From: Armatimonadota bacterium
GTDB taxonomy: Bacteria > Armatimonadota > UBA5829 > DTJY01
DNA: 64,000 bases
Assembly (NCBI GenBank): GCA_035528905.1
Contig: DATKXU010000037.1
Coordinates: 7,860-71,859 of the forward strand
Direction of reading: 5' to 3'
The notes under the pieces are model-generated. The model ran no database searches. It was not told the origin of the DNA and was given only the letters and a program-made list of their open reading frames with translations. Numbering within the stretch: position 1 is the stretch's first letter; the number at the start of each line of letters is the position of its first letter. Shown one piece after another: positions 1 to 64,000 of the stretch. Made by a program: the position numbers and the translations under genes.

Positions 1-573
1 CTTGCCCATCTTCACCATGACCACCACGGCGCTGCACAGTCCGGCTATCTCCCTTACTATGCGGCGCTGGTTAGGATAAGGACTGAACAAGACCGTATGC
101 AGCGTCGTCACCACCGGCTTGCGCAGTCTTCGGAGAAACTCTAGTATGTATTCGCCGTCTTGGCCTCCGAAAATGCCGTATTCGTGCTGAACGTTGACCA
201 CGGAAACATGTGACTGATTGAGGAACTCTGCGGCGTCGAGATATGAGTGCAGGTCAGGCTTGCGGATTTGGAATTTCACGATCTTGGGGAAGGGTTCGAT
301 GTCCACCACTCCGCCGACAGCGACTACCGTCGGATCTGAGAAGGGCGTATACTTCGAAATGGCGCTGGCCAAATCTCGAGTAAAAGTTGCAATCCCACAT
401 TCCTGCGGAGGGTAAGTTGCCACATATGCTATATCAATGTGGTTCAGCACCCCGCGCAGGAATTTGAACATCTTAAGATCTTCGCGCTTCCATCCATCCC
501 TTTCCGAAGACTCATCGGTGGACGCCGGCGCCTCTGCGGGCGTCGGTTCAACTGGTCTGGCCTCTCTTGCCAT
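1..573 (-). CDS. Glycosyltransferase family 4 (GT4/GT1 N-terminal domain), partial; the 3' end of the gene lies outside the window
   Basis: The reverse-complement reading frame from the ATG at 571-573 runs off the window edge. Its translation, MAREARPVEP...KMFKFLRGVLNHIDIAYVATYPPQECGIATFTRDLASAI, matches the N-terminal Glyco_trans_4-like fold. The gene is absent from the ORF track because it is open at the window edge. Confidence 0.55.
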   Translation of the reverse strand, partial: MAREARPVEPTPAEAPASTDESSERDGWKREDLKMFKFLRGVLNHIDIAYVATYPPQECGIATFTRDLASAISKYTPFSDPTVVAVGGVVDIEPFPKIVKFQIRKPDLHSYLDAAEFLNQSHVSVVNVQHEYGIFGGQDGEYILEFLRRLRKPVVTTLHTVLFSPYPNQRRIVREIAGLCSAVVVMVKMGK

Positions 574-667
574 GTGTGTACTCCAGATCCCTCACGGCCG
601 ACACTTGGCGCCTTCTCGCACCCTCTCGGACCGGTCCTACCTTTGCCTAAGAGCGACGATCCATTGT

Positions 668-1018
668 CTAGCTCGACAGGCTGCGGACCGCCTCAGCCTC
701 GTCATCGAAAACCGAGAACACCTTACTTAAGCCCGTAATGCTGAGCACCTTGCGTATCTGCGGGCCTGCCCCGGAGAGAGCGAGTCCTCCGTCGTGTTCG
801 TTGATGCGGCGAAGGCCCCCTACCAGTGTTCCCAACCCGGAACTGTCTATATAGCTGACCTTTGCCATACTGATTACTACATTCCGATCGCCCGCCTTCA
901 GCAAGTCATTTATCGCATCCCGAAGCTTCGCGCATGTGTAGCCGTCAACATCACCTGTCAGGTCAACAACCGGAACCTTGCCCGTCCTCCGAATCTTGAC
1001 GTCGAGATCAGCATCCAT
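668..1018 (-). CDS. STAS-domain anti-sigma factor antagonist (SpoIIAA-like)
   Basis: The translation MDADLDVKIRRTGKVPVVDLTGDVDGYTCAKLRDAINDLL...SYIDSSGLGTLVGG is a typical anti-anti-sigma STAS fold. Start is the ATG at 1016-1018, with an AAGGAG site 9 nt upstream; the longer ORF-track start is GTG. Confidence 0.7.
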   Translation of the reverse strand: MDADLDVKIRRTGKVPVVDLTGDVDGYTCAKLRDAINDLLKAGDRNVVISMAKVSYIDSSGLGTLVGGLRRINEHDGGLALSGAGPQIRKVLSITGLSKVFSVFDDEAEAVRSLSS

Positions 1019-1483
1019 TGCTGTCACTCCTTCCGCGCACGGATGCGCCAACGCTGCCGGCCTCACAATCGGGCCGAAGGCGCATCGTTCCCTGACGCTC
1101 CTTTGACCCTAGTCGTGTTCTAACGCCGCTCACATCTCGCCGGCCAGGAATGCTACCATACCCTGATAGTTGTCTAAGGCAATAGTGTAAGTGCTGCAGC
1201 GGATGCAGCCCGTGACATCACGGGCCCACGTTATTTGGGAGTCACGTTAGTCTATTTCGAGGTCGGCAGAGTTTATTCCTTCGTGGGCAAGAAAGCCGAC
1301 CGTTGGCGTCTTCGAGGTTTCCAGCCCGCTGCAGTGCTTCTGTGCCCTAATAGGGAACTCCCCCGTGCTAACTCTGTTGCAAACCCTGTCGTTTTCGCCT
1401 AGAATGGGCACTGCAGATCGTTCTGCAATAAGGATACCATCTACAGAGGAGCATTGTCAAGCTACTCAGCAGGAGAAGCGCTT

Positions 1484-2239
1484 GTGGCTATCGGTTTGAT
1501 CGCTGGTACAGGGACGCATTTCTTATCGCCAAAGGAGCAGTGGTCCGAAGTTGCAACCCCCTACGGGCCTGCTTACCTGGCAGCCGGGGTCCTGGGCGGG
1601 AAAGAACTTGTGCTTCTGAGACGACACGGCCCAGCGTCGAACATACCTCCCCACCTGATCAACTACCGTGCGAATCTCTGGGCTCTGCGACAGGCCGGCG
1701 TCAAGCGCGTTCTGGCAACAGGGGCCGTCGGCTCCTTGAGAAAGGAGATAAAGCCTCCCTCTCTCGCAGTGGTCTGCGACTTTATTGATTTTACGAGGCA
1801 ACGCGAGACCACGATCCCCGACCGACAGGAAACAGCAGTGGTACACACCGATTTCTCCATCCCCTACTGTCCGGAAACATCCGCCGCGCTTGAACAGGCG
1901 GCAGCGGAGTCGGCAATAGCTCTGGGCCGCCGAGTCACGTATGTCTGCGTGGATGGCCCCAGATACGAGACCCCCGCAGAGGTGAGGATGTTTGCCAAAT
2001 TGGGCGGCGATGTTATCGGTATGACTGGGGTGCCGGAAGTCATTTTGGCAAGAGAGATGGGATTGTGTTACGCAGCACTGGCAATCGTGACAAACTATGC
2101 TACCGGCATCCTCAATCGGCCGGTTTCGCATGAGGATGTCATCGAATGCGTGGTCGAATGCCGGCAGCAGGTTCAAGAGGTGCTCGAGCGGACAGCGGCT
2201 ATAGTGCCTGAAACCCGGGCGTGCTGCGCGCCGCCGTAA
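1484..2239 (+). CDS. mtnP: S-methyl-5'-thioadenosine phosphorylase / purine nucleoside phosphorylase family
   Basis: The N-terminus AIGLIAGTG is the PNP/MTAP phosphate-binding motif, and the rest of the fold is conserved (VDGPRYETPAEVRMFAKLGGDVIGMTGVPEVILARE). The likely start is the GTG at 1484, preceded by AGGAGA at 1471-1476; the ORF-track start at 1454 is TTG. Confidence 0.75.
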   Translation: MAIGLIAGTGTHFLSPKEQWSEVATPYGPAYLAAGVLGGKELVLLRRHGPASNIPPHLINYRANLWALRQAGVKRVLATGAVGSLRKEIKPPSLAVVCDFIDFTRQRETTIPDRQETAVVHTDFSIPYCPETSAALEQAAAESAIALGRRVTYVCVDGPRYETPAEVRMFAKLGGDVIGMTGVPEVILAREMGLCYAALAIVTNYATGILNRPVSHEDVIECVVECRQQVQEVLERTAAIVPETRACCAPP

Positions 2240-2248
2240 GCCTCAGAG

Positions 2249-3307
2249 CTATGGACGGCGGATAAGCTGCTTCAGCTCGGTGAGATTCCCCGCGTTGAAG
2301 AATGCTTCCTCCTCGCTTATGAGACCCTCCTTGAAGTACCTGACGAGGCACTGGTTCATCGTCTGCATGCCCCAGAAGCCGCCTTCGCTGATCGCTGAAT
2401 AGATCTGGCCTGAACGCCCCTCCTCGATCAGCTTGCTTACGGTCGGCGTGGCGATCATGATCTCCACGGCTGCTATGCGCCCAACGCCGTCGGCTTTCGG
2501 CAGCAGCTTCTGTGAGGCTATGCCTCGCAGGGAGTTTGCCATGCGCATACATATCTGAGGCTTGTCGTGCGGCGGGAACATGTTGATCATCCGGTCCATG
2601 GTTTCGGATGCGCTGGTAGTGTGTACGGTTGACATGACGAGGTGACCCGTCTCCGAAGCGGCCAGAGCGACGTTCATCGTCTCCACATCGCGCATCTCAC
2701 CGATGAGGATGACATCAGGGCTCTGCCTCACAATGTACTTGAGCGCATCAGTAAACGAGTCCGTGTCTATCCCGACCTCTCTCTGGTTGATGATTGAGAG
2801 CCTATCCTCGTGTACGAACTCTATGGGATCCTCGATGGTTACAACATTGCAGCGGCGGGTGTTGTTTATTAGATCAATCATGGCTGCCAGCGTCGTTGAT
2901 TTCCCGCAGCCTGTAGGACCCGTAACCAAGATCAATCCCTGCCGGTGCATAGTCAGATCGCTGACTACCGCCGGCATGCCGAGCTCCTCGAGGTTGTATA
3001 TTTGGAGAGGAATCAGCCTGAGCACCGCACCTATGCTCCCACGCTGCTGGTACACGTTCGCCCTGAATCTAGCTACCTTGTCTATCGTGAAGGCCAGATC
3101 CAGCTCATGCCTGTGCTCGAATCGTGCGATCTGATTGGAGTTCATGATGCTGTACGCCAGCTCGCGCACATCATCCGCAGTAAGCGCCGGAAAGTCTGTA
3201 GGCATGACCCTGCCGTCAACTCGCAGCGTCGGCGGCGATTTCTCCTTCAAGAACAGATCGGAGGCCTTCTTTTCCGCTGCAAACTTCGCAAGTTCAGTGA
3301 GGTCCAT
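2249..3307 (-). CDS. pilT: Type IV pilus retraction ATPase PilT (twitching motility)
   Basis: Walker A GPTGCGKSTT is present along with PilT/PilU-family conservation throughout the 352 aa (VHTTSASETMDRMINMFPP, EGGFWGMQTMNQCL). The ATG at 3305-3307 is taken as start. Confidence 0.85.
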   Translation of the reverse strand: MDLTELAKFAAEKKASDLFLKEKSPPTLRVDGRVMPTDFPALTADDVRELAYSIMNSNQIARFEHRHELDLAFTIDKVARFRANVYQQRGSIGAVLRLIPLQIYNLEELGMPAVVSDLTMHRQGLILVTGPTGCGKSTTLAAMIDLINNTRRCNVVTIEDPIEFVHEDRLSIINQREVGIDTDSFTDALKYIVRQSPDVILIGEMRDVETMNVALAASETGHLVMSTVHTTSASETMDRMINMFPPHDKPQICMRMANSLRGIASQKLLPKADGVGRIAAVEIMIATPTVSKLIEEGRSGQIYSAISEGGFWGMQTMNQCLVRYFKEGLISEEEAFFNAGNLTELKQLIRRP

Positions 3308-3317
3308 CAAGACTCGA

Positions 3318-4037
3318 TCAACTCCTTTGATCCCTATCCCCAGTATTGGGCCTGGCAGCCCTTCTCGTTACCAGGTATGTGAGCGCAGCAGCGAAGACCG
3401 CCAGCGCTGCAACAAACGAAAGAGCCAAAGCGCCAGGTCTTCTCCATCCGCTCTGCGTGGGCCTTTGTGCAATTCCGGTGGGAGGCAGTCCCAGGGTCTC
3501 GAACTTGGCGTCCTTCACGATCACGGTGTATTCGTAGGTATTAGTGCCACGTTTGAGCGAAATCTTGACGTACTTGTTTTCGTAATCCTCCAAGCCGTGG
3601 AATGTGAAACTCGGAGGCACGACGTAGATGATCTTCATCGTCCTCAGACGTCTCAGAGGCTTGACGATGGGCTCGACAGGCAGGACTCCAGACTCAAGCT
3701 TGATCGCTTCGGGTGTCATGAACGTAACAGACGTCATGGGATTCTCGGGCGGCGCAGACAAGGTCTCGTCCGAGATGTCGACATTCGCAGCACTCCAGCC
3801 TGTCTCGGACAGCAGTTGCCACAGTTGATGCTCCGCTTCGCTCCTCGCAATAACCTTAGCGTAGGTTACGGATACCCAATGCCCTCCCTGGTTTCTGGCG
3901 TCTACCCACACAATCACATCCGGCGCCGGGCTAGCAGGCTGACTTGCAGCGGAGAAAGCACCGCTCGGCGCAATCAGCGTGAGTGACAGAGCAGCCAGTG
4001 CGCACCGTATGATGATTCCAGTAAGTGCCCGACTCAT
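3318..4037 (-). CDS. Hypothetical secreted protein (signal peptide)
   Basis: The ORF-track ORF 3318..4316 runs through a tRNA-Ala gene, so it was trimmed to the internal ATG at 4035-4037. The trimmed product begins MSRALTGIIIRCALAALSLTLIAPSGAFSAAS, a signal peptide, and shows no recognisable family. Confidence 0.45.
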   Translation of the reverse strand: MSRALTGIIIRCALAALSLTLIAPSGAFSAASQPASPAPDVIVWVDARNQGGHWVSVTYAKVIARSEAEHQLWQLLSETGWSAANVDISDETLSAPPENPMTSVTFMTPEAIKLESGVLPVEPIVKPLRRLRTMKIIYVVPPSFTFHGLEDYENKYVKISLKRGTNTYEYTVIVKDAKFETLGLPPTGIAQRPTQSGWRRPGALALSFVAALAVFAAALTYLVTRRAARPNTGDRDQRS

Positions 4038-4093
4038 CGTATGAGATGCCTCTGTGCGGGCGGCCCCGACCCGCAGCTCAGATGGCACAAAAA

Positions 4094-4168
4094 TGGTGGA
4101 GCTGATGGGAGTCGAACCCACGGCCTCTTCCATGCCAAGGAAGCGCTCTCCCACTGAGCTACAGCCCC
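4094..4168 (-). tRNA. tRNA-Ala(GGC)
   Basis: Reverse complement: GGGGCTGTAGCTCAGTGGGAGAGCGCTTCCTTGGCATGGAAGAGGCCGTGGGTTCGACTCCCATCAGCTCCACCA. It has a G3:U70 pair, an anticodon loop UUGGCAU (anticodon GGC), a T-loop GGTTCGA and a CCA end. Confidence 0.85.
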
Positions 4169-4295
4169 ACTTCAACTTCGCGGATATTATACTACAAAAC
4201 CCGGGCAGGTGCAACACAGGTTCTGGAGCTGCGTCGAACAACGTGAACGTGAGACAAACATGCTCAGCAGCAGGGCCGTCCCGGATCGGGGCGTG

Positions 4296-4323
4296 TTGAC
4301 AACCCGAGCAGAACATGTATGAT
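4296..4323 (+). promoter_or_regulatory. Sigma70-like promoter (TTGACA-16 nt-TATGAT) upstream of the Lrp-like gene
   Basis: TTGACA is at 4296-4301 and TATGAT at 4318-4323, separated by a 16-nt spacer. The element lies about 45 nt upstream of the ATG at 4370. Confidence 0.4.
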
Positions 4324-4369
4324 GGTAGGCACAGCGTCCAAACGTTGACTATCAGGGAGGTGTGGCGGC

Positions 4370-4651
4370 ATGGTGACCGCGATTGTTCTGATAACCGCAG
4401 AGAGAATGAGCATCCCGGAGACAGCGGAGACGCTGGCCGAGATCGAAGGAGTGGCGGAAGTCTATTCCGTATCGGGCGAGTTCGACATTGTGGCTATACT
4501 TCGGGTGCGTCAGTACGAGGAATTGGCGAGTCTAGTGACGGAGCGACTGCTGAAGATTCCCACGATAACGCGGACTCAAACCCACATGGCGTTTCAGGCG
4601 TACTCGAAGCACGACCTGGAGCGCATATTCGGGATCGGCGCAGAAGTGTAG
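4370..4651 (+). CDS. Lrp/AsnC-type ligand-binding (RAM) domain protein, stand-alone small regulator
   Basis: The 93-aa product (SIPETAETLAEIEGVAEVYSVSGEFDIVAILRVRQYEELASLV) resembles the AsnC_trans_reg C-terminal domain. A GGGAGG ribosome-binding site precedes the ATG. Confidence 0.55.
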   Translation: MVTAIVLITAERMSIPETAETLAEIEGVAEVYSVSGEFDIVAILRVRQYEELASLVTERLLKIPTITRTQTHMAFQAYSKHDLERIFGIGAEV

Positions 4652-4713
4652 GGACTGTCAGCGGTCAACTGTGGAAAGTATTCTCTTGCTTATGCGTAGG
4701 CCTACCAGCTACA

Positions 4714-4810
4714 TGGCGGGAGTGTGTGGGAATCGAACCCACCCAGGACACTCTTCATGCCCTACACAGGTTTTGAAGACCAGGAGAGCCACCAGGCCCC
4801 ATCCACTCCC
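4714..4810 (-). tRNA. selC: tRNA-Sec (selC), anticodon UCA, 97 nt
   Basis: Reverse complement: GGGAGTGGATGGGGCCTGGTGGCTCTCCTGGTCTTCAAAACCTGTGTAGGGCATGAAGAGTGTCCTGGGTGGGTTCGATTCCCACACACTCCCGCCA. The anticodon loop CUUCAAA matches E. coli selC (ggaCTTCAAAtcc). It has a long variable arm (GGGCA/TGTCC stem), a T-loop GGTTCGATTCC, discriminator G and a CCA end. Its length is consistent with tRNA-Sec, and it lies adjacent to selA. Confidence 0.75.
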
Positions 4811-4923
4811 GAATAAGTCCGCATACACAGTATACGCGGGGTCATAGAGGGAGTCAAGTCGGGCGGGCTGCCCCGGCGCACAACTGCGGAAGGCCGCCTG
4901 CATATCCTCGGGGGTTGCAACTC

Positions 4924-5604
4924 TCAGTTTGCCTGTGGGTAGTCCGGACCTTGCTGCGCCTGTTCCAGCTCTTCTGGCAGCTCAACTCGCTGGGCTTGCA
5001 CGACCGCGAGGAACGCCTCCACAACAATGGAATCGAACTGCGTGCCTGCGCTTCCTCGGAGTTCGTCCAGCGCCTCATCAAGCCGCATAGCATCTCGCCA
5101 GGGCACATCCGATACGAGCATATCGAACGTCTCTGCAACGGCAATGATGCGCGCGCCAAGGGGGATCTCATGACCTTTCAACCCGTCGGGATATCCCTTC
5201 CCATCGAACCTCTCATGGTGGTGCTTTATCATTGGCAGGCAGGGCTTCAACTCCTCGACGCGCTCAAGCATTCTGATCGCAATTGTGCTATGAAGGCGCA
5301 TGATCTCGAACTCGCGGTCTGTCAGCCGGCCGAGCTTCTCGACGATTTGTTTGGAGATGCCAACCTTTCCGATGTCATGCAGGATAGCGGCACGCCTGAG
5401 CGCAACTAGTTCCTTTTGCGGAAGATCGAGATGCTTGCCCATTGAAACTGCGTAGGCAGCCACACGATCACTGTGTCCGTCCGGTGCTCCCAGGCTCGCC
5501 GACCTCAGGTTCAACATTCCCATGAGGGCTTGTGTTTCGGATTTGATCGTCGGGGGCGTCGGGACATCAGGCTCAGGGTCTTCCGCCAGTCTCTTCATCA
5601 ACAT
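4924..5604 (-). CDS. HD-GYP domain phosphohydrolase (putative c-di-GMP phosphodiesterase)
   Basis: The translation carries LHDIGK...HHERFDGKGYPDGL, i.e. the HD and GYP motifs. Start is the ATG at 5602-5604. Confidence 0.75.
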   Translation of the reverse strand: MLMKRLAEDPEPDVPTPPTIKSETQALMGMLNLRSASLGAPDGHSDRVAAYAVSMGKHLDLPQKELVALRRAAILHDIGKVGISKQIVEKLGRLTDREFEIMRLHSTIAIRMLERVEELKPCLPMIKHHHERFDGKGYPDGLKGHEIPLGARIIAVAETFDMLVSDVPWRDAMRLDEALDELRGSAGTQFDSIVVEAFLAVVQAQRVELPEELEQAQQGPDYPQAN

Positions 5605-5668
5605 TCGTCATCTCCTCTACAGATTCATACGTTTTTAATTATCGGCTCGGAGTAGCACTGACAGGAGA

Positions 5669-7081
5669 CTACGGGCGGAAAATTTCCTCTGCGGCGCGGA
5701 CTATGTGCTGGATCTCGTTGTCTTCGATGGTTCGCAGGTCCAGAAGGAATCGGTCATCCGCCACCCTGCCAAAGATTGGCGGTTCGGCCATACGAAACGC
5801 CTTGGCAAGGTCCGCAGCGCTCATGCGGACGGATGAGATCGCGAGGAGCTTTGTCGGCAGGTGCTCGCCAGGCAGCGATCCACCGCCGATCTCCGAGAGC
5901 CCGTCGGTTACCTCGGCCCCCGCTCTGTCTGCAGCAACCCTGGTGATTGCCCGCCGCAAGCGCGTCGCTGAGCGATTAATATCCGCCAGCGACCGGCTGA
6001 TGAATCTAAGCGTGGGGACAGCACTCTGGAGAGTCTCGGGATCGGTGTAAAGCCTAAGGGTGCTCTCCAAGGCGGCGACGGTCAGTTTGTCGATACGAAG
6101 AGCTCGCGCCATCGGATTTCCAGCCATGGCACCCACAACCTGCCCTCGCCCGACGATGAGGCCGGCCTGCGGGCCGCCGAGAAGTTTGTCTCCGCTGAAC
6201 ATCACGACATCCGCCCCAGCCTTGACGCTGTCCTGCACGAGCGGCTCGCCTCTTAGCCCAAAGCGCGTTACATCCACCAGTGCGCCGCTTCCAAGGTCTT
6301 CCGCGACCGGGATATTGCAGCGGCGCCCGAGTTGTACCAAGTCGCCGATGGGGACTTCACTCGTGAAGCCGACGATGCGGAAGTTGCTCGTGTGCACGCG
6401 CAGTATCAAGGCCGTCTGATCGGAGATGGCAGCCTCGTAGTCGTCCAGGCGGGTGTGGTTCGTCGTTCCCACCTCTACCAACCGCGCACCTGATCGAGCC
6501 ATTATGTCAGGGAGCCTGAATGAACCCCCGATCTCTACTAACTGCCCTCGTGAGACTATGACTTCCTTACCGTTCGCTAGCGTATTCAGAGCCAGCATGA
6601 CGGCGGCTGCATTGTTATTCACAGCGAATCCGGCTTCCGCGCCGCATAGCTCGGCTAGGAGCTTGCTGAAGTGTATATCCCGCGAGCCTCGACCGCCGGT
6701 CTCCAGGTTGGTCTCGAGGTTCGAGTGACCGGCAGCGACGGCATTCAGCGCCGCGAGAGTCGCTTCTGGCAGCACAGCACGGCCCAGACCGGTATGCAAG
6801 ATGACTCCGGTTCCGTTGATTGCTTTTCGAAGCGATGGACTGCTGAGCCGCAGTGCCAGGTCACGGGCCTGGTCCGCTATGCGTTTGGGCGATAGATCCT
6901 CCGCCGTCGGCATCGGGCCGTCCAAGACTCTGTTGCGAAGTTCATCGAGAGTTTGACGCACGGCGGTGACAACCGTGCTGCGGGGAACTCGCCCTGCCAA
7001 CTCCTTCAGAGCCGCGGTGTTCAGCAGTCTATCCACGGCCGGCAAGCTTCGCACAACCTCACGCGCCGTGTCCTTGGTCAT
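5669..7081 (-). CDS. selA: L-seryl-tRNA(Sec) selenium transferase (selenocysteine synthase)
   Basis: The 470-aa product carries SelA signatures (GTGVILHTGLGRA, FSGDKLLGGPQAGLIVG) in a PLP-dependent fold. Start is the ATG at 7079-7081, preceded by AGGAG. Confidence 0.9.
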   Translation of the reverse strand: MTKDTAREVVRSLPAVDRLLNTAALKELAGRVPRSTVVTAVRQTLDELRNRVLDGPMPTAEDLSPKRIADQARDLALRLSSPSLRKAINGTGVILHTGLGRAVLPEATLAALNAVAAGHSNLETNLETGGRGSRDIHFSKLLAELCGAEAGFAVNNNAAAVMLALNTLANGKEVIVSRGQLVEIGGSFRLPDIMARSGARLVEVGTTNHTRLDDYEAAISDQTALILRVHTSNFRIVGFTSEVPIGDLVQLGRRCNIPVAEDLGSGALVDVTRFGLRGEPLVQDSVKAGADVVMFSGDKLLGGPQAGLIVGRGQVVGAMAGNPMARALRIDKLTVAALESTLRLYTDPETLQSAVPTLRFISRSLADINRSATRLRRAITRVAADRAGAEVTDGLSEIGGGSLPGEHLPTKLLAISSVRMSAADLAKAFRMAEPPIFGRVADDRFLLDLRTIEDNEIQHIVRAAEEIFRP

Positions 7082-7204
7082 CGGGAAGCTCCTGATCTGC
7101 GTAGTATTCCCCTACATATTACCACAAGTTGCCTGCCAGGGTAATGCAAGTCGTGAGGCGCTTTGCGAGAATATGGCCCCCCGCAGGTTTGACTACTCTG
7201 ATCT

Positions 7205-7540
7205 TCAGCGCTCGGTCTTCCCGGGCCCTGGCGGGGCTGCGCTCATATCCTTGATCTTCTGCTCGAGAGCGGCTATTCTGGTTTCCAGCGCTGCGATCTG
7301 GGTCCGATCCGCGACACCGATTTCCTTGAGCGTGTCCCTTATTTGCGCGCGGATACGCTCATTCAGCTTGCGGCGTTCTTCCTCGGTGCGGCACATCAGC
7401 TCTTCGTACATCTTCCTGCCTTCTTCAGCGGTGATTTCGCCGCGCTTCACCAGATCGTCTACCACCTCCCTTATCTTATCCGCAGACACGGCGGCCGCTC
7501 CAAGACCAAATAGCAGCAGCTTGCGAAGTGTCTCAAACAT
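7205..7540 (-). CDS. Phasin-like protein (COG3937, PHA-granule regulator family)
   Basis: The product MFETLRKLLLFGLGAAAVSADKIREVVDDLVKRGEITAEEGRKMYEEL... is coiled-coil rich. Start is the ATG at 7538-7540, preceded by GGAGG. The 5' extension in the ORF track has no ribosome-binding site. Confidence 0.5.
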   Translation of the reverse strand: MFETLRKLLLFGLGAAAVSADKIREVVDDLVKRGEITAEEGRKMYEELMCRTEEERRKLNERIRAQIRDTLKEIGVADRTQIAALETRIAALEQKIKDMSAAPPGPGKTER

Positions 7541-7628
7541 TCCAATGCCTCCTTGTTCTTGACTTGGCATGAAGGGCGCTCCGAAGTGGCAGATCGGCGA
7601 TGGCGGCAGTTCCCTTGCCACGGCTGCA

Positions 7629-8138
7629 TCAGTCGCGGCGCCAGTTGACTCGCAACAGCTTCGTATCCCGCGACCACTTGTACTCAACGTCTCCCGAATA
7701 CGACTTCCGCACGGCCCGGCCCAGCTTCTGCGCAAGCTTCTCGTTTGTCGTGAGCACGACCAGCCCAGCGTCAGACCGCTCTATATCCATTATACGCGCC
7801 AGGGGATTGGTTTGCATTGCCCTCCGGTTTTCGCGATTCAGGAGATTTACTATCTCACGCTCATGATGCTCCAGGAACGCACCGGAGAGGGCAAGCACGC
7901 CGCCGGGCAAACGGTCCTTTATCTTCCGGCAGCCCGGACACAATGTATCCACTAGGCGTTTCGCTCGTGCCAGATCGCGCGCCGCCTGACTCTCCAGCTC
8001 CCACCTGTGGCCTGCGTATACGGAGCGGCACTCCCGGCAGATTGCAACTTCATCGGGCTTCAAGTCCAGAAGGTAGGGGTCACCGGATGTCTTCACATTC
8101 CTGCGAATACGGACCAGCTTTTTGCGTGAGGTGATCAC
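7629..8138 (-). CDS. Zinc-ribbon protein with paired CxxC motifs (NMD3-like; function unknown)
   Basis: Two CxxC pairs are present: CRECRSVY...CPGCRKIK. The likely start is a GTG that sits 8 nt downstream of AGGAGG; the N-terminal part of the longer ORF-track version is low-complexity. The family assignment is tentative. Confidence 0.4.
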   Translation of the reverse strand: MITSRKKLVRIRRNVKTSGDPYLLDLKPDEVAICRECRSVYAGHRWELESQAARDLARAKRLVDTLCPGCRKIKDRLPGGVLALSGAFLEHHEREIVNLLNRENRRAMQTNPLARIMDIERSDAGLVVLTTNEKLAQKLGRAVRKSYSGDVEYKWSRDTKLLRVNWRRD

Positions 8139-8208
8139 TCCAAGCTCCTCCTGAGCATGTTTACCCCACGGTATCGCCGGGAAAACAACGCGAAAGGACC
8201 AGTGAGCG

Positions 8209-8973
8209 CTAGAGGCTCCGGTAGGCGTGCAACAGTTCGGCGAGAGTAACAATGACCAAGAACAGGGCGACGAGGAGTATCCTGCCGAAGATTGAGAGAG
8301 CACTGAGGGCGAACAACACAATGATGATCACCGTCACGGTGATCGCTGAAGTCACCGCGATTTGCCTGATGCCGCCCCGCGCCAGCCATTGCTTCAGCTC
8401 ACTGGATATCCGAAGCTCCCCTTCGCACTCGCCGCAACGAGTGCGCTCCGGGGGATTCTTATGGCCGCAGCTTGGACAGCTGATCGGCGGAGTCACCTTC
8501 TCCTGCCTCTCCTGGATAAACTGCTCCAGGCGACGGACCTCCTCCGGACTGCTAGGGCACATGCGCACGAGCTCGGTTTGCTCGGCAATTGCTTCATCGA
8601 GCCTGCCCAGCGTGTACAACTCCTCGGCCAGCCGGCTTCGGGCAGCCATGTTTAACGGGTCACTGGTAATGGCGTTCTTATACTGCTCGATTCGCTCGTC
8701 GTGGAAGCAGTGGTCAGCCCGGCGTTCCCGCCATCTCGGCAGAATCAGCAGTGAGACCAGCAGGATCAGAATAACCAAGACTGGGAGGACCCGAAGGGTG
8801 ACAACGGAGATGATTAGACCCAGGTACAAGCCGGTAATGAGGATGCACTCCAGCCCGCCGATTGTGCCCTCAACGTAGCACCCGATAGTCTTGTGCAGCA
8901 GTAGCCCGGCGAGGATCCCAAAAAAAACTGCCAAGCTCACAAGAAGAAATACGTTTCCAGGCTGACTGACCAC
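8209..8973 (-). CDS. Membrane protein with TPR-like segment and C4 zinc ribbon
   Basis: There are multiple hydrophobic helices at both ends. The central region carries CPSCGHKNPPERTRCGEC. The gene starts with GTG preceded by AAGGAG. Confidence 0.45.
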   Translation of the reverse strand: MVSQPGNVFLLVSLAVFFGILAGLLLHKTIGCYVEGTIGGLECILITGLYLGLIISVVTLRVLPVLVILILLVSLLILPRWRERRADHCFHDERIEQYKNAITSDPLNMAARSRLAEELYTLGRLDEAIAEQTELVRMCPSSPEEVRRLEQFIQERQEKVTPPISCPSCGHKNPPERTRCGECEGELRISSELKQWLARGGIRQIAVTSAITVTVIIIVLFALSALSIFGRILLVALFLVIVTLAELLHAYRSL

Positions 8974-9018
8974 CCTAGTTCGCTCCTTGAGCGAGATACC
9001 ATCGAGCCGATCCGCTGA

Positions 9019-9918
9019 CTACCTTACGGCAGATCCGCGAGCGCCTCCCGTTACCGGCAGAAGTGCCACACTGAACTTGCTATCCAGCGCCACAGCCGTA
9101 AAGCTCTTCTGCGGCTGCTCCCCACTGCCGCTCTCGGGCATCTCAACGGGGACAGCTACTGTGGACTTTGTGGTGCCCTGGGCTGAAATGAGAATCCCTC
9201 TATCCACAGAGAAAAGCAAGTCGGCCCGTCCTTCCTGGCTGCCGCGCGGAGTGGCAGAGCCATTCGAACCACCGGGGTTTATCGGCGTGCTCATGATCTG
9301 CTTTATCCTTGCCACACGCCCGTCTGTGGTGGACTCCACCTTCTCGAGCGTGAACCCAAGTTTGAGCCTGGACATCGAGTCGAAGGGCAGAGGCAGCTCC
9401 GCCGCCCAGGTGCCGCCGATATCCACTGGCTTGTCCGGCAGAACAGCCATGAGCACAATTGATTCTATGGATCCGAAATCCAGCGGAGAACGCTGCTGGC
9501 CTGATCCTTCGCCTTGCCTGCCGGTGCTGATGACTTTCCCCGTCGGCGTTATCCGGATCTTGCGAATGTCCTTAGGCGCCTCATAGCTGGGCACAGGCTT
9601 ACCATCCATCTTGAGACTTGCGGCCTCGGTGGCGATTTCGAGGTCCATACATCCGTCCGCAAGAGCCTGTACGCAGCGCACGCGGATAATCGAGGTAAGC
9701 TCGGCGTCAATAGGCAAGGCCACGGACGCACCGGGGAGCCAGCGTGTGCCGGTGAGCCGCTGCGAAATCTGGTATCTTGCAGCGGTGCCAGGAGCGAACC
9801 TGTACGCGAGCTGGACAGCACTCGACGGCGGCTGTGTGTTCTGCGAGTACAGAGGTAAGCTGCCGATCAGGGCGAGCGCACTGAATACCGCCAGCATAGG
9901 AAGTGTTCTGCATCTCAT
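9019..9918 (-). CDS. Hypothetical secreted protein
   Basis: The internal ATG at 9916-9918 gives the N-terminus MRCRTLPMLAVFSALALIGSLPLYSQ, a signal peptide. No family was recognised. Confidence 0.45.
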   Translation of the reverse strand: MRCRTLPMLAVFSALALIGSLPLYSQNTQPPSSAVQLAYRFAPGTAARYQISQRLTGTRWLPGASVALPIDAELTSIIRVRCVQALADGCMDLEIATEAASLKMDGKPVPSYEAPKDIRKIRITPTGKVISTGRQGEGSGQQRSPLDFGSIESIVLMAVLPDKPVDIGGTWAAELPLPFDSMSRLKLGFTLEKVESTTDGRVARIKQIMSTPINPGGSNGSATPRGSQEGRADLLFSVDRGILISAQGTTKSTVAVPVEMPESGSGEQPQKSFTAVALDSKFSVALLPVTGGARGSAVR

Positions 9919-10022
9919 GGCGCCTATTATATCCGCCTGCAAGCACTCGGTCAAGGCATGGAGATGGTTTCGATTGCGCTCGTGTCGGCAAGAATATAGT
10001 GAATCAGAAACGAGAGAGGTGG

Positions 10023-10463
10023 ATGGTCCGAGTGCTCTGGAAAGTCTTCGCAACGGTGCTGCTCGTGGCTGTCGCGGTGGGCATTTTTGTCGAGCATGCG
10101 GTCACGAACATCCAGATTCGCACGATTGCCAGTGCTCGCTCCGGCACGACTAGGGGAGGCGCAGTTGCGCTTCGGGGCACCATCACGTTCGCACAAGATA
10201 ACCGGTTCATCCTCGAAGATGGCACGGGGAGGGTCGAGCTGTCCACTTGCCCACTGTGGTACAGGCGGGTTCCCTTGCGCGAAGGTGACTGCGTCACGGC
10301 CGTGGGAGAGGTGATGAGCAATCCGTCGTTACATACCAGGTGCGACTTTGTCCTGAGCGTGTACAAGGTCTTTCGCGGCGGGGAGGTCATCCAGGTTCGC
10401 AGGGGACCGGGGAAGCCGCCGTGGATGAGCTATCGGCCTCCTGGGGCTGCGGCAGCCCTTTGA
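10023..10463 (+). CDS. Membrane-anchored OB-fold protein (BOF/YgiW-like)
   Basis: The N-terminus MVRVLWKVFATVLLVAVAVGIFV forms a membrane anchor. It is followed by a beta-rich region similar to YgiW/BOF OB-fold proteins. Start is the ATG at 10023. Confidence 0.4.
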   Translation: MVRVLWKVFATVLLVAVAVGIFVEHAVTNIQIRTIASARSGTTRGGAVALRGTITFAQDNRFILEDGTGRVELSTCPLWYRRVPLREGDCVTAVGEVMSNPSLHTRCDFVLSVYKVFRGGEVIQVRRGPGKPPWMSYRPPGAAAAL

Positions 10464-11959
10464 ACGAAGAAGACCCTCTTCATCCGTTTTACAACTTCTC
10501 CACCTGCGTCGAGCGCTCGGAGCAGCGCAACATGCTCACCTTCCGGCCAGTTTTCGATGTTCAGAGAGAACACATGTCCGGGAGTGTTGCTCGCGGCCCT
10601 GAACTGCCCATCCAGGTAGAGACAGGTTAAGCGCACCCGTTCCAGGTCGAAGCCGGTCAGCTTAAGTTCAAGACTCACAGTGGGTCCTGTGACAATCGTG
10701 CCGCTCTTGAGCGCTCTCGCGCGGCACGCATTGAGATATGACAGTCTGCCTCGCTCAATCTCTGCCTGTATCCACTCCGCCGAGAAGACGGGAAACCGAA
10801 TGCGAATGTCGGTGACCGGCCCACCGGGCAGCGTCATCAGAGCACCGTCCGACCTGCCGACGAGCGCCGGCAGCGGTCTCCAGCCGGAGTTGGACGTCCT
10901 AACATCCACTCGAAAAGAGTTCTCCTCATGTGCCTGGTCGTTCGCAAGGCCGATGCATCCGAAGAACAGCGGAGGCGTCCCCTCAAGCCACGGGGCTTCA
11001 GGAGAAGCTGGCCCGACCACCAGGATTTGCGCCACTTCCTTTGCAGCGCGGGCATGGCGAGACGGCTGAAGCATGAATCCGCCGCGTGTCTCCCTGGAGG
11101 AGCCGTCTCTCGCCCCTGGGACGATAGGCGCGGTGGAAATCGTCACCACACCAGCATGATTCGTGTTTATCCGCCCCACCCCAGTATAAGCGGTTGCGTC
11201 AAAGCGCCCGATACCCGTGACCGGACGTTCCACCTGCCCTAGGAGTTCTTCGCCATCCGCGTAGACGGCCTGAACACGGCCGCCCCGACGGTTCTGCACG
11301 ACTATTTCCTTCGGATAGCGCGCCGGGATGCAGACCAGGATCACAAGCTCGTCCCCATCCCTTGGGACGTACCTGCGGGGCATGGGCGTCTGGATGCCGT
11401 CTCTCACTAGCAGCACAGCATTCCCGACAAACGGCGAGAGGTTGCGGAGAATCGCCTCGCCCGCGGGTATGTCCGTCACAATGCCCGACGCGCCAGCTAT
11501 GTGCCCGCCGAACCCCTTTGGAGCTACGGCAAACTCCTTCGGGAGGATGCTGATCATTCGAGCATCTTCCCTGCGGCAGCCTCGGTCACCGCTTACCTTG
11601 ATCCGTATCCCGTGGACTGCAGTTGCCGCCACTGTGCCGGGCAACGCGTAGACGCTGGCGGAAAAGCCTTGAACGGTCGTAGTTGCAGGGCGTGTAACAG
11701 TCCCCACGCGGCAATAGGGCTGGCCCTCGCCGGCCGCGCACACTTCCACCGGGCCGCCCTCCCGATTGGCTACCCGAATCCGGTATAGCTCCCGCATCTC
11801 CGGCGGCTGTGCGCAAACCGATGGGAGAAGCCATACCCAGATGCAGAGGACTGCCGGCCACACTATATGGCGTGAACAAGGACACGGCGCTGGTCCTTTG
11901 CGATTGGAGACGTTCCGTAGAGGCTGCATCTTCATTGGGCTATTCCGAAACCGCGTCAT
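10430..11959 (-). CDS. Hypothetical secreted protein (509 aa)
   Basis: The N-terminal region is hydrophobic (WPAVLCIWVWLLPSVCAQ). No family was recognised. The gene converges on and slightly overlaps the 10023..10463 gene. Confidence 0.45.
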   Translation of the reverse strand: MTRFRNSPMKMQPLRNVSNRKGPAPCPCSRHIVWPAVLCIWVWLLPSVCAQPPEMRELYRIRVANREGGPVEVCAAGEGQPYCRVGTVTRPATTTVQGFSASVYALPGTVAATAVHGIRIKVSGDRGCRREDARMISILPKEFAVAPKGFGGHIAGASGIVTDIPAGEAILRNLSPFVGNAVLLVRDGIQTPMPRRYVPRDGDELVILVCIPARYPKEIVVQNRRGGRVQAVYADGEELLGQVERPVTGIGRFDATAYTGVGRINTNHAGVVTISTAPIVPGARDGSSRETRGGFMLQPSRHARAAKEVAQILVVGPASPEAPWLEGTPPLFFGCIGLANDQAHEENSFRVDVRTSNSGWRPLPALVGRSDGALMTLPGGPVTDIRIRFPVFSAEWIQAEIERGRLSYLNACRARALKSGTIVTGPTVSLELKLTGFDLERVRLTCLYLDGQFRAASNTPGHVFSLNIENWPEGEHVALLRALDAGGEVVKRMKRVFFVQRAAAAPGGR

Positions 11960-13439
11960 GGGGGCCGGCGGCTCTCGTGGGGAATGCTCGCTCCAGCATC
12001 GGCCACCATCCGTATTCCTCCAGATAGATGAGATCGAAGAGCATCACGCCATCTGTGTGCTGCTCGGCGGCCTCAATTGCACTGTTGAATCCTCTAGGAT
12101 TGCCGCGGTAATCCCGCAGGTATAAGCTCCCGTAAAGGCAGCTCGCGTCGCCGACCGCCTGGCGCGACACCTGACATGCCGCTTCCACCGTCGCACCCTC
12201 GGGCTGCCTGCAGGCGCGGGCATCCGCACGCGTCGCCAAAGGATAGTAGCACCCCGTACATATGTAATCGAACAATTCCGCAAATCCGGTCTCGTCGTAC
12301 GTCGGTGTCATCCAGTCATAGCCGGGGCGGAATTTCGCGCTTCCCCAGTTGACGCCGACCTCGTAGTATGATTCATACCATGACCCGACGTAGACTCCTA
12401 CTCTTACACTGGGCTTGATCGAGCGGATCAGCTCAACCGCTTCCTCTACGAAGTTCCGAATTTGCCGGGCGCGCCACTCCAGCCACTCCTTGTAGTACTT
12501 CCCCTGGATCGGGGCAAGCCACGGCACGTCGTTGATCGTGAAGACGTCCTCCGGCCACCGAAGCGCTCCCCGGCCAAGCCATGCCTCGAACGCCTCACGG
12601 CTTGTCGAGCTGAAATCCGCATACAGGTTCGGGTACCGCATCCGATCGAAAACGATGCCGTCAATATCGTACCCGGACACGATTTCCTGAATCATTCGGA
12701 GCTCGTATTCCCTGGCCGGCCCGATCGGATTCACGAAAATGCCGAACGACGGCGCCATGGATTCCGCAGCCGATCGGAAGACGGGCACAGCGCGCCATGT
12801 CACCTCATCGCCGGGCCTGATCGCAGCCGCGCACGAGGCCGGCAAAGCGATAATACATCCGTCCTCAGGCACACGTATCCCGCCTGCGGGTTCGTCAACG
12901 ATGGCAGAGACTGCAGCGCCCTCGATGACGACGTAACGCCTTCCTGCCTCCGGTGCAACTGAAGTCCCAGACCGCCGCGTGTAGACTGCAGGAGCGTCCA
13001 TTGGCTCCCAAGGATCCACAAGTTCTATCCGGATTGACTGGTTGCCCAAGGTGGCGGTCCTGACGGCCTCATACATCGTGACCTGCCACTCGGGGTGGTC
13101 GTAGGCCGGCCCGCGGGACCATCGGCGGTGGCCCTCGGAGAATAGGTTGACCGCAGCGTGCATGGGAAGTCCCGCCGAGTGACCCTCCTCGACTATGGCG
13201 GCCAGAAGGTCGAACGACTTCGGAAATCGTTTGCCGTCTACCTCGCCGAGCCGAGGCGCATACTTGCTGTTGTAAAGCACTTCCCCGCTGAGCGGCTTGA
13301 CGTCCACTATCAGCGTGTTGATCCCAGCACGCAATGCCTTTCGGACAACATCACCAACCTGTGCGCGCGTGGAGAGCCGATGGCAATTCGCCTCGGCATC
13401 ACACCAGAGGAGTCTTCCCTGTCTCTGTGGCTTAGTCAT
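11940..13439 (-). CDS. Glycoside hydrolase-like family 10 (GHL10/DUF187) protein
   Basis: The N-terminal region LLWCDAEANCHRL...GINTLIVDVK and a TIM-barrel-like middle section match YngK/GHL10-type proteins. Start is the ATG at 13437-13439. Confidence 0.6.
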   Translation of the reverse strand: MTKPQRQGRLLWCDAEANCHRLSTRAQVGDVVRKALRAGINTLIVDVKPLSGEVLYNSKYAPRLGEVDGKRFPKSFDLLAAIVEEGHSAGLPMHAAVNLFSEGHRRWSRGPAYDHPEWQVTMYEAVRTATLGNQSIRIELVDPWEPMDAPAVYTRRSGTSVAPEAGRRYVVIEGAAVSAIVDEPAGGIRVPEDGCIIALPASCAAAIRPGDEVTWRAVPVFRSAAESMAPSFGIFVNPIGPAREYELRMIQEIVSGYDIDGIVFDRMRYPNLYADFSSTSREAFEAWLGRGALRWPEDVFTINDVPWLAPIQGKYYKEWLEWRARQIRNFVEEAVELIRSIKPSVRVGVYVGSWYESYYEVGVNWGSAKFRPGYDWMTPTYDETGFAELFDYICTGCYYPLATRADARACRQPEGATVEAACQVSRQAVGDASCLYGSLYLRDYRGNPRGFNSAIEAAEQHTDGVMLFDLIYLEEYGWWPMLERAFPTRAAGPHDAVSE

Positions 13440-13490
13440 GGGTGATCGAGTAGTTGATCTCGGCTGGCGTCTTCAGCCTCACGCGCTTCG

Positions 13491-15368
13491 TTACATGCGT
13501 TGGTGGCTGCCGGACATCGCTGCACTAGCCCCCGCTGGCCGAATGATGATAGTTGCGGGATACGCCGAGCCGGACAGCGGCATTGTGCGCAATGACACGG
13601 TTCTGCTCCTGCCCGGCGGCACCGTAATCGTCCCTATGGTCGCTTCACGCAGCGACTGAAGCCACCTGACGTGCACCGGACTCCCGTTAAGGAAAAAGAC
13701 GCCACTGGCAAGCCCTGCGGTGGCCTCGAACGCGATCTCTACGTTGTGCGGACGATCAAGCGGGTTCTCCAAAGTGGCCTCAATGTCGTAAATCACCCCG
13801 TAATTCCCCTGGAGCTGTCTGTCCTGCGTCGCGTGTGTTAGCGCTTCCTTTCCTATTCTCACGAACAGCCAAGGCTTCCCGGCGGTGTACGTTACCGCCA
13901 GATTCTTCATCGGACCCGGATATACGTGATCCGACGTCGCCAGCTTCGATGGTTCGACGCCGACCGCAGGAACAGTAATGCCGCACTGGTCGTGCATCAG
14001 GCGCTCGCTCTCCGGCTTCGCCATGACTCGCACGAACACAGGATCACCGGACAATTGGCGCAGCTCCATGAGGCCGCTCGCGGTGCGCAAAGCATCCAGA
14101 CTCTGGCTCACCAACGCCTGCCGCGCTCTGGGCGGCAGCTCTATCACACGGCCTATATTCTTCCGGTGGTTGTCCAGGAACTCAGAGCCGGCTCTGTACC
14201 CGACGGCCACGGTATCAAGCATAGGCCATGACACCCCTTCTACAATGTGCAGAGTGGCAGCAGACGGCCATGGATTCACCACATCTATCACAAAGCCTAT
14301 CCGCTTCTTCATCCTGTTCTGGTGGTGGTACAGCAGCCTGGTGGCTCCCTCGGAGGGGGATATCCTGCCTACAAAGAGGGCCTGGTATTTCAATATGCTT
14401 TCCGGGTGGTTGCTGTACATGATGTGGGAAGCCTGCACACGCGGCAGAATCCGGTTTTCGACCTCGACCTGAACGGCGAGTTTTGTCGGAATGTAGTCGC
14501 CGCCGGCCACTTGAACCTCGACGGGCATCTGAACTACATTGCCGGGAGACAGCCCCACACCGGCCTGCGAGACGTTCGCAGAGATTAACCTTGCCCCGGG
14601 TTCGAGAGAGATCGCCCGGGTCACCGCTTCAGCGGCAGCCTGGGAAACGAGAGACGGCGGTGCATTCCAACCCGTCACGACGGCCTTCGCTGCCGTTGTA
14701 GTCTTGTACGCTGCGTACTTCCTGACGGAGACTCGAAGCGGGACGGAGTACTCTTGACAGCGGATTGTGATGGCGGCGTCTCCCGGAGAAGCGCCTGTCA
14801 CGATGAGAGACCCCGGCTTTGACAGGCCGTCTACGGATATTACCAACGGGTTGGAAACATCTGCCTCTACCGGCGCAGTCAGCAGCGAGTGCACGGTCAC
14901 AGCGCGGGCCTCGCCCAGCGGTATGAGCAGCGAGGACGGAGTCACCATCAGCGGAGGCAGCGACAGGGCCTCTCGCAGGCTTTGGGTCCACTTCTCCGCC
15001 AGTTTCGCGCTGGAGGTGTTCTGAGCCTTGGCTTCGGCGGCGGTTGCGATCACCAACAGTGAATCGCCGACCATGACACGCGCATCGGCGCCGGACTGCT
15101 TACACCATAGGGTCTTCGGATCAAGGCCCCTCTGGACGAGCGAAGCGAGTCGGCCGGCAACAATCTTGGCACGCTGGCCCGGAGATAGGGAGCCGTTCGA
15201 GACCTTGAGCTGCACGGCCCTCTGTCGGTTGACGATTATACACGCCGCTCCATCCGCGTCCTTTTGCACGCTGATGCGAGGAACAAACTTGGCCGACGCC
15301 GAAGATGCCAGCGCGGCGCTGACTAGAATGCATGTAACGAACAAACCTGGTAATCGTGGCGCGCGCAT
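13491..15368 (-). CDS. Hypothetical secreted multidomain protein (625 aa)
   Basis: The N-terminus MRAPRLPGLFVTCILVSAALASSASA is a signal peptide. No confident family assignment could be made. Confidence 0.45.
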   Translation of the reverse strand: MRAPRLPGLFVTCILVSAALASSASAKFVPRISVQKDADGAACIIVNRQRAVQLKVSNGSLSPGQRAKIVAGRLASLVQRGLDPKTLWCKQSGADARVMVGDSLLVIATAAEAKAQNTSSAKLAEKWTQSLREALSLPPLMVTPSSLLIPLGEARAVTVHSLLTAPVEADVSNPLVISVDGLSKPGSLIVTGASPGDAAITIRCQEYSVPLRVSVRKYAAYKTTTAAKAVVTGWNAPPSLVSQAAAEAVTRAISLEPGARLISANVSQAGVGLSPGNVVQMPVEVQVAGGDYIPTKLAVQVEVENRILPRVQASHIMYSNHPESILKYQALFVGRISPSEGATRLLYHHQNRMKKRIGFVIDVVNPWPSAATLHIVEGVSWPMLDTVAVGYRAGSEFLDNHRKNIGRVIELPPRARQALVSQSLDALRTASGLMELRQLSGDPVFVRVMAKPESERLMHDQCGITVPAVGVEPSKLATSDHVYPGPMKNLAVTYTAGKPWLFVRIGKEALTHATQDRQLQGNYGVIYDIEATLENPLDRPHNVEIAFEATAGLASGVFFLNGSPVHVRWLQSLREATIGTITVPPGRSRTVSLRTMPLSGSAYPATIIIRPAGASAAMSGSHQRM

Positions 15369-15378
15369 GGTCAGAATA

Positions 15379-17187
15379 CTACACCCTCCCGAACATTTTA
15401 TCCAATTCTCGGTTGGAAATGCACACTACGATAGGACGACCGTGTGGGCACAAATAGGGATTGCTGGTATGCCTCAGATCGGCAACCAATCGAACCATTT
15501 CCTCCGATGACAGGTGATCTCCAGCCTTAACAGCCATCTTGCAGGCGGTCGTCACCAGGATAGCCTCCCGTTGGACCATGAGCCGCTTCGCGAGTGTCAA
15601 CTCCGTCAGCTCTTCGATCGTGTCGCGCAGAATCTGCTCGTAGTTCTTTTCAGCAATGAGGGCCGGTACCGAGCGAACAACGAATGTATCTTTCCCGAAC
15701 GGTTCGATGTCGAATCCCAGCGACCGCAGATCCGCAAGTTTGCTCTCCAAGACCATAGCCTCCCGACGCCCGAGCTCGAGGGTCAGCGGCATCATCAATC
15801 GCTGAGCATGTACGTCAGTGCCCATGTTCGTAAGCTCGTCATATAGGATGCGTTCGTGCGCGACGTGCTGGTCTATCAAGAGCAGGCCCTGGGGGCTTTG
15901 TGCAACTATGTACATGTTTCTGGCCTGAGCTAGAACACATGCCCCCGACAGCGGATCGCTCTGCCAGTCGGAGGATTCAGCCGGTCCCGCATCGGGGACC
16001 GCGGCCGCCTGCTCCATTTGCGGCAAGGACTCCGACTTCTGCCCTAGTCTGGACGCGAGCGCCTCTCGGAAAGCCGCGAGATCCGGCGCCGGTCCAGACG
16101 GTTTCTCCGGCGCTACGAAAGACGGCCTCTGAATCGGCCTAACGGCTGCGGGCAGCGAGTCCAGGCCGGATGGGGTGACCGCCGACGACGAGAGGGCCTC
16201 CCGCACACTCGCTGAGAGCACCTTGTGGGCTTCCCATTCCCTGGTGAACTTCACCTCTATCTTCGTGGGGTGGACGTTGACGTCTACGAGCTGCGGATCA
16301 ACCTCGACGAAGCCGACAAAGAGCGGAAATCTGCCTTGCGGGAGGATGCCGCGGTAGGCGTCGTCCAGCGCGTGGATCAGGTTGCGGTTGCGCACGAACC
16401 GCTGGTTGACGAAGAACATCTGTCCCGAGCGCCCCGGCTTCGAGTACGACGGGCGCGATACGAAGCCGTGCACGCTATACGGTCCCGATCTGCCCATGAT
16501 CGGTATCACAGCCTCTGCCGCATCCCTGCCGAAGACGGTCAGGATTGCATCCTCCAGGCGGTTTGAGCCCGGCGAGCTGAATACTGTGCGCTCGTTGTGG
16601 ACGAGCGTCATGTCAACTTCGCAGTGCGAAATGGCAAACCTGTTGACAAGCTCGACCACATGGCCGAGTTCGGTCTGAGCGGTCTTGAGGAATTTCTGGC
16701 GGGCTGGCACGCTGTAGAAGAGTTCGCTGACCGAGACGGATGTGCCGACCGGAGCGCCGATATCCAAAACCTCGACACTCTCGCCGCCCGCGCAGATCAC
16801 TAGCGTGCCGCAGTCATCGCCATCCCGCCGGGTCACGATCTCCAGGCGCGATACCGAGGCCATGCTCGGGAGCGCCTCGCCCCGGAAGCCGAGTGTATGT
16901 ATTGCGAAGAGATCGTCGGCGGATTCGATCTTAGACGTAGCGTGCCTCTGGATGGAGAGCACGGCATCCTCGCGCGACATGCCTGTTCCGTTGTCGGTCA
17001 CGCGAATGAGCCGCTTCCCGCCGTCCAGGAGCTCGATCTTAATCTCGTCCGCCTGGGCATCGAGCGCGTTCTCGATGAGTTCCTTCACAACCGACGCCGG
17101 GCGCTCGATCACCTCGCCCGCCGCGATCTTGTTCACCGTGCCCTCGTCGAGCACCCTGATTGTGGACGCACGCTGCTTATCTTGCAT
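15379..17187 (-). CDS. mutL: DNA mismatch repair protein MutL
   Basis: The N-terminal GHKL ATPase motifs are present (KIAAGEVIERPASVVKELIENALDA). The C-terminal dimerisation domain is also present. Confidence 0.9.
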   Translation of the reverse strand: MQDKQRASTIRVLDEGTVNKIAAGEVIERPASVVKELIENALDAQADEIKIELLDGGKRLIRVTDNGTGMSREDAVLSIQRHATSKIESADDLFAIHTLGFRGEALPSMASVSRLEIVTRRDGDDCGTLVICAGGESVEVLDIGAPVGTSVSVSELFYSVPARQKFLKTAQTELGHVVELVNRFAISHCEVDMTLVHNERTVFSSPGSNRLEDAILTVFGRDAAEAVIPIMGRSGPYSVHGFVSRPSYSKPGRSGQMFFVNQRFVRNRNLIHALDDAYRGILPQGRFPLFVGFVEVDPQLVDVNVHPTKIEVKFTREWEAHKVLSASVREALSSSAVTPSGLDSLPAAVRPIQRPSFVAPEKPSGPAPDLAAFREALASRLGQKSESLPQMEQAAAVPDAGPAESSDWQSDPLSGACVLAQARNMYIVAQSPQGLLLIDQHVAHERILYDELTNMGTDVHAQRLMMPLTLELGRREAMVLESKLADLRSLGFDIEPFGKDTFVVRSVPALIAEKNYEQILRDTIEELTELTLAKRLMVQREAILVTTACKMAVKAGDHLSSEEMVRLVADLRHTSNPYLCPHGRPIVVCISNRELDKMFGRV

Positions 17188-17210
17188 AACACGCCTGACC
17201 TGTCAAGGCA

Positions 17211-17266
17211 GACCGTAGACAATAGAGCAGAGACCGTAGACTTGGAAAGCTCTTCGGTCTACGGTC
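17211..17266. repeat. Palindromic GACCGTAGAC ... GTCTACGGTC intergenic element (copy 1, between mutS and mutL)
   Basis: Direct copies GACCGTAGAC at 17211-17220 and AGACCGTAGAC at 17231-17241 are followed by the inverted copy GGTCTACGGTCT at 17255-17266. The last two form a hairpin with a 13-nt loop. Confidence 0.6.
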
Positions 17267-17289
17267 TACTGTCCATGGTCCATAGTCTC

Positions 17290-19890
17290 TTAAGATTTCT
17301 TCAGCCTATTCTGCATATCGTACAGCTTCGTCAGCGCCTCGATGGGCGTCATTGTGCCGACGTCCATCTTTTCGAGTTCCAGGAGCACCGGATGAGGCTC
17401 GACCTCGAACAAGGTGAGCTGGAGCTTCTGGGTTTTTGCAGTGATCTTGGCATCCGGGCTGACCATGCCCTTTGTGGACCCGTTGCCCTCGAGCTGCCAA
17501 AGGACTTCCTTCGCACGCTCGATTACCTGCTGCGGAAGGCCGGCAAGCCGCGCGACCTGTATCCCATAGCTGCGATCCGTGCCGCCCGGCATGATCTTCC
17601 GCAGCCAGACTATCTTCTCCGCATCCTCCTTCACGGCGATGCGGTAGTTCTTAATTCCTGGGAACATGCCCGCCAGGTCGTTCAGATGGTGGTAGTGAGT
17701 GGCGAACAGGGTCTTCGCACCCATGACCTTTATGTACTCCGCGACGGCCCACGCGATGGATAATCCATCAAAAGTGCTTGTCCCCCGCCCTATCTCGTCC
17801 AGGATGATGAGACTCCGGTCCGTCGCATTGTTCAGAATGTTCGCTGTCTCGTTCATCTCGATCATGAAGGTGCTCTGGCCGGAATAAAGCTCATCGTGCG
17901 CGCCGACGCGGGTGAATATGCGATCCACGATGCCGATCTGCGCCGATTCGGCGGGAACGAAGCTGCCGATCTGCGCCATCAGCGTGATCAGCGCTACCTG
18001 GCGGAGATAAGTGGACTTCCCCGCCATGTTCGGGCCGGTGATGATGAGAAGCTGGTTCTCGTTGCAGTCAAGCAAGCAGTCGTTCGGGACGAACAGCTCG
18101 CTCGTTTGGAGGCGTTCGACAACGGGATGCCGCCCGTTCTTGATGCGGATTTCGGCGCCGGTATCTACCTCCGGCCTGGCATACCTGTTCGCGGCGGCGA
18201 TCTCCGCCAGCGAGCAGAAGACATCAATCCGGGCGGTGGCGCGGGCCGCCGACATCAGCTTATCCGCCTCTGCTGCGACCCGATCTCTCACCGAGCAGAA
18301 GATTTCGTACTCCAGTTGGGTGGATTTCTCCTCCGCGCCGAGGACCATCGCCTCGTACTCCTTCAGCTCGGGAGTGATGAATCTCTCGCCGCCGACGGTG
18401 GTCTGCTTCCGAATGTAGTTATCGGGAACGAGGGATAGGTTCGCCTTGCTGACCTCTATGTAGTAGCCGAAGACTGAATTGTAGCCGACTTTGAGCGACT
18501 TGATGCCTGTGCGCTCCTTCTCCTTTGTTTCGAGGGCGGCAATCCACTCTTTTCCGTCTTTCCCCGCGGCGCGAAGGGTATCCAATTCCTGGTTGAATCC
18601 CGGCTTGATGAGCCCGCCTTCGCGGAGCGTGATCGGCGGCTCCTCAACGATGGCAGATGAGATCAGATCGGCGATTTCATCAAGCGATCCCAGGCATTGG
18701 CTGAGGGAGACTATCGTCTCGTTTCGAGAAGCTGCCAGCCCTACTAGAAGCTCCGGCAACGCCTGGAGCGAGTTCCTGAGCGCGATGAGGTCTCGCGCGT
18801 TCGCAGTACCCGTCACCGTTCGTGAGGTCAGCCGCTCCAGATCGTAGACGCTGGCTAGCGTCTCCCTGACCCGCGTGCGCATCATCAGGTTTCCGTGGAA
18901 GTCATCCACCGCATCCAGCCTGGCCTCGATACCCTTCACATCGAGCAGCGGCTGGTCAAGCCACCGTCTGAGAAGCCTTGCCCCCATCGGTGTGATAGTG
19001 CGGTCGAGAATCTGGAGGAAGCTCTTGTCCCGCGCTCCGTTGAAGATGGACTGCGTGAGCTCCAGATTGCGGCGGGCGGAAGCGTCCAGAACCATGAATC
19101 CCTCAGTAGAGTAGGTCGCAAGCGACTGTACGTGCTGCAGCGTGGCCGGCTGCGTGCTCTCCAGGTATTTCAGCACGCTGGCAGCAGCATCAAGCCCACC
19201 GGTATAGTCCTCGCATCCAAAGCCCCGAAGCGACGACGTCCCGAAATGCTTCCGAAGAACGTCTCTGGGAGACATAAACTCCCCGAAGGAGAAGGCGGTC
19301 ATGCGGGCAGAGCATGCCTCCTGGATATGCGCGGTCAGCTCATCCGGCTCTTCGGGCGTTACGATCTCCGCGGGCGAAAGCCGCGCTATTTCCTCAAGCA
19401 GCCGCTGCTGCGCGCCGTGACCGGATATTTCCGTCACGAGCAATTCCCCGGTGGAGACGTCAATCACCGCCAGCCCGAAGACGTCCTCGCGGCAAGCGGT
19501 TGCGACCAGAAAGTTATTGCTCTTCGCATCGAGCATGGAATCTTCCAGCACCGTTCCCGGCGTCACAACTCGGGTGACTTCACGCTTCACGAGGCCCTTC
19601 GCAAGCTTCGGATCCTCCACCTGGTCGCAGATGGCCACCCGGTAGCCCCGGCTGATCAGGCGCGCGACATAGCGGTCAACGGAGTGATATGGCACGCCGC
19701 ACATTGGGATCCTGCCGGTACGCCCAGCCTCGCGCGATGTCAGCGTGATTTCAAGCTCCTGCGCCGCGATCTTCGCGTCCTCGCCGAACATCTCATAGAA
19801 ATCGCCCAGCCGGAACATCAGGATCACATCCGGGTGCTCTTTCTTGATCGCGGTATACTGCTGCAGCATCGGAGTCAGTTTCGTAGTCAT
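17290..19890 (-). CDS. mutS: DNA mismatch repair protein MutS
   Basis: The N-terminus MTTKLTPMLQQYTAIKKEHPD is a typical MutS start. A Walker A motif (GPNMAGKST) and full-length conservation are present. Confidence 0.95.
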   Translation of the reverse strand: MTTKLTPMLQQYTAIKKEHPDVILMFRLGDFYEMFGEDAKIAAQELEITLTSREAGRTGRIPMCGVPYHSVDRYVARLISRGYRVAICDQVEDPKLAKGLVKREVTRVVTPGTVLEDSMLDAKSNNFLVATACREDVFGLAVIDVSTGELLVTEISGHGAQQRLLEEIARLSPAEIVTPEEPDELTAHIQEACSARMTAFSFGEFMSPRDVLRKHFGTSSLRGFGCEDYTGGLDAAASVLKYLESTQPATLQHVQSLATYSTEGFMVLDASARRNLELTQSIFNGARDKSFLQILDRTITPMGARLLRRWLDQPLLDVKGIEARLDAVDDFHGNLMMRTRVRETLASVYDLERLTSRTVTGTANARDLIALRNSLQALPELLVGLAASRNETIVSLSQCLGSLDEIADLISSAIVEEPPITLREGGLIKPGFNQELDTLRAAGKDGKEWIAALETKEKERTGIKSLKVGYNSVFGYYIEVSKANLSLVPDNYIRKQTTVGGERFITPELKEYEAMVLGAEEKSTQLEYEIFCSVRDRVAAEADKLMSAARATARIDVFCSLAEIAAANRYARPEVDTGAEIRIKNGRHPVVERLQTSELFVPNDCLLDCNENQLLIITGPNMAGKSTYLRQVALITLMAQIGSFVPAESAQIGIVDRIFTRVGAHDELYSGQSTFMIEMNETANILNNATDRSLIILDEIGRGTSTFDGLSIAWAVAEYIKVMGAKTLFATHYHHLNDLAGMFPGIKNYRIAVKEDAEKIVWLRKIMPGGTDRSYGIQVARLAGLPQQVIERAKEVLWQLEGNGSTKGMVSPDAKITAKTQKLQLTLFEVEPHPVLLELEKMDVGTMTPIEALTKLYDMQNRLKKS

Positions 19891-19937
19891 GGTTCTACCG
19901 ATTTCGTGTGCTTACACGCCAAGAGCTGAGACAAGAC

Positions 19938-19974
19938 ATCGTAGACCTGCAGCGGCTTCTTCTGTCTACGGTCT
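19938..19974. repeat. Palindromic CGTAGAC ... GTCTACGGTCT element (copy 2, between miaB and mutS)
   Basis: ATCGTAGAC at 19938-19946 pairs with GTCTACGGTCT at 19964-19974. The stem sequence is the same as in copy 1. Confidence 0.55.
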
Positions 19975-21399
19975 GCTGTCTTCCATCTTTCCCGTGAAGC
20001 CCCAGGGATGTGCGGTTTCGGCCCGCACCGCCACTAGCTGCCCTGACAGCTGCGCGCCGTCGGGGAAGTTCACAGTCTTGTTCGTTCTGGTGCGGCCGCT
20101 CATCCGCGACGGGTCTTTCTCGCTTGGCCCCTCCACCAGAACCTCGAAGAGCCTGCCAACCTCGGCCTGGTTCTTCTCAAGGGTTATTCTGTTCTGAAGC
20201 TCGATCAGCTCGTAGAGTCTGCGCATCTTCGTCGGGCCGTCAACTTGGCCGTCCATTTCGGCAGCGGCAGTGCCGGCCCGCGGGTTGAATGCGAACATGA
20301 AGGCGCCGTCGAAGCGGATGGTCTCAAGCACCTTCAGCGTGTTCCTGAACTGCTCCTCTGTCTCGCCCGGAAAGCCAACCATCATATCGGCCGTCAGGCT
20401 GATGCCCGGAACGCGCTCCCTGAGCCTGTCCACGAGCGCCATGTAGTGAGCGGCGGTGTATCCGCGTCTCATTCTGCGCAGGATACCGTCATCGCCGGCC
20501 TGGAGCGGCAAGTGCAGATGCTCGCAGACCTTCGGGAGACCCGCGATTGCCTCGATCAGGCGGTCGCTCAGGTCCTTCGGATGAGACGTCGTGAAACGAA
20601 TGCGTTCCAGCCCCGCGACAGCATTCAAGCGTTCAACAAGGCCAGCGAAATCGTGAGGAGGGACGAGTGATGAGTGACGAGTGATCTGAGGATGCTCGTC
20701 TACCGGCGGATGATCCACCCTCTGCAGTCTGCCGTCTGCAGTCTGCGGTCTCTTCCCCTCGCCATAGCTATTCACATTCTGGCCGACGAGAGTGACTTCC
20801 TTGCACCCGTGCGATACCAGCTCGGTGACCTCGGCGACGATTTCCTCAGGTGGGCGGCTGCGCTCCGGCCCGCGCGCGTATGGGACGACACAGTAGGCGC
20901 AGAAGTTGTTGCAGCCGTACATGATCGGGACGAACATCCTCAGGCCGACCTTGCCGACAACCCTTAGGGTATGCGCGATGACGCTCGACCCGTTTCTCTC
21001 CGGCAGATCCAATGCCGCGATTCGTCCCCCACTCCGACGAATGCGCTGAATCAGCATAGGCAGCTCGTGGATGCAGGCGGTTCCCATTACCAGATCAACG
21101 AATGGCGTGCGCCTCAGGAACTCCTCGCTGTCCAACTGGGCCATGCAGCCGCAGACGCCGATGACGAGGTCGCGCTTCTTCTGCTTCAGAAGCCGGAGCT
21201 CGCCCAGCTTGCTCCTGACCTTCTCCTCGGGCTTCGCCCGGACGGAGCACGTATTCAGCAATATAATGTCCGCGTCCGATTCCTCTGAGGTCTGCCGGCA
21301 GCCCATCTGCTCCAGCAGATTCGCCATCTGCAGCGAGTCGTCGTCGTTCATCTGGCAGCCCCAGGTAAGAATCATGAACGCGGGTTTCGCATTGCTCAT
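19966..21399 (-). CDS. miaB: tRNA-i6A37 methylthiotransferase MiaB (radical SAM)
   Basis: The MTTase N-terminal TWGCQMN motif is present, along with the radical-SAM CxxxCxxC cluster (CNNFCAYC) and a TRAM domain. It carries a lineage-specific ~30-aa insertion. Confidence 0.9.
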   Translation of the reverse strand: MSNAKPAFMILTWGCQMNDDDSLQMANLLEQMGCRQTSEESDADIILLNTCSVRAKPEEKVRSKLGELRLLKQKKRDLVIGVCGCMAQLDSEEFLRRTPFVDLVMGTACIHELPMLIQRIRRSGGRIAALDLPERNGSSVIAHTLRVVGKVGLRMFVPIMYGCNNFCAYCVVPYARGPERSRPPEEIVAEVTELVSHGCKEVTLVGQNVNSYGEGKRPQTADGRLQRVDHPPVDEHPQITRHSSLVPPHDFAGLVERLNAVAGLERIRFTTSHPKDLSDRLIEAIAGLPKVCEHLHLPLQAGDDGILRRMRRGYTAAHYMALVDRLRERVPGISLTADMMVGFPGETEEQFRNTLKVLETIRFDGAFMFAFNPRAGTAAAEMDGQVDGPTKMRRLYELIELQNRITLEKNQAEVGRLFEVLVEGPSEKDPSRMSGRTRTNKTVNFPDGAQLSGQLVAVRAETAHPWGFTGKMEDSRP

Positions 21400-21529
21400 C
21401 GGGGATTGAATCTTCCTTCGCAGTCGCGTTCTAACTCCACAATTCTAGCCGAAAGTGACGAGTGAGATCAAGTCAATGGAGGGCTCCATAGGGAGCGGGA
21501 CAGAAGCACTATGACGCGTCCCTGGAACC

Positions 21530-22378
21530 CTAGACCCCTAAACCCCTGGACCCCTTGGCGGCTGCTCGGAGCCTATGGGCGATGGCGATGTCCACCCTCA
21601 CACTGCCGATCGCGACTGTCTTGATGTTGTTCGGGCCGTGGGAGTCCGAGCCGCCGGTCGGGATCAGATCGTACCGGCGCGCGATTTCCATATAGTGGGC
21701 TGCCTGTGCCGGCGAGTGATCGCAGTGGTAGACCTCGATTCCCTGCAACCCAGCGTCTACCAGTTTCGGAATCAGCTCATCGTGGGAGTTGAGGCCCGGA
21801 TGCGCAAGCACTGCGACCCCGCCAGCGTCGTGGATGATCTCCATCGCCTCAAAGGGGGTTAGTTTGTAGCGTGGGATATATGCCGGAGCGCCGCGCACCA
21901 GGTATTTCCCGAATGCAGCGCTTATCGTTGGCGCGTAACCGGCTTCCGTGATCGCTCTGGCGATGTGTGGGCGTCCGATCGGCGCGTTGTCCGCGATCTC
22001 CTTCACGCGATCCATGCTGACCTTCAGGCCTAGGTCGTTCAGACATCCCACGATTCGTTCAGCGCGCTCGAGGCGTCCGGCGCGCAGACTCTCCAGCCGG
22101 TTCTTTAGGGCAGCGGACTCGTGGTCAATGTAGTACCCGAGAATGTGAATCTCGCCCTTCCCGAAATCTGTATTGATCTCAACTGCAGGCACGACTATCA
22201 GCCCCGCCGAACGGCCGGCCTCAAGCCCTGGGGCGACGCCATCCACCGTGTCGTGGTCGGCTATTCCCACCGCCGCGAGACCTGCGCGAACCGCCTCTCT
22301 GACGACCTCCCGAGGGGTAAGCGTGCCGTCGGATGCGGTTGTATGAACGTGAAGGTCGGCCTCCTGTAGGTGTGTCAC
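21530..22378 (-). CDS. PHP-domain metal-dependent phosphoesterase
   Basis: The DLHVHTTASDG motif and further His/Asp metal ligands (IADHDT...) are present. The chosen start is a GTG preceded by TGGAG; the ORF-track ATG at 22417 lacks a ribosome-binding site. The start is uncertain. Confidence 0.65.
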   Translation of the reverse strand: MTHLQEADLHVHTTASDGTLTPREVVREAVRAGLAAVGIADHDTVDGVAPGLEAGRSAGLIVVPAVEINTDFGKGEIHILGYYIDHESAALKNRLESLRAGRLERAERIVGCLNDLGLKVSMDRVKEIADNAPIGRPHIARAITEAGYAPTISAAFGKYLVRGAPAYIPRYKLTPFEAMEIIHDAGGVAVLAHPGLNSHDELIPKLVDAGLQGIEVYHCDHSPAQAAHYMEIARRYDLIPTGGSDSHGPNNIKTVAIGSVRVDIAIAHRLRAAAKGSRGLGV

Positions 22379-22506
22379 TCGTATAACTCCATTTCGCGGC
22401 TTCCTGCAGTTTAGCATGCGCGCAATTCAGAGTCAACCGATAGCGAATGGTTTACATGAGGGCGGCGAGCAGTATACAATAGTGCGATTGCACGTCTGGA
22501 GAGGTC

Positions 22507-23061
22507 ATGGAGTATCATCAGCTCGATGTCGGCGAAGCTTTCTTCGACGAAATAGTGCGCAAGCGGCAGGAATCGGGAGCGGAGGTCGTCATGGTAATAC
22601 AGCGTCCCTCGGCAAAGGTACTGCTGCTGACCAAGGAGTTCTATCCGGCGGGCGTCTACCGGCTTCCCAGCGGCATGATAAAGAGGGGCGAAACGCCGGA
22701 GCAAGCTCTGATACGCGAGGCTTGGGAAGAGACGGGCCTTGCGGTGAAGGCCGTTCGCCGACTCGGCGTGATACGTTACATAATCGAGGCAGAGTCCAGG
22801 CGCACCGATTTCCGCTCCTACGTCATGCTCACGGACGAAACCGCCGGAGCGCCCTCGCCCCAGGATCGGCAGGAGTCAATCGCCGGGTTCCGCGAGGTCA
22901 ATCCCTGTGATTTGCGCGAGGTTGCTTCTGAGCTTTACGCCCTGCCTGAGCCTTGGCATGACTGGGGACGATTCCGTGCCATGGCCCACAACTCCGTATA
23001 TCGCCTGATGTGTCCGACTAGCCCGGCTCGGAAGGATTCACCGACGGCGCACAGCGGTTGA
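22507..23061 (+). CDS. NUDIX hydrolase
   Basis: The Nudix box GMIKRGETPEQALIREAWEETGL is present. Confidence 0.8.
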   Translation: MEYHQLDVGEAFFDEIVRKRQESGAEVVMVIQRPSAKVLLLTKEFYPAGVYRLPSGMIKRGETPEQALIREAWEETGLAVKAVRRLGVIRYIIEAESRRTDFRSYVMLTDETAGAPSPQDRQESIAGFREVNPCDLREVASELYALPEPWHDWGRFRAMAHNSVYRLMCPTSPARKDSPTAHSG

Positions 23062-23086
23062 CATCGCCCGCAGTGTATGCTATCTT
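23058..23086 (+). promoter_or_regulatory. Sigma70-like promoter TTGACA-17 nt-TATCTT with ~170-nt leader for the GH57 gene
   Basis: TTGACA is at 23058-23063 and TATCTT at 23081-23086. Confidence 0.35.
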
Positions 23087-23261
23087 CATTATAAAGCACG
23101 AGGGGGTTCCGTCCCTCAAGACTCCTGGGCACTGCACTCGGTATATCCTTCGCGTTAGTGACAGCGCGAGGCTGTCGCCTATTCACCGGATGGTGGGGAC
23201 TTCACCGGTTCGGTGACAATCACAGCACTTATTTCCAAACGGTACGAGAGGAGTAGATTCC

Positions 23262-25013
23262 TTGCCAACAGGGACGTTAGGCAGTTTTGCATTCGTGCTG
23301 CATTCGCATATTCCTTACGTGCTGTCGCACGGGCGATGGCCTCATGGGGCCGACTGGCTTCTCGAGGTGACGGCGGAGTCGTATATCCCGCTGCTTGACA
23401 CCCTATACGATCTGGTCGAGGAAGGATACTCTCCAAAGATCACGATCGGCCTCACCCCGGTGCTGGTAGAACAGCTCGCGGACGAGTCGTTCAAGTACGA
23501 GTTCGCCGCTTACTGCAGGATGCGCGCAAAGGCCGCTTCGGAGAACAAGAGGCAGTTCTCGAAACTCAAGAATGACGAGCAGGCGCGGCTGGCGGACTTC
23601 TGGCACGATTATTACTGGAGGGTATGGAGCAACTTCAAGAAGCGGTATGGGCGCAATCTAGTAAGGGCGTTCGCTCAGCTGCAGGATGCCGGACATATTG
23701 ACATAATGACCAGCTCGGCGACCCACGGCTACTCTCCCCTGCTCTCTCAGGACGTGAGCATCCAAGCGCAGGTGAAGCAGGGCGTGCGTACCTATGTCCG
23801 TCGTTTCAAGCGCCAGCCGACCGGCTATTGGCTGCCCGAATGCGCATACCGCCCCGCCTACAGGTGGGCGCCTCCTCTGCAGCCCAAAGGAAAGACCATC
23901 GAGCCCTACTTCCGCAAGGGCGTCGAGGAGTTCTTACGGGAGAACGGCATCAAGTATTTCATCATCGAGTCACATCTCTTGCACGGCGGCGAGACTAGAG
24001 GCGTCTACATTGACCGGTTCGGCGCTCTGCAGAAGCTGTGGAAGCAGTACGCGGAGGAGCAACCCCAGTTTTCCCCTACGAAGACGCCTTACATGCCGTA
24101 CGTGGTAAGCTCCGGCAGCGAAGGCGACCCGCCGATATGCGCATTCGTCCGGGATCATACCACAGGCTCGCAGGTGTGGAGCCGCTGGCAGGGCTATCCT
24201 GGGGACGAATGGTACCTTGAATTCCACAAGAAGCACACGCCCGGCGGCCTGCGATACTGGCGCGTGACAGGGCCGGAGACGGACCTGGGCGACAAGCTAA
24301 TCTACGAGCCGCACCGCGCCGACGAGAAGACCGGCGACCACGCGGCGCATTTCATACATGTAGCGAAGGAAGTCTTGCGCGGGCACCTGGAGCAGACCGG
24401 CACACCAGGCGTCGTCTGCGCGCCGTACGATACCGAGCTTTATGGGCACTGGTGGTTCGAGGGCATGAGATGGCTCTACAGGGTCCTGAAGGCCATGCAC
24501 GACGACCCGGAGATAGAGCTTGTTACCTGCTCGGAGTATCTCGAGAAGCATCCGCCGTCGGCCTCGATAGCCCTTCCCGAAGGCTCCTGGGGCGAGGGAG
24601 GCTTCCACTATATGTGGCTGAATGAATCCACGGATTGGACGTGGTCCTACGTGTACGACGCCGAGCTTGAGATGTGCGATCTGGTACGCCATTACGGGGA
24701 CAACAAGGAAGTCCTGCCGATTCTCAAGCAGGCCGCCCGCGAGCTGCTGCTGCTTCAATCGTCCGACTGGCAGTTCAGCATCAGCACCGATACCTCCAAG
24801 GATTACGGCGAGCTGCGGCTGACGGAGCATTACAAGAGCTTCCACAGGCTGGCGCAGATCATTCGGAAAGCTGCCTCAGGCGAGAAGATCGAGGAGGCCG
24901 ACTGGAACTTCTACAAGATCTGCGAGGAACGAGACTGTCTCTTCCCGGATGTGGATCCGAAGTGGTACGCGTGCCTCGAAAAGCCAGCAGGGGAAGAAGG
25001 CAGTAGACCGTAG
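23262..25013 (+). CDS. GH57-family 1,4-alpha-glucan branching enzyme
   Basis: The N-terminus FAFVLHSHIPYV is the GH57 catalytic-domain hallmark. The C-terminal half resembles DUF1957. Confidence 0.85.
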   Translation: MPTGTLGSFAFVLHSHIPYVLSHGRWPHGADWLLEVTAESYIPLLDTLYDLVEEGYSPKITIGLTPVLVEQLADESFKYEFAAYCRMRAKAASENKRQFSKLKNDEQARLADFWHDYYWRVWSNFKKRYGRNLVRAFAQLQDAGHIDIMTSSATHGYSPLLSQDVSIQAQVKQGVRTYVRRFKRQPTGYWLPECAYRPAYRWAPPLQPKGKTIEPYFRKGVEEFLRENGIKYFIIESHLLHGGETRGVYIDRFGALQKLWKQYAEEQPQFSPTKTPYMPYVVSSGSEGDPPICAFVRDHTTGSQVWSRWQGYPGDEWYLEFHKKHTPGGLRYWRVTGPETDLGDKLIYEPHRADEKTGDHAAHFIHVAKEVLRGHLEQTGTPGVVCAPYDTELYGHWWFEGMRWLYRVLKAMHDDPEIELVTCSEYLEKHPPSASIALPEGSWGEGGFHYMWLNESTDWTWSYVYDAELEMCDLVRHYGDNKEVLPILKQAARELLLLQSSDWQFSISTDTSKDYGELRLTEHYKSFHRLAQIIRKAASGEKIEEADWNFYKICEERDCLFPDVDPKWYACLEKPAGEEGSRP

Positions 25014-25015
25014 AC

Positions 25016-25065
25016 AAAGGAACGTTTGCAGTTTATCGTCTATGGTCTACGGTCCGATTTTCCGA
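25016..25065. repeat. Palindromic AGACCGTAGAC ... GTCTACGGTCC element (copy 3, convergent terminator position)
   Basis: AGACCGTAGAC at 25016-25026 pairs with GTCTACGGTCC at 25055-25065. The element overlaps the TAG stop of the GH57 gene and lies between two convergent genes. Confidence 0.55.
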
Positions 25066-25515
25066 CATCAGCCGGAATGCCTCTCCTGCCGCGAAATCCA
25101 CGAATTTCGCACACAGATTTGCATGCACGTTCTCTTTCTTGAAGCGCTCCCCGCCCTCTGGTGTTTGAAGGTCGCAGCCGATCAGATCGCGGCAGCGGAT
25201 GCTGTCGAACTCCTGGCGGAACGCCTTCATTGCTCGACTGGCTTTGGAATAGGTCGCCTCCTTAGCTGCTGTGTCGCCGCTGCTCTGCCTGCCGTACCTC
25301 AAACCCAAAGCCATTACCGCGCCAGTCAACGCCCCGCATACATCGCCGGTACCTCCCATACCACCTCCAAAGCCGGTTGCGATGCGCGGTATGCAAGACG
25401 CATCCATTCCGAGAGCCTGCACGAGGCTCATTAGCACAGACTCCGCTCAGTTGAATCCGCTGTTGAAGTAGCCGACTGCTGTCTTACTAACATCCGAACT
25501 TTGCACAGAAACCAT
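25033..25515 (-). CDS. C_GCAxxG_C_C family putative redox-active protein, selenocysteine-containing (in-frame TGA at 25447-25449)
   Basis: The ORF-track ORF 25033..25437 starts just after an in-frame TGA. Reading through the TGA from the ATG at 25513-25515 gives MVSVQSSDVSKTAVGYFNSGFN-U-AESVLMSLVQALGMDASCIPRIATGFGGGMGGTGDVCGALTGAVMALGL... The Sec falls at the first conserved Cys of the family (as I recall it, family consensus GFNCAQSVL). A 7-bp-stem hairpin (GAGUCUG...CAGGCUC) begins 4 nt after the UGA. selA and tRNA-Sec lie ~20 kb away. Confidence 0.7.
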
Positions 25516-25538
25516 CTTCCTCCCAGAATCCTAAGCGG

Positions 25539-27416
25539 TCAATCTCTGCTCTTTGAAGGCTGCCCTTTCCGAGCCTGTCCAACCTGCTGGTGCTCGATCG
25601 TTACGCTTGCCAGCGACTTCGGCTCCAGTTGGACGAGTTTGCCCGCGAATCCCTTTGCTGCGGGCTGATCATTGAAATTATGCACGATTACCTCGCCCGA
25701 CGGAAGCAGAGTGCAGTACACGCCGTCCCACTCCGCATCTACCTCAACGGCGTTCTTCATCTTCGGCTCGAAGTCGGAGAGGCTGTGGACAACGTCGCAC
25801 AGCAGCTCGTAGTAGGTCCTTCGGCAGTCCCATGATCCCGCGAAGTAAAAGGCGTATCCCCTGCCAAGGCGGTTGTCCCAGATCACCGGCCTTCCCTCTG
25901 TGCGCACCATCACCTTCACACCGGGCAGCAAGCCGACTATGGATTTGTCAGAAGCAGCGTCCGGCAAGCTGCGAACACGACGCGGGAAATCCTCATTGCC
26001 ATCTTCGAGTACGCCGCCAGGCGCTTCGGCGGCCGAATCGGGGATGCCGAAGAGCCGCCGCCACACCGACGCGTCTCCCTCAACAGACGCGATGGGACCA
26101 AAGTTGTACGAGACTATGACCCCACCGGATTTCACCCAGGTCTCGATCTTCCTCAGCGCTCCGCTCTCGACAAAGTTCCCCTCGAACAGCACCAGCACCC
26201 TATACTCTCCCAATGCACCGTCCTCGACCATCCGCTCGTCCAGGATGTCGAAGTCCATCACGTCGCGAATTGCCGATGCTCCCTCGCGGAACCTCGGTGG
26301 ATAGGTGAACTCGGGATGCAGCCGCCTGTCCGTGGTTGGATAGAAGAGGGCAACGTCCACCACTGGCTGCTCAGTCGTGAGAAACGTCCCGTATTTCTCG
26401 AAGACATGCTGGGCATTAGTCGGATTCATCCCCCAGTCCCAATACCCGAAGCTTCCGCACGAGATAGATTCGAAGAATCGGCTGACCTCGCCTTCGACGC
26501 TGATCCCACCTGGCGGCTCGGTCCGCAAAGGCGCTTTGTAGAACTTGCACGCGCTCGCAATCCTCCTCAACATGCTGGCATAGTTCTGGGGCATCGGCAG
26601 GTAGCCGCCGTGGGTGGAGCGGATGTGGACCCCGTACTTCCGCACGATTCTTGGCAGCGCCGAGTTATCCTGGCCATGAGTAAGAGCTTCGTCGCCGCAT
26701 CCCAGCGGAATCATGAGCATCGCGTCCGGGAAATGCTTCCTCGCAATTCGGCAGACGCTGGCGCAATATCGCGTCATCGAGTCATAATACCATCCCACGA
26801 AATCGAGCCACTGCCTTCTCTGCCCGGGTGTCTCGCGCTTAGCGTCCAATGGCGGATATCCAACTTTGTCGAACCCAGAGACCTTCGCGTCCCATGCCTC
26901 GTTCAAAGCAGCAATCGTCTTGTACTTCCGCTGCACGCTGCTGCGGAAGTGCTGACGGGCGTACTCGTCAGCGCACCACCAATCGTGATGACCCGCGCCT
27001 TCTTTGCCGAAACGCCTGATCTCATCAGCGTGATAACCCGCCGGATAGTGGACCTCGCCGAAATCGCCGTAAATCCCAAGATAAATGGCGCTGATATTCC
27101 CGCCGTCCAGCTTCCACCAGAAGTTGGACGGCGACGGCGGAACAGATGCGGCAACCCAAACATGGAACATGCCGGGCGATGAAACTGCGAACTCATACGA
27201 CGCTGTGTAGCCGTCCGCTCCCGGCTCCCGCTCTTCCCAGAGCCTGAGAATCTTGTCGCCGCTGACTATCCCTGGGAAATCGAAGACACCACTGAAGTTC
27301 TGAGCGTTCGCATTCTCTGCCTCGATCCATATGCGGTCCGCAGAAACCGGCACTATCAGAGGCAGCAGGATCGCAACCATAAGAAGTAGTATTCGCGCTG
27401 ATCCTCTCCGCATCAT
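25539..27416 (-). CDS. Secreted hypothetical protein, possible glycoside hydrolase (TIM-barrel plus beta-galactosidase-trimerisation-like domain)
   Basis: A signal peptide is present (MMRRGSARILLLMVAILLPLIVPVSA). The family assignment is weak. Confidence 0.45.
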   Translation of the reverse strand: MMRRGSARILLLMVAILLPLIVPVSADRIWIEAENANAQNFSGVFDFPGIVSGDKILRLWEEREPGADGYTASYEFAVSSPGMFHVWVAASVPPSPSNFWWKLDGGNISAIYLGIYGDFGEVHYPAGYHADEIRRFGKEGAGHHDWWCADEYARQHFRSSVQRKYKTIAALNEAWDAKVSGFDKVGYPPLDAKRETPGQRRQWLDFVGWYYDSMTRYCASVCRIARKHFPDAMLMIPLGCGDEALTHGQDNSALPRIVRKYGVHIRSTHGGYLPMPQNYASMLRRIASACKFYKAPLRTEPPGGISVEGEVSRFFESISCGSFGYWDWGMNPTNAQHVFEKYGTFLTTEQPVVDVALFYPTTDRRLHPEFTYPPRFREGASAIRDVMDFDILDERMVEDGALGEYRVLVLFEGNFVESGALRKIETWVKSGGVIVSYNFGPIASVEGDASVWRRLFGIPDSAAEAPGGVLEDGNEDFPRRVRSLPDAASDKSIVGLLPGVKVMVRTEGRPVIWDNRLGRGYAFYFAGSWDCRRTYYELLCDVVHSLSDFEPKMKNAVEVDAEWDGVYCTLLPSGEVIVHNFNDQPAAKGFAGKLVQLEPKSLASVTIEHQQVGQARKGQPSKSRD

Positions 27417-27757
27417 CCGTACCTACCATGAAGCTCTATGTAGGACACCAGAAGCGGCCGCGCTGCACCAACCTGGAACCTGAAACTTGGAACCTGGAAC
27501 CCGTTTTCTCTGCCCTGCGTTAGTTTCCGACAATCGCCGCTCCTTGTCAAGGAGCGAGATGCATTGCACACAAGCTGAAGCAGCAGGAGGGCGTGGCAAT
27601 ATGAGATTGAAAGCGGTCAAGCAGGAGGAGTGTCGTTTGCCCCGCAAGAATAATACAGCAGCACGCGAATAGAGTCGCCGAGGTAAGCCGAAGCGTGTCG
27701 GCTGGGAACTAACAATCCGGGATAGCTGCCACCGATGGCAGGAGTGATCTACTCACC

Positions 27758-30700
27758 ATGTCCGATAGAGAGCTGAGACTAGGCATTGATGTAGGATCGG
27801 TAAGTGTGAACGTGGCGGTTCTGGGCCGGGCGGCAGAAGTCCTGGAAACGCAGTACATCCGGCACAAGGGCCGGCCCATGCAAGTCGCCGCGGATGCAAT
27901 CGAGGAGATCGCGGCCAAGTATGCCGGGCGAATCAGGGGCTGTGCCGCAACCGGGATGGCCGGCAGGCTCGTTGCTGATGCGCTCGATGGCGTGTTCGTG
28001 AACGAGGTCATCGCACAGGCCGCCGCTGCCGCTTATCTTCACCCGGAGGCCCGGACGGTCATCGAGATCGGCGGCGAGGACTCCAAACTGATCTTCCTGA
28101 AGCCCGCGGAGGGCGGCGGCGCCGCCAGCATTGCCGATTTCCAGATGAATACCGTCTGCGCCGCCGGCACGGGCTCGTTCCTCGACCAGCAGGCCAGCAG
28201 GATGGGCTTGACGATAGAGGAGTTCGGGCAGCTCGCGCTCAAGTCGAAGAACCCGCCGCGGGTAGCCGGTAGATGCAGCGTCTTCGCCAAGAGCGATATG
28301 ATCCACCTCCAGCAGAAGGCCACTCCGGTCCACGACATCGTTGCCGGCCTATGCTTCGCACTGGCGCGCAATTTCAAGAGCACGGTCGGCGCTGCCCGCA
28401 AGTTCGAGAAGCCCATCGCCTTCCAGGGAGGCGTAGCGGCGAATCCGGGCATCGTGAAGGCGATGGAAGGCGTGCTCGGACTGTCCGAGGGCGAGCTCAT
28501 CATACCCAAGGAGTTCGGCTGTACAGGGGCCATCGGTGCTGTGCTGGTTGCGATGCGCACGGACGCAGCCCGCGAGTGCGAGCTCAGCGCGCTTGGCCGC
28601 CTGCGCGACGCCGGATTGGCCACACAGGAGAAACCAGCGGCGGAGAAGCCTCTGAAGATCGAGAAATCCGCGCTTCCGAAGGACCAGCCGTGCGCGCCGC
28701 CTCCTCATGAGCGCGTCCCCGCCTATCTCGGCGTGGATGTAGGTTCGATAAGCACGAATGTCGTAGTCCTCGACGCGAACAAGCAAGTTCTAGCAAAGCG
28801 CTATCTGATGACCGCGGGGCGCCCCATCGAGGCAGTGCGCCAGGGTCTGACAGAGGTCGGGGACGAGATCGGCCATCTGGTGGATATCCGCGGCGCATGC
28901 ACGACGGGCTCGGGCCGCTACCTCATCGCCGACTTTATAGGCGCAGACGTTGTCCGAAACGAGATCACCGCGCAGGCCAGAGCCGCTGGGGAGATTGACT
29001 CTGACGTTGACACCATCTTTGAGATCGGCGGCCAGGATTCGAAGTTCATCAGCCTGCATCAAGGGGCCATCGTGGACTTCGAGATGAACAAGGTCTGCGC
29101 CGCGGGCACAGGATCCTTCCTTGAAGAGCAGGCCGAGAAGCTCGCGATCAACATTAAGGAAGAATTCGGCAGGCTCGCGCTCTCTTCCGACTCGCCCCTC
29201 AACCTGGGGGAGCGGTGCACAGTGTTCATGGAGACAGAGCTGGTCCGCCATCAGCAAATCGGCGCGCCTACCGAGGACCTGGTCGCCGGGCTGAGCTATT
29301 CGATAGTCAGAAACTATCTGAATCGGGTCGTCGGCACGAAGCGTGTTGGCGACAGAATATTCTTCCAGGGTGGAGTTGCGTCGAACAAGGGCGTCGTGGC
29401 GGCATTCGAATCCGTCACCGGCAAACCAATCATCGTTCCGCAGCATCACGAGGTCACAGGCGCCATTGGGTGCGCCTGCATCGCAATGGACGAGGACAAA
29501 GGCGAGGGAAGCAGCTTCAAGGGGTTCGACCTGAGCCAGAAGCATTACGAAATCTCCTCGTTCGAGTGCAAGGAGTGCGCCAACCACTGTGAGATCAACC
29601 GTGTCGTCGTCGAGGGTGAAAAGCCGCTCTTCTACGGCAGCCGGTGCGAAAAGTACGACGTTGACCGTCGAGCGGCGGAGAAGGCCCAATTCCCCGATTA
29701 CTTTGCCGAGCGGGACGAGATGCTCCTGGAGCCATATACAGCCTCAGAGGCTACCAGCCCCGGCGCGATTCGCGTGGGCATTCCGCGCGCTCTGCTGTTC
29801 TACGAGCTTTATCCATTCTGGCAGGCGTTCTTGAAGGAGTTGGGCTGCGAGGTCGTCGTATCCGACGCAACGACCAAACGCATCATTCACGACGGCGCAG
29901 AGCGATCGGTAGCAGAGACCTGCTTCCCGATGAAAGTCGCGCTCGGCCATGTGCTGAACCTCCTGGACAAGGAGATTGACTGCATTTTCCTGCCGAGCGT
30001 CATCAATCTGCCGCTGCCGGACAAACGCATGACCGACAGCTTCGTCTGCCCATACGTGCAGAGCTTAGCCTACACGATCAAATCGGCGGTGGATTTCACG
30101 GCGGCGGGCATCAAGGTTCTGGAGCCGGTGGTCTATCTGCAGCTTGGCATGAAACACAAGATCAAGGCGCTCCAGCGGATCGGGCGTGATCTGGGGCGCT
30201 CGAAGGCTGAGGTAGCGCGCGCCGTCGCCGCGGCCGGGGAGAATCTCGCTAAGTTCCAGGCGAAACTGGCCGCACGAGGCAAGGAAGTCCTCGCCGAAAT
30301 CCCCCGGGGCGAAAAGGCGGTAGTAGTCATCGGCCGGTCATACAACACCTGCGATTCCGGCGCGAACCTGGAGATCCCGAAGAAGCTGAACAAGATGGGC
30401 GTGCGCTGCGTCCCAATAGACTTCCTGCCGCTCGATTCGGTTCACCTCCCTGATGAGTGGAAGAACATGTACTGGCGCTACGGGCAGAAGATTCTCTCGG
30501 CGGGCGAAATCGTGGCGGATGACAACAGGCTTTACCCGCTCTATCTGACGAACTTCGGCTGCGGGCCGGATTCGTTCGTGCACAAGTTCTTCCGCGAGCG
30601 CCTGGGCAGCAAGCCCTGCCTGGTCATCGAGGTTGACGAGCACAGCGCGGATGCCGGCATGATAACCCGCTGCGAGGCGTTCATGGACAGCATCGCCAAT

Positions 30701-31972
30701 ACGGACGGCTCCGCGGCCGGCGGACGATTCTTCCGCCCTGTCAACATCGAGAAAGGGACTCACCGGACTGTGCTCATTCCAAATATGAGCGCTCACGCTT
30801 ACGCACTGGCCGCAGCGTTCGAGGCGTGTGGCATGCGCGCAGAGGTACTTCCCCTGCCCGACGAAGAAACCCTCGAATGGGGCCGGCAATTCACGACCGG
30901 CAAGGAATGCTTCCCGTGCATAGTGACCACCGGCGACATGGTGAAGTTTGCGAAGCGGCCGGACTTCGACGGGAACAAATATGCGTTCTTCATGGGTGGA
31001 TCGGGCGGGCCGTGCAGATTCGGCCAGTACAACGCCCTCCAACGCATGGTGCTCGACCAGATCGGTTATCCGGATGTCCCAATCTACGCGCCGAACCAGG
31101 CATCCAGCTTCTACAACGACATAGGCATTGTCGGCCGAAAGCTCCTGGTGCAGGGCTGGAAGGGCATCATCGCCATGGACTTGCTTGAGAAGTGCGTGCG
31201 CGAGACGAGGCCGTATGAGGTAGCCAAGGGATCGGCAAATGAGGCATTCGAGCGATCCGTAATGCTGGTCTACGAAGCCATTAAGAACCAGACAGACCTT
31301 GTACACGCGCTTCGGGAGTGCCGGAAGCTCTTCGAGGCCGTTCAGGTGGATCGCAGCGTGCAGAAGCCGATCATCGGCTACATCGGCGAGTTCTACGTTC
31401 GCGCCAACGCCTTCAGCAACCAGGACCTCATCAGCAAGATCGAAGAGCTGGGCGGAGAGGTCTGGGCCGCGCCGATTCTGGAATGGTTCCTCTACCGCAA
31501 CGTCCGCCGGAGCATGCGCGCCCGGCTCGCAGGCGACTTCAAGTTGTGGATCAAGAACCATTTGCAGGACTACATCATGAGGCGCCAGGAGCACGAACTC
31601 GCGCATGTATTCCACGGCTTCCTGCGGAATCTGGACGAGCCTTCAAGCGACGAGGTTCTCGATATGGCCGGGCCTTACGTCCACAGGAGCTTCGAGGGCG
31701 AGGCGATCATGACGGTCGGCAAGGCGGTGGACTTCATCAAGAAGGGCCTGTCCGGCGTCGTGGCCGTGATGCCGTTCACGTGCATGCCGGGGACGATTGC
31801 GAACGCGCTCTTGAAGCGGGTGCGCGAGGAGCTGGGCGAGTTCCCGTTCCTGAACATGGTCTACGACGGCGTCGAGCAGGGCACGGACGCGACGCGCCTG
31901 GAAGCGTTCACGCACCAGGCCCGCGAGTACATGAAGCGCCAGGCCGGGGATATGGCGCCTGTTGGAAAATGA
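27758..31972 (+). CDS. Fused acyl-CoA dehydratase activase-like protein: two BadF/BadG/BcrA/BcrD-type ATPase domains followed by two 2-hydroxyglutaryl-CoA dehydratase D-component (HgdB)-like domains
   Basis: The ATPase motifs LGIDVGSVSVNVAVL and LGVDVGSISTNVVVLD start two repeated domains, each containing CAAGTGSFL. The C-terminal ~750 aa is DUF2229/HgdB-like. Total length is 1404 aa. Confidence 0.75.
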   Translation: MSDRELRLGIDVGSVSVNVAVLGRAAEVLETQYIRHKGRPMQVAADAIEEIAAKYAGRIRGCAATGMAGRLVADALDGVFVNEVIAQAAAAAYLHPEARTVIEIGGEDSKLIFLKPAEGGGAASIADFQMNTVCAAGTGSFLDQQASRMGLTIEEFGQLALKSKNPPRVAGRCSVFAKSDMIHLQQKATPVHDIVAGLCFALARNFKSTVGAARKFEKPIAFQGGVAANPGIVKAMEGVLGLSEGELIIPKEFGCTGAIGAVLVAMRTDAARECELSALGRLRDAGLATQEKPAAEKPLKIEKSALPKDQPCAPPPHERVPAYLGVDVGSISTNVVVLDANKQVLAKRYLMTAGRPIEAVRQGLTEVGDEIGHLVDIRGACTTGSGRYLIADFIGADVVRNEITAQARAAGEIDSDVDTIFEIGGQDSKFISLHQGAIVDFEMNKVCAAGTGSFLEEQAEKLAINIKEEFGRLALSSDSPLNLGERCTVFMETELVRHQQIGAPTEDLVAGLSYSIVRNYLNRVVGTKRVGDRIFFQGGVASNKGVVAAFESVTGKPIIVPQHHEVTGAIGCACIAMDEDKGEGSSFKGFDLSQKHYEISSFECKECANHCEINRVVVEGEKPLFYGSRCEKYDVDRRAAEKAQFPDYFAERDEMLLEPYTASEATSPGAIRVGIPRALLFYELYPFWQAFLKELGCEVVVSDATTKRIIHDGAERSVAETCFPMKVALGHVLNLLDKEIDCIFLPSVINLPLPDKRMTDSFVCPYVQSLAYTIKSAVDFTAAGIKVLEPVVYLQLGMKHKIKALQRIGRDLGRSKAEVARAVAAAGENLAKFQAKLAARGKEVLAEIPRGEKAVVVIGRSYNTCDSGANLEIPKKLNKMGVRCVPIDFLPLDSVHLPDEWKNMYWRYGQKILSAGEIVADDNRLYPLYLTNFGCGPDSFVHKFFRERLGSKPCLVIEVDEHSADAGMITRCEAFMDSIANTDGSAAGGRFFRPVNIEKGTHRTVLIPNMSAHAYALAAAFEACGMRAEVLPLPDEETLEWGRQFTTGKECFPCIVTTGDMVKFAKRPDFDGNKYAFFMGGSGGPCRFGQYNALQRMVLDQIGYPDVPIYAPNQASSFYNDIGIVGRKLLVQGWKGIIAMDLLEKCVRETRPYEVAKGSANEAFERSVMLVYEAIKNQTDLVHALRECRKLFEAVQVDRSVQKPIIGYIGEFYVRANAFSNQDLISKIEELGGEVWAAPILEWFLYRNVRRSMRARLAGDFKLWIKNHLQDYIMRRQEHELAHVFHGFLRNLDEPSSDEVLDMAGPYVHRSFEGEAIMTVGKAVDFIKKGLSGVVAVMPFTCMPGTIANALLKRVREELGEFPFLNMVYDGVEQGTDATRLEAFTHQAREYMKRQAGDMAPVGK

Positions 31973-32072
31973 TCTGCGCATATCAGTCCCCGGTCTCGGT
32001 CATCCACTATCAAACATCCAGTATGGGATTGTTCAAAAACGCTGGTTTCGCTTTGGATCCCGTAGGTTGTAT

Positions 32073-32148
32073 GGGAGGGCGAAGCTCCTGCTGAGCCGTG
32101 TGGATGCGGACTCGGGAGGACCCTCGCCCTCCCGGATGCCCTTTTTAA
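32073..32148 (+). terminator. Structured region with alternative pairings and a T-tract downstream of the activase gene (terminator/attenuator-like)
   Basis: GGGAGGGCGAG at 32073-32083 and CGGGAGG at 32113-32119 can each pair with CCTCGCCCTCCCG at 32122-32134. TTTTT at 32142-32146 follows the second hairpin. Confidence 0.35.
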
Positions 32149-32266
32149 ACAATCCCGTATCCAATATCCAACCCACCCCTTGAACTCCCTGCGCCGTCCG
32201 TGTTAGCATATGGGCGGAACGGCCCTTCAGAAGCCGGGCCGTACCACATTAGCTATGGAGGGACCA

Positions 32267-33556
32267 ATGAACAACATTCGAGCACTGCTGTGGATACTGC
32301 TGGTGTGCGCCATACTGTGCGTGAGTCTCAATGCTTCGGGGGCGCAGACCGCCGTGCCCACGTCCCGCTTCAATGTGCGGGAGTACGGCGCAGTAGGCGA
32401 CGGGAAGGCGGACGACACCGCCGCATTTCAGAAGGCGCTGGACGCTGCCGCCGCCGAAGGTGGGGGAACCGCCTTCGTCCCAACGGGCAACTACCTGATA
32501 AAGACGCACCTATCCATCCCCGGCCACGTGACTCTGGAGGGCATCTGGACGATGCCGCCTGCCTGGGCCAAGGGGAGTTGTTTGCTTGCTGTAGAAGGAA
32601 AAGGGAAAGCGGACGGCCCGCCCTTCATATCGCTCATGGGACAGAATGCCACGTTGAAGGGCTTGGTCATCAATTACCCGGAGCAACCTAGGGAAGGCAC
32701 CGCTCCCATCCCTTACCCCTGGACGGTTAAGCACATCGCCGGCGATAACTGCTCCATCATAGACGTGCTGATCGCGAACCCGTATCAGGCCGTGGACTTC
32801 ACCGGCGCGGCGCGGCATTATATCCGCAACCTGTACGGCCAGCCGCTCTTCAAGGGCATCTACGTTGACCAGTGCTACGACGTTGGAAGGATCGAGAACG
32901 TTCACTTCTGGCCGTTTGGAGTGACCTGGAAGGCGGGAGAGGGTCTGAGCAAGTGGATGAGCGAGAATGCCACCGCATTCATCTTCGGCCGCACCGACTG
33001 GCAGTATGTGACCAACACATTCTGCTTCGGCTACAAGATCGGATATCATTGGATCAGAACGCAGTCAGGTAGGAGTAACGGCAATTACCTCGGCATCGGG
33101 GCGGACTGGTGCATAAATCCGGTAGTAGTGGACGACGTCGAGCTGTTCGGAACGCTGATCACGAACGGCGAATTCGTCGCCATGACTACCCCGAAGGCCA
33201 CGAGCGTCCTGGTGAACGATTCCAACAAGGGCGTCGTGAACTTCCAGAACTGCTCTTTCTGGGGAGCGTCGGATCGGATTGCCAGCATCGGCGGGCGCGG
33301 CGCGGTCACGTTCACCGGCTGCAATTTCATGCAGTGGGACAAGAACAGGACGGGCCGGTACGCAATCAGCGTCCGCGGCGGGCGGCTGACCGTGTCCGGG
33401 TGCTACTTCCAGGACTTCGAGGGCAACAAGAAGGACGTGGAGATTCTCGCCGGCACGAAGTCCGCCGTCATAATGGGCAACCAGTCGGTCGGCAAGTTCG
33501 AGGTCAAGAACGAGATCGGCGAGAAAGCCCAGATCGGCCTGAACGTGGGGGAATAG
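32267..33556 (+). CDS. Right-handed beta-helix glycoside hydrolase (pectate-lyase superfamily, GH28/GH55-like), secreted
   Basis: NVREYGAVGDGKADDTAAFQKAL is the pectate_lyase_3 / GH28-type N-terminal motif. A signal peptide is present (MNNIRALLWILLVCAILCVSLNASGAQ). Start is the ATG at 32267, preceded by GGAGG. Confidence 0.6.
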   Translation: MNNIRALLWILLVCAILCVSLNASGAQTAVPTSRFNVREYGAVGDGKADDTAAFQKALDAAAAEGGGTAFVPTGNYLIKTHLSIPGHVTLEGIWTMPPAWAKGSCLLAVEGKGKADGPPFISLMGQNATLKGLVINYPEQPREGTAPIPYPWTVKHIAGDNCSIIDVLIANPYQAVDFTGAARHYIRNLYGQPLFKGIYVDQCYDVGRIENVHFWPFGVTWKAGEGLSKWMSENATAFIFGRTDWQYVTNTFCFGYKIGYHWIRTQSGRSNGNYLGIGADWCINPVVVDDVELFGTLITNGEFVAMTTPKATSVLVNDSNKGVVNFQNCSFWGASDRIASIGGRGAVTFTGCNFMQWDKNRTGRYAISVRGGRLTVSGCYFQDFEGNKKDVEILAGTKSAVIMGNQSVGKFEVKNEIGEKAQIGLNVGE

Positions 33557-33585
33557 ACGGTCGGGTTGACCCAACCCCCCGGTAG

Positions 33586-33614
33586 TTGAACCCCAAAGCA
33601 ATCAGGCGTATAAT
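33586..33614 (+). promoter_or_regulatory. Near-consensus sigma70 promoter TTGAAC-17 nt-TATAAT driving the KAP NTPase gene
   Basis: TTGAAC is at 33586-33591 and TATAAT at 33609-33614, with an exact 17-nt spacer. A GGGGTG ribosome-binding site lies 6 nt before the ATG at 33653. Confidence 0.5.
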
Positions 33615-33652
33615 TAGAGAAATCTAGCAGATTCGCCCATGGGGTGACTGGT

Positions 33653-35698
33653 ATGAGACGGAAATCGCCGGACGAGCGGAAAGCCAGGTACGAAAAACTG
33701 ATCCTCGGGCCGCCGGGCATCACCGCCGTGAGCGACCACGCCCTGGCACACGAAGAGTATTACCTCGACACCTTCGATTTGACATACCGGCTGGGGCCGG
33801 TCCTCGACATCATCCGCCATCCGAAAACCCGCACGCCGATGTGCATCGCCGTTTACGGCGGCTGGGGCACCGGCAAGACCTCCGCCATGAAGTGGCTCCA
33901 CGGCCTGCTGGAAGACTCGAATAAGTCGGGCACCTCCGAAGCCAAAATGAGGGTGAAGCCGGTCTGGTTCTTTCCGTGGAAGTACCGCAGCAAGGAGGAT
34001 GTCTGGCGGGGCCTCATCTCCGAAGTCATAATCAACAGCATAGATGTGAGCAAGGCCAACCGCGTGACCATCGCCAACGCAGCTAAGCAGTTTGGGATGT
34101 TCCTGGGGAGGGGTTTCGTCCACGTGATGGCAGGCCTGACGCTCAAGGCCAAGGCTCCGACAGGGGCGGGCGAAGCAGAACTGGACCTGTCGCGGCTTGA
34201 GGACATAATTGCTGAATACCGCGAAATCTCTCACCCCGAGAAAGCTTACCTGAACGAATTCGAGTCGTCCCTCCAAAACTGGGTGTCGAGCACTCTCCTT
34301 CGCAACGAGCGCATGGTTATCTTCATTGACGATCTCGACCGGTGCATGCCGGATGTGGCGTTGGAGGTGCTGGAGGCGCTGAAGCTCTACCTCAACATCG
34401 AGAAGCTCGTGTTCGTGGTCGGCGTTGACCAAAAAGTCATTGATCCGCTGGTGAGCGAATACTACAAGCGACTCGGGCTGCCGGGCGACAAGAGCAAGGA
34501 CTACCTGGCGAAGATGTTCCAGATAGAGGTCGAGCTCGCGCCTCACGAAAGGCAGATCAGCGGTTTCCTGGACCAGCAACTGGAAACCATCGAGTACTGG
34601 CGGAAGCACCTGGAGGACTACGAGCGCGATATCTTCCGGAAGGCGATACTGCAGCTTGCCGAGCAGAATCCGCGCGAGGTCAAGCGCCTCATCAACAGCG
34701 CGCTGATGGCGGGCGCCGGGTGGCTGATGCTGACCGAACCCGGCAGCGAGGAGAATGAGATAGGCTTCAACCAGGCGCTCCAGTACTTCTTTATCCGCAA
34801 GGTTCTGGACGTGGGGTACACCAGGGCATCGCTTCTCACGACCGACCTGGGCGATCGGTTCTTCAGGGAGTGGTCGGAGATCGTGTCGAGCCGCAGAGAC
34901 AACGAGCACTTCCCGCGCACCCTGGATGTCCCGAAATCATTCATCGAGCAGCAGCGCGCCAGCGCCGGCAAGCGCCCCGGCACAGCAACGGACGAGGAAA
35001 AGCCCTCGGCCGAAACCAAACCCTCCGACTTCGATCCCACGCAGGTTGCAGGCGGTGTCTACTACAGCATCCTGACGAACAGCCTGTATACGGACTTGCT
35101 TCCGCTCCTGGCGGATGAACTACTCGGAGAGCTGATGCAAATTCCGTACCCGGCGGAGACGAAGGCGATCAGCGCTGCCATCGGCACGGCAAAGGACGCC
35201 GAGATCATTCGCGAGGCCGTTGCCCGTGAGCTAGGAAAGAAGCCGGACCAATTGAGGGCTGAGGATTACGCCAATCTGGAGGCGCTTAATCTCAGAGACA
35301 CCCAGGTGAGTGACGTCGAGCCGCTCAGGGGGCTCACCAATCTGGAGGCGCTTAATCTCAGAGACACCCAGGTGAGTGACGCCGAGCCGCTGAGTCGCCT
35401 CACCAATCTGCAGGAACTCAGTCTCTCGAGCACACGGGTGAGCGACATCGAGCCGCTGAGTCGCCTCACCAATCTGCAGGATCTTGGTCTCACTGACACC
35501 CAGGTGAGCGACATCGAGCCGCTCAGGGGGCTCACCAACCTGCAGGAGCTCCGTCTCTCGGGCACCCAGGTGAGCGACATCGAGCCGCTCAGGGGGCTCA
35601 CCAACCTGCAGGAGCTCTATCTCTCCGGCACCCAGGTGAGCAAGGAACAGGTGAAGTCCCTTAAGGAAGCGCTGCCCGGTCTAAAAATCACGGTGTGA
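33653..35698 (+). CDS. KAP-family P-loop NTPase fused to C-terminal leucine-rich repeats
   Basis: The Walker A motif is CIAVYGGWGTGKTS and the KAP-type Walker B is VIFIDDLDRC. The C-terminus carries six 22-aa LRR units of the form LTNLQELxLSxTQVSDIEPLxG. Confidence 0.8.
   Translation: MRRKSPDERKARYEKLILGPPGITAVSDHALAHEEYYLDTFDLTYRLGPVLDIIRHPKTRTPMCIAVYGGWGTGKTSAMKWLHGLLEDSNKSGTSEAKMRVKPVWFFPWKYRSKEDVWRGLISEVIINSIDVSKANRVTIANAAKQFGMFLGRGFVHVMAGLTLKAKAPTGAGEAELDLSRLEDIIAEYREISHPEKAYLNEFESSLQNWVSSTLLRNERMVIFIDDLDRCMPDVALEVLEALKLYLNIEKLVFVVGVDQKVIDPLVSEYYKRLGLPGDKSKDYLAKMFQIEVELAPHERQISGFLDQQLETIEYWRKHLEDYERDIFRKAILQLAEQNPREVKRLINSALMAGAGWLMLTEPGSEENEIGFNQALQYFFIRKVLDVGYTRASLLTTDLGDRFFREWSEIVSSRRDNEHFPRTLDVPKSFIEQQRASAGKRPGTATDEEKPSAETKPSDFDPTQVAGGVYYSILTNSLYTDLLPLLADELLGELMQIPYPAETKAISAAIGTAKDAEIIREAVARELGKKPDQLRAEDYANLEALNLRDTQVSDVEPLRGLTNLEALNLRDTQVSDAEPLSRLTNLQELSLSSTRVSDIEPLSRLTNLQDLGLTDTQVSDIEPLRGLTNLQELRLSGTQVSDIEPLRGLTNLQELYLSGTQVSKEQVKSLKEALPGLKITV
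35279..35650 (+). repeat. Six tandem 66-bp near-identical repeats encoding the LRR units
   Basis: The repeats start at 35279, 35345, 35411, 35477, 35543 and 35609. Neighbouring copies differ at only a few positions. Confidence 0.75.
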
Positions 35699-35935
35699 CA
35701 GCGGCGGGCGGGGAGAGCAAGAAGCCAGTCACAGTTCCTTTTCCCTTGGGCGGAGTTGGCCTAACCCCCAGCCCCCTCGACCCTTCGGCAAGCTCAGGAC
35801 AGGCAAACTCAGGGCAGGCCTTCCCGAAACGGGAAGGGGGAATACGCCGTTGGGAGTAGGATCGGGATAACATAAGTCATCGCGAGCGGACAACGCCGAG
35901 GCCGGAACGAATGAATGGGTAAGCTTTGCGGCGCC

Positions 35936-36169
35936 TCACAGCTTTTCGAGTTCCCGCGCGAATTCCGCCGGGGTCAACTCGATCTCTCGGAGTATTTCTC
36001 GAACCAAGGGGCGGGCCAGGTCGCGGTTGGCATGATGCGGAACGGTTGTCGCTCTGCCATCAGCATGACGGTAGAATACATGGCTTCCCTTGCGACGCGC
36101 GGGTTTGAACCCAACGCGAAGGAGCAGCTTATCCATAGTCTTGCTGTTGACAACCGGGAGGCGGGTCAC
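35936..36169 (-). CDS. hicA: HicA-family mRNA interferase toxin (type II TA)
   Basis: KLLLRVGFKPARRKGSHVFYRH matches the HicA/YcfA fold. The GTG start overlaps the hicB stop (GTGA). An alternative ATG start lies at 36136. Confidence 0.75.
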   Translation of the reverse strand: MTRLPVVNSKTMDKLLLRVGFKPARRKGSHVFYRHADGRATTVPHHANRDLARPLVREILREIELTPAEFARELEKL

Positions 36170-36384
36170 GCTGCGACCTCTATCTGCTGCAACCCCACAA
36201 ACCTGGGCAGGTTCTCAAGCGGCCCCTCATACTCCTCAAGGCACAGCTCGAGAACCTCTTTCAGATTGGCGCGGAGTTCGTCCAGAGTAGCTGCCTGGGT
36301 ATGCGCGCCTGGAATCCCAGGGATCATCCCCACATACAAACTCGACTCCGGATCCCACTCGACATAGGCCGTAAAAGTCCTCAT
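36166..36384 (-). CDS. hicB: HicB-family antitoxin (UPF0150)
   Basis: The 72-aa product MRTFTAYVEWDPESSLYVGMIPGIPGAHTQAATLDELRANLKEVLELCLEE is HicB-like. Start is the ATG at 36382-36384; the longer ORF-track version is an upstream extension lacking a ribosome-binding site. Confidence 0.7.
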   Translation of the reverse strand: MRTFTAYVEWDPESSLYVGMIPGIPGAHTQAATLDELRANLKEVLELCLEEYEGPLENLPRFVGLQQIEVAA

Positions 36385-36463
36385 TGCGAACCTCTTCCCA
36401 CGTCTGAATATGCCATTAAACCAATTCGACGATTCCAGATGGCTTTCCTGCCCGAAACACTGG

Positions 36464-38245
36464 TCACAGCTCGAGGCGGGCGGGGTCGCAGCCGACGATG
36501 ACCTGCCTCTCGACCCAGGTGCCGATGTAGATGGCTTTTCCGCTGCCGTAATAGTTCCGCGTAATCGCCGGCGAACCGTCCCCAAAGCCGGTGACATATT
36601 CCGCGATGGCCTCAGCAGTCGTCGGACGCAAGACGTCCAGCCACACGCGCGCACGCGTTGGCTCAGACGGCAGTTGTGGGACCAGCCCGCGAACCCAGTT
36701 CGGCTCATCCGGCAGCGGGCTGTGGTATTCGGCGACTTCCACCCCGCAGACCTCACGAAGCAAGCCCGGCAGGGGCTCGTTGACTACCCGATTGAACTCA
36801 TCCTTCACCCCGGTGCGGAAGGTCGTGATGAGCACGCCGCCCCTGTACACGAAGTCGGCGAGCTTGCCGGCCACCTGAGGCGTCAGGACGAAGAGTGTCG
36901 GCGCGATCACCAGTTCATAGCCAGTGAGGTCAGCGCCTGCGGGAATCACATCAATAGGGCACGCCGGGTCGTAGAGCGCCCGGTAGTAGGCCAGGACGTG
37001 CTCGAAATAGGAGAATTGAGGGTTTCCCGGCTGAGCCTGGAGCGCAAACCGGCTGTCGCAATCAACCAGTATGGCTACTCCGGCCCTGTCGGGAGGTGAA
37101 TCAGGTATATCACCGCGCTTGATCTCGTCCCCCACCCTCTTGATCTCTTCGTAGCGGCGGTTGACGCTGCCGTCGTGATTCAGGATACCGTGCCAATACT
37201 GCTCGGTCCCAAAGCGGGCCGGGCGCCATCGGAAGTAGACGATTCCCTCGGCGCCATGGGCAATGGCCTGCCGAGTCCACTCGCGAATCTGCCCAGGCCT
37301 CGGCGTCGGGCACATTATTCCCCATCCGGCAGGCCCACTTTGCTCCTCCATTACCCAGAAGCGCCGGCGCTTCATGCCGCGCGTGTAGTCGTGGCTTAGG
37401 GCGACAGCCACCGGATCCACGGGCGCCCCGCCCTGCGGATAGTTGTCCCAGCTCACGAAATCAAGGTCCTCGGCGAGCTTGTAGTAGTCGAGCACGTCCT
37501 TTGGAAAACCCATGAAGTTGTGGGTAATGAAGCGCCCGGGCGAATGCTTCCGCAGGATTTCGATCTGCTGCCTCTGGAACGCGACGTAGCTGTCGGCCAT
37601 GAACCGCCGATAATCGAGATAGAGTCCCGGATTCGCCCCGCCGGATGTGGCCCATGGGAGCGGAATCTGCGTCCAGTCCGAGTAAGTCTGGCTCCAGAAT
37701 ATCGTGCCCCAGGCATCGTTCAGCGCATCGAGCGAGCCGTATTTCTCCCTGAGCCACCGCTGAAACTCCGCCTGGCAGATATCGCAGTAGCACAGCGAGC
37801 CGAATTCGTTGTCTATCTGCCATCCGATGATCGCATCGTGCGCACCCAGCTCGGTGGCCATCGCGCTGACTATCCGGCGGGAAGCCTCCCTGAACGCAGG
37901 CGCATTCACGCACATGAACTGGCGTGCGCCAAATGTGGCTCGCTGACGCTGCTCGTTGACGCGGTAGATTTCCGGATGTGCCTGCATGAGCCAGGCCGGC
38001 GCAGCCGCAGTGGGAGTGCCGAGAACGCAACTGATCCCTTCGCCGTGCAGGATGCCCACTGCTCTGCGAAGCCAGTCGAAATCGAACCGTCCCTCGGCCG
38101 GTTCCATCTTGACCCAGGCGAATTCGGCCATACGGACGACGTTCAATCCGGCCTCACGCATGAGCCGGGCATCCTCCGGCCACCGCTCCTCCGGCCAATG
38201 CTCAGGGTAGTAATCGGCTCCGAAATACCTGACGTTGGGATTCAT
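36464..38245 (-). CDS. GH42-family beta-galactosidase
   Basis: YFGADYYPEHWPE...GWQIDNEFG is the GH42 N-terminal catalytic motif. The 593-aa product also carries the trimerisation domain. Confidence 0.85.
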   Translation of the reverse strand: MNPNVRYFGADYYPEHWPEERWPEDARLMREAGLNVVRMAEFAWVKMEPAEGRFDFDWLRRAVGILHGEGISCVLGTPTAAAPAWLMQAHPEIYRVNEQRQRATFGARQFMCVNAPAFREASRRIVSAMATELGAHDAIIGWQIDNEFGSLCYCDICQAEFQRWLREKYGSLDALNDAWGTIFWSQTYSDWTQIPLPWATSGGANPGLYLDYRRFMADSYVAFQRQQIEILRKHSPGRFITHNFMGFPKDVLDYYKLAEDLDFVSWDNYPQGGAPVDPVAVALSHDYTRGMKRRRFWVMEEQSGPAGWGIMCPTPRPGQIREWTRQAIAHGAEGIVYFRWRPARFGTEQYWHGILNHDGSVNRRYEEIKRVGDEIKRGDIPDSPPDRAGVAILVDCDSRFALQAQPGNPQFSYFEHVLAYYRALYDPACPIDVIPAGADLTGYELVIAPTLFVLTPQVAGKLADFVYRGGVLITTFRTGVKDEFNRVVNEPLPGLLREVCGVEVAEYHSPLPDEPNWVRGLVPQLPSEPTRARVWLDVLRPTTAEAIAEYVTGFGDGSPAITRNYYGSGKAIYIGTWVERQVIVGCDPARLEL

Positions 38246-38312
38246 TATTGCCTCACGGTGTTGATGCTCAACGCAGATTCGACCTTGTGTGGGCTATGTC
38301 CTTCGCATCCGG

Positions 38313-39155
38313 CTACCAGCTTCGGGCAACCAGCGGTATCCCAGATCGCTCCCGGAGCGAGATCGCGCCGCTGCTGCATCCGGCTCGGCACACTCCGCAT
38401 CCGTAACATTTCAGCGTGTCAATGTACGCCTTCCGGTCGGCCCAGCTAAAGCCCATTGCGCCGAACTGGCAGAGCCGCATGCAAGCGCGGCATCCAGTAC
38501 AAGAATCACGGTCAAGCACCGCGACATACTCGCCCTTGAACATCATCTTCACGCCGTGTCCCACCGTGGCCCTCATGGCGGCGCAGTCGGAGCGGTCGCA
38601 GTTGCAGATACCGCCGATAAAAGGCGTTCCGAACGTCCAGACGGAATGCATCAAACCGTCCTTCTCCAGCTCTCGCATGAAGCTCAGGGCCTCAGCGGGC
38701 GTCAGCTTGTCCATACCGTCAGTATCCGGGCCGCGCCAGTAGCTCGGGTCTACTACCTCACCGATCATGCCAGCGTCTGGGGACGCGCTTACACCCAGGC
38801 AGCAGTGAACCTCTCTTCCCACAGTGAGCCTCCGGCAGACGCACGGCACGCGGACGATGGAATTCACTATCTGGAATATGCTTTCGATATCCTCGATCGG
38901 CACCACCTGGCCGAAATGCCCTTTCTTGTGCCTGAGAGTCAAAAATGAGGCGACCAGATGCCTGACAGGACGCGGCAGCTTGGGAAGTACCTTCTCCATG
39001 CGCTCCAAGTCCCTGCCCAGCCCGTCCTCAAAGTAATTGAACCACCACTGGGTTTCCTTCCGGCGATGGACGTCAGCCGCCAAATCGTCGGAGTAGTTCT
39101 TCGCCTGCAGGTACCATTTCTTGCCGTCACCATGCTTTGCGCAGAATTCACACAT
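38313..39155 (-). CDS. Cys-rich 4Fe-4S dicluster-domain protein of unknown function
   Basis: The C-terminal region has CTGCRACMRLC and CYGCGVCRAGC (two CxxCxxCxxxC-like motifs). There are additional N-terminal Cys pairs (MCEFCAKHGDG, PCVCRR, HCC). Confidence 0.5.
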   Translation of the reverse strand: MCEFCAKHGDGKKWYLQAKNYSDDLAADVHRRKETQWWFNYFEDGLGRDLERMEKVLPKLPRPVRHLVASFLTLRHKKGHFGQVVPIEDIESIFQIVNSIVRVPCVCRRLTVGREVHCCLGVSASPDAGMIGEVVDPSYWRGPDTDGMDKLTPAEALSFMRELEKDGLMHSVWTFGTPFIGGICNCDRSDCAAMRATVGHGVKMMFKGEYVAVLDRDSCTGCRACMRLCQFGAMGFSWADRKAYIDTLKCYGCGVCRAGCSSGAISLRERSGIPLVARSW

Positions 39156-39208
39156 AGCAGGTCAATAACCTCCACCCACGCTGGATGCCAGCTCTCCAGG
39201 ATTCCTCT

Positions 39209-42040
39209 CTAGCCGTGTGTCTCGGCATGTTCATCCGACCGCCGGATGACATACTCGTCGCCGCACCTAACTCCGATCAGATTAACCGGACGCTGCGCGG
39301 AGATGCAGACTCCGGGCATCTCCAAATGCCGACAGCGGTAGGCCAGGAACTTCTCCGGCGCTTCGCTGGATACCCCATAGATCGCGGCGAGCATTTCTCC
39401 CTCGAAGGTGCACTTGGGATCAGCGTACTTTCCCATGCAGACGAAGCATTTCTTGTCCGCGGAAGCGATCTCCGCTGCGGTTTTACCCAATCGGCGAGAG
39501 TCAGAGAAGCTTCCGTCGGCAAACACGCCCAGGAAATCCGCCTTCCTGCGCCCGGCAATACTGAATGAGAGATACGGTTGTTCCTCTTTCCCAATGTATC
39601 CTGGTAGAGTCTCGAGTTCAGGCTTGGAACCGCTGAGGAGCCAGAGATTCAGCCCGGAGTCGCCGTCCCCGATGGACACCTTGCCATCCTCCACCCGGAA
39701 TTCGCCCCTCGGGTGAACCAGCCACGCATAAGTATGCGGATCCTCGGCTCGCAAGCGATCCCAGACAACGTAGATTCCGTCATCAAGGAACGCCACGCCG
39801 CGATGCCAACGGCTGATGATGTCCTGATACGCATCCGTCAGGTCGGCAGCGGCGAGTCCCGCTCCATCAGCAGACAGGAAATCGGTAATCTTGCCGTCGA
39901 GGCGCCACTGCCGCTGTCCATCTATCATCACGACGTTGTGCGCCTTGGTGTGTTTTAGAAATGTCTGGTATATCGGATCGGCATAGGCAATCACACCCGG
40001 GTCTATTACGCGCTGCCGACCCCGATGGTAAATAACGAACTGCCCAAGGTCCTCGTGGCCGCGGCCCTGGTGAAACTTGGCTGCGAAGAGCGAATCCGTT
40101 TTCCCCCAGCCGGTGCGGAATATCACCCAGCCGATATCCCGGAAATGCCTGATCTTCGGAAGGTCCTCCGGGCTTTCTGCAGGAACCGAAGGATCATATG
40201 CCAAAAGGGAGTGTATGCTGTCGAACCCGGCGTGCGTCTCGTCAAGCGCCCACTTGACCTTCGGATTTCGCGTATACCGCGCGACAAGAGAATACAAATC
40301 AGCGGAAAGGTTGCTGCCATCTCCGCTATCGTTGAAATTCACCATCACATAGCCGCGTTCAGCGTCGTGGGAAAGGCCATAGAGCGGCTCGTCGAGGATG
40401 TCCTTTCGGATGTCTGGAGAGAGATCGGCGCCTGTCACCCGCTTCAGCGCGTCAACGAAGTACATGGCGTTGACCAGGCCGTAGTGGATGTAGCCTATGC
40501 TCTCCACATAGCCAGCATCTTCTCCCCAGTTCGGCTCAGTGTATGCTAGATACTCGAAGCCATCCGCAGCGAGGCAGTGTATGTTCCACACATCACGTCC
40601 GCGGTAGACGAAATACCAGCGAATCGCGTCCTCTAACAGCCGCACCCAGCGATGAGCCTCGGGCTCCTCACCCAAAACGGCCAGCGCCGCAATGCCCGCC
40701 CCGCCGTTGCAGACAGCATGCCAGTTCCCAGCCGCGAGCTGATGCCGCTCGACCTGCGAGTAAGTATCCGGGTTGGCCCAATCGTGGATCAGAGGACGGA
40801 TTCCGAGCCGCACCAAACCCTCTCGAATCACGTTCCGATCCTCGTCCGAAAGCCAGTTGTAGAGCCAGTCGTATGCCGTACCGATGCCCTTGCACATGCC
40901 GCCGGTTTCGAGTGTGGCCCTCCACTGCGGGTTGAAGCATTTCGGGTCGCCGAATTGAAGTCCGAGCCACCTGCTGTATGAGACAAGTTTGAGCATAATC
41001 CGCCTGGCTGCAATCGCATATCGCTCATCATCAGTGATCACGTAGGTCAAAGCAAGCGGCTCGAGCTGACCCCTTGTGACTTCTGCGTTGAGCTTGTGAA
41101 AGCCCCCATGCTGACCAGGCTGCCCGAGCACTTCCTCCTCGGAAGGCGCCTCGGCGTCGAGCGCCTCATCGGCTTTAGCCTTTATCTCGGCAAATACCGC
41201 TTGCGCCCGTGGATCGCTCCTTATCTTCTCACGCAGTGCTTCCAGCTCAGTGCGGTTAAAGAATAGGCAAGGATGTTGTGCATAGCTCAACTCGTCCGTC
41301 AGCTTCCGATCAGAGATAAGAACGCACCTGGGCGCAGAGTAGCGGCTCAGCTTACCTGTGCAGTCCGCCGCCCTGACGCGCCACCAGATAGTCCCCGCCT
41401 GCGTGAGAACACCCTTCGGTGGTGTGAACTCCGCACCATAGATCGGCGCGAAACGACGAATCCCCTTGTCAAACTCGGATGTGGAAGCTACTTGAAGCTG
41501 ATAGTGATCCGCCCCCCTAACGGGAAGCCACCGAAGCATGATCTCATCAGGGTGCGCCTCGGCCAGGTCAGCCGGCCAGAAGCCCGAGGGTTGAGGGAGA
41601 CGGCAACTGATTCTGACAGCGGTTACTATGGGCAACGGCCCGTCCTCGCCGGACAGCTCGATCCTGTATTGAATGAGCTGTGCGGCCGCTGCCACCAGCA
41701 TCATCGGCTCGCTGCCCTGAATCCTAATCCGGGCCCCGCTTTTCCGATATGACGCAGACCAACGCGCAGACTCTAACTCCTCGGCTGACGACGCAAAGCG
41801 AGTCCTGATTCTTATCCTGCCACGCCGGCCATGTTCTGCATCCCAGAAGATGCGCTCCCAGGCCACGGCCTGCCCTGCATCAATTGGCGCCGAGATCAGG
41901 CTGCCTTTCCCGTGCCCAGCCAGGGTCAATCTGCCGCCAGCGACGACAGCCTGCCCTTCGAGCGTGCCTGATTCAAACGCATGCGCGTCGTGAATCCATT
42001 CGTTTTTCGTGAGAGTGCCATGCATGCCTTGCTCCATCAA
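39209..42040 (-). CDS. Heparinase II/III-like polysaccharide lyase family protein (with DUF4962-like N-terminal region)
   Basis: The 943-aa product has the alpha/alpha toroid plus beta-sandwich organisation. WLVHPRGEFRVEDGKVSIGDG is typical of the heparinase II/III C-terminal domain. Confidence 0.6.
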   Translation of the reverse strand: MMEQGMHGTLTKNEWIHDAHAFESGTLEGQAVVAGGRLTLAGHGKGSLISAPIDAGQAVAWERIFWDAEHGRRGRIRIRTRFASSAEELESARWSASYRKSGARIRIQGSEPMMLVAAAAQLIQYRIELSGEDGPLPIVTAVRISCRLPQPSGFWPADLAEAHPDEIMLRWLPVRGADHYQLQVASTSEFDKGIRRFAPIYGAEFTPPKGVLTQAGTIWWRVRAADCTGKLSRYSAPRCVLISDRKLTDELSYAQHPCLFFNRTELEALREKIRSDPRAQAVFAEIKAKADEALDAEAPSEEEVLGQPGQHGGFHKLNAEVTRGQLEPLALTYVITDDERYAIAARRIMLKLVSYSRWLGLQFGDPKCFNPQWRATLETGGMCKGIGTAYDWLYNWLSDEDRNVIREGLVRLGIRPLIHDWANPDTYSQVERHQLAAGNWHAVCNGGAGIAALAVLGEEPEAHRWVRLLEDAIRWYFVYRGRDVWNIHCLAADGFEYLAYTEPNWGEDAGYVESIGYIHYGLVNAMYFVDALKRVTGADLSPDIRKDILDEPLYGLSHDAERGYVMVNFNDSGDGSNLSADLYSLVARYTRNPKVKWALDETHAGFDSIHSLLAYDPSVPAESPEDLPKIRHFRDIGWVIFRTGWGKTDSLFAAKFHQGRGHEDLGQFVIYHRGRQRVIDPGVIAYADPIYQTFLKHTKAHNVVMIDGQRQWRLDGKITDFLSADGAGLAAADLTDAYQDIISRWHRGVAFLDDGIYVVWDRLRAEDPHTYAWLVHPRGEFRVEDGKVSIGDGDSGLNLWLLSGSKPELETLPGYIGKEEQPYLSFSIAGRRKADFLGVFADGSFSDSRRLGKTAAEIASADKKCFVCMGKYADPKCTFEGEMLAAIYGVSSEAPEKFLAYRCRHLEMPGVCISAQRPVNLIGVRCGDEYVIRRSDEHAETHG

Positions 42041-42175
42041 GCCTTTATTATCGAGATGCCGGATGGCCCTCTATTCGGCCTATGGTAACAAACCAGTCGC
42101 ATGTCGTCAAACATAAGCCGCCGGACACGGAGCGTCTGCCATCCGGGAACAATGGGTGGGCATAGGTCATGCCCC

Positions 42176-42892
42176 TCAGGGTTCCTGCATCATCCGGCGG
42201 AACTCAGGCGGGATTTCGAGCTTCGCAGTCCCGGCAGTGCATACATCAATCGCCTCCGCTATTCCATGCAGGCGATGGTATGGAACCGTTACGATGAGCT
42301 CGTCCGGCTTGTAAGGCTTGGATCGCCTGGCTGTCCAGTCAAGGAAGGTGACGTTGATCTCCCCGGATACCAGCGGGTACGCCACGGCCATGTGGCACGC
42401 GGAACCGATCATCTCCATCTTCGGCGAGATGCCATCCCAGTAGGCTGCAAGCTGGATCAGGCGGCAAGCCTGCTCAGCGTTCACGATGAACAGACCCAGG
42501 TCGGGCATCTGCTCGGCTTTCTCCATCGGCGCGAGGATCACATTCTCGGCCAGTCCAAGCGGCGGCTGAGAAGCAAGCATCATCGCCCGGTTGAAGACAG
42601 CAATCGAGCAGAAGAGCTTCTCCCCATGAACGAGGAACTTCTTGAGCGCCTTGTCTGCCTCTCCCGCGGCTCTGGGCGCCAGCCCGAGATGCCATGCTCC
42701 CCCGGCGCAGGCCGCGTTCTCCTTCGTCAGGTTGATAGTCTTGCCATCGCGAGCATCGAGGAAAGCCTTGCACGCCCAATGTTTTCCCGGCTCAGCGTCC
42801 CTCGCGGGTTCCATGGAATACGTGATCGCGACAGGGCTGCCCTTCAGATTCAGAACGCCCTTCAGCCTTTGGGAGTACTCCTGCCACTTCAT
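42176..42892 (-). CDS. DUF169-domain protein
   Basis: The product MKWQEYSQRLKGVLNLKGSPVAITY... matches the DUF169 (COG2043) N-terminus. Start is the ATG at 42890-42892, with GGAGG 7 nt upstream; the longer ORF-track version is a 5' extension. Confidence 0.55.
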   Translation of the reverse strand: MKWQEYSQRLKGVLNLKGSPVAITYSMEPARDAEPGKHWACKAFLDARDGKTINLTKENAACAGGAWHLGLAPRAAGEADKALKKFLVHGEKLFCSIAVFNRAMMLASQPPLGLAENVILAPMEKAEQMPDLGLFIVNAEQACRLIQLAAYWDGISPKMEMIGSACHMAVAYPLVSGEINVTFLDWTARRSKPYKPDELIVTVPYHRLHGIAEAIDVCTAGTAKLEIPPEFRRMMQEP

Positions 42893-43126
42893 ATCTTCGC
42901 CTCCGAGTTCCATAGTGTGCACAGCTTCCATAACGTTCGCACAGTGGTCTGTTTCGACATACGATCTCTCACAAGCCCGACACCGCTCGGAGTATAGCAC
43001 AGTTGCGCTGCGCCGGTAAACGGCGATGTGGTTTTAGGGACCGCATGCACGCGGTAAACTAGCCACGTGGGCTACTATATGGTGCCCGGCAATAGGTGGC
43101 ACTCACCAGCAAATGGAGGCAGCAGA

Positions 43127-43588
43127 ATGGCGATCATCCTAAGAAGCGAGGCTTTCGAAGACGGCGGCAGCATACCAAGCAGGTATACATGCGATGGCGC
43201 GGGCATCTCGCCCCCTCTATCCTGGTCAGGGGTTCCGCATGAGGCGAGGAATCTCGCGCTCATCTGCGAGGACCCAGACGCGCCTAAGGGTGTTTTCACG
43301 CATTGGGTGGTCTTCAATATTCCACCCGACACCACGCAGCTTCCAGAAGACATACCACCGGCGAAAACGCTGAAAAGCGGCGCGAGACAGGGAACGAACA
43401 GCGTCCAGAGAATCGGGTACGTTCGGCTTTGTCCACCGAGCGGTGCGCATAGATACTACTTCAGACTCTATGCCCTTGATACGGAGCTTAACCTCCAGCC
43501 TGGGATCACCAAGGAAGAGCTGCTGGAGGCCATGCAAGGGCATGTGGTGGCGGAAGCTCAAGTGATGGGCACATACGCTAGAGAATAG
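43127..43588 (+). CDS. YbhB/YbcL-family PEBP (Raf-kinase-inhibitor-like) protein
   Basis: ICEDPDAPKGVFTHWVVFNIP and GAHRYYFRLYALD are PEBP motifs. Start is the ATG at 43127, with GGAGG 7 nt upstream. Confidence 0.8.
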   Translation: MAIILRSEAFEDGGSIPSRYTCDGAGISPPLSWSGVPHEARNLALICEDPDAPKGVFTHWVVFNIPPDTTQLPEDIPPAKTLKSGARQGTNSVQRIGYVRLCPPSGAHRYYFRLYALDTELNLQPGITKEELLEAMQGHVVAEAQVMGTYARE

Positions 43589-43700
43589 CGGCTCGAACGC
43601 CGGGGGCTGGCATTGGCTGTACATCCGCGATGGCATTGCCCGACGGTGAGTGTGATGCGCGCAGAGCGAGCTCGAAGCGCGATTGGTGGCGCGCCAATGT

Positions 43701-43880
43701 CTAGTCGCGCAGTTTCGACAGGAAGCCCACCAGTGAGATGAATATGACAACGAGCGCAGCCGCGACTATTGCCTGGACGTAAGCAGGCCGCTGACTGCCT
43801 GTCAGTCTCTCGACCACGAGCGCGGCCCCGGCTATCGCGATCGCGCTCAACAGCACGTAGAACCATCGTATAGCTGTCAT
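43701..43880 (-). CDS. Small two-helix membrane protein (hypothetical)
   Basis: The product is MTAIRWFYVLLSAIAIAGAALVV...AIVAAALVVIFISLVGFL. Confidence 0.3.
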   Translation of the reverse strand: MTAIRWFYVLLSAIAIAGAALVVERLTGSQRPAYVQAIVAAALVVIFISLVGFLSKLRD

Positions 43881-44074
43881 GCTACACCAACCGCGCGGCT
43901 GGAGCATCAACCGTGTCCCAGCCTGGAATCGCTATTCATACTGCTGAGAATCACCAGGGCTACCTTACCACAATTGAAGCTACCTTGGCAATAGCCTATG
44001 TCCGTGCCTCAACGGAGGAATTCCACATCCTATGCTTCGCGCCGACCAGCCATTGCCATGCCCTCCGCGACCTC

Positions 44075-44305
44075 CTATACCTCATGAGGCTCGGTCCCTA
44101 CAGAGCCATCCGGCCTCTTCGTTAGCACATCGAGACGCCCCCGTGCCTCAGCAAGCTGGCTTGAACATTGGCGGGCAAGCCTGATCCCTTCCTCGAATAG
44201 AAGCAGCGTTTCGTTCAAAGTACGCCCGCCGCCATCAAGCTCCCGCACAATCTCCTCCAGCCTCGCGATCGCCTGCTCGAAGGTGAGTTCGGCTTCCTTC
44301 TCCAT
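44075..44305 (-). CDS. xseB: Exodeoxyribonuclease VII small subunit
   Basis: The product begins LTFEQAIARLEEIVRELDGGGRTLNETLLLFEEGIRLARQC. It lies immediately downstream of xseA with a 1-nt gap. Confidence 0.85.
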   Translation of the reverse strand: MEKEAELTFEQAIARLEEIVRELDGGGRTLNETLLLFEEGIRLARQCSSQLAEARGRLDVLTKRPDGSVGTEPHEV

Positions 44306-44306
44306 A

Positions 44307-45656
44307 CTAATCCCATCCTTCCCTCACTTCCTTGACCTCGGATATCAGCTTGCCGCCCGATATCAGGGTCTCCGTCATATCTGCAGACGCAACGTCAGAT
44401 ACATGCCTGATTGTGGATCCGTCTTTCAGGTGCCGCACAATGCCATATCCGCGGGCCAGAACCCCCAGCGGGCTGAGACTCTCCAGCCTGCCGGTGATTT
44501 CCGCCAGGCCTCTCTCACAGGAGGAGAGAATCGTCCTAGAGTTGTTCTCCAGCCGCTCCTCGGCGAGATCGAGCGACTGCCACCGCGCCTGGAGCATCCT
44601 CTCAGGATATCTCAGACTCGGCGAGCCAGCCAGCATGTCCAGGTCAGCGTGCTTCCGTGCAAGTAATGCATCAGCAGCCCCAACAATCGCGTCGGTCAGC
44701 GCTCGGATGCGAGCAGCAAGCTCCTGCCGATCCGGCACGATCAGCTCAATAGCGGCCGATGGCGTCGGCGCTCGCAAATCCGCCGCGAAGTCCGACAAAG
44801 TATAGTCCGTTTCGTGGCCGATGGCGGAGACCAGAGGAGTATCGCACGCAGCAATCGCACGCACGACCGGCTCACTGTTGAAGGCGCACAAATCCTCAAT
44901 TGATCCCCCACCCCGTCCCAGCACGATAGCATCAATCCCGGGGAGCGAATCTGCCACCCGAAGCGACTCGACCACGCTGGCCTCGGAGCCCGTGCCCTGC
45001 ATGAGAGCAGGCACGATCAAGATGTTGATGGACGGCATGCGCCGCCTAGCGATGGTGACCATATCCCGGAGGGCAGCCGCCGTCGGAGACGTAACAATTG
45101 CGATTCTCCTCGGGAAGCGCGGAATGGCTTGTTTGCGCGATTTGTCGAAAAGGCCCTCGGATTGGAGCCTGCGCTTGAGCTCCTCGTAGGCAATGTAGAG
45201 CGTCCCGACCCCATCCGGCATGATCCTGCTGAGCACAAGCTGGTACTGTCCCTGCTTCTCATAGACAGCCACGCGGCCTTGAACCACCACGGCCACGCCG
45301 TCCCTCAGATCAAACCGTATCGAGTGCGTGTTGCTCTGCCAGACCACGCACCTTATCAGTGCAGATTCATCCTTCAGGCAGAAGTACACGTGCCCGGATG
45401 CGTGCCTTGTAAGGTTGCTGATCTCCCCGCGGACCCAAACGTCGCGGAATAGATCCTCGGCCTCGATCGCGGCTCGGATGCAGCGGGTCAAATCGGAAAC
45501 CGAGAGCACCTGTGCGTGGGATGCCGGCTCCGGGCTTTCTGGACCGTAGTTGTGGGCCGTGTCTTGCATCTCCGTCTCGCTTCGCAGCATAGAGGAAGGC
45601 GACTGTAGAGCCTCCGCCGTTGCCGAAAGTATACGCTGTCCCCGGCCCATCGTCAA
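44307..45656 (-). CDS. xseA: Exodeoxyribonuclease VII large subunit
   Basis: The N-terminal OB-fold (LSVSDLTRCIRAAIE...VWVRGEISN) is followed by the catalytic domain (GRGGGSIEDLCAFN). The N-terminus may be shorter than the ORF-track version. Confidence 0.85.
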   Translation of the reverse strand: MTMGRGQRILSATAEALQSPSSMLRSETEMQDTAHNYGPESPEPASHAQVLSVSDLTRCIRAAIEAEDLFRDVWVRGEISNLTRHASGHVYFCLKDESALIRCVVWQSNTHSIRFDLRDGVAVVVQGRVAVYEKQGQYQLVLSRIMPDGVGTLYIAYEELKRRLQSEGLFDKSRKQAIPRFPRRIAIVTSPTAAALRDMVTIARRRMPSINILIVPALMQGTGSEASVVESLRVADSLPGIDAIVLGRGGGSIEDLCAFNSEPVVRAIAACDTPLVSAIGHETDYTLSDFAADLRAPTPSAAIELIVPDRQELAARIRALTDAIVGAADALLARKHADLDMLAGSPSLRYPERMLQARWQSLDLAEERLENNSRTILSSCERGLAEITGRLESLSPLGVLARGYGIVRHLKDGSTIRHVSDVASADMTETLISGGKLISEVKEVREGWD

Positions 45657-45725
45657 GCTGCACAGGTTCCAATTGCCGCACGAACGGGTAAAAGTAGCTA
45701 AACAGAGAGAAGGAGGCTGCGGTCA

Positions 45726-46094
45726 ATGACAGACGCGATGGAACAGAGACGGTACATGATGCGATACGTTCTGCCGATTCTGGGGGCTGTCTGGGCAGCC
45801 ATCATCATGCGGCGGCGTGCAAGACGCTGGGCTGGCGCCGAGCAATCAAAGGAAGCAATGCTTCTCAGGCAGTCCAACCTCGATCTCCACGACGCAGTAA
45901 GCAGAGCACTGAAATACGTCCCCGGGACGCCGGTGGAAGTCGAGCTTGGCGAAGAGCACGGCATGCCTGTCTGGGAAGTCGAAATCGTCCCCAGAAAAGG
46001 CGGACCCAATAGAGAAGTGCTGGTGGATGCCAAGACCGGGGATGTACTGGAGATGAAAGCCGAGATCGGCGAGGCTCCCGCTTCTGGAGAGTGA
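45726..46094 (+). CDS. PepSY-domain protein
   Basis: The C-terminus PVEVELGEEHGMPVWEVEIVPRKGGPNREVLVDAKTGDVLE is a PepSY fold. An N-terminal hydrophobic helix is present. Confidence 0.55.
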   Translation: MTDAMEQRRYMMRYVLPILGAVWAAIIMRRRARRWAGAEQSKEAMLLRQSNLDLHDAVSRALKYVPGTPVEVELGEEHGMPVWEVEIVPRKGGPNREVLVDAKTGDVLEMKAEIGEAPASGE

Positions 46095-47032
46095 CTGCAT
46101 TGATAGTGACTGTGACGCTGAATCCGGCTGTAGACGAGACTCTCACCGTCCAGCGTCTTCAACTCGGGGAGACAAACCGGATTCACGAGACAGACATAGA
46201 CCCCGGCGGCAAGGGACTGAATGTAGGCCGGGCCGTGAAGCGCCTGGGACGGCCGGCGGTTGTGATAGCATTCGTCGGCGGCGAGACAGGCCAATTCATC
46301 AGGAACCGCCTCGAACGAGAGAACGTCGAAACAGACCTGGTAGAGATCGAGGAGCCCACTCGCGTGAACATCAGTGTCCTCGATGAATCCACCGGCATCC
46401 AGACAAACCTGCATCACGACGGCCCGACTGTCGGCCCGGCCGACCTGCACGCTGTAGAGGCCAAAATCGAGGAGTGGCTGCCGGAGGCGGTTGTGGCGGT
46501 TCTGGGAGGCAGCCTGCCGCCGGGGGCGCCGGCCGATACCTACGCCCGTCTCATTGAATCGCTGCGGGCAAATGACGTGAGGACGATCCTGGACACCAGC
46601 GGGGCGGCATTGGCCGAGGGCATCAAGGCCCGCCCCCATATGATCAAGCCGAACCTTCGTGAGGCCCGCGAGCTTCTTGGGCGCACAATCGAGACGGACG
46701 AGGATGTACTGCAGGCGGCGCGCGAGCTGGTGGACCGAGGCGTCGGCGCCGTCGTCTTGTCTATGGGGAGGAGAGGCGCAATCGCGGCAAGTCCCGAAGG
46801 CGCATGGAAAGCCGTCCCTCCCGAGGTTACCACGGACAGCACAATCGGCGCGGGCGACTCTATGGTTGCCGGCCTTGCCATAGGCGTATACGAGCATTCG
46901 AGTCTGGCTGAGGGCTTGGCGCTTGGAACGGCCGCCGCTGCTGCGACCGTCACGACGCCGGGCACTGAACTCTGCCGTGCCGAGGATGTCCAGGCCCTTC
47001 TGCCAAGAGTAAAGGTGGAACGACTTCAATGA
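46091..47032 (+). CDS. 1-phosphofructokinase / PfkB-family hexose-phosphate kinase
   Basis: VTLNPAVDETL and DTSGAAL are present, together with the C-terminal GAGDSMVAG motif. The GTG start overlaps the upstream stop. Confidence 0.8.
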   Translation: MTALIVTVTLNPAVDETLTVQRLQLGETNRIHETDIDPGGKGLNVGRAVKRLGRPAVVIAFVGGETGQFIRNRLERENVETDLVEIEEPTRVNISVLDESTGIQTNLHHDGPTVGPADLHAVEAKIEEWLPEAVVAVLGGSLPPGAPADTYARLIESLRANDVRTILDTSGAALAEGIKARPHMIKPNLREARELLGRTIETDEDVLQAARELVDRGVGAVVLSMGRRGAIAASPEGAWKAVPPEVTTDSTIGAGDSMVAGLAIGVYEHSSLAEGLALGTAAAAATVTTPGTELCRAEDVQALLPRVKVERLQ

Positions 47033-47493
47033 TGCATAACCGGTTGATCCGGAAGATCCTGCTCGCAACCGACGGATCCGAACTCGCCATGCGTGCCGGC
47101 CGCTATGCCGCAGAGATAGCGGGATGCACTGGAGCGGACGTGACCATCTTGAATACAGCCGAGGTATCGGGCGTCACGGAATTCGTCACCTATTCAATCG
47201 AAGCCGGCAGGAAGCCTTCCCAGCAGCGGGAAACCGGTGAGGACATCGTCGAGAAGGCCAGAAAGCCGTTTCTCGACACAGGCGTGCCAACGCACACCAA
47301 GATTATAGAAGGCTATGCGGCGGAGGTTATCCTGGGAGAGGCGGAGGACGGCAAGTATGACCTGATCGTAATGGGAAGCCGTGGTGCCGGTATGGGACTC
47401 ATCAGGCGGGTAGTCTTCGGCCTCGGCAGCGTCGCCGAGCGGGTCATCGCCAACGCGCCCTGCCCAGTTCTCGTAGTGCGGGGTGAAGACTAA
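47029..47493 (+). CDS. Universal stress protein (UspA family)
   Basis: The product carries ILLATDGSELA...VMGSRGAGMGLIRRVVFGLGSVAERVIANAPCPVLVV. Confidence 0.8.
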   Translation: MMHNRLIRKILLATDGSELAMRAGRYAAEIAGCTGADVTILNTAEVSGVTEFVTYSIEAGRKPSQQRETGEDIVEKARKPFLDTGVPTHTKIIEGYAAEVILGEAEDGKYDLIVMGSRGAGMGLIRRVVFGLGSVAERVIANAPCPVLVVRGED

Positions 47494-47494
47494 T

Positions 47495-48544
47495 ATGACA
47501 TCAACACTGCAGCAGGAAACCATCAAGCGTGAAGCGGAGGCCCAGGCCGTCTTTTTCGAAACCGAGGATTGGGAGAGGCGGTTTATCAAGCTCAGTCCTC
47601 TCCAAGACCTGGGGCCGCGTGTCTACGGCGAGCGGCTGGCGGAGGATACGGCGAAGCTTGCTGAGGATGCCGAGCTTGTTTCAGTGTTCATCTACTCCGA
47701 GATCAGCAAGGCGGTACTGGACAAGCTGCCGAAACTGCGGTTCATCGCAACGCGCTCTACGGGCTATGACCATATTGACCTCAAGGAGTGCCGGCGGCGC
47801 GGCATCGCCATCAGCAACGTGCCGTATTACGGCGAAAACACGGTTGCCGAGCACGCCTTTGGGCTGATCCTATCGCTTTCCCGCAAGATCTACAAGGCAT
47901 ACCTGAGGACCACCAGGCTCGATTTTTCGCTCGAGGGACTTATGGGTTTCGACTTGAAAGAGAAGACGATGGGAGTGGTGGGCGCCGGCCGGATAGGGCT
48001 GCACGTCGTCCGGATAGCAAAGGGCTTCGGCATGAACGTGCTTGTGTACGATGTCCGGCAGGAGCTGCTGCTCGCCGAGGTACTCGGATTCGCGTACGCG
48101 CCGTTCGAAGAGCTGCTCAAGAGCTCGGATGTGATCAGCCTCCACGTGCCCCTGAACAAAGCGACCCATCACATGGTAAACCGGGACAACATCGGCCTGA
48201 TAAAACGCGGCGCGCTGCTCATCAACACGTCCAGAGGGGCTGTGGTGGAGACCGAGGCTCTTATCTCCGCGCTGAACGAGGGAATCATCGCGGGAGTAGG
48301 TCTGGATGTCTTCGAGGGCGAGGAATCCATCAAGGAGGAGACCGAGCTGCTGGTTCAGGGCCTGCCCGGCGATAAGATGAGGGAAATTCTTCTCAGCTAC
48401 GCCCTTCTGCATCGGGAAAACGTCGTAATCACCCCTCACATCGCCTTCTACAGCCAGGAAGCCCTCCAGCGCATTATGCAGACTACGCAGGAGAACATCC
48501 TGGGTTTTCTCGGAAGCCGGCCGGTGAACGTGGTGGTGGGGTGA
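47495..48544 (+). CDS. D-isomer-specific 2-hydroxyacid dehydrogenase (D-lactate dehydrogenase-like)
   Basis: The NAD-binding motif GVVGAGRIGLHVVRIAKGFGMNVLVYD is present. Start is the ATG at 47495 immediately after the usp stop; the ORF-track start is GTG at 47483. Confidence 0.8.
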   Translation: MTSTLQQETIKREAEAQAVFFETEDWERRFIKLSPLQDLGPRVYGERLAEDTAKLAEDAELVSVFIYSEISKAVLDKLPKLRFIATRSTGYDHIDLKECRRRGIAISNVPYYGENTVAEHAFGLILSLSRKIYKAYLRTTRLDFSLEGLMGFDLKEKTMGVVGAGRIGLHVVRIAKGFGMNVLVYDVRQELLLAEVLGFAYAPFEELLKSSDVISLHVPLNKATHHMVNRDNIGLIKRGALLINTSRGAVVETEALISALNEGIIAGVGLDVFEGEESIKEETELLVQGLPGDKMREILLSYALLHRENVVITPHIAFYSQEALQRIMQTTQENILGFLGSRPVNVVVG

Positions 48545-48587
48545 AACCAGGGCGGCCCCTACAAGCGCCTTGGGCGTCTCCAGGGCA

Positions 48588-51056
48588 TTATCGGCCGCGT
48601 GTTCCGACGCCCCGGGCGGCGAGGCGGCGTTCTTCTTCCTCTTCTTTCTTCTCCTCGGCGGGGGCTATGCCGTACTCTTTCAGCTTCTCCGCGAACTCCT
48701 GAAGCTTGCGGTTGACGCGGCCGTGGACGCTGTCCGGCGGGTAAGTGCCCTGCGCGTCCTTCTCCCCCGCCGCAATGCCCGTGAGGATTTCGATCCCCTC
48801 GTCTATCGTTTTGACCGGCCACACATGGAATGTGCCTTGGCGCACCGCGTCTACGACCTCTTCCTTGAGCATCAGGTGCCGCACATTCTGGTGTGGGATC
48901 ATCACGCCCTGACTCCCGGTGAGCCCCTTCGCCTTGCAGACCTCGTAGAAGCCTTCTACCTTCTGGATGACTCCGCCGATCGGCTGGATTTCGCCATTCT
49001 GATTGACGGAGCCTGTAACCGCGATGTCCTGCCTTATCGAGAGATCCGCCAGGCTGGAGAGCAGTGCGTAAAGCTCCGTGCTGGAGGCGCTGTCGCCCTC
49101 GACCTCTTCATAAAGCTGCTCGAACGTCAGGCTCGCGCCGAGCGGAAGCGGCCTGTCCTCGGCGTACTTGCCCGCCATGTACCCGGAGAGGATCAGTACT
49201 CCCTTATGGTGGATCGGGCCGCTCATCTTCGTCTCGCGCTCGATATTCGTGACGCCGGTCTTGCCGATGTAGGTGCGGGCGGTTATGCGGGACGGGCGGC
49301 CGAATGTGTAGTCGCCGATGCTGTACACGGAGAGCCCGTTCACCTGGCCGACCTTCGCACCCTCCGTGTCTATCATGATCACGCCTTCCTCGATCAGCTC
49401 CTGAATCTTCTGCTCGATCAGGTTCGAGCGGTACACCTTCTCATCTATCGCCTTTTGTACGTCCCCGGCCATTACGTACTTGTTTCCGTTCTGCGCCGCC
49501 CAGTAGCTCGATTCGCTGACCATATCGGCGATCTCGATAAACCGGGTCGAGAGCTTCTCTTTGTCCTGGATCAGGCGGGAGCCGTATTCGACGATCTTCG
49601 CGACGCCGGTCTTGTGGAACGGCCTCAGATTGGCCTCCCGGATTCGCGCATTGATGAACTGAGCGTATTTCTCGATGTGCTCATCCGAGCGGCTCATTTC
49701 TGTGTCGAAATCCGCCTTGACCTTGAAGAGCTTCCGGAAATCCTCCTCGAAGGCGTATAGCAGATGGTAGATGTATGGACTGCCAATCAGGATGACCTTC
49801 ACCTTCACGGGGATCGGCTCCGGCTTCAACGTAGACGTGGGGATAAGGCCATAGTACTCCGCGATGTTCTCTATTCGGGCCTCGCTGCTTCGGAGCGTTC
49901 GTTTCAAGGCATCCCATGACATGGAATTGGTAAGGACATCCATGGCCTGCAGTATGAGATAGCCGCCATTCGCCTTATGCAGCGCGCCCGCCTTGATTTG
50001 CGTAAAGTCGGTCACCAGCGCGCCAAGCCGCGCCCTGAAATCCACCCGACCGATCAGGTTATAGTAGGTTGGGTTGTTCTCGCATACGACTGGGGCACCC
50101 TGCTGGTCCTGATTGTCCACGATTAGATTGACCTTGTACCTATCGAACGACGGCTCTGGCACCAGGCCCTCAAGCCCTGGGATCGCCAACTTGGGCCTTT
50201 CCTTCGCCTTGAAATCCTCCAGGCTGTCCATCATGTTGGCCTGGACCTGCTGGAGATAATCAATGACCTCGTCGTATTCCCGGTACTTGGTTCTCAGCTC
50301 GTCGAGCGGATGGCCGACTGCGAACATACCAACCTCCCGATCCAACTGCTCGATTGCATCGCTGCTCCCCTTTTCCAACTTCCGAGCCTTTGCCAAGCCC
50401 TGCTGGATCAGGTCTTGAAGCTCCTGGCTGCGTCTCTCAATCTCTGCTCGCTGAGACCCGGGCAAACGCTCGAAGTCTTCCCTGGAAATCGGCTTCCCAT
50501 GCACCAGAGGGATTGTCACGATCCCAATCTGCGTCATTTCGATGGCGAGGTCCAATTTCCCAGCCTCCCGCTCAAGCCCGCTCAGCATCCGGCTGCGCTC
50601 CTGCTGCACCTCGTTCAGTATGTCATTCTTCCGCTTCTCGTAATTCTCGCTCTCGAAGGCACGGGGAATCTCCGTCTTGGCGGCCTCTACCAGCTCATCC
50701 ATGTCCTTTACGAGCTGGCATCCCATCCCGGCGGGAAGTATTATCGCATCGGGGCTATCGGATTCCTTGAAGTTGTGCACGTAGCACAGATCGTCGGGCA
50801 CCGGCTCCTTCTTGGCCTGCTCTGTGACGAAAGCCTGAACAGTCTTACTCCTCCCGGTACCCGTAAGCCCGGCAACGAAGAGGTTGAACCCGTGTGTCTT
50901 TATATCGAAACCGAACTGGATGGCGCTGACTCCTCTGTCCTGACCAACAGTCCCCAGCAGCTCTTCGACCTCGTCCGTCGTCTCAAACTTGAACCGGTTT
51001 GGGTCGCAGAAGTTCCTCAATTGCTCTGCCGGAACTTCCGGATATTGCCGTGCCAT
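48588..51056 (-). CDS. Lon-related ATP-dependent protease (AAA+ N-terminal domain plus S16 Lon proteolytic domain)
   Basis: The C-terminal Lon_C features are present (HHKG...GDSASS...VTGSVNQNGEIQPIGGV). The N-terminal P-loop is GLTGTGRSKT. Start is the ATG at 51054-51056, with a GGGGG tract 8 nt upstream. Confidence 0.65.
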   Translation of the reverse strand: MARQYPEVPAEQLRNFCDPNRFKFETTDEVEELLGTVGQDRGVSAIQFGFDIKTHGFNLFVAGLTGTGRSKTVQAFVTEQAKKEPVPDDLCYVHNFKESDSPDAIILPAGMGCQLVKDMDELVEAAKTEIPRAFESENYEKRKNDILNEVQQERSRMLSGLEREAGKLDLAIEMTQIGIVTIPLVHGKPISREDFERLPGSQRAEIERRSQELQDLIQQGLAKARKLEKGSSDAIEQLDREVGMFAVGHPLDELRTKYREYDEVIDYLQQVQANMMDSLEDFKAKERPKLAIPGLEGLVPEPSFDRYKVNLIVDNQDQQGAPVVCENNPTYYNLIGRVDFRARLGALVTDFTQIKAGALHKANGGYLILQAMDVLTNSMSWDALKRTLRSSEARIENIAEYYGLIPTSTLKPEPIPVKVKVILIGSPYIYHLLYAFEEDFRKLFKVKADFDTEMSRSDEHIEKYAQFINARIREANLRPFHKTGVAKIVEYGSRLIQDKEKLSTRFIEIADMVSESSYWAAQNGNKYVMAGDVQKAIDEKVYRSNLIEQKIQELIEEGVIMIDTEGAKVGQVNGLSVYSIGDYTFGRPSRITARTYIGKTGVTNIERETKMSGPIHHKGVLILSGYMAGKYAEDRPLPLGASLTFEQLYEEVEGDSASSTELYALLSSLADLSIRQDIAVTGSVNQNGEIQPIGGVIQKVEGFYEVCKAKGLTGSQGVMIPHQNVRHLMLKEEVVDAVRQGTFHVWPVKTIDEGIEILTGIAAGEKDAQGTYPPDSVHGRVNRKLQEFAEKLKEYGIAPAEEKKEEEEERRLAARGVGTRGR

Positions 51057-51241
51057 GTGCTTTCCCCCAAGCTCGCCGGATTCCGGGCATGCAGCCGTTC
51101 TCAGAATACCCCGCAGTTTCACCCCGCGAAACCGCACTGATGGCTGCGCAACCGGGCGATTGAACCGTTTTATGAGATGCCAAACGGGGTAATTCAGCGC
51201 AAGGGGTTGCTTGACTTCGGCCGCCGCTTCGGAGCTTCGGA

Positions 51242-54200
51242 ATGCGTTCCAAGATGCCACTTCTCATAGTAGTTGTCGCACTGTTGATTCTGGGTCTGAT
51301 TGTATCCTTCGGTGTCGCATACCGCCTTCGGCAACTGGCATCCAGTCTCCCCAACGTCCTCGAGAACGAGCTGGAGGCGCGCTTAGACAGACAAGCAAGA
51401 GTCGGCTCGGTGAAGTTGGCATCGCCAAGCACCGCCGTCATCACCGATCTTCGCATCGCCAGCGGAGAAACATTTGCTCAGGGCACTTTGTTCTCCGCAC
51501 GCCGTGCAACCGTGCGCTTCAGAGTCATTGACCTCCTAACAGGCCGCCTACCCGTCGCGCGAAGCATAACCTCGGTAACGCTGGCTGGTCCGAGTGTCCG
51601 GCTCGTGAGGGACCGCAACGGGGTTTGGGACATCGAGGATCTGCTGCGGCGACCCCCGATCCCACCCGCACAGCGCTTTCGAGCCCTGATTCGCGTCCGT
51701 TCGGGTAGGCTGACCATTGTGGATTATGCCGCGCGAGTTCGGCAGCTTCCGGCCGTGAACAGCTTGAACTCGGTGTCTGGGTACGTTAACCTGGCGCCGG
51801 CCCAGTCGGCTCTCATAGACCTTTCAGGTAGAGGCGACCGCCAACGAGTGACAGGCGTTCAGGCGTCAGGCCGATGGGGAATCGGCGCTCCGGTGACCCA
51901 TCTCAACCTTTCCATCCAGGAGGCCGACGCTGAGTACTGGCTTGATTACTTTGCGAACATCCGCGGCTGGAATATCGCGGGAGGCAAGGCCGACGCGCGA
52001 GCCATTCTCTCGCAGCCGCACGGCGCAGGCATAGTCGCCAAAGGATCCGCGACACTTCGGGACTCGGCGATCACTAGCCCTTATCTCTCCATCCCAGTGC
52101 GGCCGTTTGGGGCGAAGATCGCATTCGTCGGAACGGACCTCAGCCTCGCGGCACGGGGCCTTCTGCGCGAGTCGCCAATCTCAATCCGAGGCCAAATCAT
52201 TGGCTTTCATCCCGGAAGGCTGAATCTGCATATTGCGTCGGAGCGGATGAATCTGGCTGTACTGCAGAACGCGATCAGGCCACTCCCCGCGCTACCGCAG
52301 GTTCGATGGCCTATGCCCGGCGTCGTGAGCGCAAGGGTCACTGGAAACGCCCAAAGGCCCATGGTGACAGGTGTTATTCGGGTTCCGCACGCCGCAGCGT
52401 ACGGCACACCGCTGACATCGCTGACCGCGCAAGGCCACTTCCGAGACGGTACAATCTTTGTCACCAGCGTGACCGGGCGCGCCGCCGGCGGAAGCATCAG
52501 ATTATCGGCGGCGATCGGCCTCCAGCCGGTGCGCATAAAAGCACAGGGGACCGCCGCACGCATCAACCTAGCTGCCCTGCCGATACCGGGAAACATCCGG
52601 GCCGCAGGTCTGGCGGACGCACGGTTTGCCCTGGATTACTTCCACAGATTGCGGTGGGCCCGCGTGTCCGCGGAGATAGCACAGCCGAGAGTAGCAGATC
52701 TCGCCTTTGACCGAGGAAGCGCCAATGTCGTATTGACCGGCCCACGCACAGCGCGGGCGAGGTTGAGATTGAGCCGCGGCGCCATCAGAGGCGCGGAAAT
52801 CGAAGCGGCGGCGGCAGACTTGGCTCTGCGCGAGCGTACAGTTTTCTTACAGAGGGTGGCCGTTGACGCTTTCCAGGGAGCGTTGAGCGCTCAGGGTACT
52901 GCAATGCTCGATGGAATCTTGAACCTGCGCGTATCAGGCACGGGAATTGATCTTCGCACACTGCCGGGCTACGAGCAGCTCACAGGAACAGCCAGCTTCA
53001 CGGGAAGCGTGAACGGCACGTTGAGCAGTCCTCGTCTGACGGCCCGGGTGACCGCGCGCGACGGGCAGATACGGCAGGTCCGATACGACGCGATGACGGC
53101 TCGTCTCGTCGCGACACCGCAGCTCCTTGCGCTCGAAGATGCGGCCATACGACTTGAGCAGGGCGAGGTCACAACCACGGGTCGGATCACTTTTGCCAAG
53201 AGGGCTGCGGCGCGTGTTGAATTACTGATGCGCGCACGCGAGGTAAATCTTGCGCGAGTGCTCCCACTCGTCGGAGTGTCAGCCGGCGCCCAGGGAATCG
53301 CTAACGCCGATCTGGATATACGAGGTCAGCTTCCCAATATCCGGGCCTCCGGCGAGGCATCGGTGACGGACGGCGCTATCGCCGATGTTCCCTTTGATCT
53401 AGTCCGGGCCCGTCTCCAATTCCGAAACGGGCGCACCGCGATAACGGAGTTAGTCGCGCAGAGAGGGGAGATGCAGCTCACGGGAGGCGGATCTATTGGC
53501 CCGCAGGGAGATCTTCAAATGAGCCTGACAGGTGAAAACCTGCGCCTGAGCCTCCTCAACCAGATTGTCTCTCGATACATCGAACTCGAAGGGCCGATGA
53601 CTTTCACAGGCGAGGTGGCAGGAACTCTCAGGTCCCCGGCGATACGCGGCATCATCGCCTCGACACAGCCGGTGATAAACGGCCGGCAATTCAAATCGCT
53701 AGCCGCCGATCTGCGGCTGGTTGAGGGCACAGCCATCCTGGATCAGCTGGTCATTTCGCCGCCGCAGGGGCAAGTTCTCGTCCAGGGCACGATCAATCCC
53801 GAAGGACTGGTCTCGCTGACAGGACAGATCGCGGACTTCCCTCTTGCGACTCTCCGGCCCTGGGTTGGCATGGAATCGCTGACAGGAACGCTGGATGCTT
53901 CATTTGCGGTGGGCGGTCCCGCCGACAGCCCGACCGTTCGAGCTTCCGCTTCGGCGAGAGACTTCACAACGCCGCGAATATCAATCGAGCGCATCGCCGC
54001 AGAGCAGGTCACAATCGCGGGCGGACGTCTGTCCTCCACCGGCGTTGTCGCCCAGGCAAACGGCAGCCAGCTCCTCCTCTCCGGCTCGCTGCCGTTCGTC
54101 TGGGCCGCACCGTATGTCCCGCGCGACCAGCCCGTACTCCTGCACGCCGAGCTTCCAGACCAAGACCTTGCAATACTACAAACGTTGAGCCCCGCGGTTG

Positions 54201-55435
54201 AGAACGCGCGCGGCGCCCTTATGGCCGCCGTAGACGTGACAGGCACGCTCGACCAGCCCGTCTTCGACGGCCAGGCGACCCTACACGATAGCTTCCTGAG
54301 GGTCAAGGGTCTTGAGAATGACCTGACCAACATTGGATTAGCAGCCAGATTCCAGGATTCCAGCCTGGTGATACAGAGTCTCAGCGGAGCATCCTCGCTT
54401 GGCGGGACCTTTTCCGGCAGCGGGAGTCTTGCTCTCTCCGGCACTGCCGGGGGCATGCTGACGGCCTTGCTAACGCTGGACGGGCTGCGCCTTGACGTCA
54501 CCAGCACAGCCGCCGAGCAACTGGTGTTCACCACCACCGGCCAATTGCTGCTGAGCGAAACGCTCAAGTCACCGCTGGTCCAGGGGCAACTGGTGGTCAG
54601 AGACGCGCGCATCCGCGTTCCCGCCGAGACGGTCACAACGACAGCGGCCGTTCCGTATCTTCCCGTCAGTCCTGAACTAGCCATCACGGTAGACCTGGCT
54701 CGCGATGTCGTCGTGGAGCGGGGCACTCTCAGGGCGGAAGTCGCGGGACCGGTGGCCGTGACGGGGACATTGATCCGTCCCGTGATTGCCGGAACTGTGC
54801 AGATCGCGGACGGGCGCTTGAGCTATCTCGGCCGGACTTTGCAGCTCCAGCCCGGCGGAACCGCTTCACTGCTCCTGAGTCCTGCCCGGCCACCCATGAT
54901 AAGCCTGGACCTGACTGCGGTAACCCGCGTCTCGGCGCCATCGCCCGTCACAGGGCTGTTCACACGCTACACGCTCACACTCGACATTGCGGGACCGATT
55001 GGAAACCTCGACATAGGCGTGCGCAGCAGTCCGCCCGGCCTCTCGGACGTCGAGGCTCTGAGGCTCGTGTTCCGCGGCACCGCGCTGGACGCCCTCATCG
55101 CCGGAAGGCCGTTCGACCAGTTCTTCCAAGAGCAACTCGGGCAAGTCCTCTTAGGGTTAGCCCTACCTCGTGTCTTTGAGCCGTTCCAAATCGAGGGGCT
55201 TGTCTTCGTCCTCGAACCCGGCTTCGATATCCCGCTTGCGTTTACCGTGAGTACGCCGCTTGCAGAGCGACTGATCTTGTCGTACAGTCGCTCGGTGGTG
55301 GCAGCGTCGCCATTCGACGTGATCTCCTTCGGTTACATCCTAAGGCCGGAGTTGGCACTCACAGTCCAATTTCGAGGTCTGAACAGGACCCTACAGGAGA
55401 CGTCATACCTCTTGGGGTACTTCCGGCGCTTCTAA
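51242..55435 (+). CDS. TamB/AsmA-like translocation-and-assembly-module protein (DUF490 C-terminus)
   Basis: The 1397-aa product has an N-terminal transmembrane anchor (MPLLIVVVALLILGLIVSF). The long beta-rich repetitive body resembles TamB. Confidence 0.65.
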   Translation: MRSKMPLLIVVVALLILGLIVSFGVAYRLRQLASSLPNVLENELEARLDRQARVGSVKLASPSTAVITDLRIASGETFAQGTLFSARRATVRFRVIDLLTGRLPVARSITSVTLAGPSVRLVRDRNGVWDIEDLLRRPPIPPAQRFRALIRVRSGRLTIVDYAARVRQLPAVNSLNSVSGYVNLAPAQSALIDLSGRGDRQRVTGVQASGRWGIGAPVTHLNLSIQEADAEYWLDYFANIRGWNIAGGKADARAILSQPHGAGIVAKGSATLRDSAITSPYLSIPVRPFGAKIAFVGTDLSLAARGLLRESPISIRGQIIGFHPGRLNLHIASERMNLAVLQNAIRPLPALPQVRWPMPGVVSARVTGNAQRPMVTGVIRVPHAAAYGTPLTSLTAQGHFRDGTIFVTSVTGRAAGGSIRLSAAIGLQPVRIKAQGTAARINLAALPIPGNIRAAGLADARFALDYFHRLRWARVSAEIAQPRVADLAFDRGSANVVLTGPRTARARLRLSRGAIRGAEIEAAAADLALRERTVFLQRVAVDAFQGALSAQGTAMLDGILNLRVSGTGIDLRTLPGYEQLTGTASFTGSVNGTLSSPRLTARVTARDGQIRQVRYDAMTARLVATPQLLALEDAAIRLEQGEVTTTGRITFAKRAAARVELLMRAREVNLARVLPLVGVSAGAQGIANADLDIRGQLPNIRASGEASVTDGAIADVPFDLVRARLQFRNGRTAITELVAQRGEMQLTGGGSIGPQGDLQMSLTGENLRLSLLNQIVSRYIELEGPMTFTGEVAGTLRSPAIRGIIASTQPVINGRQFKSLAADLRLVEGTAILDQLVISPPQGQVLVQGTINPEGLVSLTGQIADFPLATLRPWVGMESLTGTLDASFAVGGPADSPTVRASASARDFTTPRISIERIAAEQVTIAGGRLSSTGVVAQANGSQLLLSGSLPFVWAAPYVPRDQPVLLHAELPDQDLAILQTLSPAVENARGALMAAVDVTGTLDQPVFDGQATLHDSFLRVKGLENDLTNIGLAARFQDSSLVIQSLSGASSLGGTFSGSGSLALSGTAGGMLTALLTLDGLRLDVTSTAAEQLVFTTTGQLLLSETLKSPLVQGQLVVRDARIRVPAETVTTTAAVPYLPVSPELAITVDLARDVVVERGTLRAEVAGPVAVTGTLIRPVIAGTVQIADGRLSYLGRTLQLQPGGTASLLLSPARPPMISLDLTAVTRVSAPSPVTGLFTRYTLTLDIAGPIGNLDIGVRSSPPGLSDVEALRLVFRGTALDALIAGRPFDQFFQEQLGQVLLGLALPRVFEPFQIEGLVFVLEPGFDIPLAFTVSTPLAERLILSYSRSVVAASPFDVISFGYILRPELALTVQFRGLNRTLQETSYLLGYFRRF

Positions 55436-55872
55436 GAGGGGCGCACCATCAGCACCGGGCATGGCGCTCCATGGAGTATGCCCTCCGCGACACTTCCAAT
55501 CAGGATTTGCCCAATGGCGCCTGTGCCCGCGCCTCGGCTCCCGATGACTATGAGGCCATAGCTTCCCTCCCGGGCATACTGAAGGATATCGGGAACGGCA
55601 GACCCGAAGACCAGTTCCTCACGCGGGTCAATATCCACCATTTCTAGAACTTCGCGTGCTGCTTCAAGGGCTGCTCTGCCATGCCTCGACAGCTCCAGGC
55701 GCATGTCCATCTGTTTCTCTTCGCTTGGCGGTGGTCCTATCACCGGCGGAAGCTCAGCCACGTAGAGCACTGTAACGTTCGACCCGTACTTCTTCGCGAT
55801 GTCGGCACAGTACTCCGCAGCCCGTAACGAGCAGGCCGACCCGTCCGTTGGCAGCAGTATGCTCTCAAACAT
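55432..55872 (-). CDS. Universal stress protein (UspA family)
   Basis: The product carries ILLPTDGSACS...VIGSRGAGTGAIGQILIGSVAEGILHGAPCPVLMV. Confidence 0.8.
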   Translation of the reverse strand: MFESILLPTDGSACSLRAAEYCADIAKKYGSNVTVLYVAELPPVIGPPPSEEKQMDMRLELSRHGRAALEAAREVLEMVDIDPREELVFGSAVPDILQYAREGSYGLIVIGSRGAGTGAIGQILIGSVAEGILHGAPCPVLMVRPS

Positions 55873-56082
55873 AAGGCTTTCCCCCTGTAGAGAATCCGTC
55901 TCGCTCGAAGTTTACCCAGCGGGGCTTGGCCGTAAATGAAGCCTTCTCGACATTACTGTCTCCAACTAAATGAAAAAGACGCCGTACAGCAGGGCAACAC
56001 TTGCCTTGCGTCGAACGTCTTAAGTAATGGGTTGGGCATCTGTACAGAAGGCTCTGCACATACTGATAGGAGGTAAGAGGCC

Positions 56083-56478
56083 ATGGCAGCAGGCGTATCA
56101 GCCCGTGACCAAGGGCTGCAGCTTCTCAGGGAAGGTTCGATCGGCGACAGCGTAGGTTTCCTGCTCAAGGCCATCGTTGAGGATCCTTCGGACGTTGATC
56201 TGTACCTGTACCTCGCTTTCGCATACACCCATCAGGATGATCTGGACAAGGCCATCCACATCCTAGAGCAGGCCACTGATGTCGCGCCTGCCTCTGCAAA
56301 GGTGCACTATAACCTCGGGGTAGCGTACCATAGGGCAGACAACACTACCCAGGCAAAGGACGAGTACCTTCGCGCGCTCGGCTTGGACCCGACATACACA
56401 GCCGCTGAGAAGGCACTGGACTCGCTGGCTCCTGAGGGCGGACAGCCAGCCGCCGAGAGCGGTCCACCGGAGGCGTAA
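56083..56478 (+). CDS. Tetratricopeptide-repeat protein
   Basis: TPR units are present (YLYLAFAYTHQDDLDKA, HYNLGVAYHRADN). GGAGG precedes the ATG. Confidence 0.55.
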   Translation: MAAGVSARDQGLQLLREGSIGDSVGFLLKAIVEDPSDVDLYLYLAFAYTHQDDLDKAIHILEQATDVAPASAKVHYNLGVAYHRADNTTQAKDEYLRALGLDPTYTAAEKALDSLAPEGGQPAAESGPPEA

Positions 56479-56492
56479 TACCAAATGGTAAG

Positions 56493-57782
56493 ATGAAAAG
56501 GGTTCACGTTCATCAGGATAGGAAGTGCGTAGCGATTGCTGTGCTTGCCGGACTACTGGCCGCGCTTGTAGTATCCGCGTCCGCGAATTCGCCCATCCCA
56601 AAGCAGAAACCCCCTGATCTGGTCACGGTCAGAGGCACAGTCGTTACCGTTGATGGTAGACCCCTGGAAGGTGTGAATGGAAGCACCGAGGGCGGCCCTT
56701 GCTGGGTATCCGGTAAAGGAGGGAAATTCGTTATAAAACTGAAGCCGGGCACCTACAAGCTGTGGGCGTTGGCCGCAAAATCCAGGGCTGTCACTCTCGT
56801 CGTGCCAAAGGGCAAGTCCTCTGTTTCGGTAAGAGTTATCGCAAAACGGATGAAGAACCGGGTGCCGCTCAAGTTCCTGACTCCGGGCGGCAGACCTGCG
56901 GCCAACGCGCGCATGGCCTCTGGGATGAGGGCTGGGAGTGGGACATGGGGCATGGGCCCTGTCAGCACCGATGCAAGAGGCATACTGATGGAGCAGGTGG
57001 AGTACGATGCCCCAGTCTGGTTCTTCTCCGCTGCAAGTGGGATTGGGTACGCCAAGCTGGAAATTGCCGATGATGAGACGCTGTTCAGTGAGGAACCAAT
57101 CCTTGTGCAACTCTCATCGGGTCCGTATGTGTCAGGCCGCGTCGTGGCGGAGCGAGGCGGTATGCCTTTGGGAGGAGTGAATATCTACCCCTGGAGGGTC
57201 TACAAAAAAGGCGATCCTTGGAGTGGGTGGAACAGCCAGTTTGGGTTCAAGAGCTACCAATATACCATAAACGAGGTCATGTCGGCCACTTCCCGTGATG
57301 GTGATGGCACTTTTAGACTCGGGCCTCTCCCTCCAGGCGACTACAAGATGGATTACGGTGCGCCTGAAGTGGGTGATCTCCCAGCGGACGAAGGCAGGAA
57401 TTTGAATATTGCAGTCGCCAGCATCCCTGTGAATGTCCCGGAAGATCGGGATATTGAGGGTCTGCAGATCGTCTACCCTGTGAAGAAGCCGGCCTACAGT
57501 CTCATGGGACAAGTCTTCCAGGGGGATACGTCAACACCGCTGGCCTCGACAGAAATAACGATCAGTGTCATGACGATATATCCACCCGACCCGGAGCCGG
57601 AGAACTGGTATGTATGTGAGCCGGTCGTGCGGACTGTTGTCACAGATGCGCAAGGCAATTACAGGCTCTACCCGATCCGCCCCGGTAAGTACAAGCTGGA
57701 GGCAAAGTGGGAAAAGTTCTCTGCGACCAGGAATGTATCTCTTCGCGCTAACGCGACGGGTGTTGACTTCACACTGCATTAG
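56493..57782 (+). CDS. Secreted protein with carboxypeptidase-regulatory-like (CarbopepD_reg) beta-sandwich domains
   Basis: A signal peptide is present, followed by repeated VRGTVVTVDGRPLEGV / VSGRVVAERGGMPLGGV type motifs. Confidence 0.5.
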   Translation: MKRVHVHQDRKCVAIAVLAGLLAALVVSASANSPIPKQKPPDLVTVRGTVVTVDGRPLEGVNGSTEGGPCWVSGKGGKFVIKLKPGTYKLWALAAKSRAVTLVVPKGKSSVSVRVIAKRMKNRVPLKFLTPGGRPAANARMASGMRAGSGTWGMGPVSTDARGILMEQVEYDAPVWFFSAASGIGYAKLEIADDETLFSEEPILVQLSSGPYVSGRVVAERGGMPLGGVNIYPWRVYKKGDPWSGWNSQFGFKSYQYTINEVMSATSRDGDGTFRLGPLPPGDYKMDYGAPEVGDLPADEGRNLNIAVASIPVNVPEDRDIEGLQIVYPVKKPAYSLMGQVFQGDTSTPLASTEITISVMTIYPPDPEPENWYVCEPVVRTVVTDAQGNYRLYPIRPGKYKLEAKWEKFSATRNVSLRANATGVDFTLH

Positions 57783-57830
57783 TCCGTTGTATACGTGTTA
57801 GCAGGGCAGCACCTGTGCCGGCAGGCAGCT

Positions 57831-60800
57831 CTACTCCACCACCATGTTCACCGGTGGGGCAACGTCGTTTATCTCCGGGTTGTAGTAGAGGTACGCGGTG
57901 GACTTCGGTGTCCGCGCCCGGATTGGGAACTTCGCCTTCAGCCTGTATTTGAACTCCACGGGCTTTCCGCCCTCCAGCTTCTCGAAGTACAGGATCACCT
58001 GCCTGGACGTGATTGTGTAGCGCTGAACGACCTTGCCGCCGACCAGAGCCTCCAAATCCTCGGCCATGACCTGAAATCCCGGAGGAGTCCCCAGGTCAAC
58101 CATGACCATGTTCGCAGTCCCGGATCCGTTGTAGGCGATCTTCACAGTGCTCGTGACAATATCGTCCTTCGCAAGAGTCGTCCTGTCGAAGTCAACATTG
58201 ATCGAGATCAGCCTTTGCTCCGGCTGCTGAGAGAGCTTATCCCACGGCAGGTAGTACTTCCCGGCAATCTGATAGAGCGACGATCCCCTACCCTCGAACT
58301 CCACGCGAATCTTATTCTCGCCCTCCCTGACGAATTGCTTGCAGTCCACCTGGCGGAGCACGTCGCTGTCCTCAGGCGTGATCTTGAAGGTTCCGGCTTC
58401 CTGACCGTTGACCAACACAGTCACCTTCGCATTGATCTCCTGCGTCCGGTTTTCCATGGACGCAAGCAGCGCCTTAAGAGAGAGGATTGTCGCCTGGGTC
58501 GAGCCCCAGGTGCCGTTCGGGTCCTTGGCCTGGATGATGAAGGTGAGCGCTTTGCTCACTACATCAGGATACCTGCCGGAGCGAATGAAGGCCAAGGCTG
58601 CGAGAGCCGTTGTCTCCACGTCAGCCGACTTGCCGCGCGTGAAGGTGATGGTAGAGACATCGGATTTCCAGGATACCTTACCGTCCTCCTCAACCTTCAT
58701 ATCCACCAGGCGCTCAAGGGCAGTCAGGGCCGCTGGATCGTCTTTCCCCGCGGATACCAGCGCATTCGCCAGCATCGCCAGCGTGTATGCATCCTTGGCA
58801 TCGTTCGCATTCTCCTTCAGATAGCTCAAGGAGGGACGCATCTCGGCCGGATCGTAGCCGCTGTGCATCAGCGCCCAGGCAATCCAGGCGGTCGGCAGGA
58901 GATTGCTCTTCTGGATGCGGCCCCAGGACTCCTCATGCAGGTAGTTCTGATCAGGCGACCACGAGCCGTCCTTCTCGCGCTGAGCGACAAGCCACTGCTG
59001 CGTGCGCTGGATCAGGTTCGGATCAACCTCATAGACCTTCGACATGTCCGCGAACTCCATCACGCCATATGCTGTCAGAACCTTATTCGCCGGAGGGTCG
59101 CCGAACCAGGAGAATCCGCCGCCGGGAACCTCGAACGTGACCAGGCGCTGGTAGCCCAGGTTGATGTACTGCTCGGCCTTCATCTGGACCTCCGGCGTGA
59201 TCTGGTTCACGGATTTCATGTAGTCTAGGACGAGAATGTTCGGATATGTCGCCGAGGACGTTTGCTCGAAGCAGCCGAAAGGCATCTGGAGGATCTTGTC
59301 CATCCCCTCGACCACCTGGCTGAATATCCCCGGGTAGACCTTCACTAGGATGTTGCTCGCCCCGTCAATGGCGTCCTCGGGGATGGTGAGCGTATTCTCC
59401 ACGGTCTTCTCAAGACGGTCGTTGATCGAGGCCTGATACTCCTTCCCATCCGGCATCACCTCGATCTCGCGGGAGATGGCGTCGCTCATCTTGGTGCCCA
59501 TTGCATGGACGGTCAGGCGATGGCTGCCGATCTCCTTGACCCTGAGCCGGAAATACACGGCCTCGACGTCATTCTCCCCAATCTGAAGCCTCTTCGTCGC
59601 GGAATCGAGCAGCTCGAACCAGGGCTCCGTCGTGAGCTCGAGGATCACTCGCTGTGCGGAGGTCAGGTAGTTATAGACCGCAACCGGAATCGAGACCTCG
59701 TCGTTCTGCGTCAGAGAGACCGGAAGGTCAGTATCTATGAAGAAGTCCTGGAAGCACTTCAGGCCTTGCGACGTCGAGCCGAGTTCACCGGCAGCAGACG
59801 AGGCCATCGCAGAAATGCGCCACGTTGTGATGCTGTCGGCGACATCAACGTGTATCGAAGCCTTCCCGCTGCCGTCCGTGATCACAGCCGGGTTGAAGTA
59901 CATAGTCTCAGGGAAGAACTGCCGAATCCGGATTTCCTCCCTGGCAGGCGCTGCGCCGCCGTATCCACCCCGGAACTCTACTTCTGCCACAGCAACGGGA
60001 ACTCTTTCTACTTCCTCAACGCCTCGCACAGAGGGCGCTTGGGGTCCAGCTACCAAAGCCGCGTCAACCCCCACCGGCCCGGGAGGCGCAGGCACCCCTT
60101 TCGCCATGAAAAGGTCCGCTCCGCCTTCCAGCAGAAGCCGAGCTCGCTCAGGCTCCCCAGGGCTGCCGCCGACCGCGACATCGTCTTCGGTGCCTTTGCG
60201 CCCGTCCGGGCCTAGGCTGGTGATCGTCATACTGTGCTCGAAGCTCCCGCAGCCGCATGGCGTGAAGTCGTAGGGCCGCCCCCACCGGTCGAGCAGATCG
60301 CTCCTTCTGAGAAGGCCGACCTCGACAAGATACTTGATGCCGCCGCGATCCTTGAGCGAGGGCGATTTGTACTTCTGGTAGTACTCGACCACCGCTCGGG
60401 CAACCTTCGCATAATCTCTCCGGACCCTCTTTGACAGCTGTTCCCTCATATTCCGGATCTTCTCGGAGTACGAGTTCCCTGCCAGCGTATAGGCCGCGCC
60501 GGCATCCTGCCGCCTGCCTTGCTCAGCGAGCGCGAAGAGCACGCGTGCCGCCCGCTGCTTCTCGGCCCCGAATGTCTCATCAATCCCAGGAGAGACGATA
60601 TTGGCGGGGCTCAGGCCGTGAACTTCGAACTTCGGCTCCATGAGCTCCTTTTCCAGCAGGAAGTAAATCTTCTCCATGCCGGGTTGCATCTCCTGGAGCG
60701 CGAAGACGCTCTCGTCCACGATAGCCACTCCGAGGGCCGCCGAGACACCCTTACCCGCGGAACTCCTCACATCGAAAGCTATCTTTGCCGGCTTCCCGGG

Positions 60801-62483
60801 GAGGTATGATTTCTTGTCGGGAGTAATCCTAACCCTCAAATCGTCTGCTGGATCCACGTAGAGCCTGCGGGTGTCCCGAACGATGAGGCCCGACTTCGAT
60901 ATCCGGTAGGCGTGGATCTCCAGGCTGCCGCTCATGTCCTGGCTGAGCGGGAGAGACAGCTCGCCTCTGCCCTTAACCAGGTCGAGCGACGCGGTATGGA
61001 GAGTCTGGCCGCTGCGTATGACATCAATGTAGATCGTGCCAGTCGGCGAAGGAGACAAACAGGTCAGGTTCACGACATCGCCGACCTTTGCGAGCGCCCT
61101 GTCGGTTCTGAGGAGCACCGCGTCTTCCAGCGCAGAGCCGCGCAGGGCGATCTTGTATTCCGCCCTGCGCCTATTCCTATCTGTGGCAGTGATGTGAAGG
61201 TTCAGCACATCCTTCGGCGGAGTAACCCTAAACTCGGCGATGCCAGTCGCGTCGGTACGCAGACTGCCGACACGCAAAGCCGGTCTTTCCTCCCTCTCCA
61301 CAGTGACACGCGCCGATGCCGCTGAGCCATCGGGATAGGTCGTCATGACGTAGATGACGTTCTGAACGTTCGGGATGATCCGCCCGCCATCGGGCACCGC
61401 GATGATCTTGAGCGCCTGAGCCGCGACCGGCACGGTCTGCGTGATCTTCTCCTCGTGGTCGGCGCCGTCCTTTACGGCCACCTCGAACTTCACGAACGCG
61501 TTTCCTTGCTCTAAGGGCTGCCCCACAAAGTAGTCCGGGAGCTTCTGCTCGAACTTGAAGTTGCCGCTGCCGTCCGTGCGGCCGCTGATTTCAGCAAAGT
61601 CCTTGAACTGAAAATCGAATGTCGAAGCCTTGATGTTGACCTTTCCATCCGCGACAGGCTTCCCGAAGAAGTAGTCTGCCTGCACTTTCCCGGCGACGGT
61701 CTCGTTCGGCAGGTAGTAAGACTTGTCCGGGGTGAACTTGATCTTGAACTTAGGCAGGACATAGCGCTCGACGGTGACTTTCTTCTCCGCCTTGGTCTTC
61801 CCTATCAGAGCCCGCACGGCATAGCGCCCCATGTTCACCTCGGTCGCGAGTTGGAAGTCTGCCGACGCGACGCCGTATTGCGAAGTGGGCTGGGTCTTCT
61901 TGAAAACCTTGTTTCCCTTCCCGTCTTCTACCTCTATCGTGAGCGGGGTCTTTGCAACCGCCTGGCGGCTAGGCCGCTTGAGAGCAAGGGCGCGGATGTG
62001 CATTACCTGGCCCGGCTGGTAGAGCGGCTTGTCGGTAGTCAGAAGGATTTGCTGGTCGCGGACGACGCGCACATTCCGCGTAAGGGTGTCCCTTTCCCCA
62101 ATGCCCTGGGCGATGACGGTCAACTCGTAAGACCCGTCCTGCACATCCGGCGCCTTGAAGGATGCTGCAAGCGTCCCATCCCTATTCGTGCGCCCTGAAA
62201 ACAGGAGCAGCGATTCCGCATCCACGTCCCTTTCCTGCTGCGACAACGCCTTCATATAAGCCTTCACGTACACGCCGCTTACCGGTTTTCCAGTCACGTG
62301 GTTCAGCGCGATCACGCGCAGGGAAGCCTTGCTCCCCGCGAGAAGCTGTGACTGTCCCAGGATGCAGGTCTCGAGCTTAGGCAACGCGGCCTGCGTAGCC
62401 CTAGAGGCGATCGCCACAGACAACAGAACAATCAGCATACAGCACACTAATACTACCCTCGCACATCGCATGTTCTCGGACAT
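57831..62483 (-). CDS. Bacterial alpha-2-macroglobulin family protein
   Basis: The 1550-aa product has a signal peptide and multiple MG domains. A thioester-like motif PFGCFEQT is present, together with a TED-like alpha-helical region. Confidence 0.8.
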   Translation of the reverse strand: MSENMRCARVVLVCCMLIVLLSVAIASRATQAALPKLETCILGQSQLLAGSKASLRVIALNHVTGKPVSGVYVKAYMKALSQQERDVDAESLLLFSGRTNRDGTLAASFKAPDVQDGSYELTVIAQGIGERDTLTRNVRVVRDQQILLTTDKPLYQPGQVMHIRALALKRPSRQAVAKTPLTIEVEDGKGNKVFKKTQPTSQYGVASADFQLATEVNMGRYAVRALIGKTKAEKKVTVERYVLPKFKIKFTPDKSYYLPNETVAGKVQADYFFGKPVADGKVNIKASTFDFQFKDFAEISGRTDGSGNFKFEQKLPDYFVGQPLEQGNAFVKFEVAVKDGADHEEKITQTVPVAAQALKIIAVPDGGRIIPNVQNVIYVMTTYPDGSAASARVTVEREERPALRVGSLRTDATGIAEFRVTPPKDVLNLHITATDRNRRRAEYKIALRGSALEDAVLLRTDRALAKVGDVVNLTCLSPSPTGTIYIDVIRSGQTLHTASLDLVKGRGELSLPLSQDMSGSLEIHAYRISKSGLIVRDTRRLYVDPADDLRVRITPDKKSYLPGKPAKIAFDVRSSAGKGVSAALGVAIVDESVFALQEMQPGMEKIYFLLEKELMEPKFEVHGLSPANIVSPGIDETFGAEKQRAARVLFALAEQGRRQDAGAAYTLAGNSYSEKIRNMREQLSKRVRRDYAKVARAVVEYYQKYKSPSLKDRGGIKYLVEVGLLRRSDLLDRWGRPYDFTPCGCGSFEHSMTITSLGPDGRKGTEDDVAVGGSPGEPERARLLLEGGADLFMAKGVPAPPGPVGVDAALVAGPQAPSVRGVEEVERVPVAVAEVEFRGGYGGAAPAREEIRIRQFFPETMYFNPAVITDGSGKASIHVDVADSITTWRISAMASSAAGELGSTSQGLKCFQDFFIDTDLPVSLTQNDEVSIPVAVYNYLTSAQRVILELTTEPWFELLDSATKRLQIGENDVEAVYFRLRVKEIGSHRLTVHAMGTKMSDAISREIEVMPDGKEYQASINDRLEKTVENTLTIPEDAIDGASNILVKVYPGIFSQVVEGMDKILQMPFGCFEQTSSATYPNILVLDYMKSVNQITPEVQMKAEQYINLGYQRLVTFEVPGGGFSWFGDPPANKVLTAYGVMEFADMSKVYEVDPNLIQRTQQWLVAQREKDGSWSPDQNYLHEESWGRIQKSNLLPTAWIAWALMHSGYDPAEMRPSLSYLKENANDAKDAYTLAMLANALVSAGKDDPAALTALERLVDMKVEEDGKVSWKSDVSTITFTRGKSADVETTALAALAFIRSGRYPDVVSKALTFIIQAKDPNGTWGSTQATILSLKALLASMENRTQEINAKVTVLVNGQEAGTFKITPEDSDVLRQVDCKQFVREGENKIRVEFEGRGSSLYQIAGKYYLPWDKLSQQPEQRLISINVDFDRTTLAKDDIVTSTVKIAYNGSGTANMVMVDLGTPPGFQVMAEDLEALVGGKVVQRYTITSRQVILYFEKLEGGKPVEFKYRLKAKFPIRARTPKSTAYLYYNPEINDVAPPVNMVVE

Positions 62484-62880
62484 CGGATTCTACCCCCGTT
62501 CGATGTTGGTCTCAGCACGCATATTGTGGACTTGCCCTCTCAAACCATTGTCTTAGAGGCAGGAAATGCCCGCCGCCTTCAAAAATGAAGCCTCACGCCG
62601 CGATGCAAGCTTACATGCGCCTAGACCTAAAGTCAAGCGACATCCCTGCGGCCAGACAAAAAGCCCGGGGGCATTGCGCCCTCGGGCGTGAATTCGGTAT
62701 GCGCCTGCACGGTCAAGCCGCGTTTTCCTGTGGGCTCTCCGGGTGGAAGGTCACGGTTCGCGCCTCTTGCCGCTTGCAGAAGTTCAGCGTCTCCCATTGG
62801 CGGCTCAATTCTCCAAGTGATCTTTTCTCTAACCGCCATGGATGCTTATCACAGCCCTCATATTTGGGCCAGATAATAAC

Positions 62881-62912
62881 AATGCCAGCCGGAGTTCATC
62901 CGCTGGCATTGC
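62881..62912 (-). terminator. Putative intrinsic terminator downstream of secG
   Basis: AATGCCAGCCGG/CCGCTGGCATT forms an ~10-bp hairpin. On the minus strand it is followed by GUUAUUAUCU. Confidence 0.3.
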
Positions 62913-62967
62913 AAAAGCACTGTTCACTTATGACTTGTGGCGACTGACTGGTATTCGCTCCGCCGCG

Positions 62968-63216
62968 CTACACGCCTGCTTTGGATCTGATGATATAGAC
63001 CAATGCGCCCGTTACCATGAACGCTATCGCACACCAGCGCGTGAGGCCCGCAAGCTTCTCGTCCATGCCGGGCTTGCCGCGGAACGACGATGACATCTTG
63101 CCGCCGATTGTACCGGTCAGGCCCTCGCTTTTCGTCGTCTGGGACATGACCAGCACGATGAGGATGACCGAGCTAAGCAAGTGGATACCAGTCAATAGTG
63201 CCAAACTCGCGCTCAA
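62968..63216 (-). CDS. secG: Preprotein translocase subunit SecG
   Basis: Two transmembrane segments flank GLTGTIGG...FRGKPGMDEKLAGLTRW. The gene starts with TTG. Confidence 0.75.
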   Translation of the reverse strand: MSASLALLTGIHLLSSVILIVLVMSQTTKSEGLTGTIGGKMSSSFRGKPGMDEKLAGLTRWCAIAFMVTGALVYIIRSKAGV

Positions 63217-63301
63217 AGCAATCTACCTCGTCTCGGGTCGCGCCGCGGACGCACCGTCCCGTCGGCGCACCACCACAGCATACCAGACTTCGCCGATCTC
63301 G

Positions 63302-63502
63302 TCAAGACGTCGAGTCGGTTTCGCTGTCCGCCTCGGCCTCTTTCGACTTCTCTTCCTCGTCCTCTAGAACAGCTTTCGACGACTTCTTGAACTCCTTGAT
63401 TCCCTGGCCTAGAGATTTGCCGAGTTCAGGAAGCTTCTTCGCCCCGAAGAGAAGCACGATTATACCCAATACTATCCATATTTCTTGGCCACCGAAATGC
63501 AT
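63302..63502 (-). CDS. tatA: Twin-arginine translocase subunit TatA/E
   Basis: The product [40 protein letters not shown] is TatA-like. The ATG at 63500-63502 was chosen; the ORF-track start is GTG at 63517. Confidence 0.7.
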
Positions 63503-63509
63503 TTTAGAT

Positions 63510-63710
63510 TCACTCACTTTCTTTATCAGTGTTCAGGTCTTCCCTCACATCGAGCTCCTCGACGGATGATGAGAAATCCCGCGCGGCTTTCCGAAGCTCC
63601 CGCATCGCCTTTCCAAGAGTTCGACCGATCTCCGGAAGCTTCTTCGGCCCGAAGAGCAGAAGCGCTATGAGTAGTATAACAAGTATCTCCGGATACCCCA
63701 TAGATCCCAT
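63510..63710 (-). CDS. tatA: Twin-arginine translocase subunit TatA/E (second paralogue)
   Basis: The product is [41 protein letters not shown]. Confidence 0.7.
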
Positions 63711-63717
63711 CTAAGTC

Positions 63718-64000
63718 TCACCTCGCCGCGGCCGCGAGTTCCGCGACTTCAGTCTGTTCCGCGAGCTGCACGATATCCTCACGCCTGCAGAATCCCGCTC
63801 CGAAAGTCATGGCATTCGCCGCACCAGCCCCTACCCCGAACCGAAGGGCCTCAGGAACCGATCCGCCGGTCGCGAGAACATGCAGAAATGCGGCAGCCAA
63901 GGCGTCGCCCGAACCGACCGCGCTCACAAACGGTATTTCCGGCGGCCGAGCCCTCCAAACCCCTTCCGACGTAGCCGCAAGCGCCCCATCCCGACCAAGC
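63718..64000 (-). CDS. PfkB/ribokinase-family carbohydrate kinase, C-terminal fragment (5' end outside window)
   Basis: The frame is open to the window end. The C-terminal motif GSGDALAAAFLHVLATGGSVPEALRFGVGAGA is ribokinase-like. Confidence 0.5.
   Translation of the reverse strand, partial: LGRDGALAATSEGVWRARPPEIPFVSAVGSGDALAAAFLHVLATGGSVPEALRFGVGAGAANAMTFGAGFCRREDIVQLAEQTEVAELAAAAR

Follow-up and report, generated by a model that had tools for sequence, protein, structure and literature searches.

A selenocysteine tRNA gene with its own predicted promoter lies downstream of selA in DNA of an Armatimonadota-like bacterium

We analysed a stretch of 64,000 nucleotides (64 kb, hereafter called the window) from an uncultured bacterium; among genomes, an Armatimonadota MAG is its nearest relative. 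We conclude, with very little doubt, that the minus strand of positions 4714..4810 is the functional selC gene of this organism and encodes its selenocysteine tRNA (tRNA-Sec). This identification had already been made in a first-pass annotation of the DNA. Two independent tRNA finders support it, and so do the geometry of the cloverleaf, the covariation seen among relatives and the full-length selA next to the gene. The family has long been known, the gene is an ordinary representative of it, and standard tRNA finders detect it at once; in this sense it is already known.

ARAGORN calls two tRNAs in the 64-kb window, namely a tRNA-SeC at exactly 4714..4810(-), whose anticodon tca starts at position 35, and a tRNA-Ala(GGC) at 4094..4168(-). 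An Rfam scan, run with gathering thresholds and with E values based on 64 kb, both strands and 4227 families, returns two matches only. One is to the tRNA-Sec family RF01852, which covers 4718..4810(-) with 74.1 bits against a gathering threshold of 47 (E = 2.6e-13), is aligned end to end (model positions 1-91 of 91) and outscores the general tRNA model within the tRNA clan. The other is to RF00005 and falls on the tRNA-Ala. Both finders thus agree with the first-pass annotation, which had described a tRNA-Sec of 97 nt on the minus strand; no tRNA-Ser, no pseudogene, no empty result and no other assignment of the anticodon loop came out of the searches. The minus strand of the gene, CCA included, reads GGGAGTGGATGGGGCCTGGTGGCTCTCCTGGTCTTCAAAACCTGTGTAGGGCATGAAGAGTGTCCTGGGTGGGTTCGATTCCCACACACTCCCGCCA.

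The sequence was parsed into a cloverleaf that was anchored on the anticodon and T loops (Table 1). The anticodon UCA occupies tRNA positions 35-37 (window 4774..4776), and both the parse and an alignment show that the loop around it, CUUCAAA, is identical to that of E. coli selC, as had been claimed. The extended variable arm that had been described is also found: the anticodon and T stems are separated by 23 nt, which fold into a stem of 8 bp with a loop of 5 nt. The discriminator G and the encoded CCA are both present. The acceptor 5' strand is joined to the D stem by the linker AU. The 8/5 acceptor/T-stem geometry, which had been recommended as a check, is found as 8 + 5 levels on both strands: the composite acceptor/T helix has 13 levels, made up of 12 standard pairs and one G.A, and G73 follows the T loop as the 14th base. 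The stems contain two non-Watson-Crick positions, the G.A at acceptor level 8 and a U.U at the second level of the anticodon stem. A single-sequence minimum free energy (MFE) fold does not yield the cloverleaf and is marginally better than shuffles (z = -1.85). Weak single-sequence MFE folding is common for tRNAs, and we therefore relied on the covariance model and on comparative tests.

Table 1. Position of selC, its structural parts, its putative promoter and the neighbouring genes in the window.
Feature	Position	Strand	Details
tRNA-Sec (selC)	4714..4810	-	ARAGORN, RF01852, cloverleaf parse, covariation
Acceptor 5' strand	4803..4810	-	GGGAGUGG, tRNA positions 1-8; levels 1-7 Watson-Crick, level 8 G opposite A
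D arm	4785..4800	-	6-bp stem GGGGCC/GGCUCU with two G.U pairs; 4-nt loop UGGU
Anticodon arm	4767..4783	-	5-level stem CUGGU/ACCUG with one U.U; loop CUUCAAA (7 nt)
Variable arm	4743..4765	-	23 nt; 8-bp stem, 5-nt loop
T arm	4726..4742	-	5-bp stem GUGGG/CCCAC; loop UUCGAUU
Acceptor 3' strand	4718..4725	-	ACACUCCC; from the parse
Discriminator and CCA	4714..4717	-	G73 at 4717, encoded CCA at 4714..4716; from the parse
Promoter-like site, sigma-70 type	4829..4857	-	TTGACT-17 nt-TATACT; 10/12 positions matched
selA	5669..7081	-	L-seryl-tRNA(Sec) selenium transferase, 470 aa; Pfam SelA 488.8 bits plus N-terminal Se-cys_synth_N
HD_5 / HD-GYP-like phosphohydrolase gene	4924..5604	-	226 aa, between selA and selC; Pfam HD_5 140 bits
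AsnC-type ligand-binding-domain gene	4370..4651	+	93 aa, convergent; called in public annotations
tRNA-Ala(GGC)	4094..4168	-	about 545 nt downstream of selC; ARAGORN, RF00005

The comparative test was done on an alignment of 24 diverse 97-nt sequences (A2), which was scored against the explicit 8/5 cloverleaf. Standard pairs fill 92.2% of the cells, compared to 45-53% in controls with the 3' partners shifted by 1-3 columns, and 21 of the 32 pairs show changes on both sides. On none of the measures were the observed values reached by any of 500 shuffles. Both-side changes are seen in all eight pairs of the variable arm and in 7/8 pairs of the acceptor, where levels 1-7 pair and six of these have changed on both sides, while level 8 is non-Watson-Crick in 20/24 sequences. 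The D stem is paired in 100% of its cells, with five of its six pairs changed on both sides, and the T stem is also paired in 100% of its cells (24/24 relatives). The anticodon arm was fixed by the search pattern and gives no covariation information in this sample. This pattern of compensatory change indicates that selC is under structure-preserving selection. It also bears on the register of the helix. The Rfam model, which is of the 9/4 type, aligned selC with G8 pairing to C85 and A86 bulged. This register is kept in only 17/24 relatives, compared to 24/24 for the T-stem pair 69:85. We therefore prefer an 8/5 fold with a non-canonical level 8, and the other register would be possible for this one molecule.

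To what extent the two mismatches are shared was surveyed in two samples. The first was anchored on SelA and comprises 80 loci from species-representative genomes plus five contigs with an identical SelA. Of the genome loci obtained in this way, 14 have an ARAGORN tRNA-Sec in the neighbourhood of selA (13 of the 80 plus L081-L083, the window organism's own contigs). An alignment of 14 rows (A1: the window, 12 of these genome tRNA-Secs and E. coli selC) shows a non-Watson-Crick level 8 (G.A, A.G or A.C) in 10 rows; level 8 is paired in L002, L006 and E. coli, and L057 is unparsable. For the second sample, metagenome contigs were searched for exact copies of the 19-nt anticodon stem-loop, U.U included. 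This 19-mer occurs on at least 119 contigs, and ARAGORN calls a tRNA-SeC in 74/80 listed loci that carry it. Among the matches listed, 81 distinct tRNAs could be parsed, in which level 8 is G.C in 26, G.A in 23 and U.A in nine, the rest being various; G.A is thus the second most common combination. G73 is present in 78 and an encoded CCA in 51 of these 81 tRNAs. Given the occurrence of the U.U on at least 119 contigs and the 20/24 relatives in which level 8 is non-Watson-Crick, we take the mismatches as normal: from these comparisons, the level-8 G.A and the U.U in the anticodon stem are tolerated, lineage-typical variation and no defects. In two loci, L133 and L169, the 5' half of a tRNA-Sec with the same anticodon stem-loop is present, but neither a T arm nor an acceptor 3' strand can be recognised. 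These could be truncated copies that mobile elements have perhaps left behind where they integrated; in E. coli, selC is known as a hot spot of integration.

Upstream of selC, the promoter-like site listed in Table 1 is the only sigma-70-like site in 4300..5700 (shuffle mean 0.4), and its -10 hexamer ends 18 nt before the 5' end of the tRNA. In the clade alignment the TTGAC of the -35 element lines up in 10/11 loci (it is TTGCC in L095) and is followed about 17 nt later by a TATACT-like -10 element, which is exactly TATACT in 5/11 loci. The -35/-10 pair is the one conserved feature upstream of selC in this alignment, and we predict that selC has its own conserved promoter. An intrinsic terminator for selC was not detected.

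A full-length selA on the same strand precedes selC at a distance of about 860 nt. The SelA protein scores 580.5 bits against the NCBIfam equivalog TIGR00474, with a cut-off of 267.9, and covers positions 2-453 of 455. selA is also found within a few kb of the tRNA-Sec in 17 metagenome loci. The order selA, HD gene, tRNA-Sec and tRNA-Ala(GGC) is repeated in the Armatimonadota MAG (L001), whose SelA is 65% identical, and in the metagenomic relatives L183, L135, L187 and L138. An orthologue of the HD gene sits in the same position in L001 (5463..6143, 70% identical), L183, L135 and L187; this position is kept in all close relatives examined, with an amino acid identity of 70-78%. In other lineages, the HD gene is found there in one of 45 U.U-type loci that have at least 2.5 kb of upstream sequence. 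Its placement may reflect nothing more than synteny, or it may point to a link with the Sec genes that is specific to this lineage. A more far-reaching reading would be that the tRNA-Sec of this clade is a distinct structural subclass (12 standard pairs, a purine-purine level 8 and the fixed U.U) which has co-evolved with SelA and SelB, and that the HD-GYP-type phosphohydrolase is an unrecognised accessory or regulatory component of the Sec system. We regard this combined proposal as unlikely.

Some further features of the neighbourhood were recorded. The first-pass annotation had listed two ORFs, 4315..4776(+) and 4709..4903(-), as spurious overlaps of the tRNA. Both exist and both overlap it, and to call them spurious is reasonable, since the publicly called gene in this place is the 93-aa AsnC-type ORF in a different frame. 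The stop codon of 4315..4776(+) is the TGA at 4774..4776, the reverse complement of the anticodon TCA, and hence an ORF that ends inside the tRNA appears in the ORF track. Beyond the tRNA-Ala, the next gene is publicly called as 271 aa (3318..4133(-), start at 4133) and in this form overlaps the tRNA-Ala by 40 nt. An alternative call of 256 aa starts after the tRNA-Ala and avoids the overlap, so that the longer start at 4133 is probably an error; neither Pfam nor NCBIfam gives a match for the protein. Directly upstream of selA are genes for a BCAM0308-family protein (7629..8138(-); NCBIfam equivalog, 144 bits with a cut-off of 100) and a small phasin-like protein (7205..7539(-)), and we know of no link of either to selenium metabolism. 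In a large metagenomic subgroup (L086, L096, L101-L103, L107, L113, L116, L122, L128, L132, L137, L146, L147, L149, L154, L157, L164), the tRNA-Sec is accompanied by a tRNA-Pro(GGG) at a distance of a few hundred to about 2900 nt. The tRNA-Pro is upstream on the same strand in all of these loci but L147, where it is on the opposite strand. The tRNA-Secs of this subgroup mostly end in GCCU and not in an encoded GCCA, and their linkage to tRNA-Pro(GGG) differs from the linkage seen in the window's clade.

selC and selA are two of the four components required for Sec decoding (selA, selB, selC, selD). Neither selB nor selD nor a recognisable selenoprotein gene turned up among the ORFs of the 64-kb window, which were searched with Pfam and NCBIfam, or in the about 8.5 kb that precede the window on its 81.7-kb contig; this preceding stretch holds glycine-cleavage genes, a glycosyltransferase, a STAS gene and others, and no sel genes. 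Two ORFs that had been considered on account of their size, 13491..15368 (625 aa) as selB and 9019..10053 (344 aa) as selD, have no Pfam or NCBIfam match and were rejected. A scan of the window for in-frame TGA codons that join two sizeable frame blocks yielded no selenoprotein candidate that we could accept. Judged by position, nearly every candidate overlaps a confident gene that is read in a different frame or from the opposite strand, and the free-standing one, 22414..23037(-), has an implausible arginine-rich translation. The first-pass annotation had stated that the tRNA proves UGA recoding capacity. The tRNA together with selA strongly implies this capacity, but "proves" is too strong while selB, selD and a selenoprotein have not been found in the window and the about 8.5 kb before it. 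The Armatimonadota-like organism is probably a selenocysteine user.

Might the gene instead be a decaying pseudogene or relic of a tRNA-Sec, disabled by the G.A and the U.U, in a lineage where Sec use has been lost or is being lost? The two non-Watson-Crick appositions, the unremarkable single-sequence fold and the about 72 kb in which selB, selD and a selenoprotein gene were not seen would fit such a scenario. However, both mismatches are common to many independent lineages which have compensatory changes in their other stems, and the closest relative, with a SelA identity of 65%, carries the same two mismatches and yet has a re-paired variable arm. Moreover, the tRNA is conserved well beyond its surroundings. 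We aligned the tRNA of the window, together with 115 nt upstream and 65 nt downstream of the gene, with the corresponding DNA of 10 clade relatives. Inside the tRNA 79-88 of the 97 positions are identical to the window (81-91%), compared to 30-45 of 115 upstream and 14-26 of 65 downstream (about 22-40%), and the drop in identity falls exactly at the boundaries of the gene. The promoter is conserved as well, and the adjacent selA is full length and scores well above its equivalog cut-off. We therefore consider it very improbable that selC is a relic.

A second alternative is that the gene encodes a look-alike: a selC*-type tRNA-Cys(UCA), which would place cysteine at UGA, or an allo-tRNA that carries serine. 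These tRNAs resemble tRNA-Sec in the long variable arm and the 8-level acceptor and in some cases have the anticodon UCA as well (PMC7609411), and an 8/4-like register with a bulge can be drawn for this sequence alone. The selC* tRNA-Cys, however, has U73 and an 8/4 fold with a bulged A51a, and selB*/cysS* are found nearby (Mukai et al. 2017, as reviewed in PMC7609411), whereas in the window tRNA position 73 is G and not the U that marks tRNA-Cys, the T stem has 5 bp and no bulge, and the neighbouring gene is selA. Allo-tRNAs have a 12-bp acceptor domain in an 8/4 or 9/3 arrangement (PMC7609411). The window tRNA, in contrast, has 13 levels; its 5-bp T stem, including the outer pair, is kept in 24/24 relatives, and the 8/4-like register in 17/24. 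Finally, its D arm is of the 6-bp/4-nt type. A look-alike is thus extremely unlikely.

The 23 confident genes of the window end in TAG (13), TGA (6) and TAA (4). UGA is otherwise an ordinary stop codon in this genome and, since TGA ends six of the 23 genes, a tRNA with a UCA anticodon must act in a context-dependent manner. That selC is a general opal suppressor in a code where UGA has been reassigned as a sense codon is hardly conceivable: its anticodon UCA does read UGA, but the idea is effectively refuted by the stop-codon usage of these domain-complete genes and also conflicts with the adjacent selA and with the Sec-specific 13-level helix, D arm and long variable arm, which are not the 7/5 short-arm form of the known UGA-reassigning tRNAs.

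The bacterial Sec pathway is established knowledge, summarised in PMC5330540 and PMC7609411, and the sequence determinants for serylation, SelA conversion and SelB delivery are present; these three steps are predicted for the tRNA-Sec described here. The primary transcript would start about 11-12 nt upstream of the 5' end of selC, from its own promoter. RNase P would trim the 5' end, and the 3' end would be cut back to the encoded CCA to give the 97-nt tRNA. SerRS would then charge it with serine by way of G73 and the long variable arm. A SelA decamer is expected to read the 6-bp/4-nt D arm through its N-terminal domain, and this would be the neighbouring SelA, which would turn Ser-tRNA(Sec) into Sec-tRNA(Sec) using selenophosphate from SelD. 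The 13-level acceptor/T helix should be accepted by SelB.GTP and rejected by EF-Tu, and SelB would bring the tRNA exclusively to those UGA codons of selenoprotein mRNAs that precede a SECIS hairpin.

For the annotation of this DNA, these results mean that the region should be labelled selC and that the ORFs 4315..4776(+) and 4709..4903(-) should be discarded. Moreover, in-frame UGA should be permitted as Sec when candidate selenoprotein genes of this genome are called. The understanding of the Sec system itself is unchanged by this selC.

Elsewhere in the window, several long ORFs have no Pfam or NCBIfam match at E <= 0.001: 13491..15368(-) (625 aa), 45698..47068(-) (456 aa), 10430..11749(-) (439 aa), 42101..42997(+) (298 aa) and 9019..9897(-) (292 aa). 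Of the family-less ORFs, 10430..11749, 9019..9897 and 3318..4133, the latter with a disputed start, are called as genes in public contigs. A protein of 684 aa, encoded by 33644..35698(+), combines a KAP-family P-loop NTPase domain with C-terminal leucine-rich repeats, an unusual architecture in bacteria, and could be defence-related. A bacterial alpha-2-macroglobulin of 1550 aa (57831..62483(-)) and a TamB/AsmA-like protein of 1397 aa (51242..55435(+)) point to a diderm envelope, which fits an Armatimonadota-like organism.

How does this selC compare to known selenocysteine tRNAs? Bacterial tRNA-Secs adopt the 8/5 fold, in which the acceptor and T stems add up to a 13-level helix; their D stem has 6 bp and a loop of 4 nt, their variable arm is exceptionally long, base 73 is G, and the CCA is encoded in 93% of the bacterial genes (PMC5330540). 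All of these defining features are found in the selC of the window, with the level-8 G.A as the sole qualification, and the linkage to selA is shared with many bacteria. Bacterial tRNA-Secs tolerate deviations from a perfect 13-pair helix, as exemplified by the 12-bp acceptor/T helix of the Cloacimonetes and Epsilonproteobacteria types, by bulges and by minor 8/4 forms (PMC5330540, PMC7609411). Compared to these variants, the window tRNA keeps 13 nt on both strands, has G73 at the position expected for 13 levels and needs no bulge; it departs from the standard in the pairing of level 8 alone.

The closest relative is the Armatimonadota MAG (DASRZD010000096), whose tRNA-Sec shares 86/97 nt, the level-8 G.A and the U.U. 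This tRNA-Sec differs in its variable-arm stem, which is re-paired by compensatory changes, in one G.U in the acceptor stem and in its flanking intergenic DNA, which is essentially unrelated apart from the promoter boxes. The E. coli selC used as the reference is the annotated tRNA-Sec in 5425/5426 complete E. coli genomes. It shares with the window tRNA the loop CUUCAAA, the 8-nt acceptor strands, the 2-nt linker, the 6-bp D stem with its 4-nt loop, the long variable arm, the 5-bp T stem, G73 and the encoded CCA. The window tRNA differs from it by G.A instead of C-G at level 8, by one U.U in the anticodon stem, by a variable arm of 23 instead of 21 nt, by a total length of 97 instead of 95 nt and by AU instead of GU at positions 8-9. 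Judged by the alignments, all of these differences from E. coli selC are within the natural variation of the other bacteria analysed here.

Follow-up and report, generated by a model that had tools for sequence, protein, structure and literature searches.

In a 64-kb stretch of DNA (hereafter referred to as the window), a minus-strand open reading frame (ORF) listed at 25033..25437 opens with a GTG codon that lies 9 nt past a TGA. The question raised by this locus is whether the TGA terminates translation, or whether it specifies selenocysteine (Sec) within a longer gene, as an initial annotation of the window had proposed. Here, we examine the reading frame, its relatives, the RNA structure downstream of the UGA, the Sec-decoding machinery and the likely fold of the product.

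A reading frame with a single in-frame TGA

Translation of the minus strand from the ATG at 25515-25513 to the TAA at 25035-25033 gave a frame of 160 codons, in which TGA 25449-25447 is the sole internal stop. Read through this codon, the product consists of Sec, at position 23, and 159 standard residues, and runs ...GYFNSGFN-(TGA)-AESVLMSLVQALG...GFGGGMGGTGDVCGALTG... Re-translation gave the same read-through sequence as that reported in the initial annotation, with the rest of the frame intact. The gene has the following features:

25033..25515, minus strand: predicted complete selenoprotein coding sequence of the C_GCAxxG_C_C family (translation, and matches to the PF09719 and TIGR01909 profiles)
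25447..25449, minus strand: UGA codon predicted to be read as Sec, residue 23 (alignments; same TGA in relatives)
25519..25524, minus strand: Shine-Dalgarno-like GGGAGG, 3 nt upstream of ATG 25515 (read from the sequence)

The locus was present in four independent assemblies from different samples (L007-L010), with 0 mismatches over 513 nt, TGA included. Given that these four assemblies are identical, the TGA is not a sequencing or assembly error. In every assembly carrying it, the gene had been called as a fragment of 132-134 amino acids (aa), as in the truncated database form P0001 (132 aa). No signal peptide is obvious in the window protein, and no paralogue of it was found within the 64-kb window. 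As judged from the sequence and from the comparisons described below, 25515..25033 on the minus strand is very probably one gene, encoding a cytoplasmic selenoprotein of 160 residues that belongs to the C_GCAxxG_C_C family and whose UGA would be decoded via a downstream Sec insertion element (SECIS).

The TGA falls on an invariant cysteine of the family

The read-through product scored 103.2 bits against PF09719 (cut-off 27) and 84.7 bits against TIGR01909 (cut-off 47.4), matching profile positions 1-112/113. Profile position 1 corresponds to a point two residues before the TGA and is reached only with read-through, the match of the truncated ORF beginning at profile position 8-10 with a PF09719 score (89.6 bits) that is still above the cut-off. 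When the protein was aligned with 15, 29 and 80 homologues, the TGA fell in the column of the first invariant Cys, of which the family has four, and the four-Cys pattern of the family (C ... CGAxxG ... C ... C) is formed in the window protein by U23, in place of Cys, together with C60, C108 and C135. Every full-length homologue has Cys at the U column, in the motif F-N-C-A-E. The other three invariant residues are encoded as follows:

25336..25338, minus strand: Cys60 codon, second invariant Cys, C-G-A-x-x-G (invariant column; aligned to the CGAL Cys of 1H21)
25192..25194, minus strand: Cys108 codon, third invariant Cys (invariant column in the alignments)
25111..25113, minus strand: Cys135 codon, fourth invariant Cys (invariant column; aligned to a 1H21 Cys in a weak second HMMER segment)

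Since positions 23, 60, 108 and 135 are invariantly Cys in the family and the TGA lies at the first of these, Sec23 would substitute for the first invariant Cys. The homologue alignments thereby confirm the placement of the U proposed in the initial annotation. Its suggestion that the 22 codons before the TGA represent the family N-terminus was likewise upheld, these codons being conserved and in frame in the orthologues and needed for the match to reach profile position 1.

The same TGA is found in relatives from several phyla

The nearest database proteins are short (115-126 aa, 49-62% identity) and start just past the Cys column. At the DNA level, all six of the short orthologues that were inspected (L001-L006) share the in-frame TGA, set within G-F-N-TGA-A-E and preceded by an open and conserved upstream frame, xx[YC]FxxGFN. 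Amongst 80 relatives from contigs representing one genome per species, 77 have Cys at the U column and three have TGA, namely an Armatimonadota MAG (L011, 63% identity), a Dehalococcoidia MAG (L036) and a Chloroflexi MAG (L040). The nearest relatives of the window gene are in Armatimonadota MAGs, at 63% identity or less, and the host probably belongs to an Armatimonadota-like lineage, as judged from the relatives of this one gene.

Metagenome contigs were scanned with a DNA pattern covering only the codons of F-x-x-G-F-N-TGA-A-E, which makes the scan independent of any hairpin. This yielded at least 120 matches, and approximately 95 of the 120 listed were family genes with a TGA at the same column; the remainder of those listed were chance matches with short ORFs behind them. 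Most of the approximately 95 listed Sec-form genes fall in one large clade, the named database members of which belong to Desulfobacterales, Thermodesulfobacteriota and Deltaproteobacteria. Among the matches listed, nearly all public entries from this clade either are cut down to 124-125 aa or carry Trp through mistranslation. The mistranslated "full-length" entries P0121, P0122, P0126, P0128 and P0130 read GFNWAES, with Trp at the Sec UGA, and apparently result from gene calling under genetic code 4/25. The other large-clade entries listed mostly carry the name "C_GCAxxG_C_C family probable redox protein" or the label "partial". The Sec-form subfamily numbers hundreds of proteins, and those inspected are, almost without exception, truncated in the databases.

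A conserved SECIS-type hairpin downstream of the UGA

The initial annotation had called for a SECIS-like fold downstream of the UGA, and such an element was found, with compensatory changes in orthologues:

25413..25429, minus strand: predicted SECIS upper stem and apical loop, GAGCCU-CGUGC-AGGCUC (bSECIS criteria; pairing in 11 orthologues)
25402..25441, minus strand: predicted extended SECIS stem-loop with a G-U-rich lower stem (minimum free energy (MFE) fold of the 53-nt context)

Published criteria for bacterial SECIS elements ask for an apical loop 3-9 nt long on an upper stem with 4 bp or more, a G within the first two loop positions, a UGA-to-loop distance of 16-37 nt and an MFE of -7.5 kcal/mol or lower (PMC13188914). 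The window element agrees with these, having a 6-bp stem and a 5-nt loop, CGUGC, with G at loop position 2. Its apical loop begins 23 nt past the UGA and carries G-U at loop positions 2-3. The upper hairpin alone folds with -7.7 to -8.9 kcal/mol, a narrow pass, borderline against the limit of -7.5. In the window, the upper stem closes with a C.C mismatch, relatives showing C-G or G-C at this pair.

In 11 ungapped sequences from the clade of the window gene, 97.4% of cells in the upper stem were paired, and shifting the pairing partner by one column reduced this value to 45-58%. Compensatory changes were observed at two upper-stem pairs (C-G to G-C, and A-U to G-C); the 11 orthologues are related, the codons for S-L-V-(E/Q)-A-L also constrain the sequence, and most upper-stem pairs are invariant, so that the covariation rests on these two pairs. 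In the 53-nt context, the MFE structure (-15.8 kcal/mol) consists of the conserved upper hairpin on a lower stem, in which 25441-25436 pair with 25407-25402, and 25434-25433 with 25410-25409. When six orthologues were folded, the conserved architecture was the MFE structure in each, with a probability of 1.00 and energies of -18 to -25 kcal/mol. Across the extended stem, 88.5% of cells were paired overall, the lower stem alone giving 80.7%, which we consider moderate support.

As a control, the same hairpin search was performed after the TGY codon of Cys-form homologues and on shuffled Sec-form sequences. A hairpin with an (N)G[G/U] loop and an energy of -6.5 kcal/mol or lower was found in 83% of 95 distinct Sec-form genes; the corresponding values were 4% for 74 Cys-form genes and 3% for the shuffled sequences. 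The mean energies of the best hairpins were -8.8, -1.2 and -1.2 kcal/mol, respectively. The Sec-form hairpins are short, with a G-U-N apical loop that begins 19-24 nt past the UGA. Their stems read GAGCCU(C/G)-GUN-(G/C)AGGCUC in the clade of the window gene, CUCCUUGA-GUU-UCAAGGAG in the large clade and, in the Chloroflexi gene L040, CUGGCC-GUG-GGCCAG; further metagenome genes have other stems (e.g., CCUGGC-GGUCU-GCCAGG). Between clades, the shape of the hairpin is thus kept while the stem sequence differs. Like canonical bacterial SECIS elements (E. coli fdhF; bSECISearch consensus), the window element is a stem-loop inside the coding sequence, immediately 3' of the UGA, with a small apical loop carrying G-U; it differs from them in having no sequence similarity and in its mismatched closing pair. 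The hairpin had no Rfam match, either at the gathering threshold or at E <= 10.

The hairpin put forward in the initial annotation, GAGUCUG (25443-25437) and CAGGCUC (25419-25413) separated by 17 nt, is indeed present and starts from the fourth nucleotide after the UGA, but it is not the conserved SECIS. The two structures use the same 3' arm and differ in the 5' arm, which in the conserved element is GAGCCU at 25429-25424. The locus could nevertheless encode a selenoprotein whose working SECIS is this other pairing, in an extended form of -15.5 kcal/mol, given that it is the MFE structure of a 45-nt fragment and, in the 53-nt context, makes up approximately 31% of the ensemble, as compared with 0.69 for the conserved upper stem. 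The stability of the 45-nt fold does not, however, exceed that expected by chance (z = -1.5, with 16 of 200 shuffles as stable; z = -0.2 for a 66-nt fold around the hairpin). Moreover, its loop is 11-17 nt long, has no G at either of its opening two positions and begins 13 nt past the UGA, outside the published model. In the 11 orthologues, only 70% of cells were paired, with no covariation and with six of the seven pairs broken somewhere, and the pairing had a probability of 0.00 in the six folded orthologues. We therefore regard this hairpin as an improbable SECIS and continue with the conserved element.

Sec-decoding machinery in the window

Profile and tRNA searches identified both of the decoding components, selA and tRNA-Sec, that the initial annotation had reported in the window:

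4714..4810, minus strand: tRNA-Sec, anticodon UCA (ARAGORN; Rfam RF01852, 74.1 bits versus a gathering threshold of 47)
5669..7081, minus strand: selA, L-seryl-tRNA(Sec) selenium transferase (TIGR00474, 580.5 bits versus 267.9, full length)

Between the two lies an HD/HDIG-domain response-regulator-like gene (4924-5604), which is not selB. Neither selB nor selD turned up within the 64-kb window when 18 long ORFs were scanned against NCBIfam, and tblastn searches of the window with E. coli SelB and SelD probes gave best E values of 0.046 and 2.1, respectively, neither of which is significant. Given the presence of selA and tRNA-Sec, it is unlikely that selB and selD are absent from the genome. 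In the mechanism that we propose, the ribosome would start at ATG 25515 behind GGGAGG, and the SECIS just downstream would cause Sec-tRNA(Sec) to be delivered at UGA 25449-25447. The tRNA would be that encoded at 4714-4810, its Ser being converted to Sec by SelA from 5669-7081, and the SECIS would recruit a SelB presumably encoded outside the window. Actual selenium insertion at the UGA, as well as SelB and SelD, is what we infer from these components.

Alternative readings of the TGA

The TGA might be a true stop, in which case the product would be the shorter annotated protein, initiated at GTG 25437 or ATG 25431, and the 22 upstream codons would either form a short separate ORF or be untranslated. 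Gene callers treated it in this way in four assemblies (P0001, 132 aa), and the truncated ORF alone exceeds the Pfam cut-off (89.6 bits). Nonetheless, an invariant Cys, one of the four, and the fold's first helix are both missing from this short form, every orthologue conserves the amino-acid sequence of the upstream frame, and the Shine-Dalgarno sequence stands before ATG 25515. Furthermore, more than 100 relatives share the same TGA together with a SECIS-type hairpin, whereas the Cys forms lack the hairpin. Termination at the TGA is accordingly very improbable. That the TGA arose from a TGC/TGT Cys codon in a pseudogene, or through a sequencing error, would need a single base change, yet four independent assemblies from different samples are identical, the TGA is kept in orthologues down to approximately 50% identity and in other phyla, the SECIS co-occurs with it and the rest of the frame is intact. 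Conservation of both the TGA and the SECIS across phyla is incompatible with a pseudogene, and we find this reading scarcely conceivable. Decoding as Trp or another standard residue, whether by genetic code 4/25 or by general read-through, might seem to be indicated by those large-clade entries that are translated as GFNWAES, but the W in these entries is explained by the wrong code having been used in gene calling. In addition, TGA is the stop of 5 of the 23 long ORFs in the window, among them the gene directly upstream, homologues invariably have Cys, never Trp, at the aligned position, and selA and tRNA-Sec are present; we attach almost no weight to a standard residue at this position. Sec at residue 23 is thus the reading that we retain.

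Gene neighbourhood and other observations in the window

The selenoprotein gene follows a glycoside-hydrolase-like gene at a distance of 23 nt downstream and faces a GH57 gene in convergent orientation. Neighbours of the closest Sec-form relatives encode an ADP-ribosylglycohydrolase and a methyltransferase, and those of the large clade a Trp/Tyr-tRNA synthetase and a histidine kinase. Sec-form neighbourhoods are conserved within clades and not between them, and because they differ between clades they are uninformative on a functional partner. At four of four metagenome loci of the Desulfobacterota-type Sec clade (L092, L098, L113 and L143), a class-I Trp/Tyr-tRNA synthetase gene is situated directly downstream on the same strand, with a HAMP/HisKA histidine kinase gene divergently upstream in L092, L098 and L113. 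At L036:2443-3243, in the Dehalococcoidia MAG, the Sec-form gene is followed by a same-strand gene for a DUF1847 protein (200 bits).

Eight other TGA-interrupted ORFs with SECIS-like hairpins were considered in the window, none of which had homology support. A split HdrA-like selenoprotein at 38313-42040 was rejected, the region consisting of two unrelated frames. The minus-strand ORF at 38313-39155 (280 aa) is similar in its C-terminal part to the ferredoxin-like end of HdrA2, with a score (43.7 bits) far under the cut-off. This ORF is read in another frame than 39209-42040 and is not its TGA-split tail. On the plus strand, 33644-35698 encodes a 684-aa protein with a KAP-type NTPase region and C-terminal leucine-rich repeats. 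The KAP-type region resembles the QatA anti-phage ATPase (100 bits versus a cut-off of 600), and the product may be a defence-type NTPase. Also on the plus strand, 27758-31972 encodes a 1404-aa fusion of BcrAD_BadFG (activase-type ATPase) and DUF2229 (L007 gene table). Stop codons of the 23 long ORFs in the window are skewed to TAG (14 TAG, 5 TGA and 4 TAA).

Predicted fold and possible metal centre

The AF2 model of the Cys homologue P0008, which is 56% identical, contains eight helices (pLDDT 94.5). With its 160 residues, the window protein fits the small (approximately 140-150 aa), single-domain, all-helical type of the family, the helices being taken from the P0008 model. In HMMER alignments, the CGAL Cys and, in a weak second segment, the fourth Cys align to Cys of 1H21; the alignment covers two of the four family Cys, and the column of the Sec site lies outside it. 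We take 1H21 to be a split-Soret cytochrome c with a non-haem iron centre of the [2Fe-2S] type held by four Cys. The domain is predicted to have the same fold as the domain that holds the non-haem iron in split-Soret cytochrome c. The window protein itself was rejected as a split-Soret cytochrome: unlike the latter, it has no CxxCH haem motif in its 160 residues and no haem domain, scores 24.3 bits against NF047622 (cut-off 400) and carries Sec for the first Cys, only the fold of the N-terminal domain being common to both.

In view of this fold, and on the basis of the homologue's model and of the iron centre of 1H21, Sec23, Cys60, Cys108 and Cys135 most likely hold together a small Fe-S-type centre. 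Sec23 would be either one ligand of the centre or a redox-active residue beside it, and the protein presumably acts as a stand-alone electron-transfer or redox protein. We tentatively suggest that Sec23 could be a direct selenolate ligand of an Fe-S centre, of the [2Fe-2S] type as in the split-Soret domain. If this were true, a widespread subfamily would represent a natural, stand-alone selenium-ligated iron-sulfur cluster, its potential tuned by the Cys-to-Sec swap.

It is also possible, though doubtful, that Sec23 is not a metal ligand but a catalytic selenol, forming a selenenylsulfide with a partner Cys in a thiol/selenol oxidoreductase. Thiol-type redox chemistry is the main use of Sec in bacterial selenoproteins (reviews including PMC13188914 and PMC9312934), and the family is named "putative redox-active protein". 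The protein has no CxxU or UxxC motif, however, and the nearest conserved Cys is 37 residues away. Moreover, the sole structural relative is a domain whose entry title names an iron centre, and four invariant Cys in a helical domain of approximately 150 residues are typical of a metal site.

Relationship to catalogued selenoproteins and significance

Sec-containing members of this family have been described previously. NCBIfam gives TIGR01909 the product name "C-GCAxxG-C-C family (seleno)protein", and a related NCBIfam model is named "HUGP/GUXX-star fusion selenoprotein". The C-GCAxxG-C-C family protein is a listed selenoprotein family, with a form 1 and a form 2 (PMC13188914; PMC9312934). Form 1 (example accession MGD8741185.1) is a "Putative redox protein" of the Olavius delta1 symbiont with a predicted SECIS (Zhang & Gladyshev 2007, PMC1976440), and form 2 (WP_012158890.1) is attributed by a 2026 review to a 2008 ocean-sampling study. 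Neither the 2007 nor the 2008 selenoproteome paper specifies in its text the Cys that Sec replaces in the two forms. The large deltaproteobacterial clade, with U at the first Cys, plausibly corresponds to form 1. The window protein resembles the catalogued Sec proteins in belonging to the same Pfam/TIGR family, in having a Sec/Cys pair at a conserved Cys and in the SECIS directly downstream, and the large Desulfobacterota clade has its U at the same column; the window copy differs in coming from another lineage and in the sequence of its SECIS stem.

The initial annotation had presented the gene as a Cys-to-Sec variant of a poorly characterised redox family. The exchange at the first Cys stands, but Sec forms of the family are not new, having already been catalogued. 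The locus is a mis-annotated selenoprotein gene, a fresh member of an already catalogued selenoprotein family of which Sec forms have been known since 2007, and for this reason it opens no new biological question.

The chief value of the finding lies in annotation, since read-through restores one of the four invariant metal/redox residues of the protein. It also documents that Sec is used, with tRNA-Sec, selA and one or more selenoproteins, by a lineage whose copy of this gene has its closest relatives in Armatimonadota MAGs. Finally, the family offers a comparative example in which the shape and G-U loop of a bacterial SECIS are kept while the stem sequence is replaced between clades.

Follow-up and report, generated by a model that had tools for sequence, protein, structure and literature searches.

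The window, the 64,000-nucleotide stretch of DNA analyzed here, contains a gene, KAP-LRR, that joins a KAP-family P-loop NTPase to a C-terminal array of internalin-type LRRs. The gene is confirmed as real, and its product is a real, uncharacterised variant of the KAP-NTPase sensors. At roughly even odds (about 0.5), we read KAP-LRR as a soluble, cytoplasmic, NLR-like NTPase switch whose LRR senses a ligand that probably belongs to an invading element. In this mechanism, the LRR would use its variable concave face to bind a protein ligand, probably from the invading element, and binding would relieve autoinhibition of the NTPase. The released NTPase would then exchange or hydrolyse nucleotide and may oligomerise, as the KAP ATPase RdrA and ATPases of the Cdc6/ORC type do. 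That KAP-LRR senses a ligand, forms oligomers, and acts in immunity is our inference, and a defence function is plausible.

The open reading frame runs on the forward strand from an ATG at 33653 or a GTG at 33644 to a stop codon ending at 35698. Because the database homologues P0001 and P0002 begin at the ATG (MRRKSPD...), we assign a protein of 681 aa (Table 1), whose AF2 model has a pLDDT of 83.5 and a pTM of 0.79. The first-pass annotation had given the gene its own consensus promoter, and the TTGAAC-17-TATAAT motif is present 39 nt upstream of the ATG. Counting such motifs gives no significance: 5 kb holds 2 sites vs 1.3 expected. The surrounding intergenic sequence is rearranged in the sister lineage (locus L002), but the motif is kept there as TTGAAT...TATAAT and the leader differs at 2 positions, making motif and leader together near-perfectly conserved. 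We regard the motif as a putative promoter on the basis of its sequence.

Table 1. Positions of KAP-LRR, its sequence features, and the neighboring hicBA pair in the window.
Feature	Position	Strand	Evidence or remark
Sigma-70-like promoter motif TTGAAC-17 nt-TATAAT (putative)	33586..33614	+	scan: 10/12 consensus matches
5′ leader with G-rich Shine-Dalgarno-like run GGGG (33641-33644), 9-12 nt before ATG	33615..33652	+	
KAP-LRR coding sequence, 681 aa + stop	33653..35698	+	ORF; P0001/P0002 start; codon usage; AF2 model
KAP-family P-loop NTPase domain, aa 54-352	33803..34699	+	Pfam PF07693
Walker A GGWGTGKTS	33857-33883	+	
Walker B IFIDDLDR	34319-34342	+	
NPREVKR arginine motif	34667-34687	+	
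Family-specific helical modules, aa 356-439 and aa 465-540; variable disordered linker, aa 440-464	34718..35272	+	secondary structure, pLDDT, conservation
Six 22-aa internalin-type LRRs (66-bp DNA units) and C-terminal cap (SKEQVKSLKEALPGLKITV)	35273..35695	+	
hicB-hicA pair: hicA 35936-36169, hicB 36166-36384	35936..36384	-	adjacent, convergent to KAP-LRR

The Pfam KAP_NTPase model matches the N-terminal part of the protein at E=9.8e-35 and 120.7 bits (cutoff 20), far above the next P-loop families at ~21 bits (AAA_22 21.4 and AAA_16 20.6, both under their own cutoffs). All three motifs of the KAP family are present, namely GxxGxGK[ST], hhhhDDLDR, and the distal arginine motif. Walker A, Walker B, and NPREVKR are invariant across 58 homologues, with G69, G72, G74, K75, D226, D227, D229, R230, R341, and R345 as the invariant residues, and from these motifs the NTPase is predicted to be catalytically intact. 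TM helices within the NTPase domain are a feature of many KAP NTPases, but not all. We found no transmembrane segment in KAP-LRR (maximum 19-residue Kyte-Doolittle hydropathy 1.31), and hydropathy gave no signal peptide or N-terminal hydrophobic segment. The insert between the Walker motifs (aa 130-200) is poorly ordered, consisting of an amphipathic helix and disorder, with pLDDT < 50 at aa 167-179 and 193-197 of the AF2 model. The low maximum hydropathy and the amphipathic, disordered insert therefore point to a soluble KAP variant, and a membrane-inserted KAP is ruled out by hydropathy.

Two helical modules follow the NTPase, of which the second carries conserved LLxDxxLGxLMxIxYP and IIREAIARxLxKxP motifs directly before the repeats. 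An FGE-sulfatase variant retains the helical module, the alignment with P0242 reaching aa 521. The solved folds closest to the N-terminal 530 aa are Cdc6/Orc1 (E=1.5e-5) and the RADAR ATPase RdrA (E=1.9e-5, TM 0.36), with TnsC and RFC also among the nearest, and the whole AF2 model gives low-TM full-length alignments to the wheat NLR resistosome and NOD2. Searching the PDB with a profile of the N-terminal module returned only a marginal match, to RdrA (E=0.17). Only ~55 aa precede the P-loop, and we found no recognisable effector domain in KAP-LRR. Pfam gave no match to NACHT or NB-ARC at E<=1 and none to any STAND family.

The C-terminal part of the protein matches LRR_4 (E=3e-28) and LRR_8 (E=3e-10) and consists of six exact 22-aa repeats, NLxxLxLxxTQVSDxEPLxxLT, followed by the cap. 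The domain layout first proposed, a KAP core with a six-repeat internalin-type LRR at its C-terminus, is thus confirmed both by Pfam and by the repeat pattern. Repeat number varies even between close copies. The KAP-LRR of locus L001 has two extra LRR units (132 bp) and is otherwise 99.9% identical; the number of LRRs is 6 vs 8 in the same strain, a difference that may be a true polymorphism or a collapse during assembly, and ranges from 0 to 19 across homologues.

The two halves of the protein also evolve differently. Between the window and the sister lineage, dN/dS is 0.39-0.48 for the middle and linker, 0.40 for the LRR, and 0.09 for the KAP NTPase core, on which purifying selection is strong. 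At LRR positions 4, 6, 8, and 9, which form the predicted concave face, 26 of the 28 residues differ from those of L002, versus 21 of 126 at framework positions (p=1.7e-14), a near-complete turnover of predicted surface residues between sister lineages. The dN/dS of the surface codons is ~1.4, a value drawn from 28 codons only in repeats that are possibly not positionally orthologous. Variability at the x positions is a general property of LRRs.

The KAP-LRR family search returned 967 matches, >120 of them full-length, with 216 representatives at E<=1e-30 (~216 clusters at 50% identity). Most members come from Planctomycetota and other PVC bacteria, with further ones in Armatimonadota, Myxococcota, and elsewhere; the phyletic spread is patchy, with 40-55% identity across phyla and mostly one copy detected per genome. 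The fusion had been described as possibly new. It is not unique, since >900 family proteins exist under the generic annotations of NCBI and JGI; in the literature we found no paper describing a KAP-LRR fusion. In relatives with 40-51% identity over aa ~10-410/520, the LRR is replaced by FGE-sulfatase (P0242, E=8e-51, and four others), by other LRR classes, or, rarely, by TIR (a TIR_2 domain in P0251, E=6.6e-21) or DnaB_C (P0300 and P0302), showing that C-terminal modules are swapped within the subfamily. Additionally, 6/120 homologues (~5%) have an N-terminal XRE HTH. The TIR variant adjoins inovirus/plasmid-like genes and one HTH variant lies within a prophage-like region, while a scan of 2.9 million viral contigs yielded no KAP-LRR relative.

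This exchange of LRR for FGE-sulfatase, TIR, or DnaB_C modules is a point in favor of the NLR-like reading, as are the turnover of the LRR surface beside a constrained core and the varying repeat number. The NLR-like logic suggested by the first-pass annotation holds: an NTPase with a swappable C-terminal module, a hypervariable LRR surface, and a highly conserved core are consistent with it.

We also asked what surrounds the homologues. In all-versus-all blastp of the neighboring genes (43 loci plus the window), no family occurred in >4 of ~40 non-redundant loci. This bears out the description of KAP-LRR as a stand-alone gene, beside whose homologues no gene family recurs, and rules out a conserved operon partner. 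We then compared 242 genes within ±4 genes of the homologues at 38 non-redundant loci with PADLOC, a semi-quantitative scan without a matched background. Within ±2 genes (129 neighbors), no PADLOC family matched more than once; at ±3-4 genes (113 neighbors), mad1 matched twice, weakly (E=4e-8), and every other family once. The isolated defence matches, one protein each, were MADS-like, PDC-S28, REase_II, and one kinase, and most neighbors were housekeeping genes, including SHMT, FBA, ATP synthase, chaperonin, GARS, and RNase E/G. On this semi-quantitative measure, the expected enrichment of homologues in defence islands did not appear, with no clustering of defence genes across the 38 loci. 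The CAZyme context of KAP-LRR is likewise not conserved in other lineages.

In the window itself, KAP-LRR had been interpreted as part of a small inserted defence islet, flanked by hicAB within a CAZyme cluster. The flanking genes do encode HicA, a HicB/UPF0150-like protein, GH42, Pect-lyase_RHGA_epim, heparinase II/III, and GH57, so HicBA and CAZyme genes were correctly placed beside KAP-LRR. The two hic genes overlap by 4 nt (36166-36169). HicA_toxin matches at E=4e-16 and 59.3 bits (cutoff 27), and the HicB partner matches UPF0150/HicB_lk at E=1e-6, with 28.6 bits for UPF0150 (cutoff 27.3) and 23.8 for HicB_lk_antitox, under its cutoff of 27. The pair shows the arrangement of HicAB toxin-antitoxin systems, in which a HicB-like gene lies upstream of the HicA toxin gene and overlaps it. 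hicBA is present in L001 and absent in L002, where only 26 bp separate KAP-LRR from GH42. The order Pect-lyase / KAP-LRR / GH42 in L002 is the same as in the window, with flanking proteins 71-92% identical; the Fer4 gene, like hicBA, is lacking there. Since KAP-LRR is syntenic in L002 without hicBA, HicBA is the variable piece and lies outside the KAP-LRR unit; we read it as an independent, later insertion.

Codon usage in hicBA scores low, while that of KAP-LRR is host-like (log-odds 189), and GC is flat across the region (0.59-0.60). The window is core chromosome, with MutS, MutL, MiaB, SelA, and XseAB, and the KAP-LRR chassis shows 95-97% nucleotide identity between sister lineages; a tract of low divergence at 32.8-34.6 kb is a candidate for recombination. 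In this lineage, KAP-LRR is a stably inherited, vertically kept chromosomal gene. The claim that it was inserted is at odds with its identical position in L002, the flat GC, and the host-like codon usage, and a recent insertion is ruled out by GC, codon usage, and synteny with both L001 and L002. We found no integrase or transposase near KAP-LRR and no real PADLOC match among the ten genes nearest to it; with L002 keeping KAP-LRR in the absence of hicBA, the description as a defence islet does not hold either. A small horizontally inserted defence islet made up of KAP-LRR and hicAB would account for their adjacency and for the low codon-usage scores of hicBA, and KAP NTPases do include PifA, QatA, and RdrA. 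This explanation is nevertheless contradicted by the synteny with L002, where the flanking genes are co-linear and KAP-LRR occupies the same site without hicBA. Flat GC also speaks against it, as do a codon-usage score for KAP-LRR that is high and host-like, the lack of an integrase, transposase, or PADLOC match nearby, and the lack of hicAB or any other partner recurring across 38 loci; we consider it very improbable. The adjacent Pect-lyase has its next-closest homologue (P0122, 68% identity) in unrelated surroundings, which makes it uninformative on KAP-LRR synteny.

The same stability, however, suits a non-immune regulatory or scaffolding NTPase, in which the LRR would bind an endogenous host protein and KAP would work as a switch in housekeeping or signalling; the HTH-bearing relatives, with an XRE HTH fused in ~5% of homologues, would then be ligand-controlled, MalT-like transcription factors. 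The mostly housekeeping, non-defence neighborhoods of homologues, the synteny and host-like codon usage of KAP-LRR, the very strong conservation of its NTPase core, promoter, and leader, the mostly single copy detected per genome, and the lack of viral copies in our scan all fit such a role. Against it, the predicted binding surface is almost wholly changed between sister species, and since this turnover occurred despite flanking proteins that are ~90% identical, a fixed endogenous partner is hard to reconcile with it. Relatives also carry TIR and FGE-sulfatase, modules typical of conflict systems (PMC7159879), two variants lie in mobile-element contexts, and the phyletic spread is patchy at 40-55% identity across phyla. 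Weighing these, we judge the regulatory explanation unlikely, though it deserves serious attention. Several observations count against the NLR-like reading in turn: there is no defence-island signal in 38 loci, KAP-LRR is syntenic and host-like here, no relatives were found on viral contigs, KAP-LRR has no effector domain, its chassis conservation is unusually high for a defence gene, and its PDC-S20, QatA, and PifA matches are confined to the NTPase core.

Extending the NLR-like reading to the whole subfamily is more tentative. Its members may form an independent class of bacterial NTPase plus LRR immune receptor built on a soluble KAP, with interchangeable sensors (several LRR classes, FGE-sulfatase) and a fast-evolving binding face, encoded by solitary core-chromosome genes scattered across Planctomycetota/PVC and other environmental bacteria, although we lean somewhat against this broader proposal. 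Most members have no effector domain, and the output could therefore be new; the bound invader protein might be neutralised stoichiometrically, NTP might be consumed, or a signal might pass to an unlinked partner. Should the NLR-like reading be true, KAP would join the STAND NTPases as a chassis for bacterial pattern-recognition receptors, in clear convergence on the NTPase-LRR design of plant and animal NLRs, and such a widespread receptor, encoded alone among housekeeping genes in poorly studied phyla, would escape defence-island discovery. Should it be wrong, the family would remain a large and conserved NTPase switch of PVC bacteria that is wholly uncharacterised. The family also offers natural experiments: one chassis with LRR, FGE-sulfatase, TIR, or DnaB_C, repeat-number variants in one strain, and sister alleles with nearly all surface residues changed.

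The closest functional precedent is EF_KAP and its relatives, single-gene KAP NTPases with diverse C-terminal regions that protect against phage, and defence by EF_KAP depends on its Walker B motif as well as its C-terminal region (PLoS Biol 2026, PMC13552941). These proteins and KAP-LRR are all stand-alone KAP NTPases with a variable C-terminal region; however, the characterised group is from Firmicutes, with TM helices and C-terminal regions without a recognisable domain, whereas KAP-LRR is soluble with a defined LRR. PDC-S20 is the best PADLOC match of KAP-LRR (E=2.3e-28), but the similarity covers the NTPase core only (profile positions 37-281 of 464, aa 62-320) rather than the full length. 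The KAP core is likewise common to PifA of the F plasmid (PADLOC E=6e-16) and QatA of QatABCD (E=7e-24), neither of which has an LRR. The PifA match is limited to profile positions 33-312 of 720, the QatA equivalog model NF041923 (NCBIfam) scores 100.6 bits, core only, against a cutoff of 600, and KAP-LRR has no QueC-like or TatD-like neighbor that would indicate qatBCD. RdrA of RADAR, deposited as a "KAP NTPase domain-containing protein" (PDB 8fnu) and solved as heptameric rings, ranks with the best structural matches for the N-terminal 530 aa, yet its sequence similarity is marginal (E=0.17), it has no LRR, and it works with the adenosine deaminase RdrB, for which no similar gene lies near KAP-LRR.

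For bacterial NACHT immune proteins, the sensor classes described as "antigen receptor-type" are two: FGE-sulfatase (FGS), and repeats, LRR among them (bioRxiv 10.1101/2022.07.19.500537). KAP-LRR resembles bNACHT proteins (e.g. the LRR-bearing bNACHT16) and Avs in having a central NTPase followed by a C-terminal LRR or FGS sensor, with TIR as an alternative. It differs in that its NTPase is KAP and not NACHT/NB-ARC, which places it outside the STAND class, and in that most family members lack an N-terminal effector and show no defence-island association (38 loci). From the tripartite effector-NTPase-sensor layout, KAP-LRR has the NTPase and the LRR, while relatives have an N-terminal XRE HTH or a C-terminal TIR.

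The closest PDB sequences to the LRR are Internalin A and the CtRoco LRR, with identities in the fold alignment of ~43% to Internalin A and 38-43% to Chlorobium tepidum Roco. The likeness to the Internalin A LRR region, and the glycoside hydrolase and lyase genes that adjoin KAP-LRR, would fit a secreted or surface adhesin for attachment to polysaccharide or host cells. Yet the protein has no signal peptide and no TM segment, an intact P-loop NTPase of the cytoplasmic type occupies its N-terminal 350 aa, and the CAZyme context is not conserved elsewhere. Unlike class 1 internalins, it aligns to the NCBIfam InlA model through the LRR only (95 bits vs a cutoff of 1600), and of the explanations considered we find an adhesin the hardest to credit. 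Kidins220/ARMS and Roco/LRRK resemble KAP-LRR in carrying a repeat array and a P-loop NTPase in a single polypeptide. Roco proteins combine a Roc GTPase and a COR domain, both absent from KAP-LRR in Pfam, with an LRR at the N-terminus, and Kidins220, a membrane protein with four TM segments, has ankyrin repeats at its N-terminus.

KAP-LRR, the gene under study, joins a KAP-family P-loop NTPase to C-terminal leucine-rich repeats (LRRs). The ORF is genuine, and because the homologues P0001 and P0002 share its ATG start at 33653 (MRRKSPD...), the protein has 681 aa. Pfam identifies a KAP_NTPase domain at aa 54-352 (E=9.8e-35, 120.7 bits), whereas the remaining P-loop families reach no more than ~21 bits. 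Walker A (GGWGTGKTS), Walker B (IFIDDLDR) and the distal motif NPREVKR are all invariant in a 58-sequence alignment, and we assign the protein to the KAP family from its sequence. Its C-terminal end consists of 6 exact 22-residue repeats (NLxxLxLxxTQVSDxEPLxxLT) and a cap, with matches to LRR_4 (E=3e-28) and LRR_8. The first-pass annotation had described both this core and a six-repeat array, together with a TTGAAC-17 nt-TATAAT promoter, and all were recovered. The promoter-like site lies 39 nt 5′ of the ATG; 2 such sites were observed in 5 kb against 1.3 expected, an excess that is not significant. The motif and the entire leader are near-identical in the sister lineage, whose intergenic region elsewhere is rearranged.

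The AF2 model is confident (pLDDT 83.5, pTM 0.79), and its LRR resembles Internalin A and the Chlorobium Roco LRR. Unlike many KAP NTPases, KAP-LRR has no TM segment (maximum hydropathy 1.31). The model of the N-terminal 530 aa is nearest to Cdc6/Orc1 (E=1.5e-5) and to RdrA, the ATPase of RADAR (E=1.9e-5), whose PDB entry names it a KAP NTPase domain protein and whose solved structure forms heptameric rings; by analogy, this likeness supports an oligomerising-switch mechanism. Assignments to PifA or QatA (known KAP NTPase defence proteins), the PADLOC candidate PDC-S20, STAND or internalin were rejected, the protein falling outside all of these. The most fitting classification is as a new variant of the single-gene KAP-NTPase sensors, one that is soluble and carries LRRs.

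The fusion is no one-off; the search counts indicate a family. A word-indexed search returned 967 matches, the best 120 being full-length KAP+LRR proteins at 38-94% identity, named in their sources merely "P-loop NTPase fold protein" or "LRR domain-containing protein". When the N-terminal 530 aa were used as an exhaustive phmmer query, 5,334 representatives (50% clusters) matched at E<=1e-10, 216 of them reaching E<=1e-30. In species-representative genomes excluding the window's own species, 39 loci were found, mostly in Planctomycetota (Phycisphaerae, Sedimentisphaerales, Pirellulales), with others in Verrucomicrobiota, Armatimonadota, Hydrogenedentes, Haliangium, Desulfobacterales, Alphaproteobacteria and Anaerolineales. 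In the 150 top-ranking representatives, which all have E<1e-66 and show 37-68% identity (mostly 40-55%) across aa ~10-410/530, the C-terminal module is variable: LRRs of several classes are usual, with FGE-sulfatase (FGS) in 5 (e.g. P0242, E=8e-51), DnaB_C in 2 and TIR_2 in 1 (P0251, E=6.6e-21). An N-terminal XRE HTH occurs in 6 of 120 homologues.

The window is ordinary chromosome, with genes including MutS, MutL, MiaB, SelA, a Lon-like protease, TamB, alpha-2-macroglobulin and XseAB. The neighbours of KAP-LRR (Pect-lyase-like, GH42, heparinase II/III, GH57, GH14/42-like, BcrAD_BadFG/DUF2229 activase and a hicB-hicA pair) match the CAZyme and hicAB surroundings first described, but the inserted defence islet read from them is contradicted by several observations. 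GC content is flat across the region (0.59-0.60), the codon-usage log-odds of KAP-LRR are high, and the ten nearest genes gave no meaningful PADLOC match. L001, a contig that agrees with the window at 99.9% of nucleotides across 22 kb and at 100% in almost every flanking protein, is the same strain, and L002 and L003, with flanking proteins 71-92% identical, are a sister lineage. The order Pect-lyase, KAP-LRR, GH42 is common to the window, L002 and L003, while hicBA and a Fer4 gene are absent from both sister loci. The window and L001 both carry hicBA with its ~770-bp intergenic region; L002 has neither, and its gap from KAP-LRR to GH42 is 26 bp. Thus, hicBA is a variable cassette and KAP-LRR has been kept in place.

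Coordinates of features in the window and in loci of relatives
Feature	Sequence	Coordinates	Strand
SelA (selenocysteine synthase)	window	5669-7081	-
BcrAD_BadFG/DUF2229 protein	window	27758-31972	+
Low-divergence tract	window	~32855-34580	
Promoter-like site	window	33586-33614	
KAP-LRR ORF	window	33644/33653-35698	+
Region of 132-bp indel	window	35273-35698	
Region of 132-bp indel	L001	11620-12178	
hicBA + intergenic region	window	35699-36463	
hicA	window	35936-36169	-
hicB	window	36166-36384	-
Fer4 gene	window	38313-39155	
LonB/LonC-like protease	window	48588-51260	
TamB/AsmA-like protein	window	51242-55435	
Alpha-2-macroglobulin	window	57831-62447	-
Split homologue	L029	1450-3460	
P0030 (XRE-HTH-KAP-LRR)	L048/L049	8001-10901	
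Genes upstream of P0251	L052	2396-7908	
P0251 (KAP-TIR)	L052	8001-9941	
P0300, P0302 (KAP-DnaB_C)	L054	118-2607	

Genes were called in all homologue loci and compared by all-versus-all blastp; at most 4 of ~40 loci shared any one neighbour family, and a conserved partner is thus lacking. With PADLOC, no family was matched by more than one of the 129 neighbours at ±2 genes, and among the 113 at ±3-4 genes mad1 was matched twice (weakly, E=4e-8) and all other families once. The few strong matches were MADS-like components, PDC-S28 and a type II REase; we estimate that defence genes probably occur near homologues at about background density. Pfam identified housekeeping neighbours (SHMT, FBA, ATP synthase, chaperonin, GARS, RNase E/G), and no relatives were found in 2.9 million viral contigs. 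Guilt by association therefore does not carry the case for defence by the first-pass annotation's own test, in which conserved non-defence neighbourhoods were to count against that role. Two relatives have mobile-element contexts. P0251 lies directly 3′ of inovirus/plasmid-like genes (Phage_coatGP8 (coat gp8), DUF5455, Zot, Rep_1, Rep3) and resembles defence-type cargo carried by a filamentous-phage-like element. P0030 (966 aa) has prophage-like surroundings that include ParB_N, DUF1376, a Terminase_6C-like gene and numerous small ORFs.

Between the window and L002, dN/dS is 0.07-0.19 in flanking genes and 0.09 in the KAP core (dN 0.018), and 0.39-0.48 in the middle domain, linker and LRR. At repeat positions 4, 6, 8 and 9, the predicted concave face, 26 of 28 sites have changed versus 21 of 126 framework sites (Fisher p=1.7e-14); the surface codons have dN 0.96 and dS 0.69, and the framework a dN/dS of 0.21. 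This turnover, with the TIR and FGS swaps among relatives, weighs against the main rival, a non-immune regulatory scaffold, for which the synteny, the housekeeping neighbours and the strong conservation of the chassis speak. A low-divergence tract spanning the Pect-lyase 3′ half, promoter, leader and KAP core is 92-97% identical to L002 at the nucleotide level, against 83-88% in the flanks and 76-82% in the linker and LRR. Its dS is 0.19-0.33 (0.19 in the core) versus 0.55-1.0 in the flanks, suggesting either that the 5′ part was recently exchanged by homologous recombination or that its nucleotide sequence (synonymous sites) is under constraint. The window and L001 differ substantially only by an in-frame indel of 132 bp, equal to two 66-bp LRR units (6 versus 8 repeats), which reflects either a true polymorphism in repeat number or near-identical repeats collapsed during assembly. 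Across homologues, repeat number ranges from 0 to 19.

Module swapping, mobile-element contexts, the selection mosaic, repeat-number change and the precedent of single-gene KAP NTPases together argue for an NLR-like sensor; that part of the original proposal stands, and the islet does not. FGS and repeats such as LRRs are the two "antigen receptor-type" sensor classes of bacterial NACHT immune proteins (bioRxiv 10.1101/2022.07.19.500537), and NTP-dependent conflict systems repeatedly feature FGS and TIR (PMC7159879). In Enterococcus, single-gene KAP NTPases with diverse C-terminal regions give Walker B-dependent phage protection (PMC13552941). In the best-supported model, KAP-LRR would be a soluble NTP-driven switch whose concave LRR face binds a variable, probably foreign, protein, triggering nucleotide-dependent assembly. 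KAP-LRR has no effector domain, and candidates for its output are NTP consumption, ligand sequestration or an unlinked partner.

Several further observations concern the relatives and the window. P0300 and P0302 have a DnaB_C (RecA-like helicase C-terminal) domain in place of the LRR. In 5 of ~38 genomes (L021, L022, L024, L029, L030) the homologue is split into 2-3 adjacent ORFs, near position 10000 except in L029; the cause is either frameshifting in pseudogenes or faulty assembly, and some of the contigs may, judged by their names alone, be long-read assemblies. In the collection, 59 blocks contain the identical protein P0102, and in three shorter assemblies (L045, L046, L047) the contig ends ~290-390 bp 5′ of its gene, a break that suggests an upstream element of repeated or variable sequence. 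Within the window, SelA (E=1e-146) implies that the organism uses selenocysteine. Amid the CAZyme genes lies a 1404-aa protein with two BcrAD_BadFG ATPase modules and a DUF2229 "CoA enzyme activase" region. The Armatimonadota locus L010 likewise has a homologue of this protein, ~3 kb away from its KAP-LRR gene. The 1538-aa bacterial alpha-2-macroglobulin has MG2, MG3, bait-region, TED and receptor-binding domains, and near it are a 1397-aa TamB/AsmA-like protein and a LonB/LonC-like protease.
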